64,000 nt of DNA from a virus. Lineage: Duplodnaviria; Heunggongvirae; Uroviricota; Caudoviricetes. Shown in pieces: positions 1-64,000 of the stretch. The stretch lies in IMG/VR virus record IMGVR_UViG_3300025942_000001. The stretch is one strand, 5' to 3'. Made by a program: the position numbers and the translations under genes. The notes below the pieces were generated by a model that saw only the letters and a program-made list of their open reading frames with translations, had not been told where the DNA came from and made no database searches. Positions within the stretch are counted from its first letter, which is position 1. Every line of letters starts with the position of its first letter.

Positions 1-1
1 A

Positions 2-3000
2 GCTTATACACAATCAACTGCCGCTGCTCAAACAGCAACCGCTGCTAGTATGGCGACAGCTAAAACACAGACTCTTGAGAAGGATCTTACAAAGGCTAAG
101 GCAGTTGAAAAGATAGAAGCCGAAAAGCTTGCCTATCTAATGAATGAGAGAAGCAATGTTGTCAATGGTTCTGCTATGGACAAGATGTATTATGAGAAGT
201 ACGGAAGAATGTATACTCAGGCTTCTCAGGAAGAGTTTAATAAGCTAACAACTCAGATTAGAGCGCAAGAAAGTATTTTAACTCAGGCTATTAATCATAG
301 AACTGCTGCAACAAAGGTCGCATTGGATCTTGAAAAGCAGATGATGATTAATGAACTACGTGAACAGGCCGCGATTCAAAAACTTGCTGCTGTTGGTGCA
401 TCTGGTTCACTTACATCGATGCCTGCGATTATTAGCGCCGGTGGTAAAGACTTCAAGCAAAATGCTTCTGGTAGATGGATTAATTCAGTTGGTGGAAAGT
501 TTGCTACTAAAGATGAAATGAAGGCAATCAATGAGGGTTTTGCTCAAGTTTCCACTACATCAACACAGGCAGCACAAGGTATTAATAAAGCATCAATAGC
601 CTCAAAGATATTTACTCAGGAAACACTTATGGGTGTTGCTGCTGTTTCTGCTATTGGTGGATCTTTCACTCAGGCTGGTTCATCATTATCTACTTGGCTT
701 AATGGTATTGCTCTTGCATCAGGACTTCTATCGGTATTGGCACCAGCTATTTCTTCCGCAAAGAACGCAATTATGCAGTCTAATTTTATGAGTGGTTTGT
801 TCGGTACTGCTGCTGGTAACAGATCTAGAATTGCCTCAGCTCTTACGCCTGCATTTTCTTGGATGAAAGATAAGCTTTCAATGGCTGGTAGTTTTCTTAC
901 TAATCCTTGGGTTCTAGGTGCAGCGGCTCTTGCTGTTGGCGCTTATGCTACCTATAAGCTTATGACTGCTGAAGGTGAAAAGCAGGTACAACACCAACGT
1001 GATCTTGCAAATACCACAGAGGGCTGGATGAAGACTCTAGGTCAAGCTAAACTTGAATGGGGTCAGATTAAAGATGCCTCAGGTGCTACCAAAGATAATA
1101 TGGCCGGAATGGCAAACAAGCTTAGAGAAAATAATAAGGATCTTGTTCAAGAGACAGCAAGTCAACAAAATGGTGGGCTTGATAGAACACTTCGTTATGA
1201 AGTTTATAGACTCCAGGGTCAAGGACTAAGCCAAGAAGATATTATGAAGAGTATGGAGACTCTTCTAAATGCCGCTGGTAAGTCTAAGAAGCAGATTGAA
1301 GAAGCAATGAAGAATATCAAGGTTACCTTTGATTTCAAGGGTGCTCTTCCAGATATGGACGATTTCCTTAAGGACATTAGAAAGAGAACAAGAGACGCTA
1401 ATGTATTTGAGGGTGCATTCCAAGGTAATGTTGGTTTCTTTAATGAATCTTATCAGCCAACAGATCAGGGCCGCGCCGGTATAGAATTAACTGCAAGTCT
1501 TATTAAAGACAGACTTGTTGGCCTTGACGATACTACAAAGAAGTATGTATCAGGACAAATTGCCGCTCAGCTTAATAGTGCATTTGATGACAGCTTTACA
1601 GAATTAAAGAAAAAGTATGGAGATCAAATCAAGGGTTCATGGCAAGATGCTGCTAAGGACTTATTGATCTTTGATGATAAGCAAGATGGATTTAGACCTA
1701 ATACAAAGTTTGGTTCAGATCCAAATAAGTCACAGACTGAACTCGCTCTATTGCTTAACAATAATCGTGTTCTTGCTATCAAGCTAAAGGATGCGTTGAA
1801 TCTTCCTATCCAAAATAAGGATATTAAGAACTTCGGCGATATCATGAAGTATATTGGTAATTCAGCACAATCAGCAACAGATACTCAGAAAGAATATAAC
1901 GAGGCTGTTAAGAAAACTGAAACTGCAAGCGGTAAACTAACAGATTCACAGAAGCTTCAACTAGCTCAAATTTACGCGGGTGTACGTGGACTGGATGCTG
2001 CCAAACTAGCCGCAAATGGTTATTCAGATGCACAGAAGAAAACTTCAAGTGCTATTGATGATGCCAATAGAGGTATCGGCAAGCTTATTGAGAATCTTAA
2101 TGCAGCAAGAAATGCACACGGAGATTTTGCCAGCGCAATGGCAGGAACAAGCGATTTCTGGCAAAATACTGCTGATAGCGAAACAGGCTTTGGTGGTCTT
2201 ACTGGCGATCCAATGGCACAGGGTAATCAGATCAATGATGCAATGAAGAATGCTTATTCCAATACAATGGGTACTGTATATGATCTAGCCGGTACACAAA
2301 TGGATCAGCAGTTCAAAGCTCGTATGGATGGTATTGCAGATTATTACTCAGGTATCAAGGACAGACTAGAAGCAGAATCAAAGGAGCTTGATAGAGCCTG
2401 GGATGACAGAATGCAGGCCTTCTCTGATAATTGGAAAGAAAAGATCGAGCAAACAAAGCAATCCTATAAGGATCGCAAGGAAGCTATTGAAGACGATGCG
2501 AAGGCTGAACTAAAAGCCATTGATGATCAGATTAAAGCTATCAAGGATCAAGAAGACGCAGCAAAAGATCTTGATGACCAACGTAAGAGAATGTTTGAGG
2601 CAGAAGAAAGAAGAATCGAAAGATTAACTGAACTTGCCAATAACAATATCTCTTATAACCGTGCGCTTGCTACTGGTAATTTAGATGAAGCGGCTCGTGT
2701 TATGAATAACACTGAGCGTCTACAAACAAGCTGGGGTGTAGAAGACGCCCAACTATCTGCTGATGAAAGAGCACGTCAAAGAGAAAAGGCCAATAAAGCA
2801 CAAATTGATGAACTTGAATCACGTAAAGATGTTATCAATGAAGCCAAGGAAGCCAAGCTAGACGCTTTGGCTGAAGAGGAAGACGCAGTAATGAAATCTC
2901 TTGAAAAGCAACAAGAGATGGAAAAGCGTAATCTTGAGATTCAGAAGGATAATGAAAAGCAGAGACTTCAAGACAGAATAGATGGTCTTTCCAAGGAACA

Positions 3001-4900
3001 AGCGGCGGTAGAAGAGACAGAACGTGCAAAGCAAGAAATGAATCGTAAGACACTTGAAATTCAACTTGCTACCTTGAGAGCTTTTGTTCCTATGAATGAA
3101 CAACAGCTTTGGGAGCACATTGCCAGAGTACAAGGTGCCTATGATGAGCATGGAATTTCATTGCAGTTCAAGGGTACTGAGTGGGGTAAGATTGTTGGTA
3201 TGGCTCTACAAAATAACGTAGATGCTGCAAGAATCCAAATGTCCAATTCATCAGATTGGGCTGCATCGGGTGCTCAAATTGGTGACTCTATCGCAAAAGG
3301 TGCTTTTGGTTTAACACTTGGTGAGTTCTTCAATATGATTATTTCTGGTCAACCACCAGAAGGATGGAAGCCACCTGGTGCAAGTGCAGGATTCTCCAAT
3401 GTTGGAAAACCTAATTATGGTGCATTCCACGTTGGAGGTATGGTTGGTAGAGATCCAGGAGGTCGTCTTGGTAGAACCGGTGGTCTTCATTCTGACGAGA
3501 TGCCAGCTATTCTACAAAAGGGTGAATATGTACTTGATAAGAATACTGTAGATAGAATTGGTACTGGTGGTATTGATGCTATTAAATCAGGTCAATTTGG
3601 TATTGGTGGAGCAGATATGGGCTTTGCCGGTATCGCCGGTGGTATTGCAGTTACACTTATGCGTTCTATGATTATGGCGGCATTCCTTGGTAGTCAAAAG
3701 CAGCAAGAAGATTTTGCTGCTAATGGATTCAGTGGCAGTATTGCACAACAGCCAGGTATGTACGGCGGTATTCCATTAAGTGAAGAACAACTACTTAATG
3801 CAAATACTATTGCCTCTGTTGGTATGGGTATGGGTGCCAGCACAAGGGATATCATTATTTCTCTTATGACTGCTATGCAGGAATCAGGTCTTAGAAATCT
3901 TAACTATGGTGACCGTGACTCTGTTGGTTTATTCCAGCAACGTACATCACAAGGCTGGGGTACTATCGAACAAATCATGAATCCTACATATGCAGCCACT
4001 AAGTTCTTTGAAGGACTTTTGGCTATTCCTGGCAGAAATGCTATGAGTTTAACTCAGGCAGCCCAAGCAGTTCAGCGTTCAGCATTCCCTGATGCTTATG
4101 CTCAATGGCAAGGTATGGCTGAGGCTGTTGTAGGCGCGGGCGCAGGAACAGCTCAGAATGATGGAACTCTAAAGGGTTTTGGTATGTTCTTGAGAATGGC
4201 ACAAAGTGCTATGAGTGGTTCTGGTGCCGCCGGTGGCGGACCAGTTGGTCTTGGTAATTATGTAAGACCAACTAGTGGACCAATTACCTCTGAATATGGT
4301 TGGAGAACAGATCCATTTACTGGAGCACAATCACTTCACGATGGTATTGACATCGGCGCGGCACAAGGAACACCAATTTATGCTACAGATCAAGGTCGTG
4401 TAATTCAGGTTGGTGACAGCGGATCTGGCTTTGGTAACTGGACCTTGATTGATCATGGTAACGGTATTATTTCTGGTTACGCTCACCAAAGCTCATATGC
4501 TGTTGGAAATGGACAGAATGTTGGAAAGGGGCAGACTATTGGTTATGTTGGTACAACTGGTAGATCAACTGGTCCTCACCTTCACTTCCAGATGGGTCCA
4601 GGTCCAGGCAACTTTCAGAACCCTAGAAATTATATTCCAAGTTTAAGTACTGGTGGAACAATTAATTACGATAATGTTATGGCCAATTTGCACAAGGATG
4701 AAAAAGTACTTACTGCTCCATTGAGTAAGTCACTTGAGCGCGGTATTAATAATCTTGACGCCGGTGCTAACAATGTGTATCATGTAGATGTGAGAATTGA
4801 CGGAAGTGGTCTTTCACCTAGAGAACTAAAGAGAGCAGTTATTGAAGCTATCGATGAGAAGAAATTAATGGATTCAAGAAAGGTTGGTAAAGTAAGATGA
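2..4900 (+). CDS. Tail tape-measure protein, 5'-truncated at the window edge. The C-terminal part carries a lytic-transglycosylase-like motif and an M23 (LytM-type) peptidase domain.
   Basis: The reading frame is open from nt 2. The protein is long and rich in Ala, Gln, Lys and Glu, with coiled-coil repeats. The motif GLFQQRTSQGWG resembles the SLT GLMQ motif. The C-terminus reads HDGIDIGAAQGTPIYA...GYAHQS...GPHLHFQM, which matches the M23 HxxxD and HxH motifs. Confidence 0.8.
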   Translation, partial: AYTQSTAAAQTATAASMATAKTQTLEKDLTKAKAVEKIEAEKLAYLMNERSNVVNGSAMDKMYYEKYGRMYTQASQEEFNKLTTQIRAQESILTQAINHRTAATKVALDLEKQMMINELREQAAIQKLAAVGASGSLTSMPAIISAGGKDFKQNASGRWINSVGGKFATKDEMKAINEGFAQVSTTSTQAAQGINKASIASKIFTQETLMGVAAVSAIGGSFTQAGSSLSTWLNGIALASGLLSVLAPAISSAKNAIMQSNFMSGLFGTAAGNRSRIASALTPAFSWMKDKLSMAGSFLTNPWVLGAAALAVGAYATYKLMTAEGEKQVQHQRDLANTTEGWMKTLGQAKLEWGQIKDASGATKDNMAGMANKLRENNKDLVQETASQQNGGLDRTLRYEVYRLQGQGLSQEDIMKSMETLLNAAGKSKKQIEEAMKNIKVTFDFKGALPDMDDFLKDIRKRTRDANVFEGAFQGNVGFFNESYQPTDQGRAGIELTASLIKDRLVGLDDTTKKYVSGQIAAQLNSAFDDSFTELKKKYGDQIKGSWQDAAKDLLIFDDKQDGFRPNTKFGSDPNKSQTELALLLNNNRVLAIKLKDALNLPIQNKDIKNFGDIMKYIGNSAQSATDTQKEYNEAVKKTETASGKLTDSQKLQLAQIYAGVRGLDAAKLAANGYSDAQKKTSSAIDDANRGIGKLIENLNAARNAHGDFASAMAGTSDFWQNTADSETGFGGLTGDPMAQGNQINDAMKNAYSNTMGTVYDLAGTQMDQQFKARMDGIADYYSGIKDRLEAESKELDRAWDDRMQAFSDNWKEKIEQTKQSYKDRKEAIEDDAKAELKAIDDQIKAIKDQEDAAKDLDDQRKRMFEAEERRIERLTELANNNISYNRALATGNLDEAARVMNNTERLQTSWGVEDAQLSADERARQREKANKAQIDELESRKDVINEAKEAKLDALAEEEDAVMKSLEKQQEMEKRNLEIQKDNEKQRLQDRIDGLSKEQAAVEETERAKQEMNRKTLEIQLATLRAFVPMNEQQLWEHIARVQGAYDEHGISLQFKGTEWGKIVGMALQNNVDAARIQMSNSSDWAASGAQIGDSIAKGAFGLTLGEFFNMIISGQPPEGWKPPGASAGFSNVGKPNYGAFHVGGMVGRDPGGRLGRTGGLHSDEMPAILQKGEYVLDKNTVDRIGTGGIDAIKSGQFGIGGADMGFAGIAGGIAVTLMRSMIMAAFLGSQKQQEDFAANGFSGSIAQQPGMYGGIPLSEEQLLNANTIASVGMGMGASTRDIIISLMTAMQESGLRNLNYGDRDSVGLFQQRTSQGWGTIEQIMNPTYAATKFFEGLLAIPGRNAMSLTQAAQAVQRSAFPDAYAQWQGMAEAVVGAGAGTAQNDGTLKGFGMFLRMAQSAMSGSGAAGGGPVGLGNYVRPTSGPITSEYGWRTDPFTGAQSLHDGIDIGAAQGTPIYATDQGRVIQVGDSGSGFGNWTLIDHGNGIISGYAHQSSYAVGNGQNVGKGQTIGYVGTTGRSTGPHLHFQMGPGPGNFQNPRNYIPSLSTGGTINYDNVMANLHKDEKVLTAPLSKSLERGINNLDAGANNVYHVDVRIDGSGLSPRELKRAVIEAIDEKKLMDSRKVGKVR

Positions 4901-5319
4901 TACTTCCTATTACTTGTGGTATTACTTTCGCTCGTCCTTCAGATCCAGGTTATTTAACTGCTAGGGCAACCGATCATAATAGATCAGCAATTACTATTAC
5001 CCCAGAGAAAATGGAAAATAAGGAACGCATGGCCGACGGTACTTTGAGAAAGTTTGTAGTAGCAACCAAGAATAATATCAAGGTATCTTGGACAGATTTA
5101 CCAAATAAGAATGTTGTATCCGTGGATAAATTCTGGGCGGCAGATGCTTTAAAGAATTTCTATTATTCACATGATGGTGATTTTTATATCACTTTAAATT
5201 ATGGTGATGGAACAAATAAGGTTTTTCATGTTATGTTCAGTGAATTTGATGCAAAGCTTTCAAAAAGAGGAATTTATACAGATTTATATGATATCAGCAT
5301 AGGATTGGAAGAAATATAA
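4897..5319 (+). CDS. Small tail-assembly or distal-tail-like structural protein (hypothetical)
   Basis: It is translationally coupled to the tape-measure gene by an ATGA overlap. Its position matches that of a distal tail protein in siphovirus tail modules. No recognisable motif was found. Confidence 0.4.
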   Translation: MILPITCGITFARPSDPGYLTARATDHNRSAITITPEKMENKERMADGTLRKFVVATKNNIKVSWTDLPNKNVVSVDKFWAADALKNFYYSHDGDFYITLNYGDGTNKVFHVMFSEFDAKLSKRGIYTDLYDISIGLEEI

Positions 5320-8300
5320 TGCAGCAACTTGACAGCCAATTGATGACGGCTCTGGATACAGACTATCAAATTGGTGGTAAGGCTATAGTCATTGCCGAAT
5401 GGAACTTTAATAGAATTGTCAAGACGACTGTAACAAATACTATAGATGATATAGATTTTAAGCCTTGGCCTTATTCTAAAATTCATTTTCCAGTCAACTC
5501 AATTACTGAAGGGTTTAGACCAGATGCCGGAATGGTGTTTGGTTTTACAGGCACAGCTATCCCTATTTCTAATGCTGAATTAGCACCGGGTGGACAAAGA
5601 TTCTATGTTGCAAGTAAGACCACTCCATACAAATATTGGATATCACCAAGTAAATCCATATCAAATATTAATCAAGACACAGTATCAACAGGTGAACTTA
5701 ACTTTGCCATCAGTAATGCTGATCTAATTGTTGAGTACGACACTCCAATAAAGGTTAATAAAGTAAAAGTTGTCTTCACAGGTGATACAAGACCAGTTAT
5801 ATGGAGAGTATCTATCTTTGACCAGAATCTAAATGATTGGGTTCTTATTTCAACATCTCCAACAGTTGATGCAATTACTGGTAGAGCTGAGCTATGGTGG
5901 AATGGTTCTGCATGGGTGCAAACACAACAACTAGATGATAGTTTGTATAAGACCATCAAGAAAGTAAAGGTTGAGTTTGATAGCGTAAATGCACCGGCAG
6001 AGAGATTACATGTAATTGAAATAGCAGGTATGAGAGAAATTGATATGTCTGCAAGACTTCAGAACTATAATATTAATAGCAGCATGGATAACGTTGATTA
6101 CATACATCCTGTTGGACAAATGAATTCAAATGACGGATCTTTGGTTATAGACAACAGAGATTTAGCTATTGAAGTAGCAGATCCAACGGTTGACTTTTAT
6201 GGCCTTACAGACGGTTGGTGTGAATACAGAACTTATGTCAAATATGATATGTCTAAATATCTAGTTGATGATGAGTATGTTCGTACTGGAACAATGTTTT
6301 CAAATGGATGGGCTCAAGAAAATCCCTACGAATACAATATAGAGCTATTTGATATTGTAAAGATTTTACAGACCATAAAATGCCCGGCGGTGCTGGTAGA
6401 AAATAAGTCAATTGGTCGTATCATGTCTATGATCCTTGATCTAGTAGGAATAGACAGATACGAAATTGATTTTCAAGACTTTGATCAGACATCCAATATA
6501 AGGTATTTTTGGACTGATGGTAAAGAGTCAGTATACGAGGTTCTCAATAGAATCTGTGAATCACATCAATGTGCTATATTCTCGGATGAATTCGGTAAGC
6601 TTCAACTATTGACAAGAAATCAAATAGCAAATGACGTCGATACAGAAGACTTCATACTACGTGGTGAAGACGTAATCGATGGTCCAACTACATTGATTTC
6701 AAACTTTTCACAATTGAGAAAAAGATATGATCTAGCTGTCAATGATATTGAAATCAAATACAAGCGTAGACAGGCCAACGTAGATGATTTGGATATTACT
6801 GGAAAAGTTCTTACTTCAAAGGTATGGGATACCAGTGATTCTATTGTTATGAAAGCTAGTCCTTTAAGAATTAAGGTCGACAAGACTGCGATTCCTGGTG
6901 TTGAAGTAGATCATGATACTCCTTGTGATGTTTTTATGAACGATAAAGATATAGAAACATGGCCTTACAAGGGGTCGTTTTCTCTGGATGGTGAAATATT
7001 CAATTATGATGGAAAGGGTTATGCCGTAATTGATTATGGTACTAACACCTGGGCTGAATGGATCATCAAAAGCAATGATGAGAAGAAGGCTTACGACAAG
7101 CAGACCTATGACAGTTACCAGCCCGTAGGAGGGCCATCAGGAGGTGCTAGCGGCCAGCCTATTAATGCTCCGGTACCAGCAGGTCTCTATCAAAATAAAT
7201 TGACTGGAAGGCTACGTGTCACAGCTCGTGGAGTAGACGAAACCGTACCGGCAACCCACACAAATAACTGGGTTGACGGATGGTTGCCTTTGCGCGCATG
7301 GAGATACGAGGGTACCGGTGTCGGTTATATTGATTACGGTGGCAGTGGAATCACTCTAGCCGATGTAGCTGACTGGAGAAACAAGCCAAATTGGAAGCGT
7401 ACACAGAGTAGATGGACTGTTGAAAATTCAAAAGCTATATGCGATCATAGTGAACAGACAAACATCAGTGATAAGTTTGGTTTTCTCATTAGAGATCTTG
7501 GAGATGTAGAATTCAGAGAGTTCGGTACAAGAATTAAGTTTAATACTGGTGGAACTGCTGGTATTGTCTTCTGTATTACAGATCAAGACGGATATACTCA
7601 AGATGATCCATCATTGGAAGATCCAACTGACGCTCATAGATACTATATTCTTTCAGTAATTACATCTGAGGATGTAGATGCTGCTGGCCGAGTGAATAAT
7701 GAAATTAATATCGATGTCAAGAATGGGGATGATTTTACACCACTTGAACCAATGAATACCAAGATTGCAGACGGCGGCGGAAAAATGCAAATCGATAAAG
7801 GTAAATGGTATGACATTGAGATTGTTTATCATGACAATATGATGAATGATCGCCGAGGTTCCGGTAAGATTGAAGTCTTCGTTGATGGTCAATACATTGA
7901 TACATGGGAGACCGATGATGTTATTCGTCCTACAAACTACGCAGGTGTTCATTGTAGATATTCAACTATAGCGGAGTTTGAATATTTCTATGCGACTACA
8001 ACAAGTGGTCGTGCAGCTCCACGATGGAGAAATGATGAAGCATTTGGTATGAATATTATTAATCTTCCACCCGGAACCGATGTTAGTACAATAGTTAATT
8101 TTGGTTCTGATGGCGCTTGGCCAGGTAGAGTAGCAATGTCTGCTGCTTCACTTGCAACTACAAGCTCCTTGAGTTCTGTTAAGATATTTGGTAAAGGAAA
8201 TGCTCAACTAGCAGAATTAGGCCCGGTGACACTTAAGGGTGATACGCGTAAAACATGGCTTATGGAAGATATAGCCAAAGGTAAGCTTGCAAGTATGGCT

Positions 8301-9122
8301 AAGATAAGATATACAAGCTCAGAAGACTTATCTTTATGTTTTGAATATACTAATATTGGAGCATTACCTTATTTTGGATACAGAAATATCTATCCGCAAG
8401 ATTATTCTTATTACAATAAGACAAAGGGTGCATATTTCGCTACTAGATTCCAGAATATAGTAGTAAATAAAGATTCAAATTATGATAACACTGGCGATAT
8501 AATTATCGCCAATAGTGAAACTGATCAATCTATTTTCTTCGATGATTTTGGGTCTATCATTAGAGAGATTAGAGACTTTGATGTTGAGCTATCAGCAGCA
8601 CCGTCAAAGGGCACAAGTGTGTTTAGTAGTAATCCTGGCGTGGTTGTAACAAAATTCTCTTATAATCCTCAAAGAGGAATCTTTACTCTTGCTAATGCAT
8701 CACATGAGAATGAGATTGTAAATGGTACAGAACAAGTAGACAGTTCTAATACAATTGACCATACTCTACTACTTTATGGTTATATCATCATTGAAAAGGA
8801 AGAGAAAACAAAAGAGGTCAAGAATGATGATTCTATAAGAAAGCATGGTTCTCGCCCGGCGGACTTCGATGCTTACTGGATCAATGGTGATGAAGAAGCA
8901 GATGCATTAGCGGCTTGGATTTCAACTCATTGGGCTGATCCTATGGCAACTATTGAAGTAAAAACATTTGGTGATATTTATGTTCAAATAGGTGATAAGT
9001 CAAAAGTTATCTATTCAGATTCACAAATTAAACCAGAATGGCTTTATATTGTAACTGCTATGACTAGAGAATTTGACAATAGTGGTCTTTCAACTAGTCT
9101 AACCCTTCGCAGAGTTAGATAA
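5319..9122 (+). CDS. Large tail-tip or baseplate protein (tail-associated, 1267 aa)
   Basis: A 1267-aa ORF lies immediately after the tape-measure and distal-tail genes. It is rich in Gly, Asn and Thr, typical of beta-structure. The call is from position and size only. Confidence 0.5.
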   Translation: MQQLDSQLMTALDTDYQIGGKAIVIAEWNFNRIVKTTVTNTIDDIDFKPWPYSKIHFPVNSITEGFRPDAGMVFGFTGTAIPISNAELAPGGQRFYVASKTTPYKYWISPSKSISNINQDTVSTGELNFAISNADLIVEYDTPIKVNKVKVVFTGDTRPVIWRVSIFDQNLNDWVLISTSPTVDAITGRAELWWNGSAWVQTQQLDDSLYKTIKKVKVEFDSVNAPAERLHVIEIAGMREIDMSARLQNYNINSSMDNVDYIHPVGQMNSNDGSLVIDNRDLAIEVADPTVDFYGLTDGWCEYRTYVKYDMSKYLVDDEYVRTGTMFSNGWAQENPYEYNIELFDIVKILQTIKCPAVLVENKSIGRIMSMILDLVGIDRYEIDFQDFDQTSNIRYFWTDGKESVYEVLNRICESHQCAIFSDEFGKLQLLTRNQIANDVDTEDFILRGEDVIDGPTTLISNFSQLRKRYDLAVNDIEIKYKRRQANVDDLDITGKVLTSKVWDTSDSIVMKASPLRIKVDKTAIPGVEVDHDTPCDVFMNDKDIETWPYKGSFSLDGEIFNYDGKGYAVIDYGTNTWAEWIIKSNDEKKAYDKQTYDSYQPVGGPSGGASGQPINAPVPAGLYQNKLTGRLRVTARGVDETVPATHTNNWVDGWLPLRAWRYEGTGVGYIDYGGSGITLADVADWRNKPNWKRTQSRWTVENSKAICDHSEQTNISDKFGFLIRDLGDVEFREFGTRIKFNTGGTAGIVFCITDQDGYTQDDPSLEDPTDAHRYYILSVITSEDVDAAGRVNNEINIDVKNGDDFTPLEPMNTKIADGGGKMQIDKGKWYDIEIVYHDNMMNDRRGSGKIEVFVDGQYIDTWETDDVIRPTNYAGVHCRYSTIAEFEYFYATTTSGRAAPRWRNDEAFGMNIINLPPGTDVSTIVNFGSDGAWPGRVAMSAASLATTSSLSSVKIFGKGNAQLAELGPVTLKGDTRKTWLMEDIAKGKLASMAKIRYTSSEDLSLCFEYTNIGALPYFGYRNIYPQDYSYYNKTKGAYFATRFQNIVVNKDSNYDNTGDIIIANSETDQSIFFDDFGSIIREIRDFDVELSAAPSKGTSVFSSNPGVVVTKFSYNPQRGIFTLANASHENEIVNGTEQVDSSNTIDHTLLLYGYIIIEKEEKTKEVKNDDSIRKHGSRPADFDAYWINGDEEADALAAWISTHWADPMATIEVKTFGDIYVQIGDKSKVIYSDSQIKPEWLYIVTAMTREFDNSGLSTSLTLRRVR

Positions 9123-9158
9123 GTTGGCCGTGACAACTATATGTGATAAAATGTAGCA

Positions 9159-9527
9159 ATGGAGCAAATTAAATCAGATCAGATTGTACCTAATAAGGTT
9201 GCAGATAATACAATCAATTCTATTCCAAGAGATTTAGGTCAGGCAGTTGGAGACAGAAGAAAAAAGCCTCTAGGTTTAATTGTCGCTGATGGCCCTGGTG
9301 GATCAACATCTAATCCTGATGCAATTTCTCCAGTAAATGATTCAGTTGAAGTATTAAATCCGGCGTCTAAACTTCCGGCCACACCACAACTTATTGCTAT
9401 TAAAAGTCAGACAGTTAATATCAAACCAGATGGAACAGCAGCAGTTGATATTATTATTGAAGTAGAAGATGTAAGAAATGCCGTAGAATATGAAGTGAGG
9501 ATAACTAAAGGTGCAGGGAACCTATAA
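9159..9527 (+). CDS. hypothetical structural protein
   Basis: ORF of 122 aa in the tail module, in the same orientation as its neighbours. Confidence 0.4.
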   Translation: MEQIKSDQIVPNKVADNTINSIPRDLGQAVGDRRKKPLGLIVADGPGGSTSNPDAISPVNDSVEVLNPASKLPATPQLIAIKSQTVNIKPDGTAAVDIIIEVEDVRNAVEYEVRITKGAGNL

Positions 9528-10392
9528 TTTATATCTAGACGGAGATCTAGTAGCGTGTTATAAAAATCTGATAACCAATCAAGGCAAGTCTAGAATAAGA
9601 CAAATGTTGGCGGGAAATGTCAATAGTTTTGCGTCCTCTATACTTGTAGGTATTGGTGAAGATGTAGCAAATGTTAGTGATACAAAACTAACATTTGCAG
9701 TAGACGGCGCTAACATTTCAGGTACTATGGTTGACGATGTCAATAATGGTATTTATTTTAAAACTTCACTTCCAGTAAGAGGACAATATGTAATTTATGA
9801 ACTTGGCTGCTTTGCTGCAAATAGTGTGACTTCTCAACAAATCATGCAGAACGCACTGCTGATGTCTTTTGGAGATTCTCCAGGCTGGGCGTCCAGTGTA
9901 GGATCACATACTTTGGATGATACATTTACCAGAATAGGTATTAATTCATTGCATTATAATATTCTGGCTAGCGCAACAGCCAAAGGTGCAACACCTATGC
10001 TTATTAATCTTGATCAGCTAGATGCGTTGACTATCTTTTCTTTTGCATTCTATGCTTCTAACATTAATTCAATTAAGCTAAGATTCAAGAACTCAGATGC
10101 TGATTATTACGAACGTGTGATCAGTTCTATCTTGGATGAAGATTATAATATATCTACTTTCACAAAGGGTAGTTTTATTGCGACAGGCTCTCCAACGTGG
10201 TCAAACATAATTTCAATGGAAGTTGAAATAGAAGCCCAGGCATCAAATGGTTTCATTGATTTAGATGGTCTGCGTTATGATTCAGCAGGACAAAGCAATC
10301 TTTTGCTTAGTAGAGCATTGGCGGCAGACCCAACAATTAAACCAGTTGGGTCAACTTTGGATATAGAATATATTCTTGAGGGTGTTGTCTGA
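9511..10392 (+). CDS. hypothetical tail or baseplate protein
   Basis: ORF of 293 aa that overlaps its neighbours' stops and starts, consistent with translational coupling. Confidence 0.4.
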   Translation: MQGTYNLYLDGDLVACYKNLITNQGKSRIRQMLAGNVNSFASSILVGIGEDVANVSDTKLTFAVDGANISGTMVDDVNNGIYFKTSLPVRGQYVIYELGCFAANSVTSQQIMQNALLMSFGDSPGWASSVGSHTLDDTFTRIGINSLHYNILASATAKGATPMLINLDQLDALTIFSFAFYASNINSIKLRFKNSDADYYERVISSILDEDYNISTFTKGSFIATGSPTWSNIISMEVEIEAQASNGFIDLDGLRYDSAGQSNLLLSRALAADPTIKPVGSTLDIEYILEGVV

Positions 10393-13300
10393 TGGAAATT
10401 ATGCTTAAAGATCTAAGTCCTGGTGAAGAATATACTATTCAACTTAGAGCAAAGAATCAATCAGGTTCATCACCTTGGTCAAGATCATATAAGATTCAAG
10501 CTACCAGTGACACATTTCCGCCAGGTCCAGTAACAGGTCTTACTTGGATTTCTTCGGGAACCTCATTTGTTGGTACATGGGTTAAGCCTGCCCTTGACTC
10601 CAATGGACTTCCACTAAAAGACTTTAAAGATTATAAGATTACATTAACTGCTGGTATTAAATCGGTGGTTTATTATGTTACGCAAGAAAGATTCGATCTT
10701 TCATTTGAAGCCAATGTGGGAGCATTTACTGATCCAGAGCCTACTGTTACATTAAAAGTTGAAGTAAGAGATCAGGTTGGTAATATATCAACACCCGTCT
10801 CACTAAGTGCTTCAAATCCTGTTCCGCCTAATATCAGTAACTTTACTGCAACAGCAAAACCCAACTCAATTTCATTAATGTGGGATGCTGTAGATGCCGA
10901 CGACTTAAAACAGTACGAAGTTCATATGTCAACATCTGGATCTGGATTTACACCAACTTCAGGTAATCTTGTATTCAGTGGCTTATCAACCGCTTTTCTA
11001 TTTCCATCATCAAATCAGATACTTCACTATTTTAAGATCAGAGCTGTTGATATTTATGGTCAGGGTTCATTAGCATATGCTACAGATAGTGCAATTCCAG
11101 ATCTTCCAACTGGCCTGGATACTTCTCCACCCGATGATCCAACTGGTGTGGTAGTGTCAACCACGGCCGGTGAAGCAGGAGAGTCACAGCTCACTGTCTC
11201 ATGGACTGCTGTAACTAGTCCCAATCTACGCTACTATGTGGTACGATGGAGTACGGACGAGGTCACATGGCAGTTTATTAACGTACCATCAGACAAGACC
11301 AGCACTATAATAACTGGTCTGAAATCATCAACTAACTACTATGTAGCAGTGGCTTCAGTGTCTCAAGTCAATAGTATCTCTGATTATATAAACGCTACTC
11401 CTTATCCAATCACAGCAGCAGTTGATAATACTGCTCCGTCTAGACCAGCACCAGCAACGGTTTCCGTTGGCCCCTTGATGGCTTTGGTTGGTCATGATAT
11501 GACTAAAAATTCCGGCGGTAATCTGGAAAGTGATGTTGCTTATTTAGAAGTACATGCATCAACAACAACGGGCTTTACAACAAGTACAGCAACTTTGAGA
11601 GGGACTATTCAAAGTGCTGGTGATGGTATTCCAGTTCAAGGTGCATTTACTTTTACAGATCTTTCAACAACACCAAGTAGTGTGTATTGGAGGGTTGTAG
11701 CTGTTGATACATCAGAGAATAAATCTGTTGGATCTTTTGAGGTCACAGGCACACCTGGTCTATTAAGCGGTGTCAATATTCTTGATGCCTCTATTTTGAA
11801 TGCAAAGATTCAGGACCTTAGTGCAGCCAAGATTATTGCTGGCACTGCATTTATTAATGATTTGTATATAAGATCTGAGCTTACAATGGATGATACTGAT
11901 GGAATCATTAAAACATCAGATTATAATGCAGGTACAAAAACAGGATGGAAATTAGATAAACAAGGCATTACTTTATACGATGGTATCGTAGCTGCTAAGG
12001 CTTTGGATATTCAAGATTCAGCAAATATAGCACCACCACAGTTTGCAGATTTCGAATTCGATTCAGATTTCTATCATGATGGTGCAAATGTTGCCAATGC
12101 AACCAATCTAACTGCTACTAGCGGTATGAATTTGGTCATCCAGAATGCCAGTTTCAAAACCGGTGATCAAGCATTAAGATTACATAATGCTGCTATTACT
12201 CCAACTACAAAGCACACATTGGTGTTCTCAAGAGATGGATTAACTAATGTTGACATGAATGTCAACGTAGATCCAGGCGATTACATATTCTCTATCTGGG
12301 CTAAATCCAATGGAGCTATTGACCAAGATATTGCTTTTGGTCTATATACTGATGCCAGTGGAACTGTAACAAGTTCTACCATCAATGTTACAAGCACGGC
12401 TTTCACGAGATACAGTGCTAAATTGACTGTGCCATCTGGTGTATCAAGGATTAAGCTTTTCATTAAGGTTGGCCCTATGGCTTCCGAAGTTGGCTATGAT
12501 ATTGTTATTGATTCCCTTCAGTTTGAAAGAAAAATAGCTGCTTCAGATTCTCCTTCTGCTTGGACTTCACCATCACGAACAACAATTGATGGTGGTTCTA
12601 TTGTTACCGGTTCAATTAGAAGTTCAGCTCCTTCTACTACTGTTCCGACAGAACCTGCTTGGTCTCTTAATACGACCGGTGGAATGCAGGTTGGTGATGC
12701 TTTGGTAAGAGGTACCTTAGTAGTAGGTAATCCGTTATCCTATATCAATCTAGTACCAGATGAATATTCATCGATTGAAATGCCAGAAGCATTTTATAAT
12801 GATGGTACCGGTCTGGCTAATCCAAATAATATCTTTATTGATGATAGCTGTGTTGTACAGGTTCAAAATTCTGGTGCTATGTTTGGTAGTCAAGCACTAA
12901 GAATTCAGAACTCAACTCATGTTGCTGCTGATCCAATAGGTTTGTTCATGGGTAGTATAGTTGGAGTTGGTAACGTTGCATTAAAGCCTCTGACGACATA
13001 TATACTTTCTGCATATGTAAAATCTGGTAACGTAGCAATGAATCAAGAGGCTGGTGTTGGAGTACTTGCAAATGATGGAAACTGGTATATTGGTTTGGCC
13101 GGGGACAGACAAAATATTACATCAACTTCCTATACTCGCGTATTTAGATCATTTACAACAACATCAGGTATAACTGCTGCTCAATTTGCATTCTATTTGG
13201 CACCAACAGGATCTGATGTTGGCTTTGACATGATTGTTGACGGACTAATGATTGAAGAAGCCGCTGTTGGTCAAACTACACCAAGTACTTTTTCACTTAA

Positions 13301-15299
13301 TGGAGATTCAACATCATATGTAAAATCAGCCGGGTATCAAGAAGGACTATCAGGATGGATCATCAATTCTGATGGTTCAGTAGAATTCAACAATGGTTTA
13401 TTCAGAGGCTCACTTGATATCTCACAAACTGTTGGTGGCTATACATATAACATGAATCTACAAAATAAGATATCCAGATTCCAATATAGAGAAGATGGAA
13501 GTATTGCGTTGGTATCAGATACTAATATTTATGGTACAAACCCAACGATGAGATATTCTGGTTATGCACAGCAGTATGTAAAAGGTGCCGATGGTAACTT
13601 GGTTCTTGACAGAAATAGCCAGGTGCAGGCAGCTACAAGATTGACACCAGCCGGACAGTATCAGATTATCTTTGATCCTACAAACACCGAAGATATTTAT
13701 AATGTCGACGGTAACTCACTATACGCGGTTGATGGTAATAGAAAGAACATTAACTATTCATTTGCTAATAGTTTCTGGGGAACAAGACGTGCAGGTACAT
13801 CTCAAAGTAGACGTGCAAATATTGAACATACAACTCGTTCATTTATGGAGAATACATCACCTGGTGCAATTCTTCCTAAATTGAGAAGCTATTCAACATT
13901 AATGCAAGAATCATCTGCTGAAACTGGCCTTTGGTATGATATTAAGAACTACACATCAGCAGCAGCAGGTGGAACAAATAACTTTATATCAGGAAATAAG
14001 ATAAAAGATTATTTCGATTCATTTGATAATGGTGGAGGCCTATCATACTATAGTTCAAATTCAATTCAGAATAGATTTACATTTACTTCTATTCAAACAA
14101 ATACTTGGGCCGCTGGTAGAAGAGATCTCAATTCATTGAAGCTTACTATTGCATCTGGTACCGGTAATCCAACTATTTACTTTGCTACCACAGGCGTGTA
14201 TGATACGACAGTTGTACCAGGACAATATAACATTGTCGCTGGTTGGTTTGCGACGTCACAGGCTAATCTACAGGTAAGAGGTCTCATCAAGACTTCAGAT
14301 GGTGTAGTATATGCTGGCGACTGGCAGTACATCAATAAGACTTCCTCATTAATTGGTGGTCAGCTAGTTGACTATCCATATGCTTATGGATACAGTACAT
14401 CAATTAGTTTGCCTGCCCTTGCGCCAACAGGCGCGCAGATTGGATTTGAATTCCAAACAGGTACAAATGGTCAAACAGTTAATATAACTGCTGTAACATA
14501 TGCGGATGCTATGTCAGATGTAGATAGATTAAGATTCTCAGAAGTTGGAAGAACTGAAACATATTCTGGTGTTGCAACAATGCAAACCAACTTTGAACCA
14601 TATCCTAATTTCTATGAATATGTTTCAGCCTCTTCAGGTCCAATTGCAGATCCTAGCGGATGGGATAGTTTTGTAGCGCATCAAAGAGTAAAGGCAGAAA
14701 TCATTGTTGAGTTCCTTGACGCATCAGGATATGGTATTCATAATGTTGCCCTGACAAGAGCAGGATGGCAAGAGGGAACAATTCAAGATCCACATATGCC
14801 TAATGGTTTTGCAAGAGTTTGTCCTGGTTCACCAGGTAATCTAGCCAGTAACGTCGAAGTTGGTTTCATCAACATGGACTATGCTACGATGAAACCATCG
14901 ATTAGCCCTAATTTGAATAAGGCTGTTCTTTATGATGAAAATGGTACGATCTGGACATCTACTTCAGCAATAACTGGTGTAGAAACTGCTTGGCCGGTTG
15001 AGGTTTATACGGCAACTAGAGCCGGTGTTTATTTAATGAGTGCAGCAGCTAATGTAGATAAAGTCCTTGACGAGGAAGTATATATTGAACTTCGTAAACT
15101 TCCAGTTGGAACCAATCCGCCATCTCCCGGAACAACGATAGCAAGACATCAGTTCCCATTGGCCGATACATATGGTATTCTTACGATACCAGTTCCCGCA
15201 TCAGTAGGAGAAAGATTCTACTTTGTTTTGGGATCTCATACACTAGCAGCAATTAGAGATATCTCAGATATGCGTATTACATTTGCACAAATATTATAA
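10392..15299 (+). CDS. Tail fibre or host-recognition protein with repeated fibronectin-type-III-like domains (1635 aa)
   Basis: The N-terminus reads YTIQLRAKNQSGSSPWS, a fibronectin type III (FN3) signature. Further repeated segments of about 90 aa carry conserved W and Y(Y/F)V residues. The C-terminal part is rich in Gly, Asn, Ser and Thr. Confidence 0.6.
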   Translation: MEIMLKDLSPGEEYTIQLRAKNQSGSSPWSRSYKIQATSDTFPPGPVTGLTWISSGTSFVGTWVKPALDSNGLPLKDFKDYKITLTAGIKSVVYYVTQERFDLSFEANVGAFTDPEPTVTLKVEVRDQVGNISTPVSLSASNPVPPNISNFTATAKPNSISLMWDAVDADDLKQYEVHMSTSGSGFTPTSGNLVFSGLSTAFLFPSSNQILHYFKIRAVDIYGQGSLAYATDSAIPDLPTGLDTSPPDDPTGVVVSTTAGEAGESQLTVSWTAVTSPNLRYYVVRWSTDEVTWQFINVPSDKTSTIITGLKSSTNYYVAVASVSQVNSISDYINATPYPITAAVDNTAPSRPAPATVSVGPLMALVGHDMTKNSGGNLESDVAYLEVHASTTTGFTTSTATLRGTIQSAGDGIPVQGAFTFTDLSTTPSSVYWRVVAVDTSENKSVGSFEVTGTPGLLSGVNILDASILNAKIQDLSAAKIIAGTAFINDLYIRSELTMDDTDGIIKTSDYNAGTKTGWKLDKQGITLYDGIVAAKALDIQDSANIAPPQFADFEFDSDFYHDGANVANATNLTATSGMNLVIQNASFKTGDQALRLHNAAITPTTKHTLVFSRDGLTNVDMNVNVDPGDYIFSIWAKSNGAIDQDIAFGLYTDASGTVTSSTINVTSTAFTRYSAKLTVPSGVSRIKLFIKVGPMASEVGYDIVIDSLQFERKIAASDSPSAWTSPSRTTIDGGSIVTGSIRSSAPSTTVPTEPAWSLNTTGGMQVGDALVRGTLVVGNPLSYINLVPDEYSSIEMPEAFYNDGTGLANPNNIFIDDSCVVQVQNSGAMFGSQALRIQNSTHVAADPIGLFMGSIVGVGNVALKPLTTYILSAYVKSGNVAMNQEAGVGVLANDGNWYIGLAGDRQNITSTSYTRVFRSFTTTSGITAAQFAFYLAPTGSDVGFDMIVDGLMIEEAAVGQTTPSTFSLNGDSTSYVKSAGYQEGLSGWIINSDGSVEFNNGLFRGSLDISQTVGGYTYNMNLQNKISRFQYREDGSIALVSDTNIYGTNPTMRYSGYAQQYVKGADGNLVLDRNSQVQAATRLTPAGQYQIIFDPTNTEDIYNVDGNSLYAVDGNRKNINYSFANSFWGTRRAGTSQSRRANIEHTTRSFMENTSPGAILPKLRSYSTLMQESSAETGLWYDIKNYTSAAAGGTNNFISGNKIKDYFDSFDNGGGLSYYSSNSIQNRFTFTSIQTNTWAAGRRDLNSLKLTIASGTGNPTIYFATTGVYDTTVVPGQYNIVAGWFATSQANLQVRGLIKTSDGVVYAGDWQYINKTSSLIGGQLVDYPYAYGYSTSISLPALAPTGAQIGFEFQTGTNGQTVNITAVTYADAMSDVDRLRFSEVGRTETYSGVATMQTNFEPYPNFYEYVSASSGPIADPSGWDSFVAHQRVKAEIIVEFLDASGYGIHNVALTRAGWQEGTIQDPHMPNGFARVCPGSPGNLASNVEVGFINMDYATMKPSISPNLNKAVLYDENGTIWTSTSAITGVETAWPVEVYTATRAGVYLMSAAANVDKVLDEEVYIELRKLPVGTNPPSPGTTIARHQFPLADTYGILTIPVPASVGERFYFVLGSHTLAAIRDISDMRITFAQIL

Positions 15300-15309
15300 G
15301 GAGTAAGAA

Positions 15310-15522
15310 ATGAATCAAGAAGAACATTTTAAAAATATTATAGATGATCTAAGAACACAATTATCAGACAAATCTTTGGAATTAGCTGTTGCAAGATCAT
15401 TGGGTAATGATTTTAAAAATAAAGCAGAAAAACTACAAGAGGAATTGAATAATGTTCAAAGCGCGCAGGAAAGACCAGTCGAACAAGAACCAACAGTTCA
15501 TGTGGTCACCACCAAGCAATAA
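15310..15522 (+). CDS. hypothetical coiled-coil protein (70 aa)
   Basis: An RBS (AAGGAG) lies upstream and the sequence is rich in Lys and Glu. Confidence 0.3.
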   Translation: MNQEEHFKNIIDDLRTQLSDKSLELAVARSLGNDFKNKAEKLQEELNNVQSAQERPVEQEPTVHVVTTKQ

Positions 15523-15910
15523 AGTAAAATATCCAAGATGGACTTTTGTATTTCTTCCAGAAGAAGATAAATATTATTTAATTTGGGATACAACGAAATT
15601 AGCTTTTATTTCTCAAAGAGCGTTTAGAAGCTGGAATAGAATTCCAGTTAGAGTATCAAAGGAAAGTATTTCTGGATATAAGACTTGGAAACAAATAGGC
15701 TTTGCACCGGGATCAATAATTGAATCAATTGTAGATGGTAAGAGATATTTTATTACTGGACAATTGTTTGAAGAAGAAAAGAGATTAATCACAACGCCAG
15801 ATTTCTATCAGGTATTAGGATTTAATCCTGGACTTGCATCAAAAGTTTCGCAGTCTGAACTAGATTTTCATAATGAAGGGAGTAATATAGATGACATCAG
15901 ATTTATATGA
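15500..15910 (+). CDS. hypothetical protein
   Basis: The track gives an alternative start at 15452. The in-frame ATG at 15500 is more plausible because the upstream start overlaps the previous ORF in another frame. Confidence 0.35.
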   Translation: MWSPPSNKVKYPRWTFVFLPEEDKYYLIWDTTKLAFISQRAFRSWNRIPVRVSKESISGYKTWKQIGFAPGSIIESIVDGKRYFITGQLFEEEKRLITTPDFYQVLGFNPGLASKVSQSELDFHNEGSNIDDIRFI

Positions 15911-16328
15911 ACACGTTAGCTGGGGAGACGGACCTATTGACGTAGAATTTCTACAGAAAATGGCATCGAACTCAGATTACCTGTATGAACATCAGTTCAA
16001 TGGGTATTTCAACATGCTCGGAATCGTCAGAGAAACAGGGTTGACGTTCAGAATCGGACATGCTAAGCTAATCAACACAGAAGACCAACAGCAAGTAGCC
16101 AATGTCTACTTCAACAGGCCATTTTTGCCGGGTATGAGACCGGCTGTATTTATCTCTGTACAGACAGATCAACATAATAGAGTGTACATTGCAACACGTG
16201 GTCTTGATGGTAGAGCCATACCCGACCACCGTGGATTCCACTTGATAGCCTCTCAAGAGGAGACAGACGAGACAGAATTTGCCGGCGAGCAGTACGTGAG
16301 TTACTTCGCCATCGCACCCTCGGGTTGA
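15891..16328 (+). CDS. hypothetical protein
   Basis: ORF of 145 aa that overlaps the upstream stop. Confidence 0.4.
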   Translation: MTSDLYEHVSWGDGPIDVEFLQKMASNSDYLYEHQFNGYFNMLGIVRETGLTFRIGHAKLINTEDQQQVANVYFNRPFLPGMRPAVFISVQTDQHNRVYIATRGLDGRAIPDHRGFHLIASQEETDETEFAGEQYVSYFAIAPSG

Positions 16329-16343
16329 CAAGTCACGTGGAAT

Positions 16344-17183
16344 GTGTGCTATGATCCTACCAAGTCCCCAATCAAGGGGCAGACAGATAGGCTTAAATTG
16401 AGTAACGATTTACGCTGGCTGGTTATGTCAGATATTCATATCCCATTACATTCAGAACGAATGCTATCTATGATGTTCGATATCATTAAATGGTGGAAAC
16501 CAGATGCTATCGATTTAGCCGGGGATATTGATGATGCCTGCGGTACATCTCGTTGGGCAGATGGCAAGATTGACGAAGTAGATAATAATGTATTTGAAGA
16601 TTCTGTTCTATTGAGACAATTTAGTGCTGATATTAGAAGTGCTGCACCTAAAGCTGATCTTCATTGGCATGATGGTAATCACGGTTGGACAAGACATGAT
16701 AGTTATATCAAGACCAAAGCTAAGGCTTTGGACGGATTAATTACACCAGATTCACTATATGATTTGAATAAGAATGGTTGGTCTTGGCATTCTTATCAAG
16801 GTCCGCCGGTGCAAAGATTTGGTGATATGCATGTTCATCATGGACTTGCCATTTCAAAGCACGGCGGTCAGAGTGTAAAACAAGATATGGAAGACTGGAA
16901 TGTCTCCTTGATTAGAGGACACTCACATAGACAAGCAAGCTTTGCCAAGTCAGTAGTTTTCACTGATCCAGATCAGACTACAACTCAACATCTAGAAGGT
17001 TATGAAATTGGACATCTGATGAATGTATCAGAGGCTAAATATGCACCGACACATAACTGGCAACCAGGATTTGCGATTGCACATGTTGAAGAAGGACAAA
17101 AGCCGCACGTACATCTAGTACCAATTCATATGACCGAACGTGGCTACACATGTTACATTGACGGTAAGAGATTTACTGCATGA
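16344..17183 (+). CDS. Calcineurin-like metallophosphoesterase
   Basis: Motifs present are DIHIP (DxH), AGDIDD (GD), DGNHG (GNH) and RGHSHR (GH). Confidence 0.6.
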   Translation: MCYDPTKSPIKGQTDRLKLSNDLRWLVMSDIHIPLHSERMLSMMFDIIKWWKPDAIDLAGDIDDACGTSRWADGKIDEVDNNVFEDSVLLRQFSADIRSAAPKADLHWHDGNHGWTRHDSYIKTKAKALDGLITPDSLYDLNKNGWSWHSYQGPPVQRFGDMHVHHGLAISKHGGQSVKQDMEDWNVSLIRGHSHRQASFAKSVVFTDPDQTTTQHLEGYEIGHLMNVSEAKYAPTHNWQPGFAIAHVEEGQKPHVHLVPIHMTERGYTCYIDGKRFTA

Positions 17184-17995
17184 TAAAGTCATATGGTGTA
17201 AAGATATGGACTAACAGAGGGTGGCAATACGATAATGGGCTAATGGTAGGAGATAAAGTCATCTCCTACAACCCAAAGAGAAATTGTACCGAGTACGATA
17301 CTATAAGACATATACAGACCGAGTACAAAACTCAACACTTTCTTGGAATGAAATTCAAGGGTCTAAATATTAATTTGACCAAAGATCATCCAGTAATTAT
17401 TTACGATGAATCTATTAATCAGACAGAACGTAAGCCTATGGATGATATTTTCATGACTAAATTTGCCAATAGAAAAGATGCTGTTCTTTATAACAGTTGG
17501 TTTGAGCCATATGATATAAATATAGATAATGATGATTTATTGTGGTCGGCCCGATTAGCAGCAAGCTTTACTATTACAAAATATATTCCAGGTGAATACA
17601 GAGATCAAATTTGGAATATTATAGAAAACATAAACGGTTATCAAGCTCAAGAGTGGATTAATGAACTATTGTCTTGGAATAAACAAGTATCAGGTCGGCA
17701 ATGGATGAAGTCAATACGCTTGTCCAACCGTGATGTGCGTGCTATGATATTCCACGTCGGGGTGAAAGCGGGTCTTGGGGTGAAGTTCAGACCACCAAGT
17801 TTAATCATGAAAGATAGAACTTGGATTATATCTGTTGCTTCAACATCACATGCCCTGCCAGATCCACGTAAAAGTTATTCTCAAATTAGAGAAACAACTC
17901 AATCTTTTAACATAGCCACCAGAAATGGAAGCGCTATGATGCAATATCAAGCAGGAACATTTCTTGTTGCCTGTGAAATTAAGGAGGATTTATAA
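17180..17995 (+). CDS. hypothetical protein
   Basis: ORF of 271 aa coupled to its neighbour by an ATGA overlap. Confidence 0.45.
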   Translation: MIKSYGVKIWTNRGWQYDNGLMVGDKVISYNPKRNCTEYDTIRHIQTEYKTQHFLGMKFKGLNINLTKDHPVIIYDESINQTERKPMDDIFMTKFANRKDAVLYNSWFEPYDINIDNDDLLWSARLAASFTITKYIPGEYRDQIWNIIENINGYQAQEWINELLSWNKQVSGRQWMKSIRLSNRDVRAMIFHVGVKAGLGVKFRPPSLIMKDRTWIISVASTSHALPDPRKSYSQIRETTQSFNIATRNGSAMMQYQAGTFLVACEIKEDL

Positions 17996-18292
17996 ATGTT
18001 AACAGGTTTAATAATCGCATCAGTTATATCAGTTGTTCTTTTAACTTCTCTTATAAAGAATGTTGAATGGAATTTTAAAGGAAAAGCTGCGGTAGCCACA
18101 ATACTGTCTGTATTAACGGCAATTCTAGCGTTATTTATGACGGGTGGATTTTCGGCATTTACTACAGTTGCATTATTTCAAACGTTTACCACTGTTTATG
18201 CATCTTCACAATTGATCTATCAATTCATTATGAAGGGTACAACGGTAGAAAATAAACTGGCTCTTTCAGGGAATAAGCCGAAGGTCAATTAA
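17996..18292 (+). CDS. small membrane protein with two or three predicted TM helices (holin-like topology, function unknown)
   Basis: Hydrophobic stretches LIIASVISVVLLTSLI and AVATILSVLTAILALFMTGGF. Confidence 0.4.
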   Translation: MLTGLIIASVISVVLLTSLIKNVEWNFKGKAAVATILSVLTAILALFMTGGFSAFTTVALFQTFTTVYASSQLIYQFIMKGTTVENKLALSGNKPKVN

Positions 18293-18498
18293 TGCTCTAT
18301 TGTAAAAAATGTGACGGCAGAGTATTTATAGACAGAGTTCATTCTTATAATGGTGATATAGAACTATTCTGCATAAAATGTGGCGAACGATGGTCCTTAG
18401 GTAAGGCAACCTATGCGGCTAAGGTTTTGAATAAAATAGAAAAGAAAAGGGAGCGAGCTTATTTTGGCTACCCAGATTCCGAACTACTTCTTTCTTGA
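18292..18498 (+). CDS. small zinc-ribbon protein
   Basis: Two Cys pairs: CKKCDG...CIKCGE. Confidence 0.4.
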   Translation: MLYCKKCDGRVFIDRVHSYNGDIELFCIKCGERWSLGKATYAAKVLNKIEKKRERAYFGYPDSELLLS

Positions 18499-18949
18499 TG
18501 GTAAACTGTATAAACTCATCAGAGTAGTTAAAAATGAGAACATGTTAGTTATTTGGGGTTTCGAAGAGGAGAGTAGAATGTGGTTTAATTATCAACAAAC
18601 TCTCAAGAGATTTCAAAAGGCTTTTACTTTGCAAGAAGTGGCAAAATTAATTGATAAGAAAATTACGTATCTTAAGGTCATGATGGAAAGGAACCTTATA
18701 AGTCGTGGCTCTGGTACGTCTTATTCTATTGCAACACGTCGTCCGCTTACCGTATACTGGTCAGAAGACGACGTGTTCAACTTGCGGTCTGAGTTATTTG
18801 CTCTTGCAAAGAAGAACAAATACGGAGAACCATACGCTAATTTTAATTTAGTCAGTGAGGCTGAACTATTGACAAAAATGCGCGGTGGAGAATCATATTT
18901 TATTAAAGATAAAGATGGTCAATTCGTAAAGGTATGGCGTGCTATATGA
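18464..18949 (+). CDS. hypothetical protein
   Basis: ORF of 161 aa. Confidence 0.4.
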   Translation: MATQIPNYFFLDGKLYKLIRVVKNENMLVIWGFEEESRMWFNYQQTLKRFQKAFTLQEVAKLIDKKITYLKVMMERNLISRGSGTSYSIATRRPLTVYWSEDDVFNLRSELFALAKKNKYGEPYANFNLVSEAELLTKMRGGESYFIKDKDGQFVKVWRAI

Positions 18950-19245
18950 GTAAGAAAAAGAAGAAAGGCAAACTTGTCTATATACCTTTTGGTGATACAG
19001 AATTTGGTATGGAAGAAATGTTTGCTCAAGGGGCATCGGCTCTGGATATAGCAGCAGTTCTGGCCATCCAGAATGGTGATGTTAAATCCTTGATCAATAT
19101 AGGCTCTAAATATATTAATATGGCTAATGCCATAGCTGGCATTCAACCGAATCACAATGAGGATATTAAACTCGGATTCGGATTTTGTATGGAAAGAGAG
19201 GTAGAAGATGTCAGAAGTGAAAGTGAATGTGAAGACGACGATTAA
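18934..19245 (+). CDS. hypothetical protein
   Basis: ORF of 103 aa with an acidic C-terminus. Confidence 0.35.
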   Translation: MACYMSKKKKKGKLVYIPFGDTEFGMEEMFAQGASALDIAAVLAIQNGDVKSLINIGSKYINMANAIAGIQPNHNEDIKLGFGFCMEREVEDVRSESECEDDD

Positions 19246-19390
19246 TCTTGGTAATTTTGAAAATGTAATTCTTGAATTTGGCGTTACAACTGAAAAACAG
19301 CCGGAAGAATCAACAGGAGACGCCCTTGACAGAGTATATGATCTAGTTGCTAGTAAGCTAGCAGAAAAAGCTAAGAGGTATGTTAAGTGA
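19208..19390 (+). CDS. hypothetical protein
   Basis: ORF of 60 aa. Confidence 0.3.
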   Translation: MSEVKVNVKTTINLGNFENVILEFGVTTEKQPEESTGDALDRVYDLVASKLAEKAKRYVK

Positions 19391-19725
19391 GCAAAAGTCA
19401 ATTCGAAAATGCAGATGCTTTTATTAATCATTTTGTCAAGTCGTACACTGATAAATTTAAGACTAGACCTATTGTCAATAGGTCTAAATTTAAATACGCT
19501 GTGGTTGATATGCTTAAAGATATCAAACTAACAGAAGCCAAGACTCTTGCAGACTACTATATCTCGCATTATACTGAAGTTAGCATCAGCGAGTTTCTCT
19601 ATAAATATGATGAAATGATTCAAGAAATGAACGCTGAAGAAGCAGACTTAATGCAGAGAGAACAATTACTATCTGAGACACAAAGTGCTGTTCAAAGATT
19701 TAGAGAAAGGTACGGCAAGAATTGA
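19387..19725 (+). CDS. hypothetical protein
   Basis: ORF of 112 aa coupled to the helicase gene. Confidence 0.4.
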   Translation: MSKSQFENADAFINHFVKSYTDKFKTRPIVNRSKFKYAVVDMLKDIKLTEAKTLADYYISHYTEVSISEFLYKYDEMIQEMNAEEADLMQREQLLSETQSAVQRFRERYGKN

Positions 19726-20981
19726 TCAATGAAATCAGAGTAATCTCTTCAGTAATCAAGGAAAAAGACATCGCACCATTAATCAATGGATCGCATGTTG
19801 ATGAACTGTTTGATTCTTATGCTGATGTGTGGGAATTCATTAAGAATTATTACACAAAGCATAGACAGATCGTTCCGGCTGATATTATTACTGAAAGATT
19901 TGCCAAAGAGGACCATAGCTTTAAATTAATTGAAACATCAGGAAATGTAAAACATTATCTTGAGCAACTGCGTGAAGAATATACAAGCAACATGCTTGAA
20001 CGTATTGCACGAGGCCTGGCCAGCGATTTAGGTCGTAGGCCTAATGATGAGATTATGAGCAATCTTCAAAAAAGATTTGTCGAAATCAGTAAAGTCTCAA
20101 ATGTTGTCAAGGATCTTGATATTACTGACCACTCTAAAGCCGTTGAACATTTTACTGAGACAAAGCGTAGAATGGAAGAAAACGGTGGTGTACTTGGAAT
20201 CAGATTTGGTTTTGATTCGATTGACGCTAATTATCCGACTGGCGCTGGACCTGGTCAATATATTATGATCATCTCTAGGACCAACCAAGGTAAGTCATGG
20301 CTTGCACTGGAGTTCGCTATTAACGCCTGGAAGCAAGGGAAGAAAGTTTTATATGTATCCCTTGAGATGTCTCCAGAGCTAGTAAGAAATCGTGCGTACG
20401 CCTTGATGTCCAGAGGTAAGTTCAACATGTCAGATCTTTCCCGTGCTGAAATTGATCTTATTGATATGGAGAATTGGTCTTCGCAAGAGCTTGACAATGA
20501 TAATTCTTTTGTTGTGACTGGTTCAGAAGGCATGGGTGGATTTAATAACCTTCAGCTTCAAGCCAAGATTGATCAATATGGTCCGGATATTATTTACATC
20601 GACTATATGCAACTACAGGAAGATAATAAGAATTCCAGCGGTGAAACTGAAAAAGTAAGAAATGTGTCAAAAGAAAACAAAGCGACAGCAATGAGAAATG
20701 AAGTTCCTGTTGTTTGTGTTGCTTCCGCTTCAAGTAATGAGACTAAGGAGTATTTTACTCCTCCTCAAATCTATGAGGTCGCAGGATCTAGACAATCGGC
20801 TTTCGATGCTGACTTGGTTCTCAGTATGATTTCTCATAAACAACGTGAAGGTCACAATCTAACTGAAGTCATCGCACGTAAAAACCGTCACGGTCCACTA
20901 TTCAATTTCATGCTAAAAATGGATATTGCCAATGGTAATATTGAAGAAGTTTGGGTTGATGAGCCAGATGAAGAAGACTGA
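19722..20981 (+). CDS. DnaB-like (T7 gp4-C-like) replicative DNA helicase
   Basis: A Walker A-like motif ISRTNQGKSW. Walker B reads DIIYIDYMQL. The fold resembles the RecA-like C-domain of DnaB. It sits next to the primase gene. The start codon is TTG. Confidence 0.75.
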   Translation: MINEIRVISSVIKEKDIAPLINGSHVDELFDSYADVWEFIKNYYTKHRQIVPADIITERFAKEDHSFKLIETSGNVKHYLEQLREEYTSNMLERIARGLASDLGRRPNDEIMSNLQKRFVEISKVSNVVKDLDITDHSKAVEHFTETKRRMEENGGVLGIRFGFDSIDANYPTGAGPGQYIMIISRTNQGKSWLALEFAINAWKQGKKVLYVSLEMSPELVRNRAYALMSRGKFNMSDLSRAEIDLIDMENWSSQELDNDNSFVVTGSEGMGGFNNLQLQAKIDQYGPDIIYIDYMQLQEDNKNSSGETEKVRNVSKENKATAMRNEVPVVCVASASSNETKEYFTPPQIYEVAGSRQSAFDADLVLSMISHKQREGHNLTEVIARKNRHGPLFNFMLKMDIANGNIEEVWVDEPDEED

Positions 20982-20983
20982 TC

Positions 20984-21256
20984 ATGCACGAACCGGTAAA
21001 GCATTTTAGTCAGCATGGCATCATAAAAGATGATAAAGATTTCATAAGGCTTAGATTAGAATTCGAAAGGATTATAATTGATGTCATGAAGTCAACTGGC
21101 TATCTTCCCATTTACAATATGGGATCTCATTGGTCAACTGAATGGCTAGGCGACAGATATACATTTCGGCTTACCATGTATGGATCTTACGCCGGGAAGA
21201 AAAAAGCGCAGGACTATACTTTTTGGCTTGATGGGAGATTAATCAAAGATGGATGA
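20984..21256 (+). CDS. hypothetical protein
   Basis: ORF of 90 aa. Confidence 0.35.
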   Translation: MHEPVKHFSQHGIIKDDKDFIRLRLEFERIIIDVMKSTGYLPIYNMGSHWSTEWLGDRYTFRLTMYGSYAGKKKAQDYTFWLDGRLIKDG

Positions 21257-22295
21257 AGTTTATAGTGCTGGTCAGATTGAAGCCATATTGAATGATATAG
21301 GTGTAGACGTAAGGGGGGAAACAGAGACAAATTTACTTTGTCTCTGTGTATTCCATAGAAATACTGATAGTCCAAGTTTGTCAATAGATAAAGATAAAGG
21401 TCTTTATTTATGTTTTTCTCCCATGTGTGATGCAAGAGGAACCCTGGTAAAGTTGGTCACCCATATGACCAATTCAAATCCTTTTGTCGTCAAGCGAATT
21501 ATTGACAGACATAAGACATCATCTGGTCCTATTGGCAAGCAGATAGAAGATTTACTTGATAAAAAGATTGAGCTTCCAACCTTTAACGTAGACACTATGA
21601 ATAGAATGGCTGATGATTTATGGGGATCACTTGGTCAAGACTATATGGTTGAACAAAGGAAGTTCAAGCCTGAAACCCTAGGTTATTTTGGTATCGGATA
21701 TTCTATTAGAAATGATATGCTTGCTATTCCACTACACGATTGGGATGCCAAATTAGTCGGTATAATCGGTAGATCCAGAATTGGTAAAGTGTTCAAGAAT
21801 TCAGATAAGTTACCAACAAGTAAACTTCTTTTCAATGCTCATAGGGCTAAGAAAATTGGTGATACGGTAATTGTTGTGGAATCTTCAATGGATGCTATGC
21901 GTGTACATCAAGCTGGATATCCAAATGTGGTTGCTACCAATGGTGGATTTTTCACCGAGTGGCATAAGCAAACATTAGATAGATATTTCAATACAATTAT
22001 TATCATGACTGATATGGATGATCCAGACAAACACAGATCTCCTTATTGTAATAAGTGTCCAAACACATGTCTAGGACATAATCCAGGCAGAGCACTGGGT
22101 GAAAAAATAATCAAGGCTCTACCATCAAAGAGAATTAGATGGGCTAGCTATGACTATCATATTGTATATCCGGATGGTGCAAAAGACGCCGGGGATATGA
22201 CAGATGAGCAAATTGCCCAATGTATTGATAATTCAATCAGCTCTATTGAGTGGGCCTTCTGGAAGCGACAGAATAAGCTCTTCTCTTTGATCTGA
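21249..22295 (+). CDS. DnaG-like DNA primase (zinc-binding domain plus TOPRIM)
   Basis: A CHC2-type zinc finger reads CLCVFHRNTDSPSLSI...CFSPMC. A TOPRIM-like segment VVESSMDAMRV...MTDMDDPD follows. Confidence 0.75.
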   Translation: MDEVYSAGQIEAILNDIGVDVRGETETNLLCLCVFHRNTDSPSLSIDKDKGLYLCFSPMCDARGTLVKLVTHMTNSNPFVVKRIIDRHKTSSGPIGKQIEDLLDKKIELPTFNVDTMNRMADDLWGSLGQDYMVEQRKFKPETLGYFGIGYSIRNDMLAIPLHDWDAKLVGIIGRSRIGKVFKNSDKLPTSKLLFNAHRAKKIGDTVIVVESSMDAMRVHQAGYPNVVATNGGFFTEWHKQTLDRYFNTIIIMTDMDDPDKHRSPYCNKCPNTCLGHNPGRALGEKIIKALPSKRIRWASYDYHIVYPDGAKDAGDMTDEQIAQCIDNSISSIEWAFWKRQNKLFSLI

Positions 22296-22374
22296 CGAAG
22301 TGGTATAATGGACTAGGCAGCTTAAGTAAAAGCCAAGCCATAAAACAATAAACATAGAAAAGGAAACAAATAAA

Positions 22375-23064
22375 ATGGCATTTTCACTAGATGATGTACT
22401 TCGTAAAAAGCGTGAAATTAAAGAACGTGCAGACCGTCCTACAGTTGATTGGTTTAGTCTTGCAAAGAGGAATCCGGTACGTATTAGATTCCGTCAGGAA
22501 ATCAGTGCAGATTCTGTAAACTACGATAGCAATAATGGTTCATTTGTATTTCTCAATGAGCACACTTCTCCTTACAACTTTATTCGTAGAGCTGAATGCT
22601 CTTATGATTCAGAAGGTCGCTGCTTTGGTTGTGAGATGGTAAAGGTAGAACCTGTAATTGAAATCGAAGGGCAAAAGAAGTATGGCGCTTGGGCTGCTAA
22701 GTCTAATCTATACACTTACATCGAAACAGAAGATAATGAAATCAAGGTTCTTTCTAGACCAGCACCAGGTACCTTCTTTGATCTAATTTATGGATTCCAT
22801 GACGGTGATGGTGAAGGTTCAATCACGCAACAGGAATTTGAAATCTCCAAGGGTCCTAAGCGTAACGATTCATGGAATCTTACTCCTAGGCTAAAGACTT
22901 CATTTGAGATTACTCAATCCGCAGAGTTGGCTGATTTAGCTACTGCCGTTAGTCGTAAGATTCCTTACGAAGAGCAGAAGAATTTCTATCTACCAGATGC
23001 TAAAAAGAATGAAACTCAAGCTCCCGCTTCACAAGCAGAAGCTGCTAAAAGTTTTGAATGGTAA
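22375..23064 (+). CDS. hypothetical protein, possibly a single-stranded DNA-binding protein
   Basis: It lies between the primase and polymerase genes. The C-terminus is acidic and ends in an aromatic residue. A strong RBS is present. There is no motif-level support. Confidence 0.3.
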   Translation: MAFSLDDVLRKKREIKERADRPTVDWFSLAKRNPVRIRFRQEISADSVNYDSNNGSFVFLNEHTSPYNFIRRAECSYDSEGRCFGCEMVKVEPVIEIEGQKKYGAWAAKSNLYTYIETEDNEIKVLSRPAPGTFFDLIYGFHDGDGEGSITQQEFEISKGPKRNDSWNLTPRLKTSFEITQSAELADLATAVSRKIPYEEQKNFYLPDAKKNETQAPASQAEAAKSFEW

Positions 23065-23074
23065 GATTGTTGTA

Positions 23075-23103
23075 GAACACCCCGCTTCGGCGGGGTGTTT
23101 CCA
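23075..23103 (+). terminator. Rho-independent terminator-like hairpin
   Basis: The sequence aacaccccgc-TTCG-gcggggtgtt forms a GC-rich stem of about 10 bp with a UUCG tetraloop, followed by TTCCATT. Confidence 0.6.
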
Positions 23104-23148
23104 TTAATAGACACAGGTCCACAGAGACCATTAAAAGGAGATTAAATA

Positions 23149-26100
23149 ATGTCTTTTCAAATCGCTGGTTTACATTGTCATTCAGAATATAGCCCACTAG
23201 ATGGTTTTTGTTCAACAGATGAAATGATGTCACAGGCTGTTGAAATTGGTATGCCAGCTATTTCCATTACAGATCATGGAACTTTGGCGGGGCACAGAAG
23301 TTTCCAGCGTTCAGCCTTGAAGTATAATGTTAAGCCAATTCTTGGCGAAGAGCTTTATTATTCAGAAACAGACAGATTTGACCGACGTGCAAAAACATCA
23401 CGACAAGACGGTACATCAGTTTATGTACATCTTATTGCTTTGGCTATGAATGACAAAGGTCTTCAGAATCTACAAGCTATCGATCGTGAAGCCTGGTTGG
23501 CATATTATAACAAGCCACGTATGGATTTTGAATTGCTTGAGCAGTACAATGAAGATATTATTTTCACCAGCGCGTGTATGGGTGGTCTTCTAAGTAAAGC
23601 TATGAACGAACGCCAGGATTATGAATATGCTTACGAGCAAGCAAAGAAATTCAAAGGTCTGCTAGGTGATCGTTATTATATTGAATTGCAAGGGCACAAT
23701 CCTGTTAAATTGAACTATGATCTGCTTGAGCTAGCAGATGAACTAAAGATCAAAGCTATTGTTGCGGAAGATAGTCATTACGCATCAGAAGACCAAAGAG
23801 TAATGGAAGAGATTTTTCTTATTCTTTCAACTCACCCTAAGATGGACAAGTCTTTCGACCTGGCTAAAGCTAGCAAGATGGAATTGATGGAACGTCTGGA
23901 TTACATTTATCCAGATTCAGCTCAAAAAGATGGCAAGCGTAGAATGAGCTTTAGAGATATCAATCTATTTATCGGGGGGTACGATTTGAGAAAAGCCGAA
24001 CTCGTAGAAACTGGTATCAATCGTGAAGACATCTTTGAAAATACTCTAGAGATCGCTGATCGTATTAGTGATTACACTTATCAAGAGGGGCTGGACACTC
24101 TACCAAAAATTAGCGATGATCCTAATAAAGTTCTTAGAGAAAAAGTATTTGCTGGTCTTAAAAAGCGTGGCCTGGATGAAAAGTCTGAGTATGTAAGCAG
24201 GGCAAACTATGAACTTAAAGTAATTGAAGACTTAAAATTTCCAACATACTTTTTGCTTGTTAGTGATGCAATGGATTTTGCTAATAAAATGGGTATTCGT
24301 TCAGGATTTGGTCGTGGAAGCGCCGCCGGATCACTTACATGTTATGCTACAGATATTACAGGCCTAGATCCTATTAAGAAGCACCTCCTATTTGAGAGAT
24401 TCCTTGATCCGGAACGTACTGACTATCCTGACGTAGACTGGGATATTCAAGATGACAGACGTGGTGAGATCAAACAATATCTAGCTGATAAGTATGGTCA
24501 CGTTGCCAGCATTACAAATATCAATCGTTATAAGGGCAAGAAAGCACTAAAGGATGCAGCTCGTGCCCTTGGTGTACCTTATGCAGAAATCAATAAAGCT
24601 ATTAAGTCTATTGAAGGTATCGATGAAATCACTGGGCATGATGTTGTTGCAGAATTCAGAGAAGCTGCAAAGAAGTTCTGTCTGAAGTATCCAGAAGTAC
24701 CGGATATTGCTGAAAAGCTCTTTGGTAAGATTAATGGGTATGGTATGCACGCCGCTGGTGTAGTTGTTGCGGACAGAGCTATTGCTGATTATGCTCCTAT
24801 TGAAACTAGAAAACAAACAGGTTCAGATCAACGCATTGAAGTAGTGGCACTTGATAAAAATGAATGTGAATCTCTAGGTCTGATTAAGATCGATCTTCTA
24901 GGTCTGAAGACATTGACTGTTATTGAAGATGCCATTAATTTGATTAGACAGAATCAAGGTATCGCTATTAACCTTGAGCATATTAATTATGAAGATGAAG
25001 ATGTTTATCACATGCTTGGTCAAGGCAGAACACTTGGAGTATTTCAATGTGAAGCTGCACCTTATACTAAACTATTGATGAACATGGGTTGTAATGACTT
25101 CAATGATCTAACAGTATCGAATGCGTTGGTTCGACCGGGTGCTTGGAATGCTATTGGTAAAGATTATATTAGCGCTAAGCTTGGTAAGACAAAAGGTATT
25201 CAGATTCATAAGGATGTTTCAAATTTTATGGATGAAACATTTGGATATCCAGTTTATCAGGAACAAATGATGAAGCTGTCAGTAGATCTTGCTGGTTTCA
25301 CTGTTGGTGAATCAAATGCACTTCGCCGTGGTATTGGTAAGAAAAAACGTGAAGTAATTGATACATTTAAGCCTAAGTTTGTCATGGGTGCTCAAAAGAA
25401 AGTAACAAAAGAAGTCGCTGAAAAGCTTTGGACTTCATTTGAGGAATCAGGGGCATATGCTTTTAACAAATCTCACGCCGTTGCTTATTCAATGCTTTCA
25501 TATCAGACCGCATGGTTGAAATATCATTATCCTCTTGAATACATGTGTGCTTTGCTTCGTAATGAAGATAATAGAGAAAACATCACGGATTATCTGCTTG
25601 AGTGTAAGCAAATGAATATTCGTATTAGATTGCCACACATTTCCAGTTCTAATACAACATTCTCTATTGAAGATACAGCGTTGAGAATGGGTTTGTCCGG
25701 GGTTAAGTATATCTCTGACACTTTAGCTCAAAGAATTATTAGTGGACGTCCATACGCAAACTATAAAGAGTTTAGAGAGTATGCTATGACTAAAGGAAGT
25801 GGTCTTAACAGCAGAGTTCTATCAGCTCTTAATGCTTTTGGCGGCGCATCATTCGATGACAATCCAGTACCAGAAGATTTTAAAAAGAATCTATATGAGT
25901 ATCTTGGCGTGCCAGCCTTCGATACGGATATGATCACTCAAAGAATGAAAGATCAAATCACTCCATTGGAAGAATATATGGATGATGAAACTTTTATTGT
26001 TATGGGAATGGTCAAAGCAATCAAGCGTGGTGAAGGCTGGGCCAGAGTTGATATGGTAGACTCATCAGGAACTGCTGGTGCTTTTGCCGATCAAGACATT

Positions 26101-26457
26101 GAAGTCGTTAAGGGAAAGATGTACTTGTTTTTGATCGGTAATAACAGTATCATGAAGTACATTGACTTGGAAGAAGTAAACGAAGCAGATGACATTGTAC
26201 TTGATTATCTACGCAGACCAATATTAGAAGATATTGTTGAAGGACAATATAAGATTCTTTATGCAAAGGCAAAAACTACTAAAAATGGTAAGAAAATTGC
26301 TAATCTAGTTGTCTGTGATTTCGAAAAGAATCTTCAAACGTTAATGGTATTCGAAAAGAATATTCAAATGGTTAGAATGACTTGTAAGATTGGCTCTGTA
26401 AGAGCATTGGATATCAAAGAATATAAAGGGACTAAGTTTATTAATGGAGCAAGCTAA
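23149..26457 (+). CDS. dnaE: DNA polymerase III alpha subunit (DnaE-type, PHP domain plus polymerase core)
   Basis: The N-terminal PHP motif reads LHCHSEYSPLDGF. The polymerase core shows GIRSGFGRGSAAGSLTCYATDIT and a DnaE-like segment FDLLGLKTL. The protein is 1102 aa. Confidence 0.9.
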   Translation: MSFQIAGLHCHSEYSPLDGFCSTDEMMSQAVEIGMPAISITDHGTLAGHRSFQRSALKYNVKPILGEELYYSETDRFDRRAKTSRQDGTSVYVHLIALAMNDKGLQNLQAIDREAWLAYYNKPRMDFELLEQYNEDIIFTSACMGGLLSKAMNERQDYEYAYEQAKKFKGLLGDRYYIELQGHNPVKLNYDLLELADELKIKAIVAEDSHYASEDQRVMEEIFLILSTHPKMDKSFDLAKASKMELMERLDYIYPDSAQKDGKRRMSFRDINLFIGGYDLRKAELVETGINREDIFENTLEIADRISDYTYQEGLDTLPKISDDPNKVLREKVFAGLKKRGLDEKSEYVSRANYELKVIEDLKFPTYFLLVSDAMDFANKMGIRSGFGRGSAAGSLTCYATDITGLDPIKKHLLFERFLDPERTDYPDVDWDIQDDRRGEIKQYLADKYGHVASITNINRYKGKKALKDAARALGVPYAEINKAIKSIEGIDEITGHDVVAEFREAAKKFCLKYPEVPDIAEKLFGKINGYGMHAAGVVVADRAIADYAPIETRKQTGSDQRIEVVALDKNECESLGLIKIDLLGLKTLTVIEDAINLIRQNQGIAINLEHINYEDEDVYHMLGQGRTLGVFQCEAAPYTKLLMNMGCNDFNDLTVSNALVRPGAWNAIGKDYISAKLGKTKGIQIHKDVSNFMDETFGYPVYQEQMMKLSVDLAGFTVGESNALRRGIGKKKREVIDTFKPKFVMGAQKKVTKEVAEKLWTSFEESGAYAFNKSHAVAYSMLSYQTAWLKYHYPLEYMCALLRNEDNRENITDYLLECKQMNIRIRLPHISSSNTTFSIEDTALRMGLSGVKYISDTLAQRIISGRPYANYKEFREYAMTKGSGLNSRVLSALNAFGGASFDDNPVPEDFKKNLYEYLGVPAFDTDMITQRMKDQITPLEEYMDDETFIVMGMVKAIKRGEGWARVDMVDSSGTAGAFADQDIEVVKGKMYLFLIGNNSIMKYIDLEEVNEADDIVLDYLRRPILEDIVEGQYKILYAKAKTTKNGKKIANLVVCDFEKNLQTLMVFEKNIQMVRMTCKIGSVRALDIKEYKGTKFINGAS

Positions 26458-26665
26458 TTTACAGGGTGCGCTCATACCCTATTTATTTCATGAGCTTTTA
26501 GACAGACATGGTGGCACAATAGAATTTGACGCCGCGAAGATTAAAGATTCAGTAAGTTCTAAGGAAGATCGTGGAGTTGCCATCAGCATTGTTGATGGCA
26601 TTCTCATAGTAAAACTAATAGATAAGGATGATATGGATGCAGATGAGAATCAAGCTTCTAAGTGA
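26444..26665 (+). CDS. hypothetical protein
   Basis: ORF of 73 aa. Confidence 0.3.
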   Translation: MEQANLQGALIPYLFHELLDRHGGTIEFDAAKIKDSVSSKEDRGVAISIVDGILIVKLIDKDDMDADENQASK

Positions 26666-27074
26666 AAGTGCTTTACCGCCAAGATATGCTCAACCAGGCG
26701 ACGCCGGTGCAGATTTGTTTTCTGACGAAGATGCAATCGTACATGCACGTGGACAAAAGTTAATTAGAACAGGCGTGGCATTTGAAATTCCAGAAGGATA
26801 CTTTGGTTTAGTCAGACCACGATCTGGTCTTGCTACCAAATATGGAATCGGCATGAATAGTTCTGGTGTTATCGACTCAGGATATCGTGGTGAAGTATCT
26901 GTAACTCTGATGAACCACACAGATGCCAATTATATGGTTAATAAGTGTGACAGGATCGCCCAGATATTAATTCTGCCAGTAGAGTACGTCACGTTTAATA
27001 CAGTGTCTCAGTTGTCAGATAGTGACCGTGGAACGCATGGTTATGGAAGCACAGGTTACCAGCAATGGGCATAG
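26628..27074 (+). CDS. dut: dUTP diphosphatase
   Basis: All the classic dUTPase motifs are present: AGADL, RPRSGLATKYGI, GVIDSGYRGEV and the C-terminal RGTHGYGSTG. Confidence 0.85.
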   Translation: MIWMQMRIKLLSESALPPRYAQPGDAGADLFSDEDAIVHARGQKLIRTGVAFEIPEGYFGLVRPRSGLATKYGIGMNSSGVIDSGYRGEVSVTLMNHTDANYMVNKCDRIAQILILPVEYVTFNTVSQLSDSDRGTHGYGSTGYQQWA

Positions 27075-28060
27075 AAGAAATTATGGCTAAGCTTGATAAA
27101 AAGACAAGAGATAGAGTAGAAGCTGCTTCCAATAGAAATATTGAAAAGCTTGAGCTTGCCAGCATTGGTTTGAATAATGCGCTTCTCGGCGGTATAGGAA
27201 TGGGAAGACAGACTCTAGTATGGGGTAATAAATCTGCTGGTAAATCATCAATGTGTTTGCAATCAGTAGGTATGGCACAAAAGCAAGGAAAGACATGCGC
27301 ATGGATTGATTCAGAATCCAGCTTTGATCCTGTATGGGCAGAAAAGCTTGGTGTCGATACTACACAACTTATTGTTTCACCAGCTAAAGATATTGATAGT
27401 TGGACACTTACAATTTGCGAGCTTATGAAACATGGCGTTGATGCAATTGTGGCTGATTCTATCTCCTCATTGATTCCTTCAACATACTTTGAAAAAGGTG
27501 AAGAACTCAAAGAAGGTCTTGAGGGTACTAAGCAGATTGGTACGATGTCAAAGGAGCTTGGTATTGCTGTAAATAAATTCAATTATATGAATAAAAATAC
27601 AGCATTGGTATTGATTTCACAGGCCAGAAATAAGTTCAATACTTATGGCGCTCAGCTTCAGCCTATGGGTGGAGAAGCAATGAAGTTCTATTCAAGCACC
27701 GTTATTAAACTATGGTCTTCGGCATCCGAACGCGAACAGATTACTGCCGATATAAAGAGAAACGATAAAATAGTTAGTAAGCCTGTCGGACGTCCAGTCA
27801 ACTTTACTGTTGAATTCAATAAAATTGGCCCACCAAATCAAATGGGAATGTATGACTTCTATTATGCTGGTGATCATGTTGGAGTAGATCAAATTGGTGA
27901 AATAGCCGATCTAGCCGAAAAGTCTGGCATCATTAATAAGGGTGGAGCATGGTATTCTTATGGTGAAGAAAAGTTCCAAGGCAGACAAAAGATGGTTACA
28001 TGGTTGAGAGATAATCCAATTATTGCCGAAGAAATAGCGCAGAAGGTGCTAAATGCCTGA
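27065..28060 (+). CDS. RecA-family recombinase (RecA/UvsX/Sak4-like)
   Basis: The Walker A motif reads GNKSAGKSS. Architecture is RecA-like, with an L1/L2-like region. The protein is 331 aa. Confidence 0.65.
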   Translation: MGIEEIMAKLDKKTRDRVEAASNRNIEKLELASIGLNNALLGGIGMGRQTLVWGNKSAGKSSMCLQSVGMAQKQGKTCAWIDSESSFDPVWAEKLGVDTTQLIVSPAKDIDSWTLTICELMKHGVDAIVADSISSLIPSTYFEKGEELKEGLEGTKQIGTMSKELGIAVNKFNYMNKNTALVLISQARNKFNTYGAQLQPMGGEAMKFYSSTVIKLWSSASEREQITADIKRNDKIVSKPVGRPVNFTVEFNKIGPPNQMGMYDFYYAGDHVGVDQIGEIADLAEKSGIINKGGAWYSYGEEKFQGRQKMVTWLRDNPIIAEEIAQKVLNA

Positions 28061-28256
28061 ATTCATTCAAGGAAAGGGTGCACCTAAAAAGGCACCCGAC
28101 CTTATAGAAGTAGATATTGATTCAGCGTGTGAAAAATGCTTTGCACCCGCTGATAAAGTGTACTATAATAAGGTCAATAAGACACTAATTGTTATATGTC
28201 CAAGTGAACATGAAACAATTTTACAAGGGAATTGGGGTTGGATTATAAATGGCTGA
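28053..28256 (+). CDS. hypothetical protein
   Basis: ORF of 67 aa. Confidence 0.3.
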   Translation: MPEFIQGKGAPKKAPDLIEVDIDSACEKCFAPADKVYYNKVNKTLIVICPSEHETILQGNWGWIING

Positions 28257-28563
28257 CGCAAGATCAGAAAAAGACGAGATCAGAAAAATGGGTGGAATTC
28301 CACAACCTAATTCTGGCCGGGGTAAATACAAAAAAGGCGATGCTGTTCTAGGTCCTTTTATTGTAGATGTAAAAGAAGCAAAGAAGTCTTTTAATCTAAA
28401 TCAAAAAGTATGGGCTAAGGTATGCTCTGACGCTGCCAAGCATCTCCAAGAACCGGCATTAATGGTTGCCATTGGCGAAGACAATGACACTATACGAACA
28501 TGGATTATTGGAGATGTCATGTTCCACCAGATGCTAGAAGAGTGGTCGAAGAAATATGGATGA
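28249..28563 (+). CDS. hypothetical protein
   Basis: ORF of 104 aa. Confidence 0.35.
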   Translation: MADARSEKDEIRKMGGIPQPNSGRGKYKKGDAVLGPFIVDVKEAKKSFNLNQKVWAKVCSDAAKHLQEPALMVAIGEDNDTIRTWIIGDVMFHQMLEEWSKKYG

Positions 28564-28882
28564 TACGCTATCACTAGTTTCTAAAATTACAGAGATCAAC
28601 GACCTTTCTAATTTTCTTAAAGATCCAGACTTCGATGAGGCTATGGACTTGGTTATTAAATTAACGGTAAAGCCTTATATGGAACCAGAGAAAGCAAGAC
28701 ATTTAATTGTCAAACTTCAAGCTCTTAGCACAAAGTATGCGGTATTAGCTGTGACCTACACAACTATTCTTAGAGATAAAGCTGGTACGGATAATAATCA
28801 CAAAAAGAATATTTACTATACTCTTAAAGAAGCATTGGATAAATTAGTTGATGGACTAAAATATCAGGCAAGGACGCTGTGA
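28556..28882 (+). CDS. hypothetical protein
   Basis: ORF of 108 aa. Confidence 0.35.
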   Translation: MDDTLSLVSKITEINDLSNFLKDPDFDEAMDLVIKLTVKPYMEPEKARHLIVKLQALSTKYAVLAVTYTTILRDKAGTDNNHKKNIYYTLKEALDKLVDGLKYQARTL

Positions 28883-28883
28883 T

Positions 28884-29654
28884 ATGAGTCAGTTTGCAAA
28901 TCTATGGTTTGACAAAACACCATATGGCTTAGAGAGCCTGGCCAAAATATTAGATGCCAGTTATTCCGATGCAACAAATAAAAATGAGCATATTAAAAAA
29001 GAAAGATTCTCACCATCATCAGTTGGATATGGTTCTGGTAAGTGTCCTAGAAGATGGGTACTTGCATTTAATGGTGCAGATTTTGTAGAAGAGTACACTT
29101 CTAAATCAGTTGACAATATGTCCGCTGGTACTTCAGCACATGAAAGAATTCAAGCTAATTTCGGCAATAGTAAATTAGAGGTTGAAATTGAAAAAGAGAT
29201 AAAGAATGACGATCCTCCAATCAGAGGGTTTGTCGATTTAATTATCAAGAATTACAATGGACATAATATAGTTGTTGAAATTAAGACTACAAGAACTGAA
29301 GCATGGCGATCAAGGATGGTAAAAAACGCGGGGCCGGAGTATCAGGTTCTTCAACTTCTAATCTATCTATATATCCTTGATGAGAAATATGGAGTGCTTC
29401 TATATGAAGATAAGAATGACCATCAGAAACTCTTGATCCCAGTCGAGATGACAGATGCCAATAGAGATAAAGTAGAAGGTGTCTTTGATTGGATGAGAAT
29501 GGTCTTTGCAGCATATAAAGAAGGAAAGCTTCCAAAGAATCCTTTTAGATCGAATTCTAAAATCTGTAAAGAATGTCCAATCCAGAAATGGTGTTTTATT
29601 CAACCGGAGGGGGACACTGATATTCCAGTATTAAAATATGAAGACGAAGACTGA
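28884..29654 (+). CDS. Cas4/RecB-like PD-(D/E)XK exonuclease with a Cys cluster
   Basis: The D...E-K catalytic motif reads VDLIIK...VVEIKTT. A QhxxY motif reads YQVLQLLIYLY. An N-terminal Cys in GKCPRRW plus the C-terminal CKECPIQKWC resemble a Cas4 Fe-S cluster. Confidence 0.6.
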   Translation: MSQFANLWFDKTPYGLESLAKILDASYSDATNKNEHIKKERFSPSSVGYGSGKCPRRWVLAFNGADFVEEYTSKSVDNMSAGTSAHERIQANFGNSKLEVEIEKEIKNDDPPIRGFVDLIIKNYNGHNIVVEIKTTRTEAWRSRMVKNAGPEYQVLQLLIYLYILDEKYGVLLYEDKNDHQKLLIPVEMTDANRDKVEGVFDWMRMVFAAYKEGKLPKNPFRSNSKICKECPIQKWCFIQPEGDTDIPVLKYEDED

Positions 29655-29949
29655 TTCAGAAATAATTTGTGTTTGGTGCGGCGAATCGTTTATAAAACGC
29701 CGCCCAAATATGATCTATTGTAAAAAAGAATGCTGTAATGCGGCTACTAATAAAAAGCTTATAGAAAGATATCACGAAAATAAACAAAGGCGAAGAGAAA
29801 TAAATAGAGTTTGTATTAAATGCGACTCTAGATTGTCAAGATATAATCAAGATGATGTTTGTCATTCCTGTCAAATAAAAGAGACAGATAGTGAAAAAAT
29901 TGATCTTTTGCGTAGTCTTGGATTTTCTTATGTGGATGAAAATGAATAA
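29638..29949 (+). CDS. zinc-ribbon protein
   Basis: Cys pairs CVWCG...CKKECC...CIKCD...CHSC. Confidence 0.4.
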   Translation: MKTKTDSEIICVWCGESFIKRRPNMIYCKKECCNAATNKKLIERYHENKQRRREINRVCIKCDSRLSRYNQDDVCHSCQIKETDSEKIDLLRSLGFSYVDENE

Positions 29950-29962
29950 TAAATTTCCTACT

Positions 29963-30478
29963 ATGGGACTAGACTGTTCAACCAACAGTCTAGCCTATTC
30001 GTTTGTCCATAATGGTAAATTATTAAAATATGGTGAAATATTCTTTAAAGGTAATGATGTTTACCATCGAGCGTCTGATGCTCGTAAGAAAATTGAATCA
30101 ATTAAACATGAATTTCAAATGTCTTCAATTGCTATAGAAAAAACTATTTTCGTTAGATCTATAGATACTGCTATAAAAATGGCGTTCGTCGCAGGTACCG
30201 TTATTAGTTGTTTAATAGATGATAATATCAGTGTGGTTGAGATCAATCCACTTAGTTGGCAGTCTGGAATAGGTAATCCTAATCTTACTGCAAGAGAAAA
30301 GGCTGAGATTCAACACGATTTTCCGGGAAAAAGTAAGAATTGGTATATGGCAAAAAACAGAGATATAAGAAAGAATAGAACCAGACAATGGGTAAGGAGT
30401 ACGTTCAACATAGATATTGAATCGGATAATATAACCGATGCTATCGGTTTAGCATTCTATGTTGACAATAAAAGATGA
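29963..30478 (+). CDS. RuvC-like Holliday junction resolvase
   Basis: The N-terminus MGLDCSTNSLAYSFV matches the RuvC catalytic Asp motif. The C-terminus reads ITDAIGLAFY. The track places an alternative start at 29891 in the same frame. Confidence 0.55.
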   Translation: MGLDCSTNSLAYSFVHNGKLLKYGEIFFKGNDVYHRASDARKKIESIKHEFQMSSIAIEKTIFVRSIDTAIKMAFVAGTVISCLIDDNISVVEINPLSWQSGIGNPNLTAREKAEIQHDFPGKSKNWYMAKNRDIRKNRTRQWVRSTFNIDIESDNITDAIGLAFYVDNKR

Positions 30479-30619
30479 AAAGAATAAAAATATATCAAAG
30501 CGAGGCATGGCTTAAAATGAATTTTCTTACAAAAGGTTATTCAATAAAAGAAATGGCAGCCATAGCTAGATGCTCTGAGAATACAATTAGAGAGAATCTT
30601 AAAAAGTATGGTCTGATCA

Positions 30620-31351
30620 ATGATTGATTATGCGATTATAACAATAGATGACTCAAGGTTCTATAAGAAGGTTTGGATAAGACAGCGTTTCATTAGAACA
30701 AATGAAGCAAATATAGATTTTGTTAATGGAAAAGATCCAGTTGAACTTGGCAAGGCTAAACGTAAATGGCATGATGTAGAAACGCCAGGACCGTTTAAAG
30801 CCGGTGAGTTTGGTATATTCTACTCAGTTCTTAACTGTCTTGAATATGGTGCCGAAAATGATGGTATTATATACTTTGAAGACGACGCCATGCCGTGTGC
30901 TGACTTTGAGCAACGTGCTCACGATTATTTAGCAGCCTTACCAGAACATGCCGATTTATTAGCACTATGGTCACCAGCCAACCAGCAGGGTGATTACATG
31001 GCTGTCAGTGGCTATAATGATGGCGGAGAGCCAAGCTATGAACCACATCAAAGGTCTATCTTTGACTTTGGACATGATGAATTAACAGGATTATGGCAAG
31101 GGTATGGAAATGTCAGTATGGCATTTACCAAACAGGGAAGCCGTAAAGCATTGGATTATATTAAGCGCAGAGGTTTCTTTTCACCCATAGATTGTTTGCT
31201 ATGTATTGCATCTCATACTGGTGAACTTAATTCATATGCTTTAAAGCCGGGTGTAAGAAATTTAATAGATTATGACTGGGATGCACCAACAACAATACAT
31301 GCCTCCAAATGGGGCTCTATACAGGAATTAACAAAAATGGAGAATAAATGA
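30620..31351 (+). CDS. putative glycosyltransferase (family 25-like)
   Basis: A DD motif in FEDDAMP and an N-terminal fold like the GT-A family. The assignment is weak. Confidence 0.35.
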   Translation: MIDYAIITIDDSRFYKKVWIRQRFIRTNEANIDFVNGKDPVELGKAKRKWHDVETPGPFKAGEFGIFYSVLNCLEYGAENDGIIYFEDDAMPCADFEQRAHDYLAALPEHADLLALWSPANQQGDYMAVSGYNDGGEPSYEPHQRSIFDFGHDELTGLWQGYGNVSMAFTKQGSRKALDYIKRRGFFSPIDCLLCIASHTGELNSYALKPGVRNLIDYDWDAPTTIHASKWGSIQELTKMENK

Positions 31352-32037
31352 ATGACATGGCTTTAATCGTTCCATCAAGAGGACGACCAAATAATATTGA
31401 AAGACTTTATGGTGCATTAAAAAGAACAGAGTCACTAGTTGACTTGCATGTTGGTATCGATTCAGATGATCCAGAAATTAGTAAATATGCAGAGGTAGCT
31501 TTTGGTAAAGACGATCTCAAATTAATAGTCAGTGAAAAACGTGAGAGATTTGGTCCAACACTTAATAGAATATCAGTATCTATCTGTGATGATTATGATT
31601 ACTTGGCGTGGATGGGTGATGATCATCTTCCAATTACAAAACATTGGGATCAGAGATATAGAGAAGAACTAGATAATGGCGCAGGCATTGTTTATGGTAA
31701 TGATCTTATTATGGGGCAATCAATTGCGACTCAACTAGCATTTACACCAGATATCGTTAGGGCACTAGGTCGAGCACTACCAGAAGATTTTATTCATTTG
31801 TATATTGATAATTATTTCATGGTTCTTGGTGATCAAATTGGTGGTTCAGTATATTTGGAAGATGTTATCGTTCAACATTTACATCCGGTGGCCGGTAGAG
31901 CAGAAGAAGATCTAACTTATAGAGAAGCCAATTCAAAAGAGAATTGGTCAAATGACAAGAGAGTCTTTGAGGAATATATAATTCATGAATTGCCAAATGA
32001 TATAGAAAAGATTGAGTATTATAGAGGTCAAAAGTGA
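31348..32037 (+). CDS. putative glycosyltransferase (GT-A fold)
   Basis: The N-terminus ALIVPSRGRP resembles the start of family 2 glycosyltransferases. A DxD-like motif reads WMGDDH. Confidence 0.4.
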   Translation: MNDMALIVPSRGRPNNIERLYGALKRTESLVDLHVGIDSDDPEISKYAEVAFGKDDLKLIVSEKRERFGPTLNRISVSICDDYDYLAWMGDDHLPITKHWDQRYREELDNGAGIVYGNDLIMGQSIATQLAFTPDIVRALGRALPEDFIHLYIDNYFMVLGDQIGGSVYLEDVIVQHLHPVAGRAEEDLTYREANSKENWSNDKRVFEEYIIHELPNDIEKIEYYRGQK

Positions 32038-32663
32038 GAGATCTAGTAGAAGGTGAATATGCATTTTTTGACAGAATCACAGAACAACCACCATTCTTTT
32101 CAACACAAGAGTTTCATAACGACAGAGAAGCAGCACCACATATTGAACAGCATGGTATGCAAAGAGACCGCCTTTTATTGGCTGCTGCCTTTGTCTTGGA
32201 ACTCTGTACTGACGAAGCAAATGGAATTAGAACAGTTACAGATGTATGTTGCGGCGACGGAGGATTGCTAGAATATCTATCTCCATTCTTGAAACAACAA
32301 GGTATAGATTCTTGGGGTTATGAATTCCAGCCATCAAATATTAAAGATGGTGTAAATAAGCGCGGGGTGGATGTAAGATACGCTGACGTTGCTAATGAAG
32401 ATATTGAATTAGGTGATCTTACAATTATGACTGAATGTCTTGAGCATTTTCATAAACCACATGAAATGGTTCAGAAAGTTGCTGAACAATCTAAGTATAT
32501 TGTTGTCAGTGGTCCTAATGGGGAAGTTCCAGAAGCTCATTACGAATTTCATACATGGGGCTGGAGCTGGCCAGCTTATGAGAATCTAATTCAACAAGCT
32601 GGATATAATGTTCTTAGACACGAAGAATCAAGTATCTTCCAAGTTATGTCCGGAAATCTGTGA
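32034..32663 (+). CDS. class I SAM-dependent methyltransferase
   Basis: Motif I reads VTDVCCGDGGLLEY. The post-motif segment reads IMTECLEHF. Confidence 0.6.
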   Translation: MRDLVEGEYAFFDRITEQPPFFSTQEFHNDREAAPHIEQHGMQRDRLLLAAAFVLELCTDEANGIRTVTDVCCGDGGLLEYLSPFLKQQGIDSWGYEFQPSNIKDGVNKRGVDVRYADVANEDIELGDLTIMTECLEHFHKPHEMVQKVAEQSKYIVVSGPNGEVPEAHYEFHTWGWSWPAYENLIQQAGYNVLRHEESSIFQVMSGNL

Positions 32664-32694
32664 AATAATAGTCATTCATATATAATACATATGG

Positions 32695-33612
32695 GTGACT
32701 ATTATGATTAATGGAAAAGGAAAGAAAGCCTTAATAACAGGCTCACATGGTTTTGTTGGTAGTAAGTTTTGTGAAAAACTATTCAATACAGGATGGGAAA
32801 TTGCTCTAGTAGATATAGCAGATACACTTAATCCAATAGATGCAAGAGACTTCTTTAGATATGATAATACACATTATGACTTGGTTATACATTTAGCGGC
32901 GGTGGTAGGTGGAAGAGTAACTATTGAAGGTGCACCATTGAGTGTAGCTGTAGATCTAGCAATTGATTCAGAAGCATTTCAATGGGCGCTAAGAACAAAA
33001 CCTAAGCATTTTGTTTACTATTCAAGCTCAGCAGCATATCCGATTGCATACCAAGAGGAATATGATGGTCTATTCAAGAATGATTGTAGATTAAAAGAAG
33101 ACTATATAGATCTTGATGATATTTCTAATCCTGATCTTACTTATGGTTGGTCAAAATTGACCGGTGAAATGCTGGCGAGACATGCCCAAAATGAGGGCGT
33201 TAGAATCCATGTATTCAGACCATTTTCAGGGTATGGTACAGAGCAAGCACTTGGGTATCCATTCCCTGACTTCCTTGATAGAGCCAGACGTAAAGTTCCG
33301 GTATTCGATATTTGGGGAACTGGTGAACAGACAAGAGACTGGATTCATATTGACGATATTGTTAATGCAACAATGGATGCAATAGAACAAGATGTTAAAG
33401 GTCCGGTTAATCTATGCTCAGGCATCCCAACCAATTTTAATGAATTGGCAGATATGGTTACGCAAGCTGCTGGATATACTCCAGAGTTCAATCATATTAT
33501 ATCCGCACCTAAAGGTGTTCACTATAGAGTTGGAGACCCAACCAAAATGAGTACTTTTTATACACCAAAAATCAGTATTGAAGAAGGTATCTACAGGGCT
33601 CTGCAAAACTGA
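32695..33612 (+). CDS. NAD-dependent epimerase/dehydratase (SDR family, nucleotide-sugar enzyme)
   Basis: The Rossmann motif reads ITGSHGFVGSKF and the catalytic YGWSK motif (YxxxK) is present. Confidence 0.8.
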   Translation: MTIMINGKGKKALITGSHGFVGSKFCEKLFNTGWEIALVDIADTLNPIDARDFFRYDNTHYDLVIHLAAVVGGRVTIEGAPLSVAVDLAIDSEAFQWALRTKPKHFVYYSSSAAYPIAYQEEYDGLFKNDCRLKEDYIDLDDISNPDLTYGWSKLTGEMLARHAQNEGVRIHVFRPFSGYGTEQALGYPFPDFLDRARRKVPVFDIWGTGEQTRDWIHIDDIVNATMDAIEQDVKGPVNLCSGIPTNFNELADMVTQAAGYTPEFNHIISAPKGVHYRVGDPTKMSTFYTPKISIEEGIYRALQN

Positions 33613-33642
33613 TTGACATGTTGATTCACTCCTTGCTATAAT
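33613..33642 (+). promoter_or_regulatory. Sigma70-type promoter (TTGACA-N18-TATAAT)
   Basis: The -35 TTGACA lies at 33613-18 and the -10 TATAAT at 33637-42. The -10 element sits in the loop of an 11-bp inverted repeat, cactccttgct...agcaaggagtg, whose right arm contains the RBS of the next gene. Confidence 0.6.
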
Positions 33643-33667
33643 GTCGATAGCAAGGAGTGAATTATTT

Positions 33668-33844
33668 ATGCCTATTTATGAATATGGATGCATGAGATGT
33701 TTAACATTCAAGGAAATTAATGTTCCAATAGATCAAAGAGATAATAGAAAAGAATGCGATATATGCGGCGGTATAAGATATAGGAAGATCAGTTTCACTG
33801 GATCGGTATATGCGCCGACCGCTACGAACGGCGGTATGAAATGA
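33668..33844 (+). CDS. FmdB-family zinc-ribbon protein
   Basis: The N-terminus MPIYEYGCMRC and the C-terminal CDICGG match the FmdB-type signature. An RBS AAGGAG lies 8 nt upstream. The track start at 33641 is unlikely to be correct. Confidence 0.5.
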   Translation: MPIYEYGCMRCLTFKEINVPIDQRDNRKECDICGGIRYRKISFTGSVYAPTATNGGMK

Positions 33845-34134
33845 AAAAGAAAGATCAGTTATATGACTCGCCACCAACTAGATGGTCAACGGATGTAAAC
33901 AAGGCAGTCTTTTATGAATTAGATTTCAATGGTTTTACAATGAAGCCAGGAACAAAATTTAAGATCAAGGGTGAACATACTATATTTATATTCGACTGTC
34001 TTGTTCATAACATAATTAAAGATGTAACTTGGGTGGAATGCCAAGAAGAAAAAGGTGGATTTAGGTCTTTTTATCCTAGTAAAATATCAAAGGTAATAAC
34101 TCCTAAAGTAAGCTATAGGAGGAAAAATGTCTGA
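33841..34134 (+). CDS. hypothetical protein
   Basis: ORF of 97 aa. Confidence 0.4.
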   Translation: MKKKDQLYDSPPTRWSTDVNKAVFYELDFNGFTMKPGTKFKIKGEHTIFIFDCLVHNIIKDVTWVECQEEKGGFRSFYPSKISKVITPKVSYRRKNV

Positions 34135-34681
34135 TATGGAAAAAAGAGAAGCGTCAGAGGCTGATGTAATGCGTTATTATGATGATCAGTCTGAAGTTGT
34201 TCTTTTGCATGTAAAGGGCTATACGGTAACGGATATCGTTAGGCATACCGGCAATAATAGAAAGCAAGTAGAAAAACATCTTGCGGACTTTAAAGAATTC
34301 GCGGCCCAAGATAAAGCAATCAGACTTAGAGCAAGAGATATTGTTCTTAGTGTGGACGTTCATTACTCTGATATTGTCAAGAATATATATCGACAAGTAG
34401 AAGCAGCAGAATTTAAAGATGATCACAAGGCAGCTATGACTGGCTTGAAAATGATTGCCGATACAGAAGCCAAGCGTGTGGAATTACTTTCCAAGGCTGG
34501 TATGATTGCAGATAATACTATTGGTGATCAAATTGCGGAATCCGAAAAGAAGCAGGCTATTCTTGTAGAGATATTAAAAGAAATATCAAGAGAACATCCA
34601 GATATTGGCCGGAAGATACAAAAGAGATTATCTGAAGTAACTGGTAGACTAGAAGGCGTTATAGTGGAGACTAGACCATGA
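34127..34681 (+). CDS. putative terminase small subunit (HTH-containing)
   Basis: It lies immediately upstream of the large terminase gene and overlaps it. A helix-turn-helix-like segment reads YTVTDIVRHTGNNRKQVEKHL. Confidence 0.5.
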   Translation: MSDMEKREASEADVMRYYDDQSEVVLLHVKGYTVTDIVRHTGNNRKQVEKHLADFKEFAAQDKAIRLRARDIVLSVDVHYSDIVKNIYRQVEAAEFKDDHKAAMTGLKMIADTEAKRVELLSKAGMIADNTIGDQIAESEKKQAILVEILKEISREHPDIGRKIQKRLSEVTGRLEGVIVETRP

Positions 34682-36480
34682 GTCTTGACTTCTCTGACTT
34701 TATGGGTGCTTTGGATGAAGATGAATTTGAAGAAACGCCGGTTGGTGTTGAAGAGTTTGTTTATTCAAAGGATTACCTTGGTTTCCCTCAGTTATCAAAA
34801 TATCAACTTGAAATAGTAAAAGTCGGTTCTCAGATATATAGAGAGTCGACTTTAATTAAACTTCACGGTGCACGTGAAGGACAAAGATTGTGGAGAACAA
34901 ACAAAAAAGAACTTATTCTAACATTGGGAAAGGGTTCTGGTAAGGATGCCCTGTCCCAGATCATTTGTGCTTATGTTGTATATCAACTTCTTTGCTTAAA
35001 AGATCCTGCGGAATATTATGGTAAACCTTCAGGCGACAACATTGATATTATCAATGTTGCTATTAATGCTGATCAGGCAGCCAATGTATTCTTTTCAGGT
35101 TTTAAGACAAGAATAAAGAAATGTCCTTGGTTCAAGGGCAAATATAAGCCATTGGCTAGATCAATAGAATTTGATAAATGTATTAACGTTTATTCTGGTA
35201 ATTCACAAGGTGAAGCTACCGAGGGTTATAACGTTTTATTGGCGGTGCTGGATGAGATCGATGGTTTTGACGAAGGTGGGTCTCAAGAAGGTAATCCATT
35301 AGCCAATAAGATGTATAACACTTTGAGCGGTACTGTTTCATCTCGTTTTGATGATGTCGGTAAGGTTCTAATTCTTTCTTGGCCTAGATCTAATGAAGGA
35401 TTCATTATGACAAAATATAATGAATGTATAGCCGAGAAAGAAATGGTTGAGTATCAACATACTTTCAAGCTGAATATAGACTTGGAAGATGGCATTCCAG
35501 AGAATGAATATTCTATTACATGGACAGAAGACGAGATCATTAGTTATAAGTTCTCAGAAGTCTGGGCTATGCGTAGGCCAACATGGAAAGTTAATCCAAC
35601 CAAGACTATTGATTCATTTAAGAGAGATTTTTATAAGAATGCATCAGATGCTTTGGGTAGATTTGCTTGTAATCCCGCTGATGGTGTTGAAGGAGGATGG
35701 TTCCCATCCAAAGAAAAGATTGATCTTGCATTTAGTGTTGGTAATGGACTTACTGATGTAACAGGAAATGTTGATATTACTCTTAAGCCAGATCCAGAAA
35801 AAGAATATTATATTCATGTTGACCTGGCGCGAGTGCAGGACAATTGTGGTTGGGCTATGGGTCACGTAGAATCGTGGCAATCAACTGTTTTTGATAATGC
35901 TGGTGAGATGCATCCTTATGTTATTATAGATATGGTGAAGTATTGGAAGCCTGACAGAAACAGACCGGTGGATTTCTCTGATGTCAGAGACTTTACTATT
36001 AAAGTAAAAAAGGCCGGGTTTAATATAAAGCTTGTTACCTTTGACCGTTGGAATTCAGATCAAACTATTAAGCATCTAAATGATGTAGGTATTAAAGCTG
36101 AGAAGTTGTCAGTCGGTAGAGATCAATATACCGACCTTGCTACATTGATGGGTGAACATAGAATCAAGGGGCCAGATGTATTATTGCTGCGTAAAGAGTT
36201 AAAAAAGCTGGTTGTTTTACCTAACGGTAATGTTGATCACACTAACAAATCAAGTAAGGACTTGTCCGATGCTGTATGTGGAGCGGCATACAACGCTGCT
36301 ACTTTAACGCCAAGAGTTGGAACTATTGGCACATTCACTCATAGTGATTTTATTAAAGAACGTAGAGAAGCACTTGAATTGGCGGCTAGGAATCAACAAG
36401 AAAATGATAATGTAATCAGGGCACCAAGAGCGATGCCACAAGATGTAGCTGATTTTCTCGCCGGTATCAGGATGCTGTAG
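34678..36480 (+). CDS. Terminase large subunit
   Basis: The Walker A motif reads LGKGSGKD and Walker B reads LLAVLDEIDG. The 600-aa protein has an N-terminal ATPase and a C-terminal nuclease, the usual terminase layout. Confidence 0.8.
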   Translation: MSLDFSDFMGALDEDEFEETPVGVEEFVYSKDYLGFPQLSKYQLEIVKVGSQIYRESTLIKLHGAREGQRLWRTNKKELILTLGKGSGKDALSQIICAYVVYQLLCLKDPAEYYGKPSGDNIDIINVAINADQAANVFFSGFKTRIKKCPWFKGKYKPLARSIEFDKCINVYSGNSQGEATEGYNVLLAVLDEIDGFDEGGSQEGNPLANKMYNTLSGTVSSRFDDVGKVLILSWPRSNEGFIMTKYNECIAEKEMVEYQHTFKLNIDLEDGIPENEYSITWTEDEIISYKFSEVWAMRRPTWKVNPTKTIDSFKRDFYKNASDALGRFACNPADGVEGGWFPSKEKIDLAFSVGNGLTDVTGNVDITLKPDPEKEYYIHVDLARVQDNCGWAMGHVESWQSTVFDNAGEMHPYVIIDMVKYWKPDRNRPVDFSDVRDFTIKVKKAGFNIKLVTFDRWNSDQTIKHLNDVGIKAEKLSVGRDQYTDLATLMGEHRIKGPDVLLLRKELKKLVVLPNGNVDHTNKSSKDLSDAVCGAAYNAATLTPRVGTIGTFTHSDFIKERREALELAARNQQENDNVIRAPRAMPQDVADFLAGIRML

Positions 36481-36481
36481 C

Positions 36482-36510
36482 TTGACCAACGTTACCGCTT
36501 GAGGTAAGAT
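36482..36510 (+). promoter_or_regulatory. promoter-like element TTGACC-N17-TAAGAT
   Basis: It matches the recurring island promoter consensus and lies upstream of the HNH gene. Confidence 0.4.
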
Positions 36511-36519
36511 GACCTGAGA

Positions 36520-37020
36520 ATGAAAGGCTGTACTATAATGGTGGAAGATTTGAAAGATAGACCAAATAAGATAACTCGTTCAGAGATCATAGATGTTCTG
36601 ACACAACGAGATGGTTTTATTTGCTATATCTGTGATAAAAAGTTTACTTCAAGAAAAGAAGTAACGATTGAACACTTTTGGCCATTATCGGCCGGTGGAA
36701 CTTGGGCGATGAATAATCTTAGATTAGCATGTCAACCATGTAATAATCTTAAAGGTGATGCGTTACCTAACGCTGATGGTACCGTCAACTTTGTCAATCG
36801 TAAACAACGTACAATAAAAATGCCAAGACCTGAACAATGTGATAATTGTGAAACTGGTAGAATTCTACTAATTGGTGAAACATGTGATGTATGTGGATCT
36901 GGTCCGCAACCAGCTCTGTTCCCAACTGCGTATAAAACTAAATCTACAAATTGTGATCACAATCTGTATCACTGTTTTGCATGTATTATTGGTTTGGTAA
37001 AACGTGTTAAGAATAACTGA
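36520..37020 (+). CDS. HNH endonuclease
   Basis: The segment CYICDKKF...IEHFWP...NNLRLACQPCNNLKGD gives an HNH motif with paired Cys residues. Confidence 0.7.
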   Translation: MKGCTIMVEDLKDRPNKITRSEIIDVLTQRDGFICYICDKKFTSRKEVTIEHFWPLSAGGTWAMNNLRLACQPCNNLKGDALPNADGTVNFVNRKQRTIKMPRPEQCDNCETGRILLIGETCDVCGSGPQPALFPTAYKTKSTNCDHNLYHCFACIIGLVKRVKNN

Positions 37021-37231
37021 AATGAATTATAGATATGTATTCAGATTCGACTTTTGGGATGTCAAATATACTCTTGACGACTGTGCTACCATCAGAGTTT
37101 ATATCAACGGTTGGCGACTTAAAGGGGTTGACGTTCCCATGCCTGATGCTGTAGCATATCTTCTAAGGGCACAGATGGACTGCGTGCCGATAAGAGGTGC
37201 AGAACTTGACAGTGGACGAAGCAGTTGCTAA
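37004..37231 (+). CDS. hypothetical protein
   Basis: ORF of 75 aa. Confidence 0.3.
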   Translation: MLRITEMNYRYVFRFDFWDVKYTLDDCATIRVYINGWRLKGVDVPMPDAVAYLLRAQMDCVPIRGAELDSGRSSC

Positions 37232-37445
37232 GATGAGCGAAGCAACACAGCAAGTTGATTGGGTAAATCTTGGTAGAGTATGTGCTTCACTTGGCGACTA
37301 TGGTCAAAAATGGGGCAAGTATGACAAGTCAAGATTCAAGCCTAATTATGAGAGAGCGTTTCGAGACAGAAAGTGGTTAGCTACAAATGCCAGCTCAATA
37401 GGTAAAGCATTTGAAGTCTTAAGAAAAAATAAAGATGCCTTGTAA
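37197..37445 (+). CDS. hypothetical protein
   Basis: ORF of 82 aa. Confidence 0.35.
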   Translation: MQNLTVDEAVAKMSEATQQVDWVNLGRVCASLGDYGQKWGKYDKSRFKPNYERAFRDRKWLATNASSIGKAFEVLRKNKDAL

Positions 37446-37461
37446 TTGTAGACGAAATTGG

Positions 37462-37596
37462 ATGATAAGGTCTCCAAAAGGAGATAATGAATCCAAAGGT
37501 ATAACAGGATGGCAGTGCAGTCATTGTGGTTCCAGATGGAATAAAATTCCAAAAGAACCTGGTAGCAGCCAGTACATCTGGAAAAAAGTAGCTTGA
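37462..37596 (+). CDS. small zinc-ribbon protein (44 aa)
   Basis: An ATG start with an RBS, and the Cys pattern WQCSHCGSRW. Confidence 0.3.
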   Translation: MIRSPKGDNESKGITGWQCSHCGSRWNKIPKEPGSSQYIWKKVA

Positions 37597-37621
37597 CAGC
37601 ACGAACTGACTAGGCTAAGCT
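37593..37621 (+). promoter_or_regulatory. promoter TTGACA-N17-TAAGCT upstream of a tRNA
   Basis: It matches the consensus. The tRNA 5' end lies about 12 nt downstream. Confidence 0.5.
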
Positions 37622-37632
37622 AAGCTAGTCAA

Positions 37633-37708
37633 GCCGCGTAGACTGGCTGGTGGCTAGGGTATGTCTTATAAACATATTAAAGGTTGAGTTCGATCCTCAC
37701 ACGCGGCA
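37633..37708 (+). tRNA. tRNA, probable Ile (anticodon TAT), with a slightly irregular fold
   Basis: The acceptor gccgcgt pairs with acgcggc. The anticodon stem tatgt/acata is perfect and the loop is cttataa. The T-loop is ttcgatc. Irregularities are a 3-nt linker, a 7-nt variable region and one T-stem mismatch. Confidence 0.4.
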
Positions 37709-38124
37709 CGTCCGGAAGGAATAACATGTTCAATATTATTACAAGTAAAACATTACAAGTATTATTTGCCATTGTATGTGTTGTTGGTTTAGGTTTTGGT
37801 ATTAAAGCATGTACGATGACATGTCCTACTGTAACTGGAAAACGAGAAGAATCAGGATTCTTTGGTAGTTATTATTTGGATCTTTCAGATAATACAACAG
37901 ATACCGTTTCTAGAAAAATATATAGTTTGAATGACATTGGCGAACATCACTGCTAAGGAGTTGACCGACATGGAAGACATTTCTAAGCTACATCCGATCA
38001 TTTTCCGATTGACTAATCGAGAATGGGAAGAGTTCAACAGAGTGCTTGATCGAGAGCCGGTTTTCATGCCAAAAATGCAAGCACTTTTGTCCAAGCCCAG
38101 CGTTTTTATTCCAGAGGATGAGTG

Positions 38125-38268
38125 ATGGCAAAACAAAAGCTTCCGATGCATGAGCGTAAATGCCATATAAGGGCTTGTTCGAATCCTCCAGTTGGTGTTT
38201 TCATGTTTAGGCAGCAGCTTGTTCCATTTTGTAACACTCATAAGGAGCTGGCGGATAAAGATGGCTAA
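38125..38268 (+). CDS. small Cys/His-rich protein (47 aa), member of a paralogous zinc-ribbon-like family
   Basis: The pattern KCHIRACSNPP...FCNTH resembles that of the ORFs at 48635 and 48815. Confidence 0.35.
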   Translation: MAKQKLPMHERKCHIRACSNPPVGVFMFRQQLVPFCNTHKELADKDG

Positions 38269-38425
38269 ATATGAAATCAGTGTACAAGCGAATCGTACTA
38301 CCGTTGCTACATATAGTACTGATTCGGAAAGCAAGAAAAATACGATTGTTAATCGAGAGAAACGAAAATCAACCAATGATGCCATCTTTGTCAATAATAA
38401 GATGGTATGGAGACGTAGAAAATAA
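38261..38425 (+). CDS. small protein family A member (54 aa)
   Basis: MAKYEISVQANRTTVATYS...NTIVNREKRK is a paralog of the neighbouring small ORFs. Confidence 0.45.
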   Translation: MAKYEISVQANRTTVATYSTDSESKKNTIVNREKRKSTNDAIFVNNKMVWRRRK

Positions 38426-38589
38426 TGGCAACATATAAAATAACTGTAGTCGCTCGTGGTGCCCGCTCTAATGCGGTATACAAAACCGATGATACTTCTC
38501 AAAAAGACAAGATCGTAAGGGATGAATCAAATAAATCTAAAACACTATTGATTTATGTCAATGATACATTGGTTTATAGCAACAACTAG
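38425..38589 (+). CDS. small protein family A member (54 aa)
   Basis: MATYKITVVARGARSNAVYKT... starts in a TAATG overlap with the previous ORF. An RBS GGAG is present. Confidence 0.5.
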   Translation: MATYKITVVARGARSNAVYKTDDTSQKDKIVRDESNKSKTLLIYVNDTLVYSNN

Positions 38590-38613
38590 CTTGACATGAT
38601 CCGTGCAAGCTGC
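38585..38613 (+). promoter_or_regulatory. promoter TTGACA-N17-TAGCAT driving the tRNA cluster
   Basis: It matches the consensus and lies about 50 nt upstream of tRNA-Asn. Confidence 0.55.
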
Positions 38614-38664
38614 TAGCATAGTACACGGAAGCAATGCTTGCCTCACGGTAAGACAGCTTCTTAA

Positions 38665-38736
38665 TCCGGTATGATGTAATTGGCAACATGAGTGGTTGTT
38701 ACCCACTTCTTTTCGGTTCGAATCCGGATATCGGAG
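38665..38736 (+). tRNA. tRNA-Asn (GTT)
   Basis: The acceptor tccggta pairs with tatcgga through one G-U wobble. The D-stem is atgt/acat. The anticodon stem agtgg/ccact is perfect, with loop ttGTTac. The T-arm is ttcgg-ttcgaat-ccgga. Confidence 0.7.
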
Positions 38737-38749
38737 TTTTGATTTATAT

Positions 38750-38827
38750 TCCCCAGTAGCTCAGTTGGCAGTTAGCGTCGGTCTGTTAAACCGAAGGTCA
38801 CAGGATCGAAACCTGTCTGGGGAGCCA
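38750..38827 (+). tRNA. tRNA-Asn (GTT), second copy with an encoded CCA
   Basis: The acceptor tccccag pairs with ctgggga. The anticodon stem is tcggt/accga with loop ctGTTaa. The T-arm is acagg-atcgaaa-cctgt. The 3' end reads gCCA. Confidence 0.65.
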
Positions 38828-38828
38828 A

Positions 38829-38899
38829 GCTCTCGTGGTCTAACGGTAGGATTTAAGATTCTCATTCTTACGGAGCGGGTTCGATTCCCGTCGAGAGTA
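38829..38899 (+). tRNA. tRNA-Glu (CTC)
   Basis: The acceptor gctctcg pairs with cgagagt. The D-arm reads gtct-aacggta-ggat. The anticodon stem is taaga/tctta with loop ttCTCat. The T-arm is gcggg-ttcgatt-cccgt. Confidence 0.65.
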
Positions 38900-38903
38900 C
38901 TTT

Positions 38904-39071
38904 ATGTTTACAAATGATAAAGAAGCACCAGAGCAATGTCAGAGATGTGTTACGGCAAAAGCAGTAATGCGTAAAAGAGTAAAAATCAAGGGTTCATGGA
39001 AATCTCAAAATCTATGTTTAATATGTTTTAAAATGTATAAAGCAGAAGGTAGAACAGAGGGTAATAAATAA
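38904..39071 (+). CDS. small zinc-ribbon protein (55 aa)
   Basis: The Cys pattern is CQRC...CLIC. The start lies 4 nt after the tRNA. Confidence 0.45.
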   Translation: MFTNDKEAPEQCQRCVTAKAVMRKRVKIKGSWKSQNLCLICFKMYKAEGRTEGNK

Positions 39072-39223
39072 TGCCAGCCATTGAAGTATATCAAGGTAAT
39101 AGATTGGCTGCTACATATGGTGCCAATACACCAGAATTAGTTGCTGAGATCGTAAAAAGAGAAAAAGAAAAAGATCAGGTTACTCAGATTAAAGTAAGTG
39201 GAAAAGTCGTCTATAAAAAGTAG
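39071..39223 (+). CDS. small protein family A member (50 aa, ends in VVYKK)
   Basis: MPAIEVYQGNRLAATYG...IKVSGKVVYKK, with an RBS GAGGG. Confidence 0.5.
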   Translation: MPAIEVYQGNRLAATYGANTPELVAEIVKREKEKDQVTQIKVSGKVVYKK

Positions 39224-39229
39224 GATATA

Positions 39230-39505
39230 ATGCATAAGTCTCGGCGTAAGTGGAACTGCTTGGATTGTAATCGTTGTACCAAGCTTGAACATTACTTTGT
39301 AAAATCAGAAATCTGGTTTATTTCCGCCGGGATGCCTGAAAAAGGTATGCTCTGTATAGATTGTATTGAAGTACGTATTGGTAGACAGCTTAATAGCTTT
39401 GACTTTACAGAAGCACATATTAACAACCCAAAGACCAATTCAATGACTGACAAGCTACGTAATCGTATTGGAGCATCAAATGAAGTTCAATTGGCACGAG
39501 CTTGA
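39230..39505 (+). CDS. Cys-rich hypothetical protein (91 aa)
   Basis: Cys pairs CLDCNRC...CIDC. Confidence 0.45.
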   Translation: MHKSRRKWNCLDCNRCTKLEHYFVKSEIWFISAGMPEKGMLCIDCIEVRIGRQLNSFDFTEAHINNPKTNSMTDKLRNRIGASNEVQLARA

Positions 39506-39833
39506 TCGAGCTGGCTTTCTTAGCTGGATGGTAATTAATCTGGTTACCGCACAGCGCAAAGAAAATGAAGTCAGGTTCAGTGAGCTGAATCTTATTACTG
39601 ACTCATTCAAAGATGTTGACATGAAAATTACTATCAATGGCATTGATGTGCCTGTTGATTATTTTGTACAACAGGTTCAAAGCAATATGAAGTATTATGC
39701 TCGTCAAGCGGCAGATGAAATCGCAGGAGATATCACTGACGAAATTGATACCAAGGTCAGAGAAATGCTTGAGGTAATTGAAGAAGCCACAGAGAGTATC
39801 AAAACCAAGGTTGACAGCTTCTTCGATGAGTAG
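39468..39833 (+). CDS. hypothetical protein (121 aa)
   Basis: The ORF has a likely ATG start at 39480. Confidence 0.45.
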   Translation: MEHQMKFNWHELDRAGFLSWMVINLVTAQRKENEVRFSELNLITDSFKDVDMKITINGIDVPVDYFVQQVQSNMKYYARQAADEIAGDITDEIDTKVREMLEVIEEATESIKTKVDSFFDE

Positions 39834-39846
39834 TACACTAGCACTA

Positions 39847-39860
39847 AGCCCGAAAGGGTT
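39847..39860 (+). promoter_or_regulatory. GAAA-tetraloop hairpin abutting the tRNA 5' end
   Basis: agccc-GAAA-gggtt lies 2 nt upstream of tRNA-Glu (TTC). Confidence 0.45.
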
Positions 39861-39862
39861 AC

Positions 39863-39936
39863 GCTCCGTTAGAGTAGCGGTCCATCTCATCTGACTTTCA
39901 TTCAGAAGAACACCGGTTCGAATCCGGTACGGAGTA
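39863..39936 (+). tRNA. tRNA-Glu (TTC)
   Basis: The acceptor gctccgt pairs with acggagt. The anticodon stem tctga/tcaga is perfect, with loop ctTTCat. The T-arm is accgg-ttcgaat-ccggt. Confidence 0.65.
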
Positions 39937-39959
39937 CTTAAACAATAAGAGGGGTTATT

Positions 39960-40124
39960 ATGTCAAGATGGAAAATAACTGTTGTTAATGTTCAAGAAAA
40001 ACGTGTAGCATATGAAACATATAATACTGAGCTTGCAGCTAAAACTGCTGCTGAAATTTGGAATAATAGGCCAAAGATCAAGCAAGTAAGAATTAACGGC
40101 AAGGTCTATAAGAAGTCACGATAA
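39960..40124 (+). CDS. small protein family A member (54 aa)
   Basis: MSRWKITVVNVQEKRVAYETY...INGKVYKKSR, with an RBS AAGAGGG. Confidence 0.5.
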   Translation: MSRWKITVVNVQEKRVAYETYNTELAAKTAAEIWNNRPKIKQVRINGKVYKKSR

Positions 40125-40309
40125 TCTTTTAGAAGTTGGTTGGGTTACCATCGATTGAAAACCAAAACAACCCACGGGACAGTCTGCAAACTGAATAGTA
40201 AGTCTGGAATAAAGCCCGTGCAAAGGCCAGACACAGCGTTTCTTAGAACAATTGCAGTTGTTCTGCTGATTTATTGCGGTGTGCTAAGAGAAACGGCATA
40301 CTAGCTTTA

Positions 40310-40382
40310 CCCCCGTTAGTGTAGTGGCTCAGCACGAGACATTGTCAATGTCTTAGGAGGATTTCAAATATCCTACGGGGGA
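40310..40382 (+). tRNA. tRNA-Asp (GTC)
   Basis: The acceptor cccccgt pairs with acggggg. The D-arm reads gtgt-agtggctca-gcac. The anticodon stem is agaca/tgtct with loop ttGTCaa. The T-arm is aggat-ttcaaat-atcct. Confidence 0.75.
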
Positions 40383-40388
40383 CTTATT

Positions 40389-40547
40389 ATGTCAAAAATA
40401 ATCAGAAAATATGGAATAGAAGCCACTTATGTGCAAGGTGGAAAAGCAACTATCTGGTATTTTACTGAAAACCAGCGGAATAGAATGATATTTCGGATGA
40501 AAGAAATGCCAGACATAACAAGAGTAAGACCAGTGAAGAGGAAATAG
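40389..40547 (+). CDS. small protein (52 aa), possibly a family B member
   Basis: The start lies 6 nt after tRNA-Asp. The sequence MSKIIRKYGIEATYVQGGKATIWYF is basic and has an RBS GGGGGA. Confidence 0.4.
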   Translation: MSKIIRKYGIEATYVQGGKATIWYFTENQRNRMIFRMKEMPDITRVRPVKRK

Positions 40548-40548
40548 T

Positions 40549-40848
40549 ATGACAAAGATTCTTAAGGATTGTTTCAATACTGAGGTTCATCTTGGAGACA
40601 TTGTAGTTTATGGTGCAAATAATGGCTTAAGGATTGGAATAGTAACAAGATTTAATCCGGCGACTTTTCAAATAAAAGCCTTTGAACGAACTGAATACCC
40701 AAGATCGAAGCCGGGGTATTCGAATATTCCGTTTGACTATAGATCATCGCTGATTGCACTAAAGACATTTGATTTAATCAATCAAGACATTCTTACCGAA
40801 GATGAAGCAGAACGAATTCAATTAGACAGAGATCTTAGGTCAATCTAA
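40549..40848 (+). CDS. hypothetical protein
   Basis: ORF of 99 aa. Confidence 0.4.
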   Translation: MTKILKDCFNTEVHLGDIVVYGANNGLRIGIVTRFNPATFQIKAFERTEYPRSKPGYSNIPFDYRSSLIALKTFDLINQDILTEDEAERIQLDRDLRSI

Positions 40849-40850
40849 GG

Positions 40851-41030
40851 ATGGAAATGCCAAGGCGTATTATTATTGGTTATAAAAATGGTAAAAGTCA
40901 GACTCACATTATTAGTGAAGAAAGCAAAGCTAAACTAAAAAGAAAGACCGATCGTGCCCTGATGTCTATGAAGCTAAACGGATATGATAAAATAACCGTC
41001 AATGGTATAGTGAGATACGAAAAATCGTAG
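40851..41030 (+). CDS. small protein family B member (59 aa)
   Basis: MEMPRRIIIGYKNGKSQTHI... is a paralog of the ORF at 62341 (GIIVYYKNGKTLKQV). Confidence 0.45.
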   Translation: MEMPRRIIIGYKNGKSQTHIISEESKAKLKRKTDRALMSMKLNGYDKITVNGIVRYEKS

Positions 41031-41058
41031 TTAAATAAAATATGCTATAATACAGATT

Positions 41059-43200
41059 ATGGTAGAAGCAGAAGATAAATACGGTAGATTCAAAAGAAAT
41101 TTTGATATCGACATTAAATTAATAGAGCAGGCCGCATTCGGCTCAAGCCAACAGATGACCTTGCCTCTTTTTAATGTTGAAAATTATGGTGCTGTCGGTG
41201 ATGGTGTTACTGATGATTACACAGCGATCAAGAACGCTTGGAATGCCATGTTGGCTAGTCCAACTGGTGGACTTGTTTTCTTTCCAAAAGCTGTTACATA
41301 TAAGGTAGTAGCATCACTAGAGAGAATAACACCAACTGCCGATAAAGCTTATGCTCTGTTTCCAATGCCATTAGTATCTTCCGAAGGACCAGTTAAAAAG
41401 ACATATGGTGTACTTGGTGTTGGTGAGGCATATTCTGTACGTGCTGCTAGCTCATTTGGTGTGGATGGCGATGCAAAACAGGTTTCCACCGCAAGTGTAC
41501 TCTTCGTTGATTATGATATTCCATTTGAATGGCACGCAACAAATGGACATCCATCAATAATAGGTTTTCCAGATGCAGATAAAACTGGACACGCTGAAGA
41601 TAATATTGTAAGCAATGTGCACTTCTACGCTAATAATATAATTATGCGTCAACCGGATAACCCTTCAATGGCCGGTATGAATTTGGAACTATGCTCAACA
41701 AGAAAACTAGGCTCAATAAGATTCGATGTTGAATCAGTCCTTGATAACGTTGTAGAGCCAACACATCCAACAGGCGTAGCATTACTTGATTCAAAATCAA
41801 ATAATAATATTGCAATTCCAATTGAATACTTTATTGCAGAAGGTTATTATGCAGGACTACCATATACTGAACATTGTGATATAAGATCAGCTATTATTCT
41901 TAGATGTAAAATAGCTATTCACAATAGAAGATCATGTAGTCATTTTGGTAAAATGGGAATGCTTAAATTAGAGCAGTGTCCATATCAGATGGCTGGATAT
42001 GATCCAGAAGGCGAAGCGCCAAATCTTGGCGTTATTCCTTGGGTCGGCGGAACTGTTGTAATAGATTTTATTGACGTTGAGCATTATGCTTATGAAGCCA
42101 GAGAAGATAATCCAGCCGGTGTGGCATGGATTTATCCACCAGTAAATGGATGTGATATTTACGCACCAAACGGTGGTTTATCTGGTAGTATAAGATCATA
42201 CGCAAGAATAAATTCAGAGCCACCTGCACCAACTGGCATAGGTGTAGCCCCATTTGGGGCCGGATCTGACATCTATGTATTAGGTAATACAGATGGCGGA
42301 CTTGGAATAAGTGGTTTTGGTATTTATTCATTAACAGGAGATCCTATTACGATAGGCGGTGGTTTAAGACATCTTGGTCATGAGCCAACTAATCCTCCAA
42401 CAGCAGCACCCAATGCTCCAACTATTGGTACGGCAACAGCCGGTGTGGAATCTGCTTCTATTACATTTACACCATCTGGATCAGGTCCTAGTGCAACAAG
42501 CTTTAGGGCTATTTCAACTCCAGGTAGCATAACTGCTACTGGATCTTCAAGTCCAATAAACGTAACAGGCCTAACTGCTGGTGTTGAATATACTTTCACA
42601 GTCAGAGCAACCAATATAATTGGTAATTCTGCCGAATCATCTGCTTCTAATGCTGTTACACCTACATCACCAGTGGCACTACCTCAGGATGATTTTAATC
42701 GTTCCAACGGTAACCTAGGAACTGCTGTGGTTGGTGGAGCATGGCAAGGTGATGCATCATGGCAAATCAATTCAAATAAGGCAAGAAATGCATCAACTGG
42801 TGCGGCTTGGCTAGACGCCGGTGTTGATGATATGATAGTAGAAGCAGATATTACATATGATTCTCTTGAATCTGGATTAATAGCCAGAGTAACAGATGCA
42901 AACAATCTATTGTATCTTGACGTAACACATAATAATGGTACAACGGCATCTATTAACATATATAAGCGAGTAAGTGGGACATTCACTGCAATAGGAACCG
43001 CTGACTATGTTACAACAAGTATTGGAGCTGTATTAAATTTGAAGCTTGAATGCTCTGGAAGTAATATAAAGGCCTATGTAAACGATGTGTTGATCGTCTC
43101 CGCAACTGACTCTGTACAAACAGGCCAGGGTGCTGGTATAATATGTCTTGCAGGTCCAAATCCTACGATCTTCGATAACTTTGTAGTAACTGCACCATAA
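41059..43200 (+). CDS. Tailspike or depolymerase-like protein. It has an N-terminal pectate-lyase-type beta-helix, fibronectin-type-III repeats and a C-terminal lectin-like domain.
   Basis: The N-terminus NVENYGAVGDGVTDDYTAIKNAW matches the signature of the pectate-lyase-3 or GH28 beta-helix. The middle shows a fibronectin type III (FN3) pattern, TPSGSGPSATSFRAISTPGS...YTFTVRATNIIGNS. Confidence 0.55.
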   Translation: MVEAEDKYGRFKRNFDIDIKLIEQAAFGSSQQMTLPLFNVENYGAVGDGVTDDYTAIKNAWNAMLASPTGGLVFFPKAVTYKVVASLERITPTADKAYALFPMPLVSSEGPVKKTYGVLGVGEAYSVRAASSFGVDGDAKQVSTASVLFVDYDIPFEWHATNGHPSIIGFPDADKTGHAEDNIVSNVHFYANNIIMRQPDNPSMAGMNLELCSTRKLGSIRFDVESVLDNVVEPTHPTGVALLDSKSNNNIAIPIEYFIAEGYYAGLPYTEHCDIRSAIILRCKIAIHNRRSCSHFGKMGMLKLEQCPYQMAGYDPEGEAPNLGVIPWVGGTVVIDFIDVEHYAYEAREDNPAGVAWIYPPVNGCDIYAPNGGLSGSIRSYARINSEPPAPTGIGVAPFGAGSDIYVLGNTDGGLGISGFGIYSLTGDPITIGGGLRHLGHEPTNPPTAAPNAPTIGTATAGVESASITFTPSGSGPSATSFRAISTPGSITATGSSSPINVTGLTAGVEYTFTVRATNIIGNSAESSASNAVTPTSPVALPQDDFNRSNGNLGTAVVGGAWQGDASWQINSNKARNASTGAAWLDAGVDDMIVEADITYDSLESGLIARVTDANNLLYLDVTHNNGTTASINIYKRVSGTFTAIGTADYVTTSIGAVLNLKLECSGSNIKAYVNDVLIVSATDSVQTGQGAGIICLAGPNPTIFDNFVVTAP

Positions 43201-43208
43201 TTTAATAT

Positions 43209-43301
43209 GGAGAAATGCCCGAGTCAGGTTTAAAGGGTTCGCCTGCTAAGCGAATGATCCTAGTGAAATGGGGTCCAGGGGTTCAAATCCCCTTTTCTCC
43301 A
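43209..43301 (+). tRNA. tRNA-Ser (GCT), class II
   Basis: The acceptor ggagaaa pairs with tttctcc. The anticodon stem is ttcgc/gcgaa with loop ctGCTaa. It has a long variable arm. The T-arm is agggg-ttcaaat-cccct. Confidence 0.7.
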
Positions 43302-43524
43302 CGAGTTAGTTGTAGATAAACTCCATTAGCAGGAATCTACCGTGAAGTCCAGCGATGTTCAATTTACCGCATTTTGCAGCGGAGTTCTGAGAATGTATCG
43401 AGTGGCTTCCGTCAAGGAAGGTAGCGGGATGGTCCCAAACTGGATTTGAACTCCAGGCCTGGTGAAAGCCAGAGGTTTCGATTACTTTACTTTCCGCTCA
43501 TAAAGTAACTATCAAAGGAATAAA

Positions 43525-43752
43525 ATGATTTGGTTTTTGCTGTCTGTATACCTTATGATCGCAGCAGCTTGTTATTATAAGTTTGCTCCGGAAGTTACCA
43601 AGGGCGTAATTGATGATTGTGATAGTGAAGAAGAAATTAAATTCGTCAAGAAAACTGGCCCTGCGGTTCTATCTTTTGTATACTTATTTTGGCCTGTTAT
43701 TTTTATCTTTGTTATTCTAGTTATGATTTGTGTTTTAATCAAAAGAAACTAA
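43525..43752 (+). CDS. small membrane protein with two TM helices
   Basis: Hydrophobic stretches MIWFLLSVYLMIAAAC and VIFIFVILVMICVLI. Confidence 0.4.
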   Translation: MIWFLLSVYLMIAAACYYKFAPEVTKGVIDDCDSEEEIKFVKKTGPAVLSFVYLFWPVIFIFVILVMICVLIKRN

Positions 43753-43766
43753 AGAAAGATAGTTAG

Positions 43767-44201
43767 ATGAGTTTATTAGAGGAGTTAAGTAATCCTCATA
43801 GTGTTACAGAAATCTTAGAGAATTATTATGATGAATTTATGACATATTCATCCATTCATAATAATCCAGATTACAATATAACTCCTAATGAAATGATAGC
43901 TTTACAAACTAAAGAATTACTTGCCTACAAAAGATATGGATTTTTGCGTGGGCTCAATACGGGAAGGGTCTATTCTAAAGTAGAATCAATTACCCTTGAC
44001 CGACAACTAGGCATTAATCTTAATAATACAGTTCCTCTAGGTATTATATTAAAACAATTTAATCATTCTAGAGAGAATATATATGCTAAATCCGTAAGTG
44101 AACAAGACGAAGCTGGTAATGATATTATCTTTAGAATTACTGCTAGGTTGTGGGTTAATGAGCAACCAGTAGCTTTAGTAAAGGAATGGATTTATGGATG
44201 A
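43767..44201 (+). CDS. hypothetical protein
   Basis: ORF of 144 aa. Confidence 0.4.
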   Translation: MSLLEELSNPHSVTEILENYYDEFMTYSSIHNNPDYNITPNEMIALQTKELLAYKRYGFLRGLNTGRVYSKVESITLDRQLGINLNNTVPLGIILKQFNHSRENIYAKSVSEQDEAGNDIIFRITARLWVNEQPVALVKEWIYG

Positions 44202-44406
44202 TGGCGTATGGGCTGTTTTTGTAAAATGGCCCGATCAAGACTGGAAAAGATATTCAAAGCTGTATACAAGAAAACATTATGCTCAGAATAACATCCCATA
44301 TTATGCAGAATATAATCCAATTGAAAACATTTGGGTTGTTCAAGGTGCTATGTATGCATACAAGCTAATGTATAACCAATTTGATTGGCAGGATGCAAGT
44401 GATTGA
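44194..44406 (+). CDS. hypothetical protein
   Basis: ORF of 70 aa. Confidence 0.3.
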   Translation: MDDGVWAVFVKWPDQDWKRYSKLYTRKHYAQNNIPYYAEYNPIENIWVVQGAMYAYKLMYNQFDWQDASD

Positions 44407-44623
44407 TTATATTTACGTGCTCACGATGGATTATCAACCTGGCGTAAGAGCGTTTGTTGATCCTGAAATTGGTATGAGAGAGTATATTGCTCATATTAAT
44501 GAAAGAGTCGAAAGTTTTGATAGTGAATCGTTAGAAATGAATACCGATAATGGCGGCTATGATGCCTATTGGGATGGAGAATTCATCGCAAGTCTTGAAC
44601 GTGTAAGAGTTGAACATGGATGA
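44381..44623 (+). CDS. hypothetical protein
   Basis: ORF of 80 aa. Confidence 0.3.
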   Translation: MIGRMQVIDYIYVLTMDYQPGVRAFVDPEIGMREYIAHINERVESFDSESLEMNTDNGGYDAYWDGEFIASLERVRVEHG

Positions 44624-44828
44624 ATATATTTATCGCGGGATGTATAAAAGAGTTGATGAATCCACATGGCATTCATGGTCTAAAAAAGTATACAAAATGA
44701 AGCATCATGCAAGAATTGGCTTTCCTAAGAATATGAAATGGATTCCAGAAGAAGGATTCTGGTTTGATCAGAGTCGCGGAATGTGCTATAAGATCCAGCG
44801 TTCAACAGGATGGGAAGATGTAGAATGA
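44610..44828 (+). CDS. hypothetical protein
   Basis: ORF of 72 aa. Confidence 0.3.
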   Translation: MNMDEYIYRGMYKRVDESTWHSWSKKVYKMKHHARIGFPKNMKWIPEEGFWFDQSRGMCYKIQRSTGWEDVE

Positions 44829-45178
44829 GTGAATGGATAACAAAAGACAGTGGTGTCAGAGAGCCGTATGAATCTGGTATGGTAAGAGACACTCAAAATG
44901 GCAAGCCAATGTTCATGTTGATGATACCTGTAGATGTTCCATATAATGAACAGATGTTTACTAGAGTTGCGGGATTAATGGCACGCGGTGCTGAGAAATA
45001 TGGTTTTCGGAATTGGGAAAAAGCCAATAGTGAAGTAGAGCTTGAAAGATTTAAAGAATCAGCCTTTAGACATTTTATGCAATGGGTTACTGGCGAAACT
45101 GATGAAGATCATGCAGCAGCAGTATTTTTTAATATAATTGCTGCCGAGTCACTGAAATGGAAATTAAATGAACAATAA
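44810..45178 (+). CDS. putative nucleotide pyrophosphohydrolase (MazG-like, weak call)
   Basis: An all-alpha segment EKYGFRNWE...AFRHFMQW...DHAAAVFFN resembles the MazG or dNTP-PPase helices. Confidence 0.3.
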   Translation: MGRCRMSEWITKDSGVREPYESGMVRDTQNGKPMFMLMIPVDVPYNEQMFTRVAGLMARGAEKYGFRNWEKANSEVELERFKESAFRHFMQWVTGETDEDHAAAVFFNIIAAESLKWKLNEQ

Positions 45179-45503
45179 TACTTTTGAACCACCAGCTCAA
45201 CGTGCTGAATTAAAATGGTATGCAATTGATTTCGATTCAACTATTGCTACTGGCACTTGGTCTGTAGATAACCCTCATTCTATTCCAGGTCCGCCAATGA
45301 ATATTCATAAGCTTCAAGAAGTAGTAGACGCTGGTTTTAAGGTTGCCATTCATACTTCACGTGGTTGGGCAGACTATGAACTGGTTGAGTGCTGGCTATT
45401 ACATCACAGCATCCCGTTTGATAAGATCGTATGTGGGAAGCTACTGGCACATCGTTATGTTGACGACCGCGCGGTGAATGCGGATGAAGATTCATGGCTA
45501 TGA
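45168..45503 (+). CDS. minimal HAD-superfamily phosphatase (Pnkp-phosphatase or 5'-nucleotidase-like)
   Basis: HAD motif I reads IDFDSTI (DxDxT). Motif II reads AIHTSRG. A later DD in YVDDRAVNAD fits motif III/IV. Confidence 0.45.
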   Translation: MNNNTFEPPAQRAELKWYAIDFDSTIATGTWSVDNPHSIPGPPMNIHKLQEVVDAGFKVAIHTSRGWADYELVECWLLHHSIPFDKIVCGKLLAHRYVDDRAVNADEDSWL

Positions 45504-45721
45504 TTCCAGTAAATAATTTTAAAGAAGAAATAGAAGACAAACTTTATGAGGCATATGAAGAGTATCTTCCAGGAAAATATGGTAATAAACTTGCATCCGA
45601 AATGGGTGCAAACATGTTGCTTTGGGATCTTCAATCTCCAAAAGTAAGACAATATATACGTTATATTCTAGCTAGATCAGACATTGATTGGACATACGTT
45701 GACAATTCTATTAAAGACTGA
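45494..45721 (+). CDS. hypothetical protein
   Basis: ORF of 75 aa. Confidence 0.3.
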   Translation: MAMIPVNNFKEEIEDKLYEAYEEYLPGKYGNKLASEMGANMLLWDLQSPKVRQYIRYILARSDIDWTYVDNSIKD

Positions 45722-46145
45722 CAATCTATTTGATTCCGGCGCTGATGCACTAGTCAATGCGGTTAACTGTGTGGGTGTAATGGGTGGCGGTATTGCTCTT
45801 GAATTCAAGAATCGTTATCCTGAAATGTTTAGGCAATATGCATTGTATTGCGAACGGGGATTTTTCCGGCCGGGAGTGGTGATGACGTACCAACATGATG
45901 ATGGCAAGTATGTCATTAACTATCCAACAAAGGATGATTGGCGTAATCCAAGTAGACTGTCTTATGTCATCAAGGGCTTTGACAGTCTGTTGATTAGAGT
46001 AAAGAATTTCGATATCAAGTCTGTAGCAATTCCGGCGCTAGGTTGTGGTCTTGGTGGTCTTGATTGGAATGAAGTAAGACCAATTCTCTATGCGCTAAAT
46101 GATGAAATGCCTAATGTTACATGGATGATTTATCCACCGCAGTGA
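45684..46145 (+). CDS. Macro-domain protein (ADP-ribose binding or hydrolase)
   Basis: The macro-domain signature reads ADALVNAVNCVGVMGGGIALEF. A later GCGLGG is also present. The start may be TTG or lie further downstream. Confidence 0.65.
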   Translation: MIGHTLTILLKTDNLFDSGADALVNAVNCVGVMGGGIALEFKNRYPEMFRQYALYCERGFFRPGVVMTYQHDDGKYVINYPTKDDWRNPSRLSYVIKGFDSLLIRVKNFDIKSVAIPALGCGLGGLDWNEVRPILYALNDEMPNVTWMIYPPQ

Positions 46146-46330
46146 ATGAATCCGGTAAGGGTAGATACGGTGTAAAAGTCATAGAATCTCAAAACTCTTT
46201 AAGAATAGAATGGTTTGTTTACAGAAGCCAGCAAAACGCTAGATTTAATTTTCTCAATAAGAATAAAAACTATAAGCTAGTCAAAAAAATTGAAAAGTCG
46301 CGCTTGACAGGCAAGGTAGTAGAGTGCTAG
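46121..46330 (+). CDS. hypothetical protein
   Basis: ORF of 69 aa. Its 3' end overlaps a promoter element. Confidence 0.25.
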   Translation: MDDLSTAVNESGKGRYGVKVIESQNSLRIEWFVYRSQQNARFNFLNKNKNYKLVKKIEKSRLTGKVVEC

Positions 46331-46333
46331 ACT
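46304..46333 (+). promoter_or_regulatory. promoter TTGACA-N18-TAGACT
   Basis: The elements are exact matches to the consensus. Confidence 0.5.
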
Positions 46334-46490
46334 AGTGCTCTGGGAAATTCCGGTTCGAGTCCGGACCAACCTCTCAAAGGGGCAGGTAGAATAATTGGAA
46401 TAATTCGCCCGGAACATGCCCTTATAACATAAAAGTAATGTACCAATCTTGTAAATTGGAAAATGGGGGGCGGTACCTCATAGGGGCTCT

Positions 46491-46835
46491 TTGTTATTAA
46501 TTATCAAAGGATATATGATGGCTGAAGCCAGTGTGAATAAAATTCAAGTAGCTCGTCCAGTTGTATATGATACAGTTGATGAAGTAAATCTCAGAATGTC
46601 TCCATCAGAAGCAAAGTTTATTGCCGCTCTTATGTCAAGAGTTGGCGGGAAACCGGAAAATAGCATGAGAAAACATGCTGATTCTATCATCAGTGCACTG
46701 TCACCAGTTGTTGGTAGACGTCATTTTACCAATGATTGCTGGTTTGAAAATGGATATAACTGGGACGCTCGTGCACAGTTTAGTTTTGGTGACGATACAG
46801 ATGCAGATAAACATACAGAGGAGTTTCAATGGTAA
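46491..46835 (+). CDS. hypothetical protein
   Basis: ORF of 114 aa. Confidence 0.4.
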   Translation: MLLIIKGYMMAEASVNKIQVARPVVYDTVDEVNLRMSPSEAKFIAALMSRVGGKPENSMRKHADSIISALSPVVGRRHFTNDCWFENGYNWDARAQFSFGDDTDADKHTEEFQW

Positions 46836-46991
46836 ATTTACCAGATCCATTTCCGTTTAAAGTAAGTTTCGATTACTCTTCACATGTTGGTTCTTCAAAG
46901 AATCAAACAAAAGGATTCAAGACAGCAAGAGATCGTGAAAAATGGCTTGTTGCCAATAGAAATAGTTTAAAGAATGTAAGAAAGATTTAAG
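46830..46991 (+). CDS. hypothetical small protein (53 aa)
   Basis: It starts in an ATGGTAA overlap with the upstream stop. Confidence 0.3.
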
Positions 46992-47046
46992 TTTATATTC
47001 CTCCAATTAATGGTATACTATAAGAGCCAATTAAGGAGGGTTATAA

Positions 47047-47463
47047 TTGACAGATTCAAATAACTCCCAAATTTATCTGGCGATTAGAGATTTAGCAGAC
47101 ACTATGGTGTTTAAATTTGAATCTCTAAGAGATGAATTGCGGGAGGTGAAACGTAGAATGGCAGATCTTAATCAAAGCGTTGAAAATCTTCGTGTTGCAG
47201 TAGCTGATGTTGCTGCCCGTGTAGCTGCATTAACTGGTCCTTTACAGGATCAATTACGTGAACTAGAAGCAGCTTTAGCGGCGGAAAGAGAGGCAGCAGT
47301 AGTATTGGCAGCAGCAGAAGATGCTGAAGACGTACAACAGAATGCTGATCTTGCAGATGCACGCACACGTGTTGACGCAGCTCTAGCAGATGCTCAAGCA
47401 GCAGCAACTAATATTGATGGTGAAGTTGCAAGACTAAACCAGGTTGCAGCTCCAGTAGTCTGA
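47047..47463 (+). CDS. Ala/Glu-rich coiled-coil protein (TTG start)
   Basis: An RBS AAGGAGGG lies 7 nt upstream of the TTG. The body is Ala-rich and GC-richer than its surroundings. Confidence 0.45.
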   Translation: MTDSNNSQIYLAIRDLADTMVFKFESLRDELREVKRRMADLNQSVENLRVAVADVAARVAALTGPLQDQLRELEAALAAEREAAVVLAAAEDAEDVQQNADLADARTRVDAALADAQAAATNIDGEVARLNQVAAPVV

Positions 47464-47519
47464 TAATATAAAATGGTGGAAGTCATTCAATGTACGGAAT
47501 GGGAATGACATGAGTCAAG

Positions 47520-47747
47520 GTGCCGGTTACTTGGCTCTTTATGGTTTCTAAAAGAGGATTTATGTCAAATAAAGATATAATCAAATGGACAAGATATCTT
47601 AAGACAGCGGAAGCTGAAAAGAATAATCAAATTTATAAGGCTAGAGATCCAGACATATCTAAAAAAGATCTTGCTATTATTATAAAAAGAGTACGCAAGC
47701 TTAACAGAGACATTAGTAATTTTAGAAAACTGTTAGGATATGAGTAA
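47520..47747 (+). CDS. hypothetical basic protein
   Basis: ORF of 75 aa. Confidence 0.35.
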   Translation: MPVTWLFMVSKRGFMSNKDIIKWTRYLKTAEAEKNNQIYKARDPDISKKDLAIIIKRVRKLNRDISNFRKLLGYE

Positions 47748-47766
47748 AAGGGCGGGGTGCGGATGG

Positions 47767-47795
47767 TTGACTCTCTGACCTCTGGCTGCTAGACT
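47767..47795 (+). promoter_or_regulatory. promoter TTGACT-N17-TAGACT
   Basis: It matches the consensus. Confidence 0.45.
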
Positions 47796-47802
47796 AGAAC
47801 AC

Positions 47803-47997
47803 ATGCGAGACGGACTAAGCAACTACGGCTACAGCTATCGATATCAACTTGTGAACGGCGGTACTAAGTGGTATACTCGTACAACCTGGTGTAGATCAGA
47901 ACAAGAACGAGACGCATTATTTCCTAAGCTTAAAAATATTCATAAGCCAGATGGAACATATTCAGCAGTTAAAGGCTTTAGAAAAGCAGTAAGATAA
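47803..47997 (+). CDS. hypothetical protein
   Basis: ORF of 64 aa downstream of the promoter. Confidence 0.4.
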   Translation: MRDGLSNYGYSYRYQLVNGGTKWYTRTTWCRSEQERDALFPKLKNIHKPDGTYSAVKGFRKAVR

Positions 47998-48204
47998 TAT
48001 AACTTAGTTGGCTATGCAACTAGAACCAGATCCCATGCATGATTATGGCTGGTGAGCAATAGAGTAGCAAGGAATAGAATTATCATGCTTCTATTTCCCA
48101 AGTAGTCTATTGTACATAGCGCACACAGATTCGCTTAGTTGGGAAACTAAAAATGTCTGGTAACGAGACAGCGTCTGTTACATGGGTTATCTGTGGCCCA
48201 CTAT

Positions 48205-48275
48205 GATTCGGTAGCTGAGGGGATTAGCTTCGGTCTCTTAAACCGACGACGTGGGTTCGATTCCCACCCGAATCA
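48205..48275 (+). tRNA. tRNA-Lys (CTT)
   Basis: The acceptor gattcgg pairs with ccgaatc. The anticodon stem is tcggt/accga with loop ctCTTaa. The T-arm is gtggg-ttcgatt-cccac. Confidence 0.65.
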
Positions 48276-48428
48276 CATGGCTAAATGTGAAATTCCAAAT
48301 GCTGCAATGATTAACAGACCATCAGGCTTATGTAAAAGAAAAGCAACGATTTTAATTAACTTTAAAGGTGTTCTTAAAAAGACATGCTCTCAATGTAGCT
48401 CAATGGGCACTTTTATTAGAAAGCTTTA

Positions 48429-48440
48429 ACCCGAAAGGGT
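48429..48440 (+). promoter_or_regulatory. GAAA-tetraloop hairpin abutting the tRNA 5' end
   Basis: accc-GAAA-gggt lies 2 nt upstream of tRNA-Lys (TTT). Confidence 0.45.
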
Positions 48441-48442
48441 AT

Positions 48443-48516
48443 GATCCCCTAGCTCAATAGGCTAGAGCAACGTCCTTTTAAGTCGTGGGTTCTGGGTTCG
48501 AATCCCAGGGGGATCA
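48443..48516 (+). tRNA. tRNA-Lys (TTT)
   Basis: The acceptor gatcccc pairs with ggggatc. The D-arm reads gctc-aataggcta-gagc. The anticodon loop is ctTTTaa. The T-arm is ctggg-ttcgaat-cccag. Confidence 0.65.
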
Positions 48517-48576
48517 CGCAATTTAATAAATAGGTTTGCACAGCTTGATCGTAGCTGATTGCAAAACGATCACTAT

Positions 48577-48634
48577 GCCGCTCGTCATTGGCATGTATAC
48601 TAGTTAAACCAAGTTCGATTCTTGGGAGCGGCTC
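48577..48634 (+). ncRNA. truncated tRNA-like element (acceptor stem plus T-arm, about 58 nt)
   Basis: gccgctc pairs with gagcggc, and there is a T-arm ccaag-ttcgatt-cttgg. Only 25 nt separate them, so one arm is missing. Confidence 0.3.
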
Positions 48635-48814
48635 ATGGCTAAAATTAAATGTGAAGTAGATGCAACAGATGGTAATATAGTAGTAAAATGTAAGAGTAAG
48701 GCTACTTGTGTTGTTGGTTATCGTGGTAGTACGCTCTATGCCTGTAAAAGGCATTCAGGAGCCGTAGGTCCAATCATAAGAAAGTTAGTAAAACCGGGTG
48801 AAGATCCAAAATAA
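48635..48814 (+). CDS. small Cys-rich protein (59 aa), zinc-ribbon-like family
   Basis: KCEVDATDGNIVVKCKSKATC...ACKRH is a paralog of the next ORF. Confidence 0.45.
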   Translation: MAKIKCEVDATDGNIVVKCKSKATCVVGYRGSTLYACKRHSGAVGPIIRKLVKPGEDPK

Positions 48815-48955
48815 ATGGCAAAAGATAGATGTGAAGCAGAATCTTATGGTTCTAAATGTCCAAATAAAGCAACTACATTAGTACAATTTGGTGGAAGAAC
48901 GCATCGTGTTTGTAACGGACATATTCGCGGTGAAGTAATAGGACCTGTCAAATAA
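48815..48955 (+). CDS. small Cys-rich protein (46 aa), zinc-ribbon-like family
   Basis: The Cys pattern is RCEAESYGSKCPNKATT...VCNGH. Confidence 0.45.
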   Translation: MAKDRCEAESYGSKCPNKATTLVQFGGRTHRVCNGHIRGEVIGPVK

Positions 48956-48976
48956 ACTTGTTATTAAAGGATCTAG

Positions 48977-49198
48977 ATGGCTTCAAAGTATGCCAGTTTT
49001 AAAGTAGTAGTTTTAAAACTTAATTTTAGTATCAACATTTTCTATGATAGAAAAGATAATGTTTATGAAAGTAGAACTTCTTGTGTGATTTGTCATGGAA
49101 CAATTCTTTCGGGGAAAAAGACAAACGTTCAAGATTCAAAAATTCTTATTAAAAGTCTTATCAGAAGTCATTTAATAAGAAAGCATGGTGTAAAATAG
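48977..49198 (+). CDS. hypothetical protein
   Basis: ORF of 73 aa. Confidence 0.3.
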   Translation: MASKYASFKVVVLKLNFSINIFYDRKDNVYESRTSCVICHGTILSGKKTNVQDSKILIKSLIRSHLIRKHGVK

Positions 49199-49215
49199 CA
49201 GAGAAATCTGCTAAT

Positions 49216-49288
49216 GTTCCGTTAGCTCAGTTGGTAGAGCTGGAGATTCTTAATCTCTGAGTCATAGGTTCAAGTCCTATACGGAATA
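49216..49288 (+). tRNA. tRNA-Lys (CTT), second copy
   Basis: The acceptor gttccgt pairs with acggaat through a G-U wobble. The D-arm reads gctc-agttggta-gagc. The anticodon stem is ggaga/tctct with loop ttCTTaa. The T-arm is atagg-ttcaagt-cctat. Confidence 0.6.
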
Positions 49289-49408
49289 CTTTATGAGTCG
49301 ATTAATATCGTTCATCACAGTGAATAAGGAAATATAGCCCCGAGGGGCATTTGCAGTACCAGTACCCGACGATATTTGCAACATATTCATATTAAACAAG
49401 GAGTTAAA

Positions 49409-49570
49409 ATGGCTGTTCATGGTGAAGGATCATTTGGTATTAAGATAACATGGAAGCTTAATAGCGAAGAAGATTCATACTTTTATCCGACCGATAAAGA
49501 ACGTAATAAACGTTATAGAATTCATAATAGTTCAGATAAGGTTCTAAGAGTAATTCGTGTAGATAGATGA
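49409..49570 (+). CDS. hypothetical small protein (53 aa)
   Basis: An RBS AAGGAG lies upstream of the ATG at 49409. Confidence 0.4.
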   Translation: MAVHGEGSFGIKITWKLNSEEDSYFYPTDKERNKRYRIHNSSDKVLRVIRVDR

Positions 49571-49592
49571 TTGAGCCTGACGAACAAAGTGC

Positions 49593-49621
49593 TTGACATG
49601 CTAGCTCTGACCAGCTAGACT
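49593..49621 (+). promoter_or_regulatory. promoter TTGACA-N17-TAGACT
   Basis: The elements are exact matches to the consensus. Confidence 0.5.
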
Positions 49622-49870
49622 AGACCAAGTAAGAGCCGGTGACCTTCGGTTATCCAAATTAATCTAATAAATTGACAAACACCGATAGTCAAAATATGTT
49701 TTTGCTTATAAAACTTCATACGAGCCGATGGAATTCGATTATCACACAAATTAAATTGGTTAATTAAAATAACAGGGTTAAGAGCCCAATAACTCGAATC
49801 CGCCCTATGTTCGTATAAAAACTTTGGACCGAAGCTTGCGAAATAGTTCGGTCCACTATATAATAGATAT

Positions 49871-50299
49871 ATGAAAATTTGTAGTAAATGTAAATTAGAA
49901 TTAGATATAAAAGAATTTGGTAGGCGTGGATTTAAAAAAGATGGCTCAGATTTATTACGATCGCACTGTAACAAATGTCGTGCCGAATATGATAAAAAAT
50001 GGTCTAGAGATAACAAGCATAGATACGTAGAAGATTCTGAAATACAACTGAAAAAGAAACAATACGTTATTGATCATCTCAAGAGCAATCCTTGTATAGA
50101 TTGTGGAGAAACTGATCCGATTGTCTTACAATTTGATCATGTTCGTGGCATCAAACATAGAGCCATAGCACAATTAATAGCAAGACACGCGCCTTTAATC
50201 ACTATAATAGAAGAAATTGCCAAATGTGACGTTAGATGCGCAAATTGTCATACCAGAATAACAGCAATGCGCGCTGGATTTTGGAAAACAAAATATTAA
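49871..50299 (+). CDS. HNH endonuclease (homing-endonuclease-like)
   Basis: CIDCGETDPIVLQFDHVRG...CANCH is a paralog of the ORF at 61304. Confidence 0.65.
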   Translation: MKICSKCKLELDIKEFGRRGFKKDGSDLLRSHCNKCRAEYDKKWSRDNKHRYVEDSEIQLKKKQYVIDHLKSNPCIDCGETDPIVLQFDHVRGIKHRAIAQLIARHAPLITIIEEIAKCDVRCANCHTRITAMRAGFWKTKY

Positions 50300-50322
50300 T
50301 AGCAACACATGTCCATATTCAA

Positions 50323-50394
50323 TGGGTTATAGTTTATGCGTTAAAACACCAGCATTAGGGGCTGGCGAAACTGGTTCGACTCCAGTTAACCCAC
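50323..50394 (+). tRNA. tRNA with anticodon TAG (Leu-type anticodon but a short class-I variable arm, so identity is uncertain)
   Basis: The acceptor tgggtta pairs with taaccca. The D-arm reads gttt-atgcgtta-aaac. The anticodon stem is ccagc/gctgg with loop atTAGgg. The T-arm is actgg-ttcgact-ccagt. Confidence 0.45.
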
Positions 50395-50498
50395 TTAATA
50401 AGAGGCGCAGCTTAAACGTTTATCTTCGAAAATATACACGTTGGCATTCACATCTTCTTATAATAGACTTATATACCTAACGAAAGGGTCGAATTAAA

Positions 50499-52115
50499 AT
50501 GTCAAAGGCACTAAATTCAGTTAACACAAAGAATACTGCACCAAAGCAGCAAGCAAAGTCTACTCAGGTTGTAAATAACGCCGGTGGATTTGTATTTAAG
50601 GTAAGCGACAAGGATCGTTTTGAACGCTTTCTTATTCTTGGTGTTGATGGCGGTACTTATTACGTCAAGCAGCAGGATCTTCTAAATCAGAACCTTGATT
50701 TTATTCGCGAATACATTTCAACAAATCCAATTGAAGCAATTGGCCAGATTGTTGATGTGTCTGCAAATGGTCGCGCTAAGTCTAACGACCCAGCGCTATT
50801 TGCTCTTGCATTCGCAATGAACATTGATGGTGTAGATCGTTCAATTGTTTCAGCAGCGGTGCTTAAAGTAGCCCGTACTTCTACTCATCTATTTACCTAT
50901 GCTCAGTTTCTTAAGAATCTAGGTGGATGGGGTCGAGCTAAGAAGAATTCAATCGCCAATTGGTATGAGTCAAAAGATGCCGATAAGCTGGCTTATCAAG
51001 TTGTTAAGTATCGTCAGCGCGACGGTTGGACTCATCGAGATCTATTCCGTCTGTCTCACCCTAAGGGCATTAGTACCAGCATTGGTGACTTTGTTCTAGG
51101 TAAGGATCATGCACAGGTAGATGACCTTCGTATTATTGAAGGATTCAAGGCAATTCAGAAGGCTACTTCTATCAAGGAAGTGACTGATCTAATTAAGTCA
51201 CACAATCTTCCTTGGGAGACTGCACCTACTGAATTTCACAAGAATCTAGAACTGTGGAAGACATTGTTCTATACTGACAATCTTGGTCAGACGGCGCTTC
51301 TACGAAACGTTGTTCGTATTGCCAAGCTCGGCGGATTCAATGATATGGTGTTCGCTGCTGATTACGCAAAGCGACTAGCTGATGAAGACAGAATTCACAA
51401 GGGTCTGATTCATCCAATTGAATATCTAAATGCTGCTGTTGTCTATGAAGAGGGTCAAATTGAACGTCGTGGCAACAGAAATGGTAGCTATAATAGTTAT
51501 GGTATCGATCGTAATAAGACTTGGGAAACAAACAGCAAGGTTCTTGCTGGACTAACTAAGGGATACTATGCGGCATTCAAGAATGTAGAACCTGCAAACA
51601 AGCGCACGCTAGTTGGTGTAGATGTTTCTGGATCTATGTCTTGGTCTGCTGGTCAGGGTCTTGATCTTAGTTGTGCTCAAGTTGCCGGTGCGGTAGCAAT
51701 GCAGATTGCTCGCACAGAACCTTATTCAATGATCAGAGGTTTTTCAGATTCATTCGTGGATCTAAACATCACTGAGAATGACACTCTTGCACAGGCAATG
51801 AGAAAGGTTCAGCGTAACAACTTCGGTAGTACTGATTGTTCGCTTCCTATGGAATGGGCAATTGAGAACAACGTCGAGATTGATACCTTTGTTGTCATCA
51901 CTGATAATGAAACGTATGCTGGACGACGTCATCCGTTCCAGGCTCTCAAGGCCTATAGACAACACACGGGCATCGATGCTAGACTAGCGGTGTTGGGTGT
52001 GACGGCTACGGACTTCACGATCGCGGACCCTTCAGATAAGGGAATGATGGATTTTTGCGGGTTCGATAGTTCTGGACCTGCAATGCTAGCTAATTTCTCA
52101 GCCGGTCGTATTTAA
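50499..52115 (+). CDS. rsr: Ro60-like protein (TROVE domain plus C-terminal vWA with a MIDAS motif)
   Basis: The 538-aa protein has an N-terminal TROVE-like region. The C-terminal vWA domain reads LVGVDVSGSMS (DxSxS MIDAS), followed by further T and D MIDAS residues in FGSTDCSLP. Confidence 0.7.
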   Translation: MSKALNSVNTKNTAPKQQAKSTQVVNNAGGFVFKVSDKDRFERFLILGVDGGTYYVKQQDLLNQNLDFIREYISTNPIEAIGQIVDVSANGRAKSNDPALFALAFAMNIDGVDRSIVSAAVLKVARTSTHLFTYAQFLKNLGGWGRAKKNSIANWYESKDADKLAYQVVKYRQRDGWTHRDLFRLSHPKGISTSIGDFVLGKDHAQVDDLRIIEGFKAIQKATSIKEVTDLIKSHNLPWETAPTEFHKNLELWKTLFYTDNLGQTALLRNVVRIAKLGGFNDMVFAADYAKRLADEDRIHKGLIHPIEYLNAAVVYEEGQIERRGNRNGSYNSYGIDRNKTWETNSKVLAGLTKGYYAAFKNVEPANKRTLVGVDVSGSMSWSAGQGLDLSCAQVAGAVAMQIARTEPYSMIRGFSDSFVDLNITENDTLAQAMRKVQRNNFGSTDCSLPMEWAIENNVEIDTFVVITDNETYAGRRHPFQALKAYRQHTGIDARLAVLGVTATDFTIADPSDKGMMDFCGFDSSGPAMLANFSAGRI

Positions 52116-52162
52116 AATTGAAGAGGGTTAACATTTTACTGTTAACCCTCTTCAATTTTAAG
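52115..52162 (+). terminator. strong rho-independent terminator
   Basis: A perfect 15-bp inverted repeat, ttgaagagggttaac...gttaaccctcttcaa, is followed by TTTT. Confidence 0.75.
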
Positions 52163-52170
52163 GAGAGTTT

Positions 52171-52332
52171 ATGACTAAAAAAGAAAAAGAATACGGTTAT
52201 AAAATGACCACAAGCGCTGGTACTCATACCAAATGGTGTCGTGATGAGAAAGAGCGCAATACTATAGTCAAGGCTCTGGAATCTAATAAAAGTGTTTTAA
52301 AGATCGAACGAATAGAACGACCCACCAAATAG
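52171..52332 (+). CDS. small protein family A member (53 aa)
   Basis: An RBS AGGAGA is present. The NTIVKALESNK segment matches NTIVNREKRK in the ORF at 38261. Confidence 0.45.
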   Translation: MTKKEKEYGYKMTTSAGTHTKWCRDEKERNTIVKALESNKSVLKIERIERPTK

Positions 52333-52375
52333 AATTCATGTGCCATTAAGTCTAACCAACTTGGTGTTATATGAC

Positions 52376-52466
52376 AGGGGGTTCACGGTGTACGGTGATC
52401 TGGTCTTTTGGCTATGGTGGCTGGTGGAAGGTGATCCTAATGTAGGTTCGACTCCTACGCCCTCGC
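52376..52466 (+). ncRNA. tRNA-like structured RNA (candidate Y-RNA-like element next to rsr)
   Basis: The 5' segment agggggt pairs with the 3' segment gccctcg through G-U wobbles. A canonical T-arm gtagg-ttcgact-cctac is present. The G/U-rich centre does not form a standard D- or anticodon arm. Confidence 0.35.
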
Positions 52467-52619
52467 GTGTCAATCACATATTATAAATTCGAAGTTGTTT
52501 GGAAAGATCCAGATAAAAAGCCTGAGACCTTTAGATTTATTAAAGAAAATGCTAGAGATCGAGCTTTTATGAAATATGCTAATCGTGACGATGTAAAAAC
52601 TGTTCAATACAAAAAGTAA
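52467..52619 (+). CDS. small protein family A member (50 aa, GTG start, ends in VQYKK)
   Basis: YKFEVVWKDPDKK...KTVQYKK. No ATG is available in frame. Confidence 0.35.
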   Translation: MSITYYKFEVVWKDPDKKPETFRFIKENARDRAFMKYANRDDVKTVQYKK

Positions 52620-52638
52620 ACTAACAAAGGAAAATTAA

Positions 52639-53553
52639 ATGGGTGCTATTATCTTTCTGGCCGTCGTGGCAATTGTATTTCTTATTGCTGTAGGATCTGG
52701 TCTTGCTATGCGAAGTTCGTCGGATAAGGCAGTAGCCTTCGGTATTGCCGGAACTGTTTTTGTTCTATTCTGGATTGTATGGATCTTTTCTTCAGTATTC
52801 AGCGTTGAAGCGCGAAGCGTAGGAATCATCGTTGAATTTGGAAAGTCTGTTGGTAGAGCTGGACCGGGAATTCATATGGCAAGCCCTTGGAGTGATGTAA
52901 CGCATTTCTCCACCGGAAATCAGCCACTCGATTTTGATGGAACTGATGGTTCTGGTTCACCGATTGCATTCAAGCTTTCTGGTGAAAAGGATGCAAGTGG
53001 AATTGACACTTCCGGTGGTGAAGCATTTGCCAATGTGAATATTACTTGGCAGGTAGCAGATGATGACAAGGCAATCAATCTGTGGAATAATTGGAAAGAA
53101 TTTGATAGAGTTAAGGATGCTCTTGTTTCCAAGAATTCACAATCAGAAGTAGCTGGTTATATGGGTCAGTATACGGCTGATCAAGCAAACAAGGGTGCCA
53201 ATCTCAGCAAGTTCAGTGCTGAACTTAAGGATGTTCTGAACAAGCGTTTTGCTAATGATGGTATCAGAATTGAAAGTGTTGCTGTGATGAAGGTTGATCT
53301 TTCTGGGCCTGTACAGGATCGAATGAATAAGAAGATTCAGGATCAGGAAGATTCAAATCGTGCTAAGCTTAAGCAGGCTACGGCAATTATTGAGGCTGAC
53401 ACTAATAAGATCAAGCAATCACAGCTAACTGATCTTGTTAATGCTGCAAACTGTCTTGAGATCACAAACAACTGGAATGATGACAAAAATGGTCCTCTTC
53501 CTGCTGGATGGAATTGCATGGGTTCTGCACCTTTTGTAGCTACAAACCGATAA
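52639..53553 (+). CDS. SPFH/band-7 (stomatin/prohibitin-like) membrane protein
   Basis: The N-terminus has a TM helix. An SPFH-like segment RSVGIIVEFGKSVGRAGPGIHMASPW follows. Confidence 0.6.
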   Translation: MGAIIFLAVVAIVFLIAVGSGLAMRSSSDKAVAFGIAGTVFVLFWIVWIFSSVFSVEARSVGIIVEFGKSVGRAGPGIHMASPWSDVTHFSTGNQPLDFDGTDGSGSPIAFKLSGEKDASGIDTSGGEAFANVNITWQVADDDKAINLWNNWKEFDRVKDALVSKNSQSEVAGYMGQYTADQANKGANLSKFSAELKDVLNKRFANDGIRIESVAVMKVDLSGPVQDRMNKKIQDQEDSNRAKLKQATAIIEADTNKIKQSQLTDLVNAANCLEITNNWNDDKNGPLPAGWNCMGSAPFVATNR

Positions 53554-53557
53554 TTTA

Positions 53558-53578
53558 GAAGCTAGCCGAAAGGCTAGC
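53558..53578 (+). repeat. 21-nt hairpin repeat gaagctagccGAAAggctagc (copy 1), abutting the tRNA 5' end
   Basis: A 7-bp stem with a GAAA loop. The identical 21-mer recurs at 59750-59770. Confidence 0.6.
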
Positions 53579-53581
53579 CAA

Positions 53582-53654
53582 GCTTTCGTAGCTCAGGGGA
53601 TAGAGCTTTGGTTTCCTAAACCAAGAGTCGCGAGTTCGAATCTCGCCGGAAGCA
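53582..53654 (+). tRNA. tRNA-Arg (CCT)
   Basis: The acceptor gctttcg pairs with cggaagc. The D-arm reads gctc-aggggata-gagc. The anticodon stem is ttggt/accaa with loop ttCCTaa. The T-arm is gcgag-ttcgaat-ctcgc. Confidence 0.7.
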
Positions 53655-53655
53655 C

Positions 53656-53802
53656 ATGAATAAATCATTGGAAAATCTTGAATCAGAAGTAAGCAGAAAG
53701 GTAACAGTGCTAGCCAATACCACTGATCCTACTAGAATGAAACAGCTCAATAAAGAAATTGATGCTTTAAATACAAGAATTAAAGCAATGAAAGGGAAAT
53801 AA
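53656..53802 (+). CDS. small coiled-coil protein (48 aa)
   Basis: The ATG lies 1 nt after the tRNA. Confidence 0.35.
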   Translation: MNKSLENLESEVSRKVTVLANTTDPTRMKQLNKEIDALNTRIKAMKGK

Positions 53803-53803
53803 A

Positions 53804-53962
53804 ATGGCTATTGGCGATAAAGCATGGTTGGAAAATGAAAAACGTAAGCTTATCAATCAAAGAACTGTAGCTATTGTTGCAGGTAAACGCTTGAAGGTTT
53901 ATCGCCTTAACAATCAGATTGCCAAGATCGAACAGCAAATTAAAGACATGCGAGGAAATTAA
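53804..53962 (+). CDS. small coiled-coil protein (52 aa)
   Basis: It is coupled to the previous ORF. Confidence 0.35.
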   Translation: MAIGDKAWLENEKRKLINQRTVAIVAGKRLKVYRLNNQIAKIEQQIKDMRGN

Positions 53963-53964
53963 AC

Positions 53965-54786
53965 ATGTCCAAAATATTGGTGATGGGTGACATTCATGGA
54001 AACTGGATTTGGGCAAAAAAGATTATTGATGTAGCTGTTGCTGAAGACATCGATAAAATTATTCAAGTTGGTGATTTTGGAGTTTGGCCAGGTCCGGAAG
54101 GCAGAGAATATCTTTTAATTTTATCCAGATATCTAGTAAAGAAAAGCAAAAAGCTGGGTAGACAAGTTAATCTATATTTTCTGCCGGGCAATCACGAAGA
54201 CTACAATCAAATCGATCAGTGGATGCTTAATATCAAACCAAATGAATATGGACATCGAGAGATCGAACCTAATCTTTTCTATACTGGCAAAGTAAATAGT
54301 TGGATTTGGGAAGGTAAAAAGTTCGGTGTGGTCGGCGGTGCAGTCTCCATTGATAGACGTAGTCGTAAACTCAATGAATCTTGGTGGCCGCAAGAGGTTC
54401 TTACTGCTGAAGAAATTGATCAAGCCAAAGAACTAGGCAAGATCGACTATCTATTCACACATGATTGTCCAACACAACATCCATTCAACTTTCTGATTGA
54501 TCACCTTGATTCCACTATTCATCGTCAATACATGACTGACATTGCCAGAGTGCTTAAGCCAAAAGCATGGTTCCACGGTCACTATCATCACTATGCAGAG
54601 TATTTATTTCATCATGATACCGGAGTGACCCCAGTTTATTCTCTGGATGCTGACGTACGTGCTACACACTCTCCAAGTCTTCAGCGTCATACGGTTGTGC
54701 TGGACGTAGAGACTGGTGTAGTATCCAGCATAGACAAGCAGTTCGAGTGGTTCGGTCAGAGATTCTATTTTGATAGGGAGCGTTAA
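53965..54786 (+). CDS. Calcineurin-like metallophosphatase (lambda-PPase or ApaH-like)
   Basis: Motifs present are GDIHGN, VGDFGVW, GNHEDY and GHYHH. Confidence 0.65.
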   Translation: MSKILVMGDIHGNWIWAKKIIDVAVAEDIDKIIQVGDFGVWPGPEGREYLLILSRYLVKKSKKLGRQVNLYFLPGNHEDYNQIDQWMLNIKPNEYGHREIEPNLFYTGKVNSWIWEGKKFGVVGGAVSIDRRSRKLNESWWPQEVLTAEEIDQAKELGKIDYLFTHDCPTQHPFNFLIDHLDSTIHRQYMTDIARVLKPKAWFHGHYHHYAEYLFHHDTGVTPVYSLDADVRATHSPSLQRHTVVLDVETGVVSSIDKQFEWFGQRFYFDRER

Positions 54787-54787
54787 G

Positions 54788-55522
54788 ATGATGCATTCCA
54801 GTCTTGGTATGCGTATGAAAGAATATGAAAAGAATTCTGCCACAGAAAAAGGCGTTAATATTATCCGTCTTGATGGCAGAGCTTTTCATACATGGACAAA
54901 GAAAGTTCTAAGGCATAAAACACCTTTTAGTTATGTTGTTCATGATTGTATGACTCATGCAACCGAAGCTTTGGCATCGGAAATGCAAGGATTTAAACTT
55001 GCTTATACACAATCAGATGAGGCTACTCTTCTGATGGAAAACCTGGGTGAAAGAACTGAAGCTTGGTTCGGCGGAAAGACGCAAAAGATTGCTAGTATTG
55101 CCGCGTCTATTTTTACTTACGCTTTTAATAGCCGTTACAATTATTATGTGGACACTCTTGGCTATGCAGATATTCCTGCCTACTTTGATGCTCGTGTTCA
55201 TTCTATCCCTGTAGAAGATGCACCAAATAATTTTGTATGGCGACAAAAGGATTGGCAGCGTAATTCAATTCAAATGCTAGGTCAATTCCATCTTGGTCAA
55301 TCTGTGATGAATGGATTGAGCAATCAGCAAGTTATCAATGACCTTAATTTTCATGGAATCTATTGGGATTATCTAGATGAATGGAAGAAATATGGAACAT
55401 TCATCGGTAGGAATCATCTAGATCCTAAAGAGAACAGGCGTTTTGTGACATTTTCAGACTATTTATCTTATAAAGATGTCGCAATTCATGCAGACATTCA
55501 TAATTACATTGATTGGGATTAA
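54788..55522 (+). CDS. Thg1-like tRNA-His guanylyltransferase (3'-5' nucleotidyltransferase)
   Basis: NIIRLDGRAFH matches the VVVRLDGRNFH motif of Thg1. YTQSDEATL matches YGQSDEYSF. TQKIASIAASIFTYAFN matches ASKFMTHVASQFAS. Confidence 0.75.
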   Translation: MMHSSLGMRMKEYEKNSATEKGVNIIRLDGRAFHTWTKKVLRHKTPFSYVVHDCMTHATEALASEMQGFKLAYTQSDEATLLMENLGERTEAWFGGKTQKIASIAASIFTYAFNSRYNYYVDTLGYADIPAYFDARVHSIPVEDAPNNFVWRQKDWQRNSIQMLGQFHLGQSVMNGLSNQQVINDLNFHGIYWDYLDEWKKYGTFIGRNHLDPKENRRFVTFSDYLSYKDVAIHADIHNYIDWD

Positions 55523-55525
55523 TAA

Positions 55526-57436
55526 ATGCTACCTACTAAAACAGATATTCGTGTAAGTGGTGATTTGGGCGGGGAAAGAGTACAGATGCGCCTTGATGCC
55601 GATAGTACAGCGCATCTTATGTCACTATTGACAGATCTATATTCTGACCCGCTTCTAGCAGTAATCAGAGAATATAGTACAAATGCGTGGGATTCTCATG
55701 TAGCTGCTGGTGTAAATAAGCCAATTGAGGTAACCACGCCAAACTATCTAACATCAACATTCCGTGTCAAGGATTCTGGTCTTGGTATGGATGCAAATGA
55801 TATTCGTGAAATCTATTCAAGCTATGGTGCTTCTACCAAGCGATCAAGCAATGATCAGGTCGGTATGCTTGGTCTTGGTAGTAAGAGTGGTTTGACTTAT
55901 ACTGATCAATTTAATGTTATCGGCATTAAGAATGGTGTAAAGACAAGTGTTGCCGTTTCACGTTCTGGTGATGGTGGCGGTGTCATGGAAATCATTGATG
56001 CTTCTCCCACCAATGAACCTAATGGTGTTGAGATTATTGTTCCTATTAAAAGCAACAGCAATATTTTGAGTAAAGCTGAACAGTTCTTCAGATTTTGGGA
56101 ACCAGGCAGGGTTTTGCTTAATGGTAAAGAGCCGCATTACATCTGGGAAGATGCAACCCAGGTCGGCAGATTTTATATCATCAATGATACAACCGACTAT
56201 GTTGTCATGGGTAACGTGGCTTATCCGGTAAAGAATGAGATTACCGGACAAGAGGGTTATAATCGTGAACGTGCTGTCGTGAAAGTTGACATCGGTGATG
56301 TTACTTTTACTCCTTCACGTGAATCATTGCAGATGACTCTTACTACTAAGAAAATGCTTGAAAGTCTACGTGAAGAATTCGCAGCCGAAGTAGTCAAAGA
56401 AATTGAAGTAAAGCTTTCAGCCTGTAACACCTACAAAGAAGCCTATAAAATGTTCAAGTCTTTAAGAAACATGAACACTTTTACCAGGCATATGAACAAT
56501 GCAACCTATAAGGGTGCAAAGTACATCGAATCTTATAGGTTCGATTGGCATGTCAGCGGTTTTCATCGTGATCAAATCAGTGCGGTGGAAGCTAGAAACT
56601 CCAGTCTAGGTTATGGTCTTGATAACATAGTTATTATTCATGGCTTTGATTGTGCTAGACTGAATGCCCCACAGAAAAAGAAAATAAAACTGTATCTTGA
56701 GGACAATGGAATTCTTACTGGACAAGCTGTAGTCTTTGTCAATAAAAACAAGCCTGATTCAGTATGGTTCAGTGAATGTCATCAGGTTGAATGGAAGACA
56801 ATCAAGGCTATCAAGTTGGAGTCCACGCGGGTAGTAAGAACACAAGACACTTGGGATGTTCTTCGTTCCCGTGGTAATAGAGATTACAATCAGATTGTAG
56901 ACAATACAAAGAAGCTTATTTATGCTTCCGGCGCTGAGATCAATGCTGATGCTGATCCTATTCTTGATATTCTTATTAATAACGATACTCAATTTCTTTT
57001 GGTTGGTAAAAATCGTCAAGACAAGTTCATCAAGGCTAATCCAAAAGCCGTATATTGGCTTGACGAGGCTAAGACCAGAGTGCTACACTATATTGACAAC
57101 GTAGCAAAAGATGACATTAAACTGATCGACCAAGATATGAATCACATTGATATTCTATCAAGACTGGATATGTCAAAAATTGATGATCCGGAAGTTAGTA
57201 GTATTGTATTCAGTGGTTCAGTAAATTCCCAGCATAAGGCACAAGAGCGATATAGCAATTATCGTAGATTGGCATCAAGGCTAAAGGTTGCGGGGATGCC
57301 AGAACGTCTTGGTCGTGGAAGTACAAATCTACTTGATAATTATCCTATGCTTACACAGCTTGGATATAATTGTAGATATATTCCAGAAGATCACATCTAT
57401 GCTTACATGAATGCCATTTATGATTTAGGCCTATAA
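55526..57436 (+). CDS. Hsp90/HtpG-like GHKL ATPase-domain protein (636 aa)
   Basis: The N-box reads LMSLLTDLYSDPLLAVIREYSTNAWDS, close to the Hsp90 segment [27 protein letters not shown]. The G1 box reads KDSGLGM and the G2 box reads GMLGLGSKSG. Confidence 0.5.
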   Translation: MLPTKTDIRVSGDLGGERVQMRLDADSTAHLMSLLTDLYSDPLLAVIREYSTNAWDSHVAAGVNKPIEVTTPNYLTSTFRVKDSGLGMDANDIREIYSSYGASTKRSSNDQVGMLGLGSKSGLTYTDQFNVIGIKNGVKTSVAVSRSGDGGGVMEIIDASPTNEPNGVEIIVPIKSNSNILSKAEQFFRFWEPGRVLLNGKEPHYIWEDATQVGRFYIINDTTDYVVMGNVAYPVKNEITGQEGYNRERAVVKVDIGDVTFTPSRESLQMTLTTKKMLESLREEFAAEVVKEIEVKLSACNTYKEAYKMFKSLRNMNTFTRHMNNATYKGAKYIESYRFDWHVSGFHRDQISAVEARNSSLGYGLDNIVIIHGFDCARLNAPQKKKIKLYLEDNGILTGQAVVFVNKNKPDSVWFSECHQVEWKTIKAIKLESTRVVRTQDTWDVLRSRGNRDYNQIVDNTKKLIYASGAEINADADPILDILINNDTQFLLVGKNRQDKFIKANPKAVYWLDEAKTRVLHYIDNVAKDDIKLIDQDMNHIDILSRLDMSKIDDPEVSSIVFSGSVNSQHKAQERYSNYRRLASRLKVAGMPERLGRGSTNLLDNYPMLTQLGYNCRYIPEDHIYAYMNAIYDLGL

Positions 57437-57464
57437 AATAAACCAACCCGAAAGGTAAATAAAC

Positions 57465-58322
57465 ATGTCAAGAGCGGTAAAATATAATCTAGTATGCAAT
57501 GAATCAGATAATATTACAGTTTTCGTGGCCGGTGAAATGTATGTCGCGGATTCAGATCACAATCCTAACTTTTCAGAGATCGTAGAAAAAGTACTGGCTG
57601 ACGATGTTTCAGTAGTAGAATTATTCGATCTAGAGAAGACAGTTAGTAAGAAGTTTGAAAGACTATCAGAGCGAGTTGTTGTTCGTAATGGCAATATCTA
57701 CTTTGATGGATCACCTGTTAACGATGTTCTTGGTAAGCAAGTTCTAAGATTCGTTGAAGATGACGTAGAAGATTGGCAGCCTCTTGTTCTATTCTGGGAA
57801 AATCTAGCTCAGAATCCCAATGAGCATTCACGTGAACAACTTTACAGTTGGCTTAATGATCGTAAATTCCAGATTTCTAAGAATGGTAACATTGTTGGAT
57901 TTAAGGGTGTCAAGGTAGTTAATGGTGAATATCGTTCAATTCACGCCGGTCCGGCAATTGTGGATGACGTCGAAATGAATGGATATATTCCTAATGCCAT
58001 TGGTTCAGTAATTGAAATGCCTAGAGCAAATGTTCAGTCTAATTCAGCCGTAGGTTGTTCAACTGGTCTACATGTTGGTACATATGACTATGCGAAGGAT
58101 TTTGCTCAGGGCGCGGTGCTAACTGTTTCAGTTAATCCTCGTGATGTTGTATCAGTTCCCTCTGATTGCAATGCAGCCAAGCTTAGAGTATGTCGTTATC
58201 GTGTAGTCAATGCAACAGCGGTGGAATGGTCAAGTGCTGTCTCTGACGTTGAAGATGATGAGTCTGATTATTATGACGACGGCTATGAATATGAAGACAC
58301 CAATGACTATTGGACTTCCTAA
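57465..58322 (+). CDS. hypothetical protein with an acidic C-terminal tail
   Basis: ORF of 285 aa. The putative RBS ccgaaagg lies upstream. Confidence 0.4.
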   Translation: MSRAVKYNLVCNESDNITVFVAGEMYVADSDHNPNFSEIVEKVLADDVSVVELFDLEKTVSKKFERLSERVVVRNGNIYFDGSPVNDVLGKQVLRFVEDDVEDWQPLVLFWENLAQNPNEHSREQLYSWLNDRKFQISKNGNIVGFKGVKVVNGEYRSIHAGPAIVDDVEMNGYIPNAIGSVIEMPRANVQSNSAVGCSTGLHVGTYDYAKDFAQGAVLTVSVNPRDVVSVPSDCNAAKLRVCRYRVVNATAVEWSSAVSDVEDDESDYYDDGYEYEDTNDYWTS

Positions 58323-58337
58323 TGCTATAATTGGTTT

Positions 58338-58847
58338 ATGATTAAAACCCCTAAACCTGGAGATTACGGATTAACGACTATTGGTGGCGTCCTAGGCTTC
58401 TTTGTAAGCTTAGGACAACATCTAGCTGGTGACTCAAGTAAGTATACTCATGCTTTTATTGTACTTGATGATAATACAGTCATGGCAGCTCAACCTGGCG
58501 GTGCTAGAATAGACAAGCTTAGTGACTACACCAATCGTGCAATCTACTCAGGCGCGAACTTGACAGACACACAGCGACACGCTATAGTAGAGCAAGCAAG
58601 AGCGCTTGAAGGTATTCCATACAGCTTTTTGGACTATCTAGCAATTGCCTTAGCAAGATTTGGTATTAAGCCAAAATGGTTAACTAATTTTATAGCCAAC
58701 AAGAAGCATATGATCTGTTCTCAACTTGTTGACGAAGTTTATCGACATGCTGGAATACAACTTTTTAATGATGGAAGATTACCCCAAGAAGTTACACCAG
58801 GCGATTTATTATATATTTTAGCCGGGGAACAAGACTGGATTGAATAG
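58338..58847 (+). CDS. hypothetical protein, possibly a permuted papain-fold (His-before-Cys, NlpC/P60-like) hydrolase
   Basis: A His in YTHAFIV precedes a Cys in MICSQLV. This is weak support. Confidence 0.3.
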   Translation: MIKTPKPGDYGLTTIGGVLGFFVSLGQHLAGDSSKYTHAFIVLDDNTVMAAQPGGARIDKLSDYTNRAIYSGANLTDTQRHAIVEQARALEGIPYSFLDYLAIALARFGIKPKWLTNFIANKKHMICSQLVDEVYRHAGIQLFNDGRLPQEVTPGDLLYILAGEQDWIE

Positions 58848-59013
58848 TGTCCTTTACACAGAAGTGTAGATATTGTAATGAAAAGCTAACTTCAGTTAGT
58901 AGAAATACTTTTAATATGACAATGAAAAATCATGTTATGAATAGATGTAAGAAAGCTACATCGGCTATTAAAAGAGTATGGATAGATCAATAAAATAAGC
59001 CCACTTGGGCTAT

Positions 59014-59087
59014 ACCCCGTTAGCTCATGCGGACAGAGCGACAGCCTTCTAAGCTGTAGGTAATTGGTTCAAATCCAATACGGGGTG
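59014..59087 (+). tRNA. tRNA-Arg (TCT)
   Basis: The acceptor accccgt pairs with acggggt. The D-arm reads gctc-atgcggaca-gagc. The anticodon stem is acagc/gctgt with loop ctTCTaa. The T-arm is attgg-ttcaaat-ccaat. Confidence 0.7.
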
Positions 59088-59228
59088 CAAGTAGAATTCT
59101 AGATATCTACGAGTCAATATGGCGGTTCGAATCCGTAAGGGAAACATATTGATGACAGAGTAAACACTTTCCAGCGATGTTATGCGTAGTGAACGTGTAA
59201 TATATCGAGTGGCTGTGTTGCTCTTTAA

Positions 59229-59300
59229 CTGCCTATGTCCGAGTGGTTTAGGAAATCGTCTGCAAAACGATTCACGCCGGTTCAATTCCGGCTAGGCAGT
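59229..59300 (+). tRNA. tRNA-Cys (GCA)
   Basis: The acceptor ctgccta pairs with taggcag. The anticodon stem is atcgt/acgat with loop ctGCAaa. The T-arm is gccgg-ttcaatt-ccggc. The discriminator is T, as is typical for Cys. Confidence 0.65.
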
Positions 59301-59315
59301 CTTTTGAGGTGAAGA

Positions 59316-59618
59316 ATGACAAGAGAACAAATACTAGCTGATATACTTACTATGATAGAAGCAATGCCGGATTATTACAGTCTATCCGCATTGCAAACTA
59401 TAGCAGCTAATAAACAATATACAATATTACAACTGGCAGAACACCCGCTTGGTGAAGGTAAATTTAGACTGGATTATGTAGTAAATAAAGCCAGCACCCC
59501 GGATAGATTTATGGTACAGATTTTCGCTGATGGTGTTGGTGGAGATTTCTATAATACATATTCAGATATAACAGATGTTGTTATTGTAGAATACAATAGT
59601 TCACAATATGACGTATAA
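59316..59618 (+). CDS. hypothetical protein
   Basis: ORF of 100 aa. Confidence 0.4.
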   Translation: MTREQILADILTMIEAMPDYYSLSALQTIAANKQYTILQLAEHPLGEGKFRLDYVVNKASTPDRFMVQIFADGVGGDFYNTYSDITDVVIVEYNSSQYDV

Positions 59619-59675
59619 CATGTATATATGATACACTGTTCATGGAATTAGCTTTCCGAAAGGATAGGTGACAAC

Positions 59676-59747
59676 ATGGACCCGATATTCTGGTTACTAA
59701 TCATTCTGGTAATTCTAGCTATTATCTTTGTTGCAAGACGAGTATAA
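59676..59747 (+). CDS. tiny hydrophobic peptide (23 aa)
   Basis: MDPIFWLLIILVILAIIFVARRV, with an RBS AAAGGATAGG. Confidence 0.25.
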   Translation: MDPIFWLLIILVILAIIFVARRV

Positions 59748-59749
59748 TG

Positions 59750-59770
59750 GAAGCTAGCCGAAAGGCTAGC
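59750..59770 (+). repeat. 21-nt hairpin repeat gaagctagccGAAAggctagc (copy 2)
   Basis: It is identical to 53558-53578. Confidence 0.6.
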
Positions 59771-59876
59771 GAGGCCCTTTAGTTTAATAGCAAAACCACG
59801 GTGTTACATACCGTAGTAGAGGGGGCAGAACCTTCAAGGGCTACAATATTGTTTAAGATGTGGTATAATCTTAAAC

Positions 59877-60314
59877 ATGAAAGAGTGTAAGATATGTAAA
59901 AATGTAAAGTCTTTAGAAGATTTTCATAATAATAAGAATTTCCCCGATGGGAAAATGAGAGAATGTAAACCTTGCAATAATTCTAGAGCATCCGCATGGG
60001 GTAGAAATAATCCAGATAAAGTTAAATCCCCAGAAGCTTATCTAAAAAGAAATGCAATGCGACACGGGATTACTCAAGAGGAATTCCTATCTCTAAGAGA
60101 TTCACAAGATAATTTATGTGCTATATGTAAAATTTCAATACCTACATCAATAGATCATAATCATAATTGCTGTAATGGTACATATTCTTGTGGTTCTTGT
60201 ATAAGAGGATTATTATGTGGCAAGTGTAATAGGGGTATAGGTCATTTTAATGATGATATTGCGTTATTAAGTAACGCAATAGATTATTTAAATAAATTTA
60301 AATCTATACCTTAA
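59877..60314 (+). CDS. HNH endonuclease
   Basis: CAICK...IDHNHNCC...CGKCNRGIGHF. A TGgTATAAT extended -10 lies just upstream. Confidence 0.55.
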   Translation: MKECKICKNVKSLEDFHNNKNFPDGKMRECKPCNNSRASAWGRNNPDKVKSPEAYLKRNAMRHGITQEEFLSLRDSQDNLCAICKISIPTSIDHNHNCCNGTYSCGSCIRGLLCGKCNRGIGHFNDDIALLSNAIDYLNKFKSIP

Positions 60315-60364
60315 TACCGTAGTCAAAGGTTCGATTCCTTTAGGGGCCACTCATATTACTGAAA

Positions 60365-60586
60365 ATGAGGATAAAAATGGCATATCATTTAAGTAGTGAT
60401 GCTAAAAAACTATGTTTGCTAAAATTTACACTTGCAAATTTGAATTCAAAAGATCCAAATAAAGATGCAGTTGCTAAAGAATTAGCATACATGGAGAAAA
60501 AGGTTAGAAAGAGTGTTGGTCGCAGAGACTGGCCTTTATTAAAAGCGGCAATTGATGGTTACTATAATATGACCTACGGAAAGTAG
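60365..60586 (+). CDS. hypothetical protein
   Basis: ORF of 73 aa. Confidence 0.35.
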   Translation: MRIKMAYHLSSDAKKLCLLKFTLANLNSKDPNKDAVAKELAYMEKKVRKSVGRRDWPLLKAAIDGYYNMTYGK

Positions 60587-60592
60587 TTTAAA

Positions 60593-60739
60593 ATGAATAA
60601 TAGCTTTAGATTTGCAATCTTGGTTGGCCTGCAAAGACTTCCAAACTTATACGAGGGTACTGTGTTTGGTGCTGAAAAAGCCAAACGGAGAGCCAAAGGC
60701 AAGCTAGCACGTAAGGCCCGGCGGCTAAACAGAGCTTGA
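60593..60739 (+). CDS. small basic protein (48 aa)
   Basis: The C-terminus is Arg- and Lys-rich. Its 3' end overlaps a promoter element. Confidence 0.25.
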   Translation: MNNSFRFAILVGLQRLPNLYEGTVFGAEKAKRRAKGKLARKARRLNRA

Positions 60740-60764
60740 CAAGTCTCCAGAGACTTGCTAGACT
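60736..60764 (+). promoter_or_regulatory. promoter TTGACA-N17-TAGACT
   Basis: The elements are exact matches to the consensus. Confidence 0.5.
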
Positions 60765-60905
60765 ACTAACTACAAGGTGGACGAAAGCCACTAGGCCACT
60801 GGTCTGGCAGGCCCGATGGGAAGTCTTAAATGGTGTGCAGCATTTATTAAACTGAAAGCTGCTGTATCCTCGGCACCAGCCTTGTTTCTAACTTGAGGAG
60901 AGAAA

Positions 60906-61064
60906 ATGCGCGAGAGAAGAGAATGTTTTCTTTGTGGTGATGTTGGAACTGTAGCCAAGAGACAAGATGATCATACCGGAAAATGGTTTTGTGCATCTAA
61001 AAAGACTGGCGACAAGAAAACTTGTCTAGCTATTGCTAGACAAACCATGCAAAGAAAGAAATAA
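60906..61064 (+). CDS. small Cys-rich protein (52 aa)
   Basis: CFLCGD...FCASKK...C. An RBS GGAGAG is present. Confidence 0.4.
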   Translation: MRERRECFLCGDVGTVAKRQDDHTGKWFCASKKTGDKKTCLAIARQTMQRKK

Positions 61065-61184
61065 TAACTTAATGGTACTGTAGCCCAAAGAAAGAGGCAG
61101 CGGGATATAAACCGTGACAGTGTGAAAGCTAGTCAGGTGTGCGCTTTGTTTTATCAAAGCAATGACCTCACCAGTACCATGTAA

Positions 61185-61277
61185 GCCCCCTTGGCGTAAT
61201 CTGGCAGCCGCGCTGCACTCAAAATGCAGTTTCTTCGGAAGTACCGGTTCGAATCCGGTAGGGGGCACTTGACTTAG
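61185..61277 (+). tRNA. tRNA-Leu (CAA), class II
   Basis: The acceptor gccccct pairs with agggggc. The anticodon stem is ctgca/tgcag with loop ctCAAaa. It has a long variable arm. The T-arm is accgg-ttcgaat-ccggt. Confidence 0.6.
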
Positions 61278-61303
61278 AATGCATAACGTGGTATTCTAAG
61301 TTT

Positions 61304-61753
61304 ATGTTTAAAACGTGCTCAAAATGCCTCAGTGTAAAAGATATAAATCTATTCCCTTGGAAAAGTAAGTCTCTTGGGAAAAAATCATCTTATTGCAAAG
61401 ACTGTCAAAAAGCTTTATCTAAAGATCATTATATTAGAAATAAGGCTTTATATTCAAATAAAGCAAAAATTAATAACAAATCTTATAAAACAAGAAATTA
61501 TCAATACGTATTAGAACATCTTCTACATAATCCATGTGTAGATTGTGGAGAGACGGATGTAGAAGTATTACAATTTGATCATATAGAAATGATAGGATCA
61601 TCTGGTAAGCGTATAGGCCACTATATGGCAGGCTCAATAGAGGCTTTGCAAAAAGAAATAAATAAATGTCAAGTAAGATGTGGAAATTGTCATATCAGAA
61701 GAACCAGATCACAAATGGGATGGTTCAGAATAAGCCCCGATGGCGGAAATTAG
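61304..61753 (+). CDS. HNH endonuclease (paralog of the 49871 gene)
   Basis: CVDCGETDVEVLQFDHIE...CGNCH. Confidence 0.65.
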   Translation: MFKTCSKCLSVKDINLFPWKSKSLGKKSSYCKDCQKALSKDHYIRNKALYSNKAKINNKSYKTRNYQYVLEHLLHNPCVDCGETDVEVLQFDHIEMIGSSGKRIGHYMAGSIEALQKEINKCQVRCGNCHIRRTRSQMGWFRISPDGGN

Positions 61754-61815
61754 GTATACGCACCATACTTAGAATGTGGCTCTTCGGAATGCAGGTTCGA
61801 ATCCTGTTCGGGGTA
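61734..61815 (+). tRNA. tRNA-Leu (TAG), class II, overlapping the 3' end of the HNH gene
   Basis: The acceptor gccccga pairs with tcggggt through a G-U wobble. The D-stem is gcg/cgc. The anticodon stem is ccata/tgtgg with loop ctTAGaa. The variable arm is 11 nt. The T-arm is gcagg-ttcgaat-cctgt. Confidence 0.45.
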
Positions 61816-61834
61816 CGTTATATTTTAACAATAT

Positions 61835-61906
61835 ATTCGGTTGGACTAACGGCTAAGTCGCCTTGCCCTAGGTTAGGAGATGCGAGTACGATTCTCGTAC
61901 CGAATA
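61835..61906 (+). tRNA. tRNA-like gene with anticodon CTA (amber-suppressor-like). It may be a pseudo-tRNA.
   Basis: The acceptor attcggt pairs with accgaat. The D-stem is gact/agtc. The anticodon loop is ccCTAgg, with C at position 33. The T-loop is tacgatt rather than ttcgatt. One anticodon-stem pair is a T-T mismatch. Confidence 0.35.
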
Positions 61907-61911
61907 CTATA

Positions 61912-61982
61912 CCTCTCGAATTGTAATGGTTGCATACAGAATTGTGACTTCTGTGGAGCGGATTCGATTTCCGTCGGGGGGA
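61912..61982 (+). tRNA. tRNA-His (GTG) with discriminator A73 and no encoded G-1
   Basis: The anticodon stem cagaa/ttctg is perfect, with loop ttGTGac. The T-arm is gcgga-ttcgatt-tccgt. The acceptor cctctcg pairs with cgggggg through two G-U wobbles. The D-stem is weak. Confidence 0.45.
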
Positions 61983-62018
61983 CTTTATTGGTTATCACGT
62001 AATCTCCGGAGGTTGATA

Positions 62019-62222
62019 ATGAGCTGGTCAACAGGTGACAAATCAAATAGAAGTCTTAAAAAGACGGAAAAACATCCTTGTGATGTATGTGGTTTGTCAG
62101 TAGATCATTATATTGATGGAACAATTAGTAAACATAAGGTCTTTCTTTATAAGAAACTAAAGAATGGTTCTTATCAGAAAACTAGTAATTGGGCCTATTG
62201 CGATAATAAGAAGTGGCGATAA
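62019..62222 (+). CDS. zinc-ribbon protein (67 aa)
   Basis: An RBS GGAGG is present. The Cys pattern is CDVCG...YCDN. Confidence 0.4.
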   Translation: MSWSTGDKSNRSLKKTEKHPCDVCGLSVDHYIDGTISKHKVFLYKKLKNGSYQKTSNWAYCDNKKWR

Positions 62223-62341
62223 TGGCTTCGAAACAAAAGTGTGCTAAGTGTGGTAAGAATGTCATGCATTATGATGACCGTTCAATAGAAGTACATAAGC
62301 CACCTGGAGAGACCTTCTATTGTAATAGGAAGACTTATTAA
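62222..62341 (+). CDS. small zinc-ribbon protein (39 aa)
   Basis: KCAKCGKN...FYCN. Confidence 0.3.
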   Translation: MASKQKCAKCGKNVMHYDDRSIEVHKPPGETFYCNRKTY

Positions 62342-62508
62342 TGAGTAAACCTGGATATGGAATTATTGTTTACTATAAAAACGGTAAGACTCTAAAGCAG
62401 GTAGTAGCCAACAATCCGCATACTAGAAATAGAGTTATTAAACTATGGCTTAAGAAACCAGATGTTGATAAAGTAGAAAAGTATACTGAAAAAGATTATT
62501 TACCATAA
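62341..62508 (+). CDS. small protein family B member (55 aa)
   Basis: MSKPGYGIIVYYKNGKTLKQVV is a paralog of the ORF at 40851. Confidence 0.45.
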   Translation: MSKPGYGIIVYYKNGKTLKQVVANNPHTRNRVIKLWLKKPDVDKVEKYTEKDYLP

Positions 62509-62522
62509 GTCGAAAGGCTTAA

Positions 62523-62593
62523 GCCGGTAAGCGTAGGATGTGCGAGCGACTCTGTAAAAGTCTACTCTTGGAGTTCAAATCTCCATACCGGTA
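62523..62593 (+). tRNA. tRNA, probably Tyr (GTA), with a short D-loop
   Basis: The acceptor gccggta pairs with taccggt. The anticodon loop is ctGTAaa on a 4-bp stem. The T-arm is tggag-ttcaaat-ctcca. Confidence 0.4.
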
Positions 62594-62700
62594 CTTTGAC
62601 TGATTAAGTTAGGACAATTGGCTTATGAGCTGGGTCAAAAGTCAGGGCTTAGGCTATATAAGGGCGAAATGCAGTCAATAACAGGCTCTTGGAAGAATGG

Positions 62701-62798
62701 CAACTGTTGGGAATGTTGCACCCTGCAAATATAGCGGGGATTGATTGGACGCAATCATAAAACGTAGGTTCGAGTCCTTCTTCTTCCACTTCATATAA
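62701..62798 (+). tRNA. class-II tRNA-like gene, anticodon unresolved
   Basis: The acceptor ggaagaa pairs with ttcttcc. The D-stem is gcaa/ttgc. The long variable arm forms gattg...caatc. The T-arm is gtagg-ttcgagt-ccttc. The anticodon stem-loop ccctgc-aaatata-gcgggg does not give a standard anticodon. Confidence 0.3.
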
Positions 62799-62811
62799 TG
62801 AAAGGTATAAA

Positions 62812-63039
62812 ATGATTACTATCAGAGAACTAATTGAGCAACTTCAAGTTCTACCGCCGGAAACAACAGTATGGGTTGCAACTGATAATGAAGGTAATTA
62901 TTACAGGCCTCTTTGGCAGGTAGCAATGATGGATACATTTGAAACAGAAGAATACGACGATGGTGTTGAAAAATGGTACAAGGATGTATTCAAGCGTCTA
63001 GGTGACGAAGAAGTCTTAATGCTTTGGCCGGCTGACTAA
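62812..63039 (+). CDS. hypothetical protein
   Basis: ORF of 75 aa, with an RBS AAAGG. Confidence 0.4.
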   Translation: MITIRELIEQLQVLPPETTVWVATDNEGNYYRPLWQVAMMDTFETEEYDDGVEKWYKDVFKRLGDEEVLMLWPAD

Positions 63040-63326
63040 TGCTTGATCCCAATGATGATATGATTTTTACGGTTGAAGATTTTCGAGGTATTACCGTAAA
63101 GATTGGTGATTTGATCGCCCGTGGTTTTGTTGTCGGACGAAGTGGACATACCAGAATTGGTAAAGTATTACAGTTCAAGCGAATCCCACAAGATGTTGGT
63201 AAACCAAACTACTATATCCAAGTTGATTGGATTATGGGAGAAGGATGGGGATTGCCAGCTAAACCAACACTTCTTTTTGTTATTCCATCAAAAAATAATG
63301 ACTTCTTTATCGTAGACCTACCCTGA
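63039..63326 (+). CDS. hypothetical protein
   Basis: ORF of 95 aa. Confidence 0.4.
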   Translation: MLDPNDDMIFTVEDFRGITVKIGDLIARGFVVGRSGHTRIGKVLQFKRIPQDVGKPNYYIQVDWIMGEGWGLPAKPTLLFVIPSKNNDFFIVDLP

Positions 63327-63333
63327 GGTAATA

Positions 63334-63840
63334 ATGACTGATTATATTGATCTTAATTACAAGGTTCAACCTGATGATAAAACAACCAAACGACAATATG
63401 TTGAAGTAAGACGTAGTCGCGCTAGATATGGACTTCACTATATCGATACATGGTCACTAGACCGCTATCTAGCCATTGTTATTTCTAATTCACTAAAGAT
63501 GCTTGCTAACAATACTCAGTCTTTCCCTGGCATTGAACCTTTTGATCATCCAGATAACTGGATTGAAGCTCTTCTTTATCATGCTGAAAGCTTCAAACTT
63601 TATGCCGAACGTGGTAAGTTTGAGACCGAATCTCATGGTGATTATGAATGGCCTGAACATGATTGGGATGATTATTTTCGAGAAGAAGACGGTCATACAT
63701 ATTGGAATCTTCCCGAAGATGAAGAAGAGCCAATGCGTCTATGGTCTGAAAAATGCCGGTGGAATGAAAGAGTCACCAAAGAACGTATCGATGACTCCCT
63801 TGACTTTCTAAAAGAATGGTGGGAAGCACTATGGGACTAG
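63334..63840 (+). CDS. hypothetical acidic protein
   Basis: ORF of 168 aa. Confidence 0.4.
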   Translation: MTDYIDLNYKVQPDDKTTKRQYVEVRRSRARYGLHYIDTWSLDRYLAIVISNSLKMLANNTQSFPGIEPFDHPDNWIEALLYHAESFKLYAERGKFETESHGDYEWPEHDWDDYFREEDGHTYWNLPEDEEEPMRLWSEKCRWNERVTKERIDDSLDFLKEWWEALWD

Positions 63841-64000
63841 ATCATACAAGATATATTGTCTTTCTTAAGAGTGCTATTTTTTATCAAAATGCTAATACAG
63901 GCCAAAGAATTGGTCAAGCGTATTATAACTGCTTTAGGATCATGTGGCCAGGATTTGAACGTGAAATTGTGAACACAGAATTTGATTGTTTTAATGATGA

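Follow-up and report, generated by a model that had tools for sequence, protein, structure and literature searches.

The window analysed in this study is a 64-kb stretch of a phage genome of ~138 kb (contig ~137.6 kb), which uses the standard code, carries its genes all on the plus strand and is distantly related to the Streptomyces phages of the Stanwilliamsviridae. Besides the genes listed in Table 1, profile matches were obtained in the window for a DnaB-like helicase, a primase, a UvsX-like recombinase, rIIA and rIIB. From 37.6 kb onward lies an array of ~21 tRNA or tRNA-like genes, interspersed with small ORFs and nuclease genes. The feature under study is a member of this array, a tRNA-type gene with the anticodon CUA (the CUA tRNA), which is preceded by an HNH endonuclease gene and tRNA-Leu(UAG) and followed by tRNA-His(GUG). 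The coordinates of the features, together with the gene order of the locus in the window and in three related genomes (L001, L016 and L017), are given in Table 1.

Table 1. Features of the window, and gene order at the CUA tRNA locus in the window and in related genomes
Feature	Position	Strand	Evidence or remark
Tape-measure protein	50-4900	+	Profile match
Minor tail proteins	5319-9122, 10392-15299	+	Profile match
DnaE-like polymerase	23149-26457	+	~46% identical to Stanwilliamsviridae Streptomyces phages
Terminase large subunit	34678-36480	+	Profile match
Ro-like RNA-binding protein	50499-52115	+	Profile match
Thg1-family tRNA-His guanylyltransferase	54770-55522	+	PF04446, PHROG 4717
tRNA-Leu(CAA), conserved, left edge of the variable patch	61185-61268	+	ARAGORN, blastn
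Strain-specific patch: HNH, Leu(UAG), CUA tRNA and 5' part of His	61269-61957 (~690 bp)	.	L001 blastn, locus layouts
HNH endonuclease ORF, 149 aa	61304-61753	+	PHROG 2255, E = 7e-26
tRNA-Leu(UAG), 18 bases upstream of the CUA tRNA	61734-61816	+	ARAGORN, Rfam 49 bits
tRNA-type gene, anticodon CUA	61835-61906	+	ARAGORN, Rfam RF00005, sequence; C74 = 61907
Anticodon loop CCCUAGG (CTA 61868-61870) with C33, G37, G38	61866-61872	+	Sequence, constrained folding
T arm GCGAG-TACGATT-CTCGT, A55 replacing near-universal U55	61883-61899	+	T-loop comparison
tRNA-His(GUG), 5 bases past the CUA tRNA discriminator	61912-61982	+	Rfam 42.9 bits
Conserved 67-aa ORF, right-hand anchor for finding related genomes	62019-62222	+	
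Window layout, tRNA-Leu(CAA) to 67-aa ORF			HNH, Leu(UAG), CUA tRNA, His
L001 layout, tRNA-Leu(CAA) to 67-aa ORF			Leu(UAG), small ORF, His
L016 layout, tRNA-Leu(CAA) to 67-aa ORF			His only
L017 layout, tRNA-Leu(CAA) to 67-aa ORF			Different HNH, Leu(UAG), 44-nt spacer, His

The gene was called by ARAGORN at 61835-61907 as tRNA-'Pyl'(cta), 'tRNA-Pyl' being the default name given by that program to the anticodon cta. Read from the sequence, its 5' half is ATTCGGT TG GACT AACGGCTA AGTC G CCTTG CCCTAGG TTAGG, and the part that follows the anticodon arm is AGAT GCGAG TACGATT CTCGT ACCGAAT A. An earlier note on this DNA had described a complete cloverleaf here, and the stem lengths given in it were borne out: the acceptor stem has seven Watson-Crick pairs, the D stem four Watson-Crick pairs and the T stem five pairs including one G·U. 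The loop of the anticodon arm reads as in that note (ccCTAgg), and the atypical features listed there, namely C33, A55 after T54 and one anticodon-stem mismatch (U·U), are all present in the sequence. The nucleotides of the tertiary core are kept (U8, A14, G18G19, A21, T54, C56, A58 and the pair G53:C61), and position 37 is a purine. At the 3' end, A73 is followed by C74. An encoded C74 after the discriminator, without the full CCA, is found in 93 of the 97 tRNA genes of the window array and the related loci L001-L014, this gene included, and constitutes a family-wide 3'-end signature.

The covariance score that had been proposed as a check on the gene came out in its favour. Rfam RF00005 matched it at 40.4 bits (E = 3.5e-07, referring to the 501 bases searched), above the gathering score of 29 bits, and the match was full-length (1-71), in the same register and with the same anticodon. 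This score is the third lowest among the tRNA-like matches in the array. The gene was missed by Rfam scans of the whole window and of 27 kb; the disagreement between a routine Rfam scan and ARAGORN therefore arises because the larger scans lose the gene, presumably at the speed filters of Infernal. Three tRNA-type genes of the array (61835-61906, 62523-62593 and 37633-37709) were missed by the larger scans, presumably for the same reason; two of them were re-scanned in short stretches, and both exceeded the gathering threshold. An alternative fold with another anticodon, which the earlier note had named as grounds for abandoning the assignment, was looked for by hand. The shifted registers have worse anticodon stems, so that no alternative fold gives the CUA tRNA a different anticodon. 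The +1 register (anticodon UAG, with the Leu-like loop CCUAGGU) was rejected for its three stem mismatches. A Gly(GCC)-like register, suggested by a CCTTGCC..AGG string that is common to the CUA tRNA and the phage Gly(GCC) tRNAs, was rejected for a clash in the D stem and an acceptor without Gly identity. A 34.9-kb contig from run SRR5574262, assembled separately, matches positions 58304-64000 with 100% identity. The element is genuine, a gene of tRNA type whose anticodon is CUA and whose genome uses TAG as a stop.

The anticodon and T loops were compared among 95-97 distinct tRNAs that ARAGORN called in the window and related loci. U33 is present in 90 of 95, and C33 in four, namely the CUA tRNA and three well-formed sense tRNAs (Val-UAC at L005 3650-3725, Val-UAC at L011 6978-7051 and Glu-UUC at L009 673-748). 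C33 had been listed as an atypical sign; it is present, but being shared with three related sense tRNAs it does not by itself indicate decay and is no mark of a dead gene in this phage group. In the Val-UAC and Glu-UUC genes, C33 may have arisen as a defence against anticodon nucleases. The features unique to the CUA tRNA are G37, G38, a weak lower stem and A55. In the window and related loci, A36 is accompanied by A37 in all the other tRNAs that have it, and the C32/G38 combination occurs in two of 95 tRNAs, the CUA tRNA being one. Its anticodon stem consists of C-G, C-G and U-A pairs followed by a U30·U40 mismatch and a G31·U39 wobble as the closing pair. The T loop reads TTC in 92 of 97 tRNA genes, and TAC in the CUA tRNA only. 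Efficient decoders of UAGN quadruplets retain U33, A37 and a G:C pair at 31:39, according to a review of tRNA engineering (PMC11231383), whereas the CUA tRNA has C33, G37 and G31·U39 at these positions. From these nucleotides we infer that the decoding half of the molecule is compromised and that it would decode poorly.

The loop is also self-complementary: pairing of C32 with G38 and of C33 with G37 is possible and would leave a triloop of CUA. When folding is constrained to the cloverleaf in the other arms, the closed triloop is predicted at -20.6 kcal/mol and the open loop at -14.3 kcal/mol, a difference of ~6 kcal/mol in favour of closure, and the pair probabilities for loop closure are 0.97-0.98 (P(32:38) = 0.98). 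When folded freely, the CUA tRNA adopts a non-cloverleaf structure of -21.2 kcal/mol (z = -1.3), whereas most of the neighbouring tRNAs fold into the cloverleaf or close to it; its own cloverleaf competes with this minimum-free-energy fold only when zipped (-20.6 vs -21.2 kcal/mol). Plain folding is weak evidence alone, because modifications lie outside the folding model, and under the same modification-free conditions the normal tRNA-Arg(CCU) also closes its anticodon loop in silico, through A-U pairs.

Within the 64-kb window, 15 of the 95 curated plus-strand ORFs end in TAG (95-99 ORFs were counted), 41 in TGA and 39 in TAA. The ORFs that had been cited as examples of TAG termination (34678-36480, the terminase large subunit, 38425-38589 and 39071-39223) do end in it. 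The standard code gives full-length genes for the tape-measure and minor tail proteins, the DnaE-like polymerase and the terminase, and the large late genes, which have no interruption, match their profiles over nearly the whole length. No gene requiring TAG read-through was found within the 64 kb of the ~138-kb genome, where the ORF map is dense in the standard code. The next in-frame stop lies 4-93 codons beyond a TAG (median 13), the medians being 10 after TAA and 7 after TGA. TAG is a working stop, and the genome uses the standard code. The TAG at 39221-39223 is the only TAG stop of the window in frame with the next ORF (TAG GAT ATA ATG); its read-through would join the 50-aa product of 39071-39223 to the 91-aa product of 39230-39505, an arrangement that is probably due to chance. 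A read-through fusion of the terminase with the next same-frame ORF was rejected, as a TAA lies 8 codons past the TAG.

TAG stops are more frequent in the tRNA-array block (13/52) than in the block of tail, replication and packaging genes (2/43; Fisher p = 0.009). Stop usage in positions 1-37600 is TGA 29, TAA 12 and TAG 2, and in 37600-64000 it is TAA 27, TAG 13 and TGA 12. The enrichment in the array block involves stops that are identical in L001, the relative without the CUA tRNA, and all four TAG-terminated genes with orthologues there (4/4) end in TAG in L001 too. Purging or backing-up of TAG stops might be expected if the CUA tRNA were an active suppressor, and these four stops are unchanged.

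The closest relative (L001/L004) is a 139,461-bp IMG/VR contig whose DNA is 77-100% identical to the window over 46.5-64 kb. By blastn, positions 61269-61957 did not align to it, and the flanks on the two sides are 82% and 89% identical. On the right, similarity resumes at 61958, in the T arm of tRNA-His, so that the 5' two-thirds of this gene lie within the strain-specific patch. The 67-aa ORF downstream marks out five assemblies (137.6-139.5 kb) as a cluster, which yielded the genomes L016 and L017. A 98-aa ORF spanning the next tRNA has an identical copy in a 137,582-bp JGI assembly, and a metagenome scan with the conserved downstream anchor returned the L001 contig only. The CUA tRNA is absent at the syntenic site in all three related genomes (L001, L016 and L017). 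As it lies in a patch that does not align to L001, the gene is specific to one strain and belongs to a replaced tract that it shares with the HNH gene. Just upstream of tRNA-Leu(CAA), L001 carries ~1.2 kb that the window is without.

The final codons and the TAG stop of the HNH ORF lie inside the tRNA-Leu(UAG) gene. Homologues of the HNH protein (43-61% identity) adjoin tRNA-Leu genes in a further five phage lineages, and in three of these (L005, L007 and L013) the ORF overlaps the start of Leu(UAG), as does the different HNH ORF of L017; in none of the five other lineages is a CUA tRNA found after the HNH homologue. The HNH coordinates and the start of the overlapped tRNA-Leu are 61304-61753 and 61734 in the window, 4001-4489 and 4480 in L005, 4001-4438 and 4429 in L007, 1204-1641 and 1632 in L013, and 2310-2816 and 2773 in L017. 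Such repeated termination inside tRNA-Leu(UAG) suggests either a mobile unit of HNH gene and tRNA-Leu or a target site within the tRNA-Leu. In keeping with a homing cassette, the nuclease gene is present in some relatives and absent from others, the replaced tract lies between stretches of conserved DNA, and the locus is variable among the four genomes compared.

Homologues of the CUA tRNA were sought in several collections. None was found in INPHARED (50,697 phage records; megablast and blastn), where the searches were empty or gave chance matches, in IMG/VR with three exact sub-patterns, or, with blastn-short and nhmmer, in the 18 fetched loci and in the array of Streptomyces phage Wakanda. 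A D-arm pattern searched against GTDB genomes gave one chance match, in a Porphyromonas coding sequence. Global alignment with 30 tRNAs of the window and L001 and 38 from related contigs revealed no clear parent isoacceptor. Lys(CUU) at 48205 was considered as a parent and rejected, since the ATTCGGT common to the two acceptors is shifted by one base and is too short to count.

Variation in the array extends beyond this gene. Single tRNA genes are swapped between the window and L001, as with a class-I Tyr(GUA) at 62523-62593 in place of a class-II Tyr at 17365-17446, and Arg(CCU) is replaced (window 53582-53655, L001 7892-7967). A 98-nt tRNA-like element (62691-62788, L001 17552-17649) shows nearly all of its difference in a patch of the anticodon arm, AAATATAGCG in the window and CGGTAAGTCA in L001. 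An Endonuclease VII-family ORF (59877-60314) is an insertion relative to L001, and thus a second mobile nuclease gene in the array. Rfam also matched tRNA-like elements at 46418-46488 of the window and 14239-14309 of L001 (40.6 and 39.2 bits), which have abnormal T loops (e.g. GGGGGGCGGTACCTC) and received no ARAGORN call. In L005, a contig found through its HNH homologue, the tRNA array includes a 119-aa protein (1336-1695) with an RF-1/peptidyl-tRNA hydrolase domain (PF00472).

Two further observations concern the Thg1-family and Ro-like genes. The tRNA-His genes of the window and of L001 (16755-16826) have A at position -1 and A73, which means that no G-1 is encoded; the Thg1-family enzyme of the phage may add G-1 to its own tRNA-His or may repair the 5' ends of tRNAs. 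Directly upstream of the Ro-like gene lies a class-I 'tRNA-Leu(UAG)' (50323-50394, 52.3 bits) without a long variable arm and with the loop AUUAGGG, and this tRNA gene is conserved in the closest relative (L001 4064-4135). The partners of bacterial Ro proteins, the Y RNAs, are tRNA-like, so the pairing of this Leu(UAG) with the Ro-like gene may be functional.

We propose that the CUA tRNA arrived within the ~690-bp patch alongside the HNH homing-endonuclease gene and tRNA-Leu(UAG), by gene conversion of flanking DNA of the kind known from T4 SegB homing, and that the donor was a phage as yet unsampled; it is the patchy distribution of the locus that points to such a transfer. The gene is probably co-transcribed with its Leu and His neighbours. 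Its intact acceptor and T-arm half, D arm, tertiary-pair nucleotides and A73-C74 end make it probable that it is cut out as they are. Its decoding half would be compromised by C33, by G37 after A36, by the loop that can zip shut, by U30·U40 and G31·U39, and by A55 at the elbow. Given its occurrence in one strain only, its arrival beside a mobile nuclease gene and its seemingly defective loop, the reading that we favour, and hold on balance to be probable, is that of a co-transferred hitch-hiker, either decaying or with negligible or very weak amber suppression, and with no role in recoding. The CUA tRNA is known as one sequence, and the genome evidence comes from 64 kb of ~138 kb.

Among the three options raised by the earlier note, its decaying suppressor pseudogene fits best, although decay and a barely active CUA tRNA are both allowed. 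Against decay, the three stems other than that of the anticodon are perfect or nearly so and the tertiary nucleotides are kept, so that any decay would be recent or else would affect no more than the anticodon arm and position 55; against C33 as a defect stands its tolerance in the apparently functional Val-UAC (L005, L011) and Glu-UUC (L009) tRNAs. The note's regulated or late-acting suppressor of the recoded-phage kind is not supported: no gene of the window needs TAG read-through, TAG is undepleted, the tails beyond TAG stops are ordinary, the gene is absent from three relatives, and the four comparable TAG stops are unchanged. For its suggestion of a decoy, nothing was found in support.

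A functional suppressor of low efficiency, charged by a host synthetase and giving low-level read-through of UAG, is unlikely but deserves consideration. Charging would fall to GlnRS or LysRS, both of which read U35, and A73 fits Lys; the role could be an early step toward TAG recoding, or the extension of a few TAG-terminated proteins. The intact cloverleaf body, the typical A73-C74 end and the above-threshold Rfam score are in line with this, as are the sharing of C33 with sense tRNAs of related phages, the concentration of TAG stops in the array block and the single TAG in frame with the next ORF. CUA tRNAs are moreover common in the standard-code, tRNA-rich C1 mycobacteriophages (PMC10264068), and a standard-code relative of recoded phages is reported to have gained a suppressor tRNA (Borges et al., 10.1101/2021.08.26.457843). 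However, G37, G38, U30·U40 and G31·U39 are contrary to the needs of an efficient UAG decoder (PMC11231383), which also include positions 32 and 38 that do not pair, and the high-scoring C1 CUA tRNAs, to which the present gene shows identity at the background level only, have canonical loops with U33 and A37 (e.g. UUCUAAA). Nor is the gene conserved in its own genus; TAG is undepleted, the TAG stops and their enrichment in the array block are the same in the relative that is without the gene, and the read-through tails are of ordinary length. We give a still smaller chance to a more specific version, a deliberately unconventional but working UAG reader with a C33-type loop proof against anticodon nucleases, like those of the C33 sense tRNAs in related phages, freshly delivered to a standard-code phage by a homing cassette as the first step on the proposed route to TAG recoding; were it true, a suppressor would have been gained before any in-frame TAG or any loss of TAG stops.

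Somewhat less likely than the weak suppressor is a tRNA-like RNA retained for some non-decoding task, either as a decoy or sponge for a host nuclease or modification enzyme that targets tRNAs, or as a punctuation mark for RNase P and RNase Z that aids the release of tRNA-Leu and tRNA-His from a polycistronic transcript. Such a use would agree with an intact acceptor/T-arm half, the part recognised by RNase P, the CCA-adding enzyme and many tRNA-binding proteins, in combination with a deviant anticodon loop, and with the tight spacing of 18 nt to Leu and 5 nt to His. The phage also has a tRNA-care module (the Thg1-family enzyme, the Ro-like protein and phosphoesterases), its anticodon loops and whole tRNA genes differ from those of the closest relative within otherwise near-identical DNA, and phage tRNA arrays have been proposed to counter anticodon nucleases through changes in the anticodon loop (PMC10264068). 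On the other hand, the gene is not conserved, the three relatives manage the processing of Leu and His in its absence, no nuclease with a CUA tRNA as target is known, and A55 weakens the elbow that a mimic should retain. Complementarity of its loop to other tRNAs of the array is at background, 12 of 190 loop pairs having 6 contiguous pairs; an anti-tRNA idea, in which the CUA loop would face that of the odd class-I Leu(UAG) at 50323, was rejected on the same figure. A pyrrolysine tRNA, as the ARAGORN label would have it, can be dismissed almost entirely, the anticodon and the default name being all that speaks for it. tRNA-Pyl is compact: a single base separates its acceptor and D stems, the D loop is small and has no G18G19, the anticodon stem has 6 pairs and the variable loop 3 nt. 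In the CUA tRNA, by sequence and by Rfam alignment, the body looks standard and the architecture is the opposite: two bases (T8, G9) separate these stems, the D loop has 8 nt and contains G18G19, the anticodon stem has 5 positions, the variable region has 4 nt and the T loop is of the T-x-C-R-A type. No Pyl gene was found among the 20 profiled proteins of the window.

An automated label of 'tRNA-Pyl' or 'tRNA-Sup' in a large environmental phage could pass for stop-codon recoding or for a programmed suppressor. The evidence points instead to a standard-code genome, a gene of one strain and a decoding loop that appears defective. If the CUA tRNA did work, it would offer a rare snapshot of suppressor acquisition preceding recoding, delivered by a homing endonuclease. 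The surrounding array is probably the more useful lead, since relatives differ there by whole tRNA genes or by an anticodon-arm patch; these swaps adjoin the HNH and Endonuclease VII-family genes and the Thg1/Ro-like tRNA-care module, and lie within near-identical DNA.

Classical amber suppressors of the supE, supF and su7 type, which derive from Gln, Tyr, Lys or Trp tRNAs, likewise carry CUA in an ordinary class-I body. They retain U33 and A37, whereas the present gene has C33, G37, G38, G31·U39 and U30·U40, and no parent isoacceptor was found for it. CUA tRNAs in standard-code, tRNA-rich actinophages are already on record, and the gene described here is atypical among them. Supplementary file 1a of van den Berg et al. 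2023 gives Pyl/Sup (CTA) tRNAs in 77, 51 and 8 of 161 C1 mycobacteriophages (PMC10264068), labelled 'Pyl' by ARAGORN and 'Sup' by tRNAscan-SE. The gene resembles these C1 tRNA-Sup(CTA) genes in its position within a large array of a tRNA-rich, standard-code genome of actinophage type. The C1 genes, however, recur (8-77 of 161 genomes), and the high-scoring ones (65-67 bits) keep U33 and A37 in canonical loops, whereas here the gene is a singleton in its genus with the loop CCCUAGG and A55; the ~50% identity between them is background, and they are not homologous.

A phage-encoded tRNA with an anticodon that pairs with UAG is also a trait of the TAG-recoded phages (crAss-like, Lak and others; 10.1101/2021.08.26.457843). 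In those phages, structural and lysis genes contain in-frame TAG and the TAG stop is rare or absent; Borges et al. link suppressor tRNAs to the recoded late genes, and describe a standard-code relative that gained a suppressor after the stop codon had turned rare (10.1101/2021.08.26.457843). Neither condition holds here, where no late gene is interrupted and 16% of genes terminate at TAG. For the delivery of the patch, the closest parallel is T4 SegB, a homing endonuclease of the T4 tRNA region that carries flanking tRNA genes along with it (PMC2330249; see also PMC13096335). Although SegB is of the GIY-YIG family and the nuclease of the window is an HNH enzyme, for which homing is suggested by the patchy distribution, both are encoded by free-standing genes among phage tRNA genes, and the replaced patch of HNH gene, tRNA-Leu, CUA tRNA and partial tRNA-His matches the SegB pattern.
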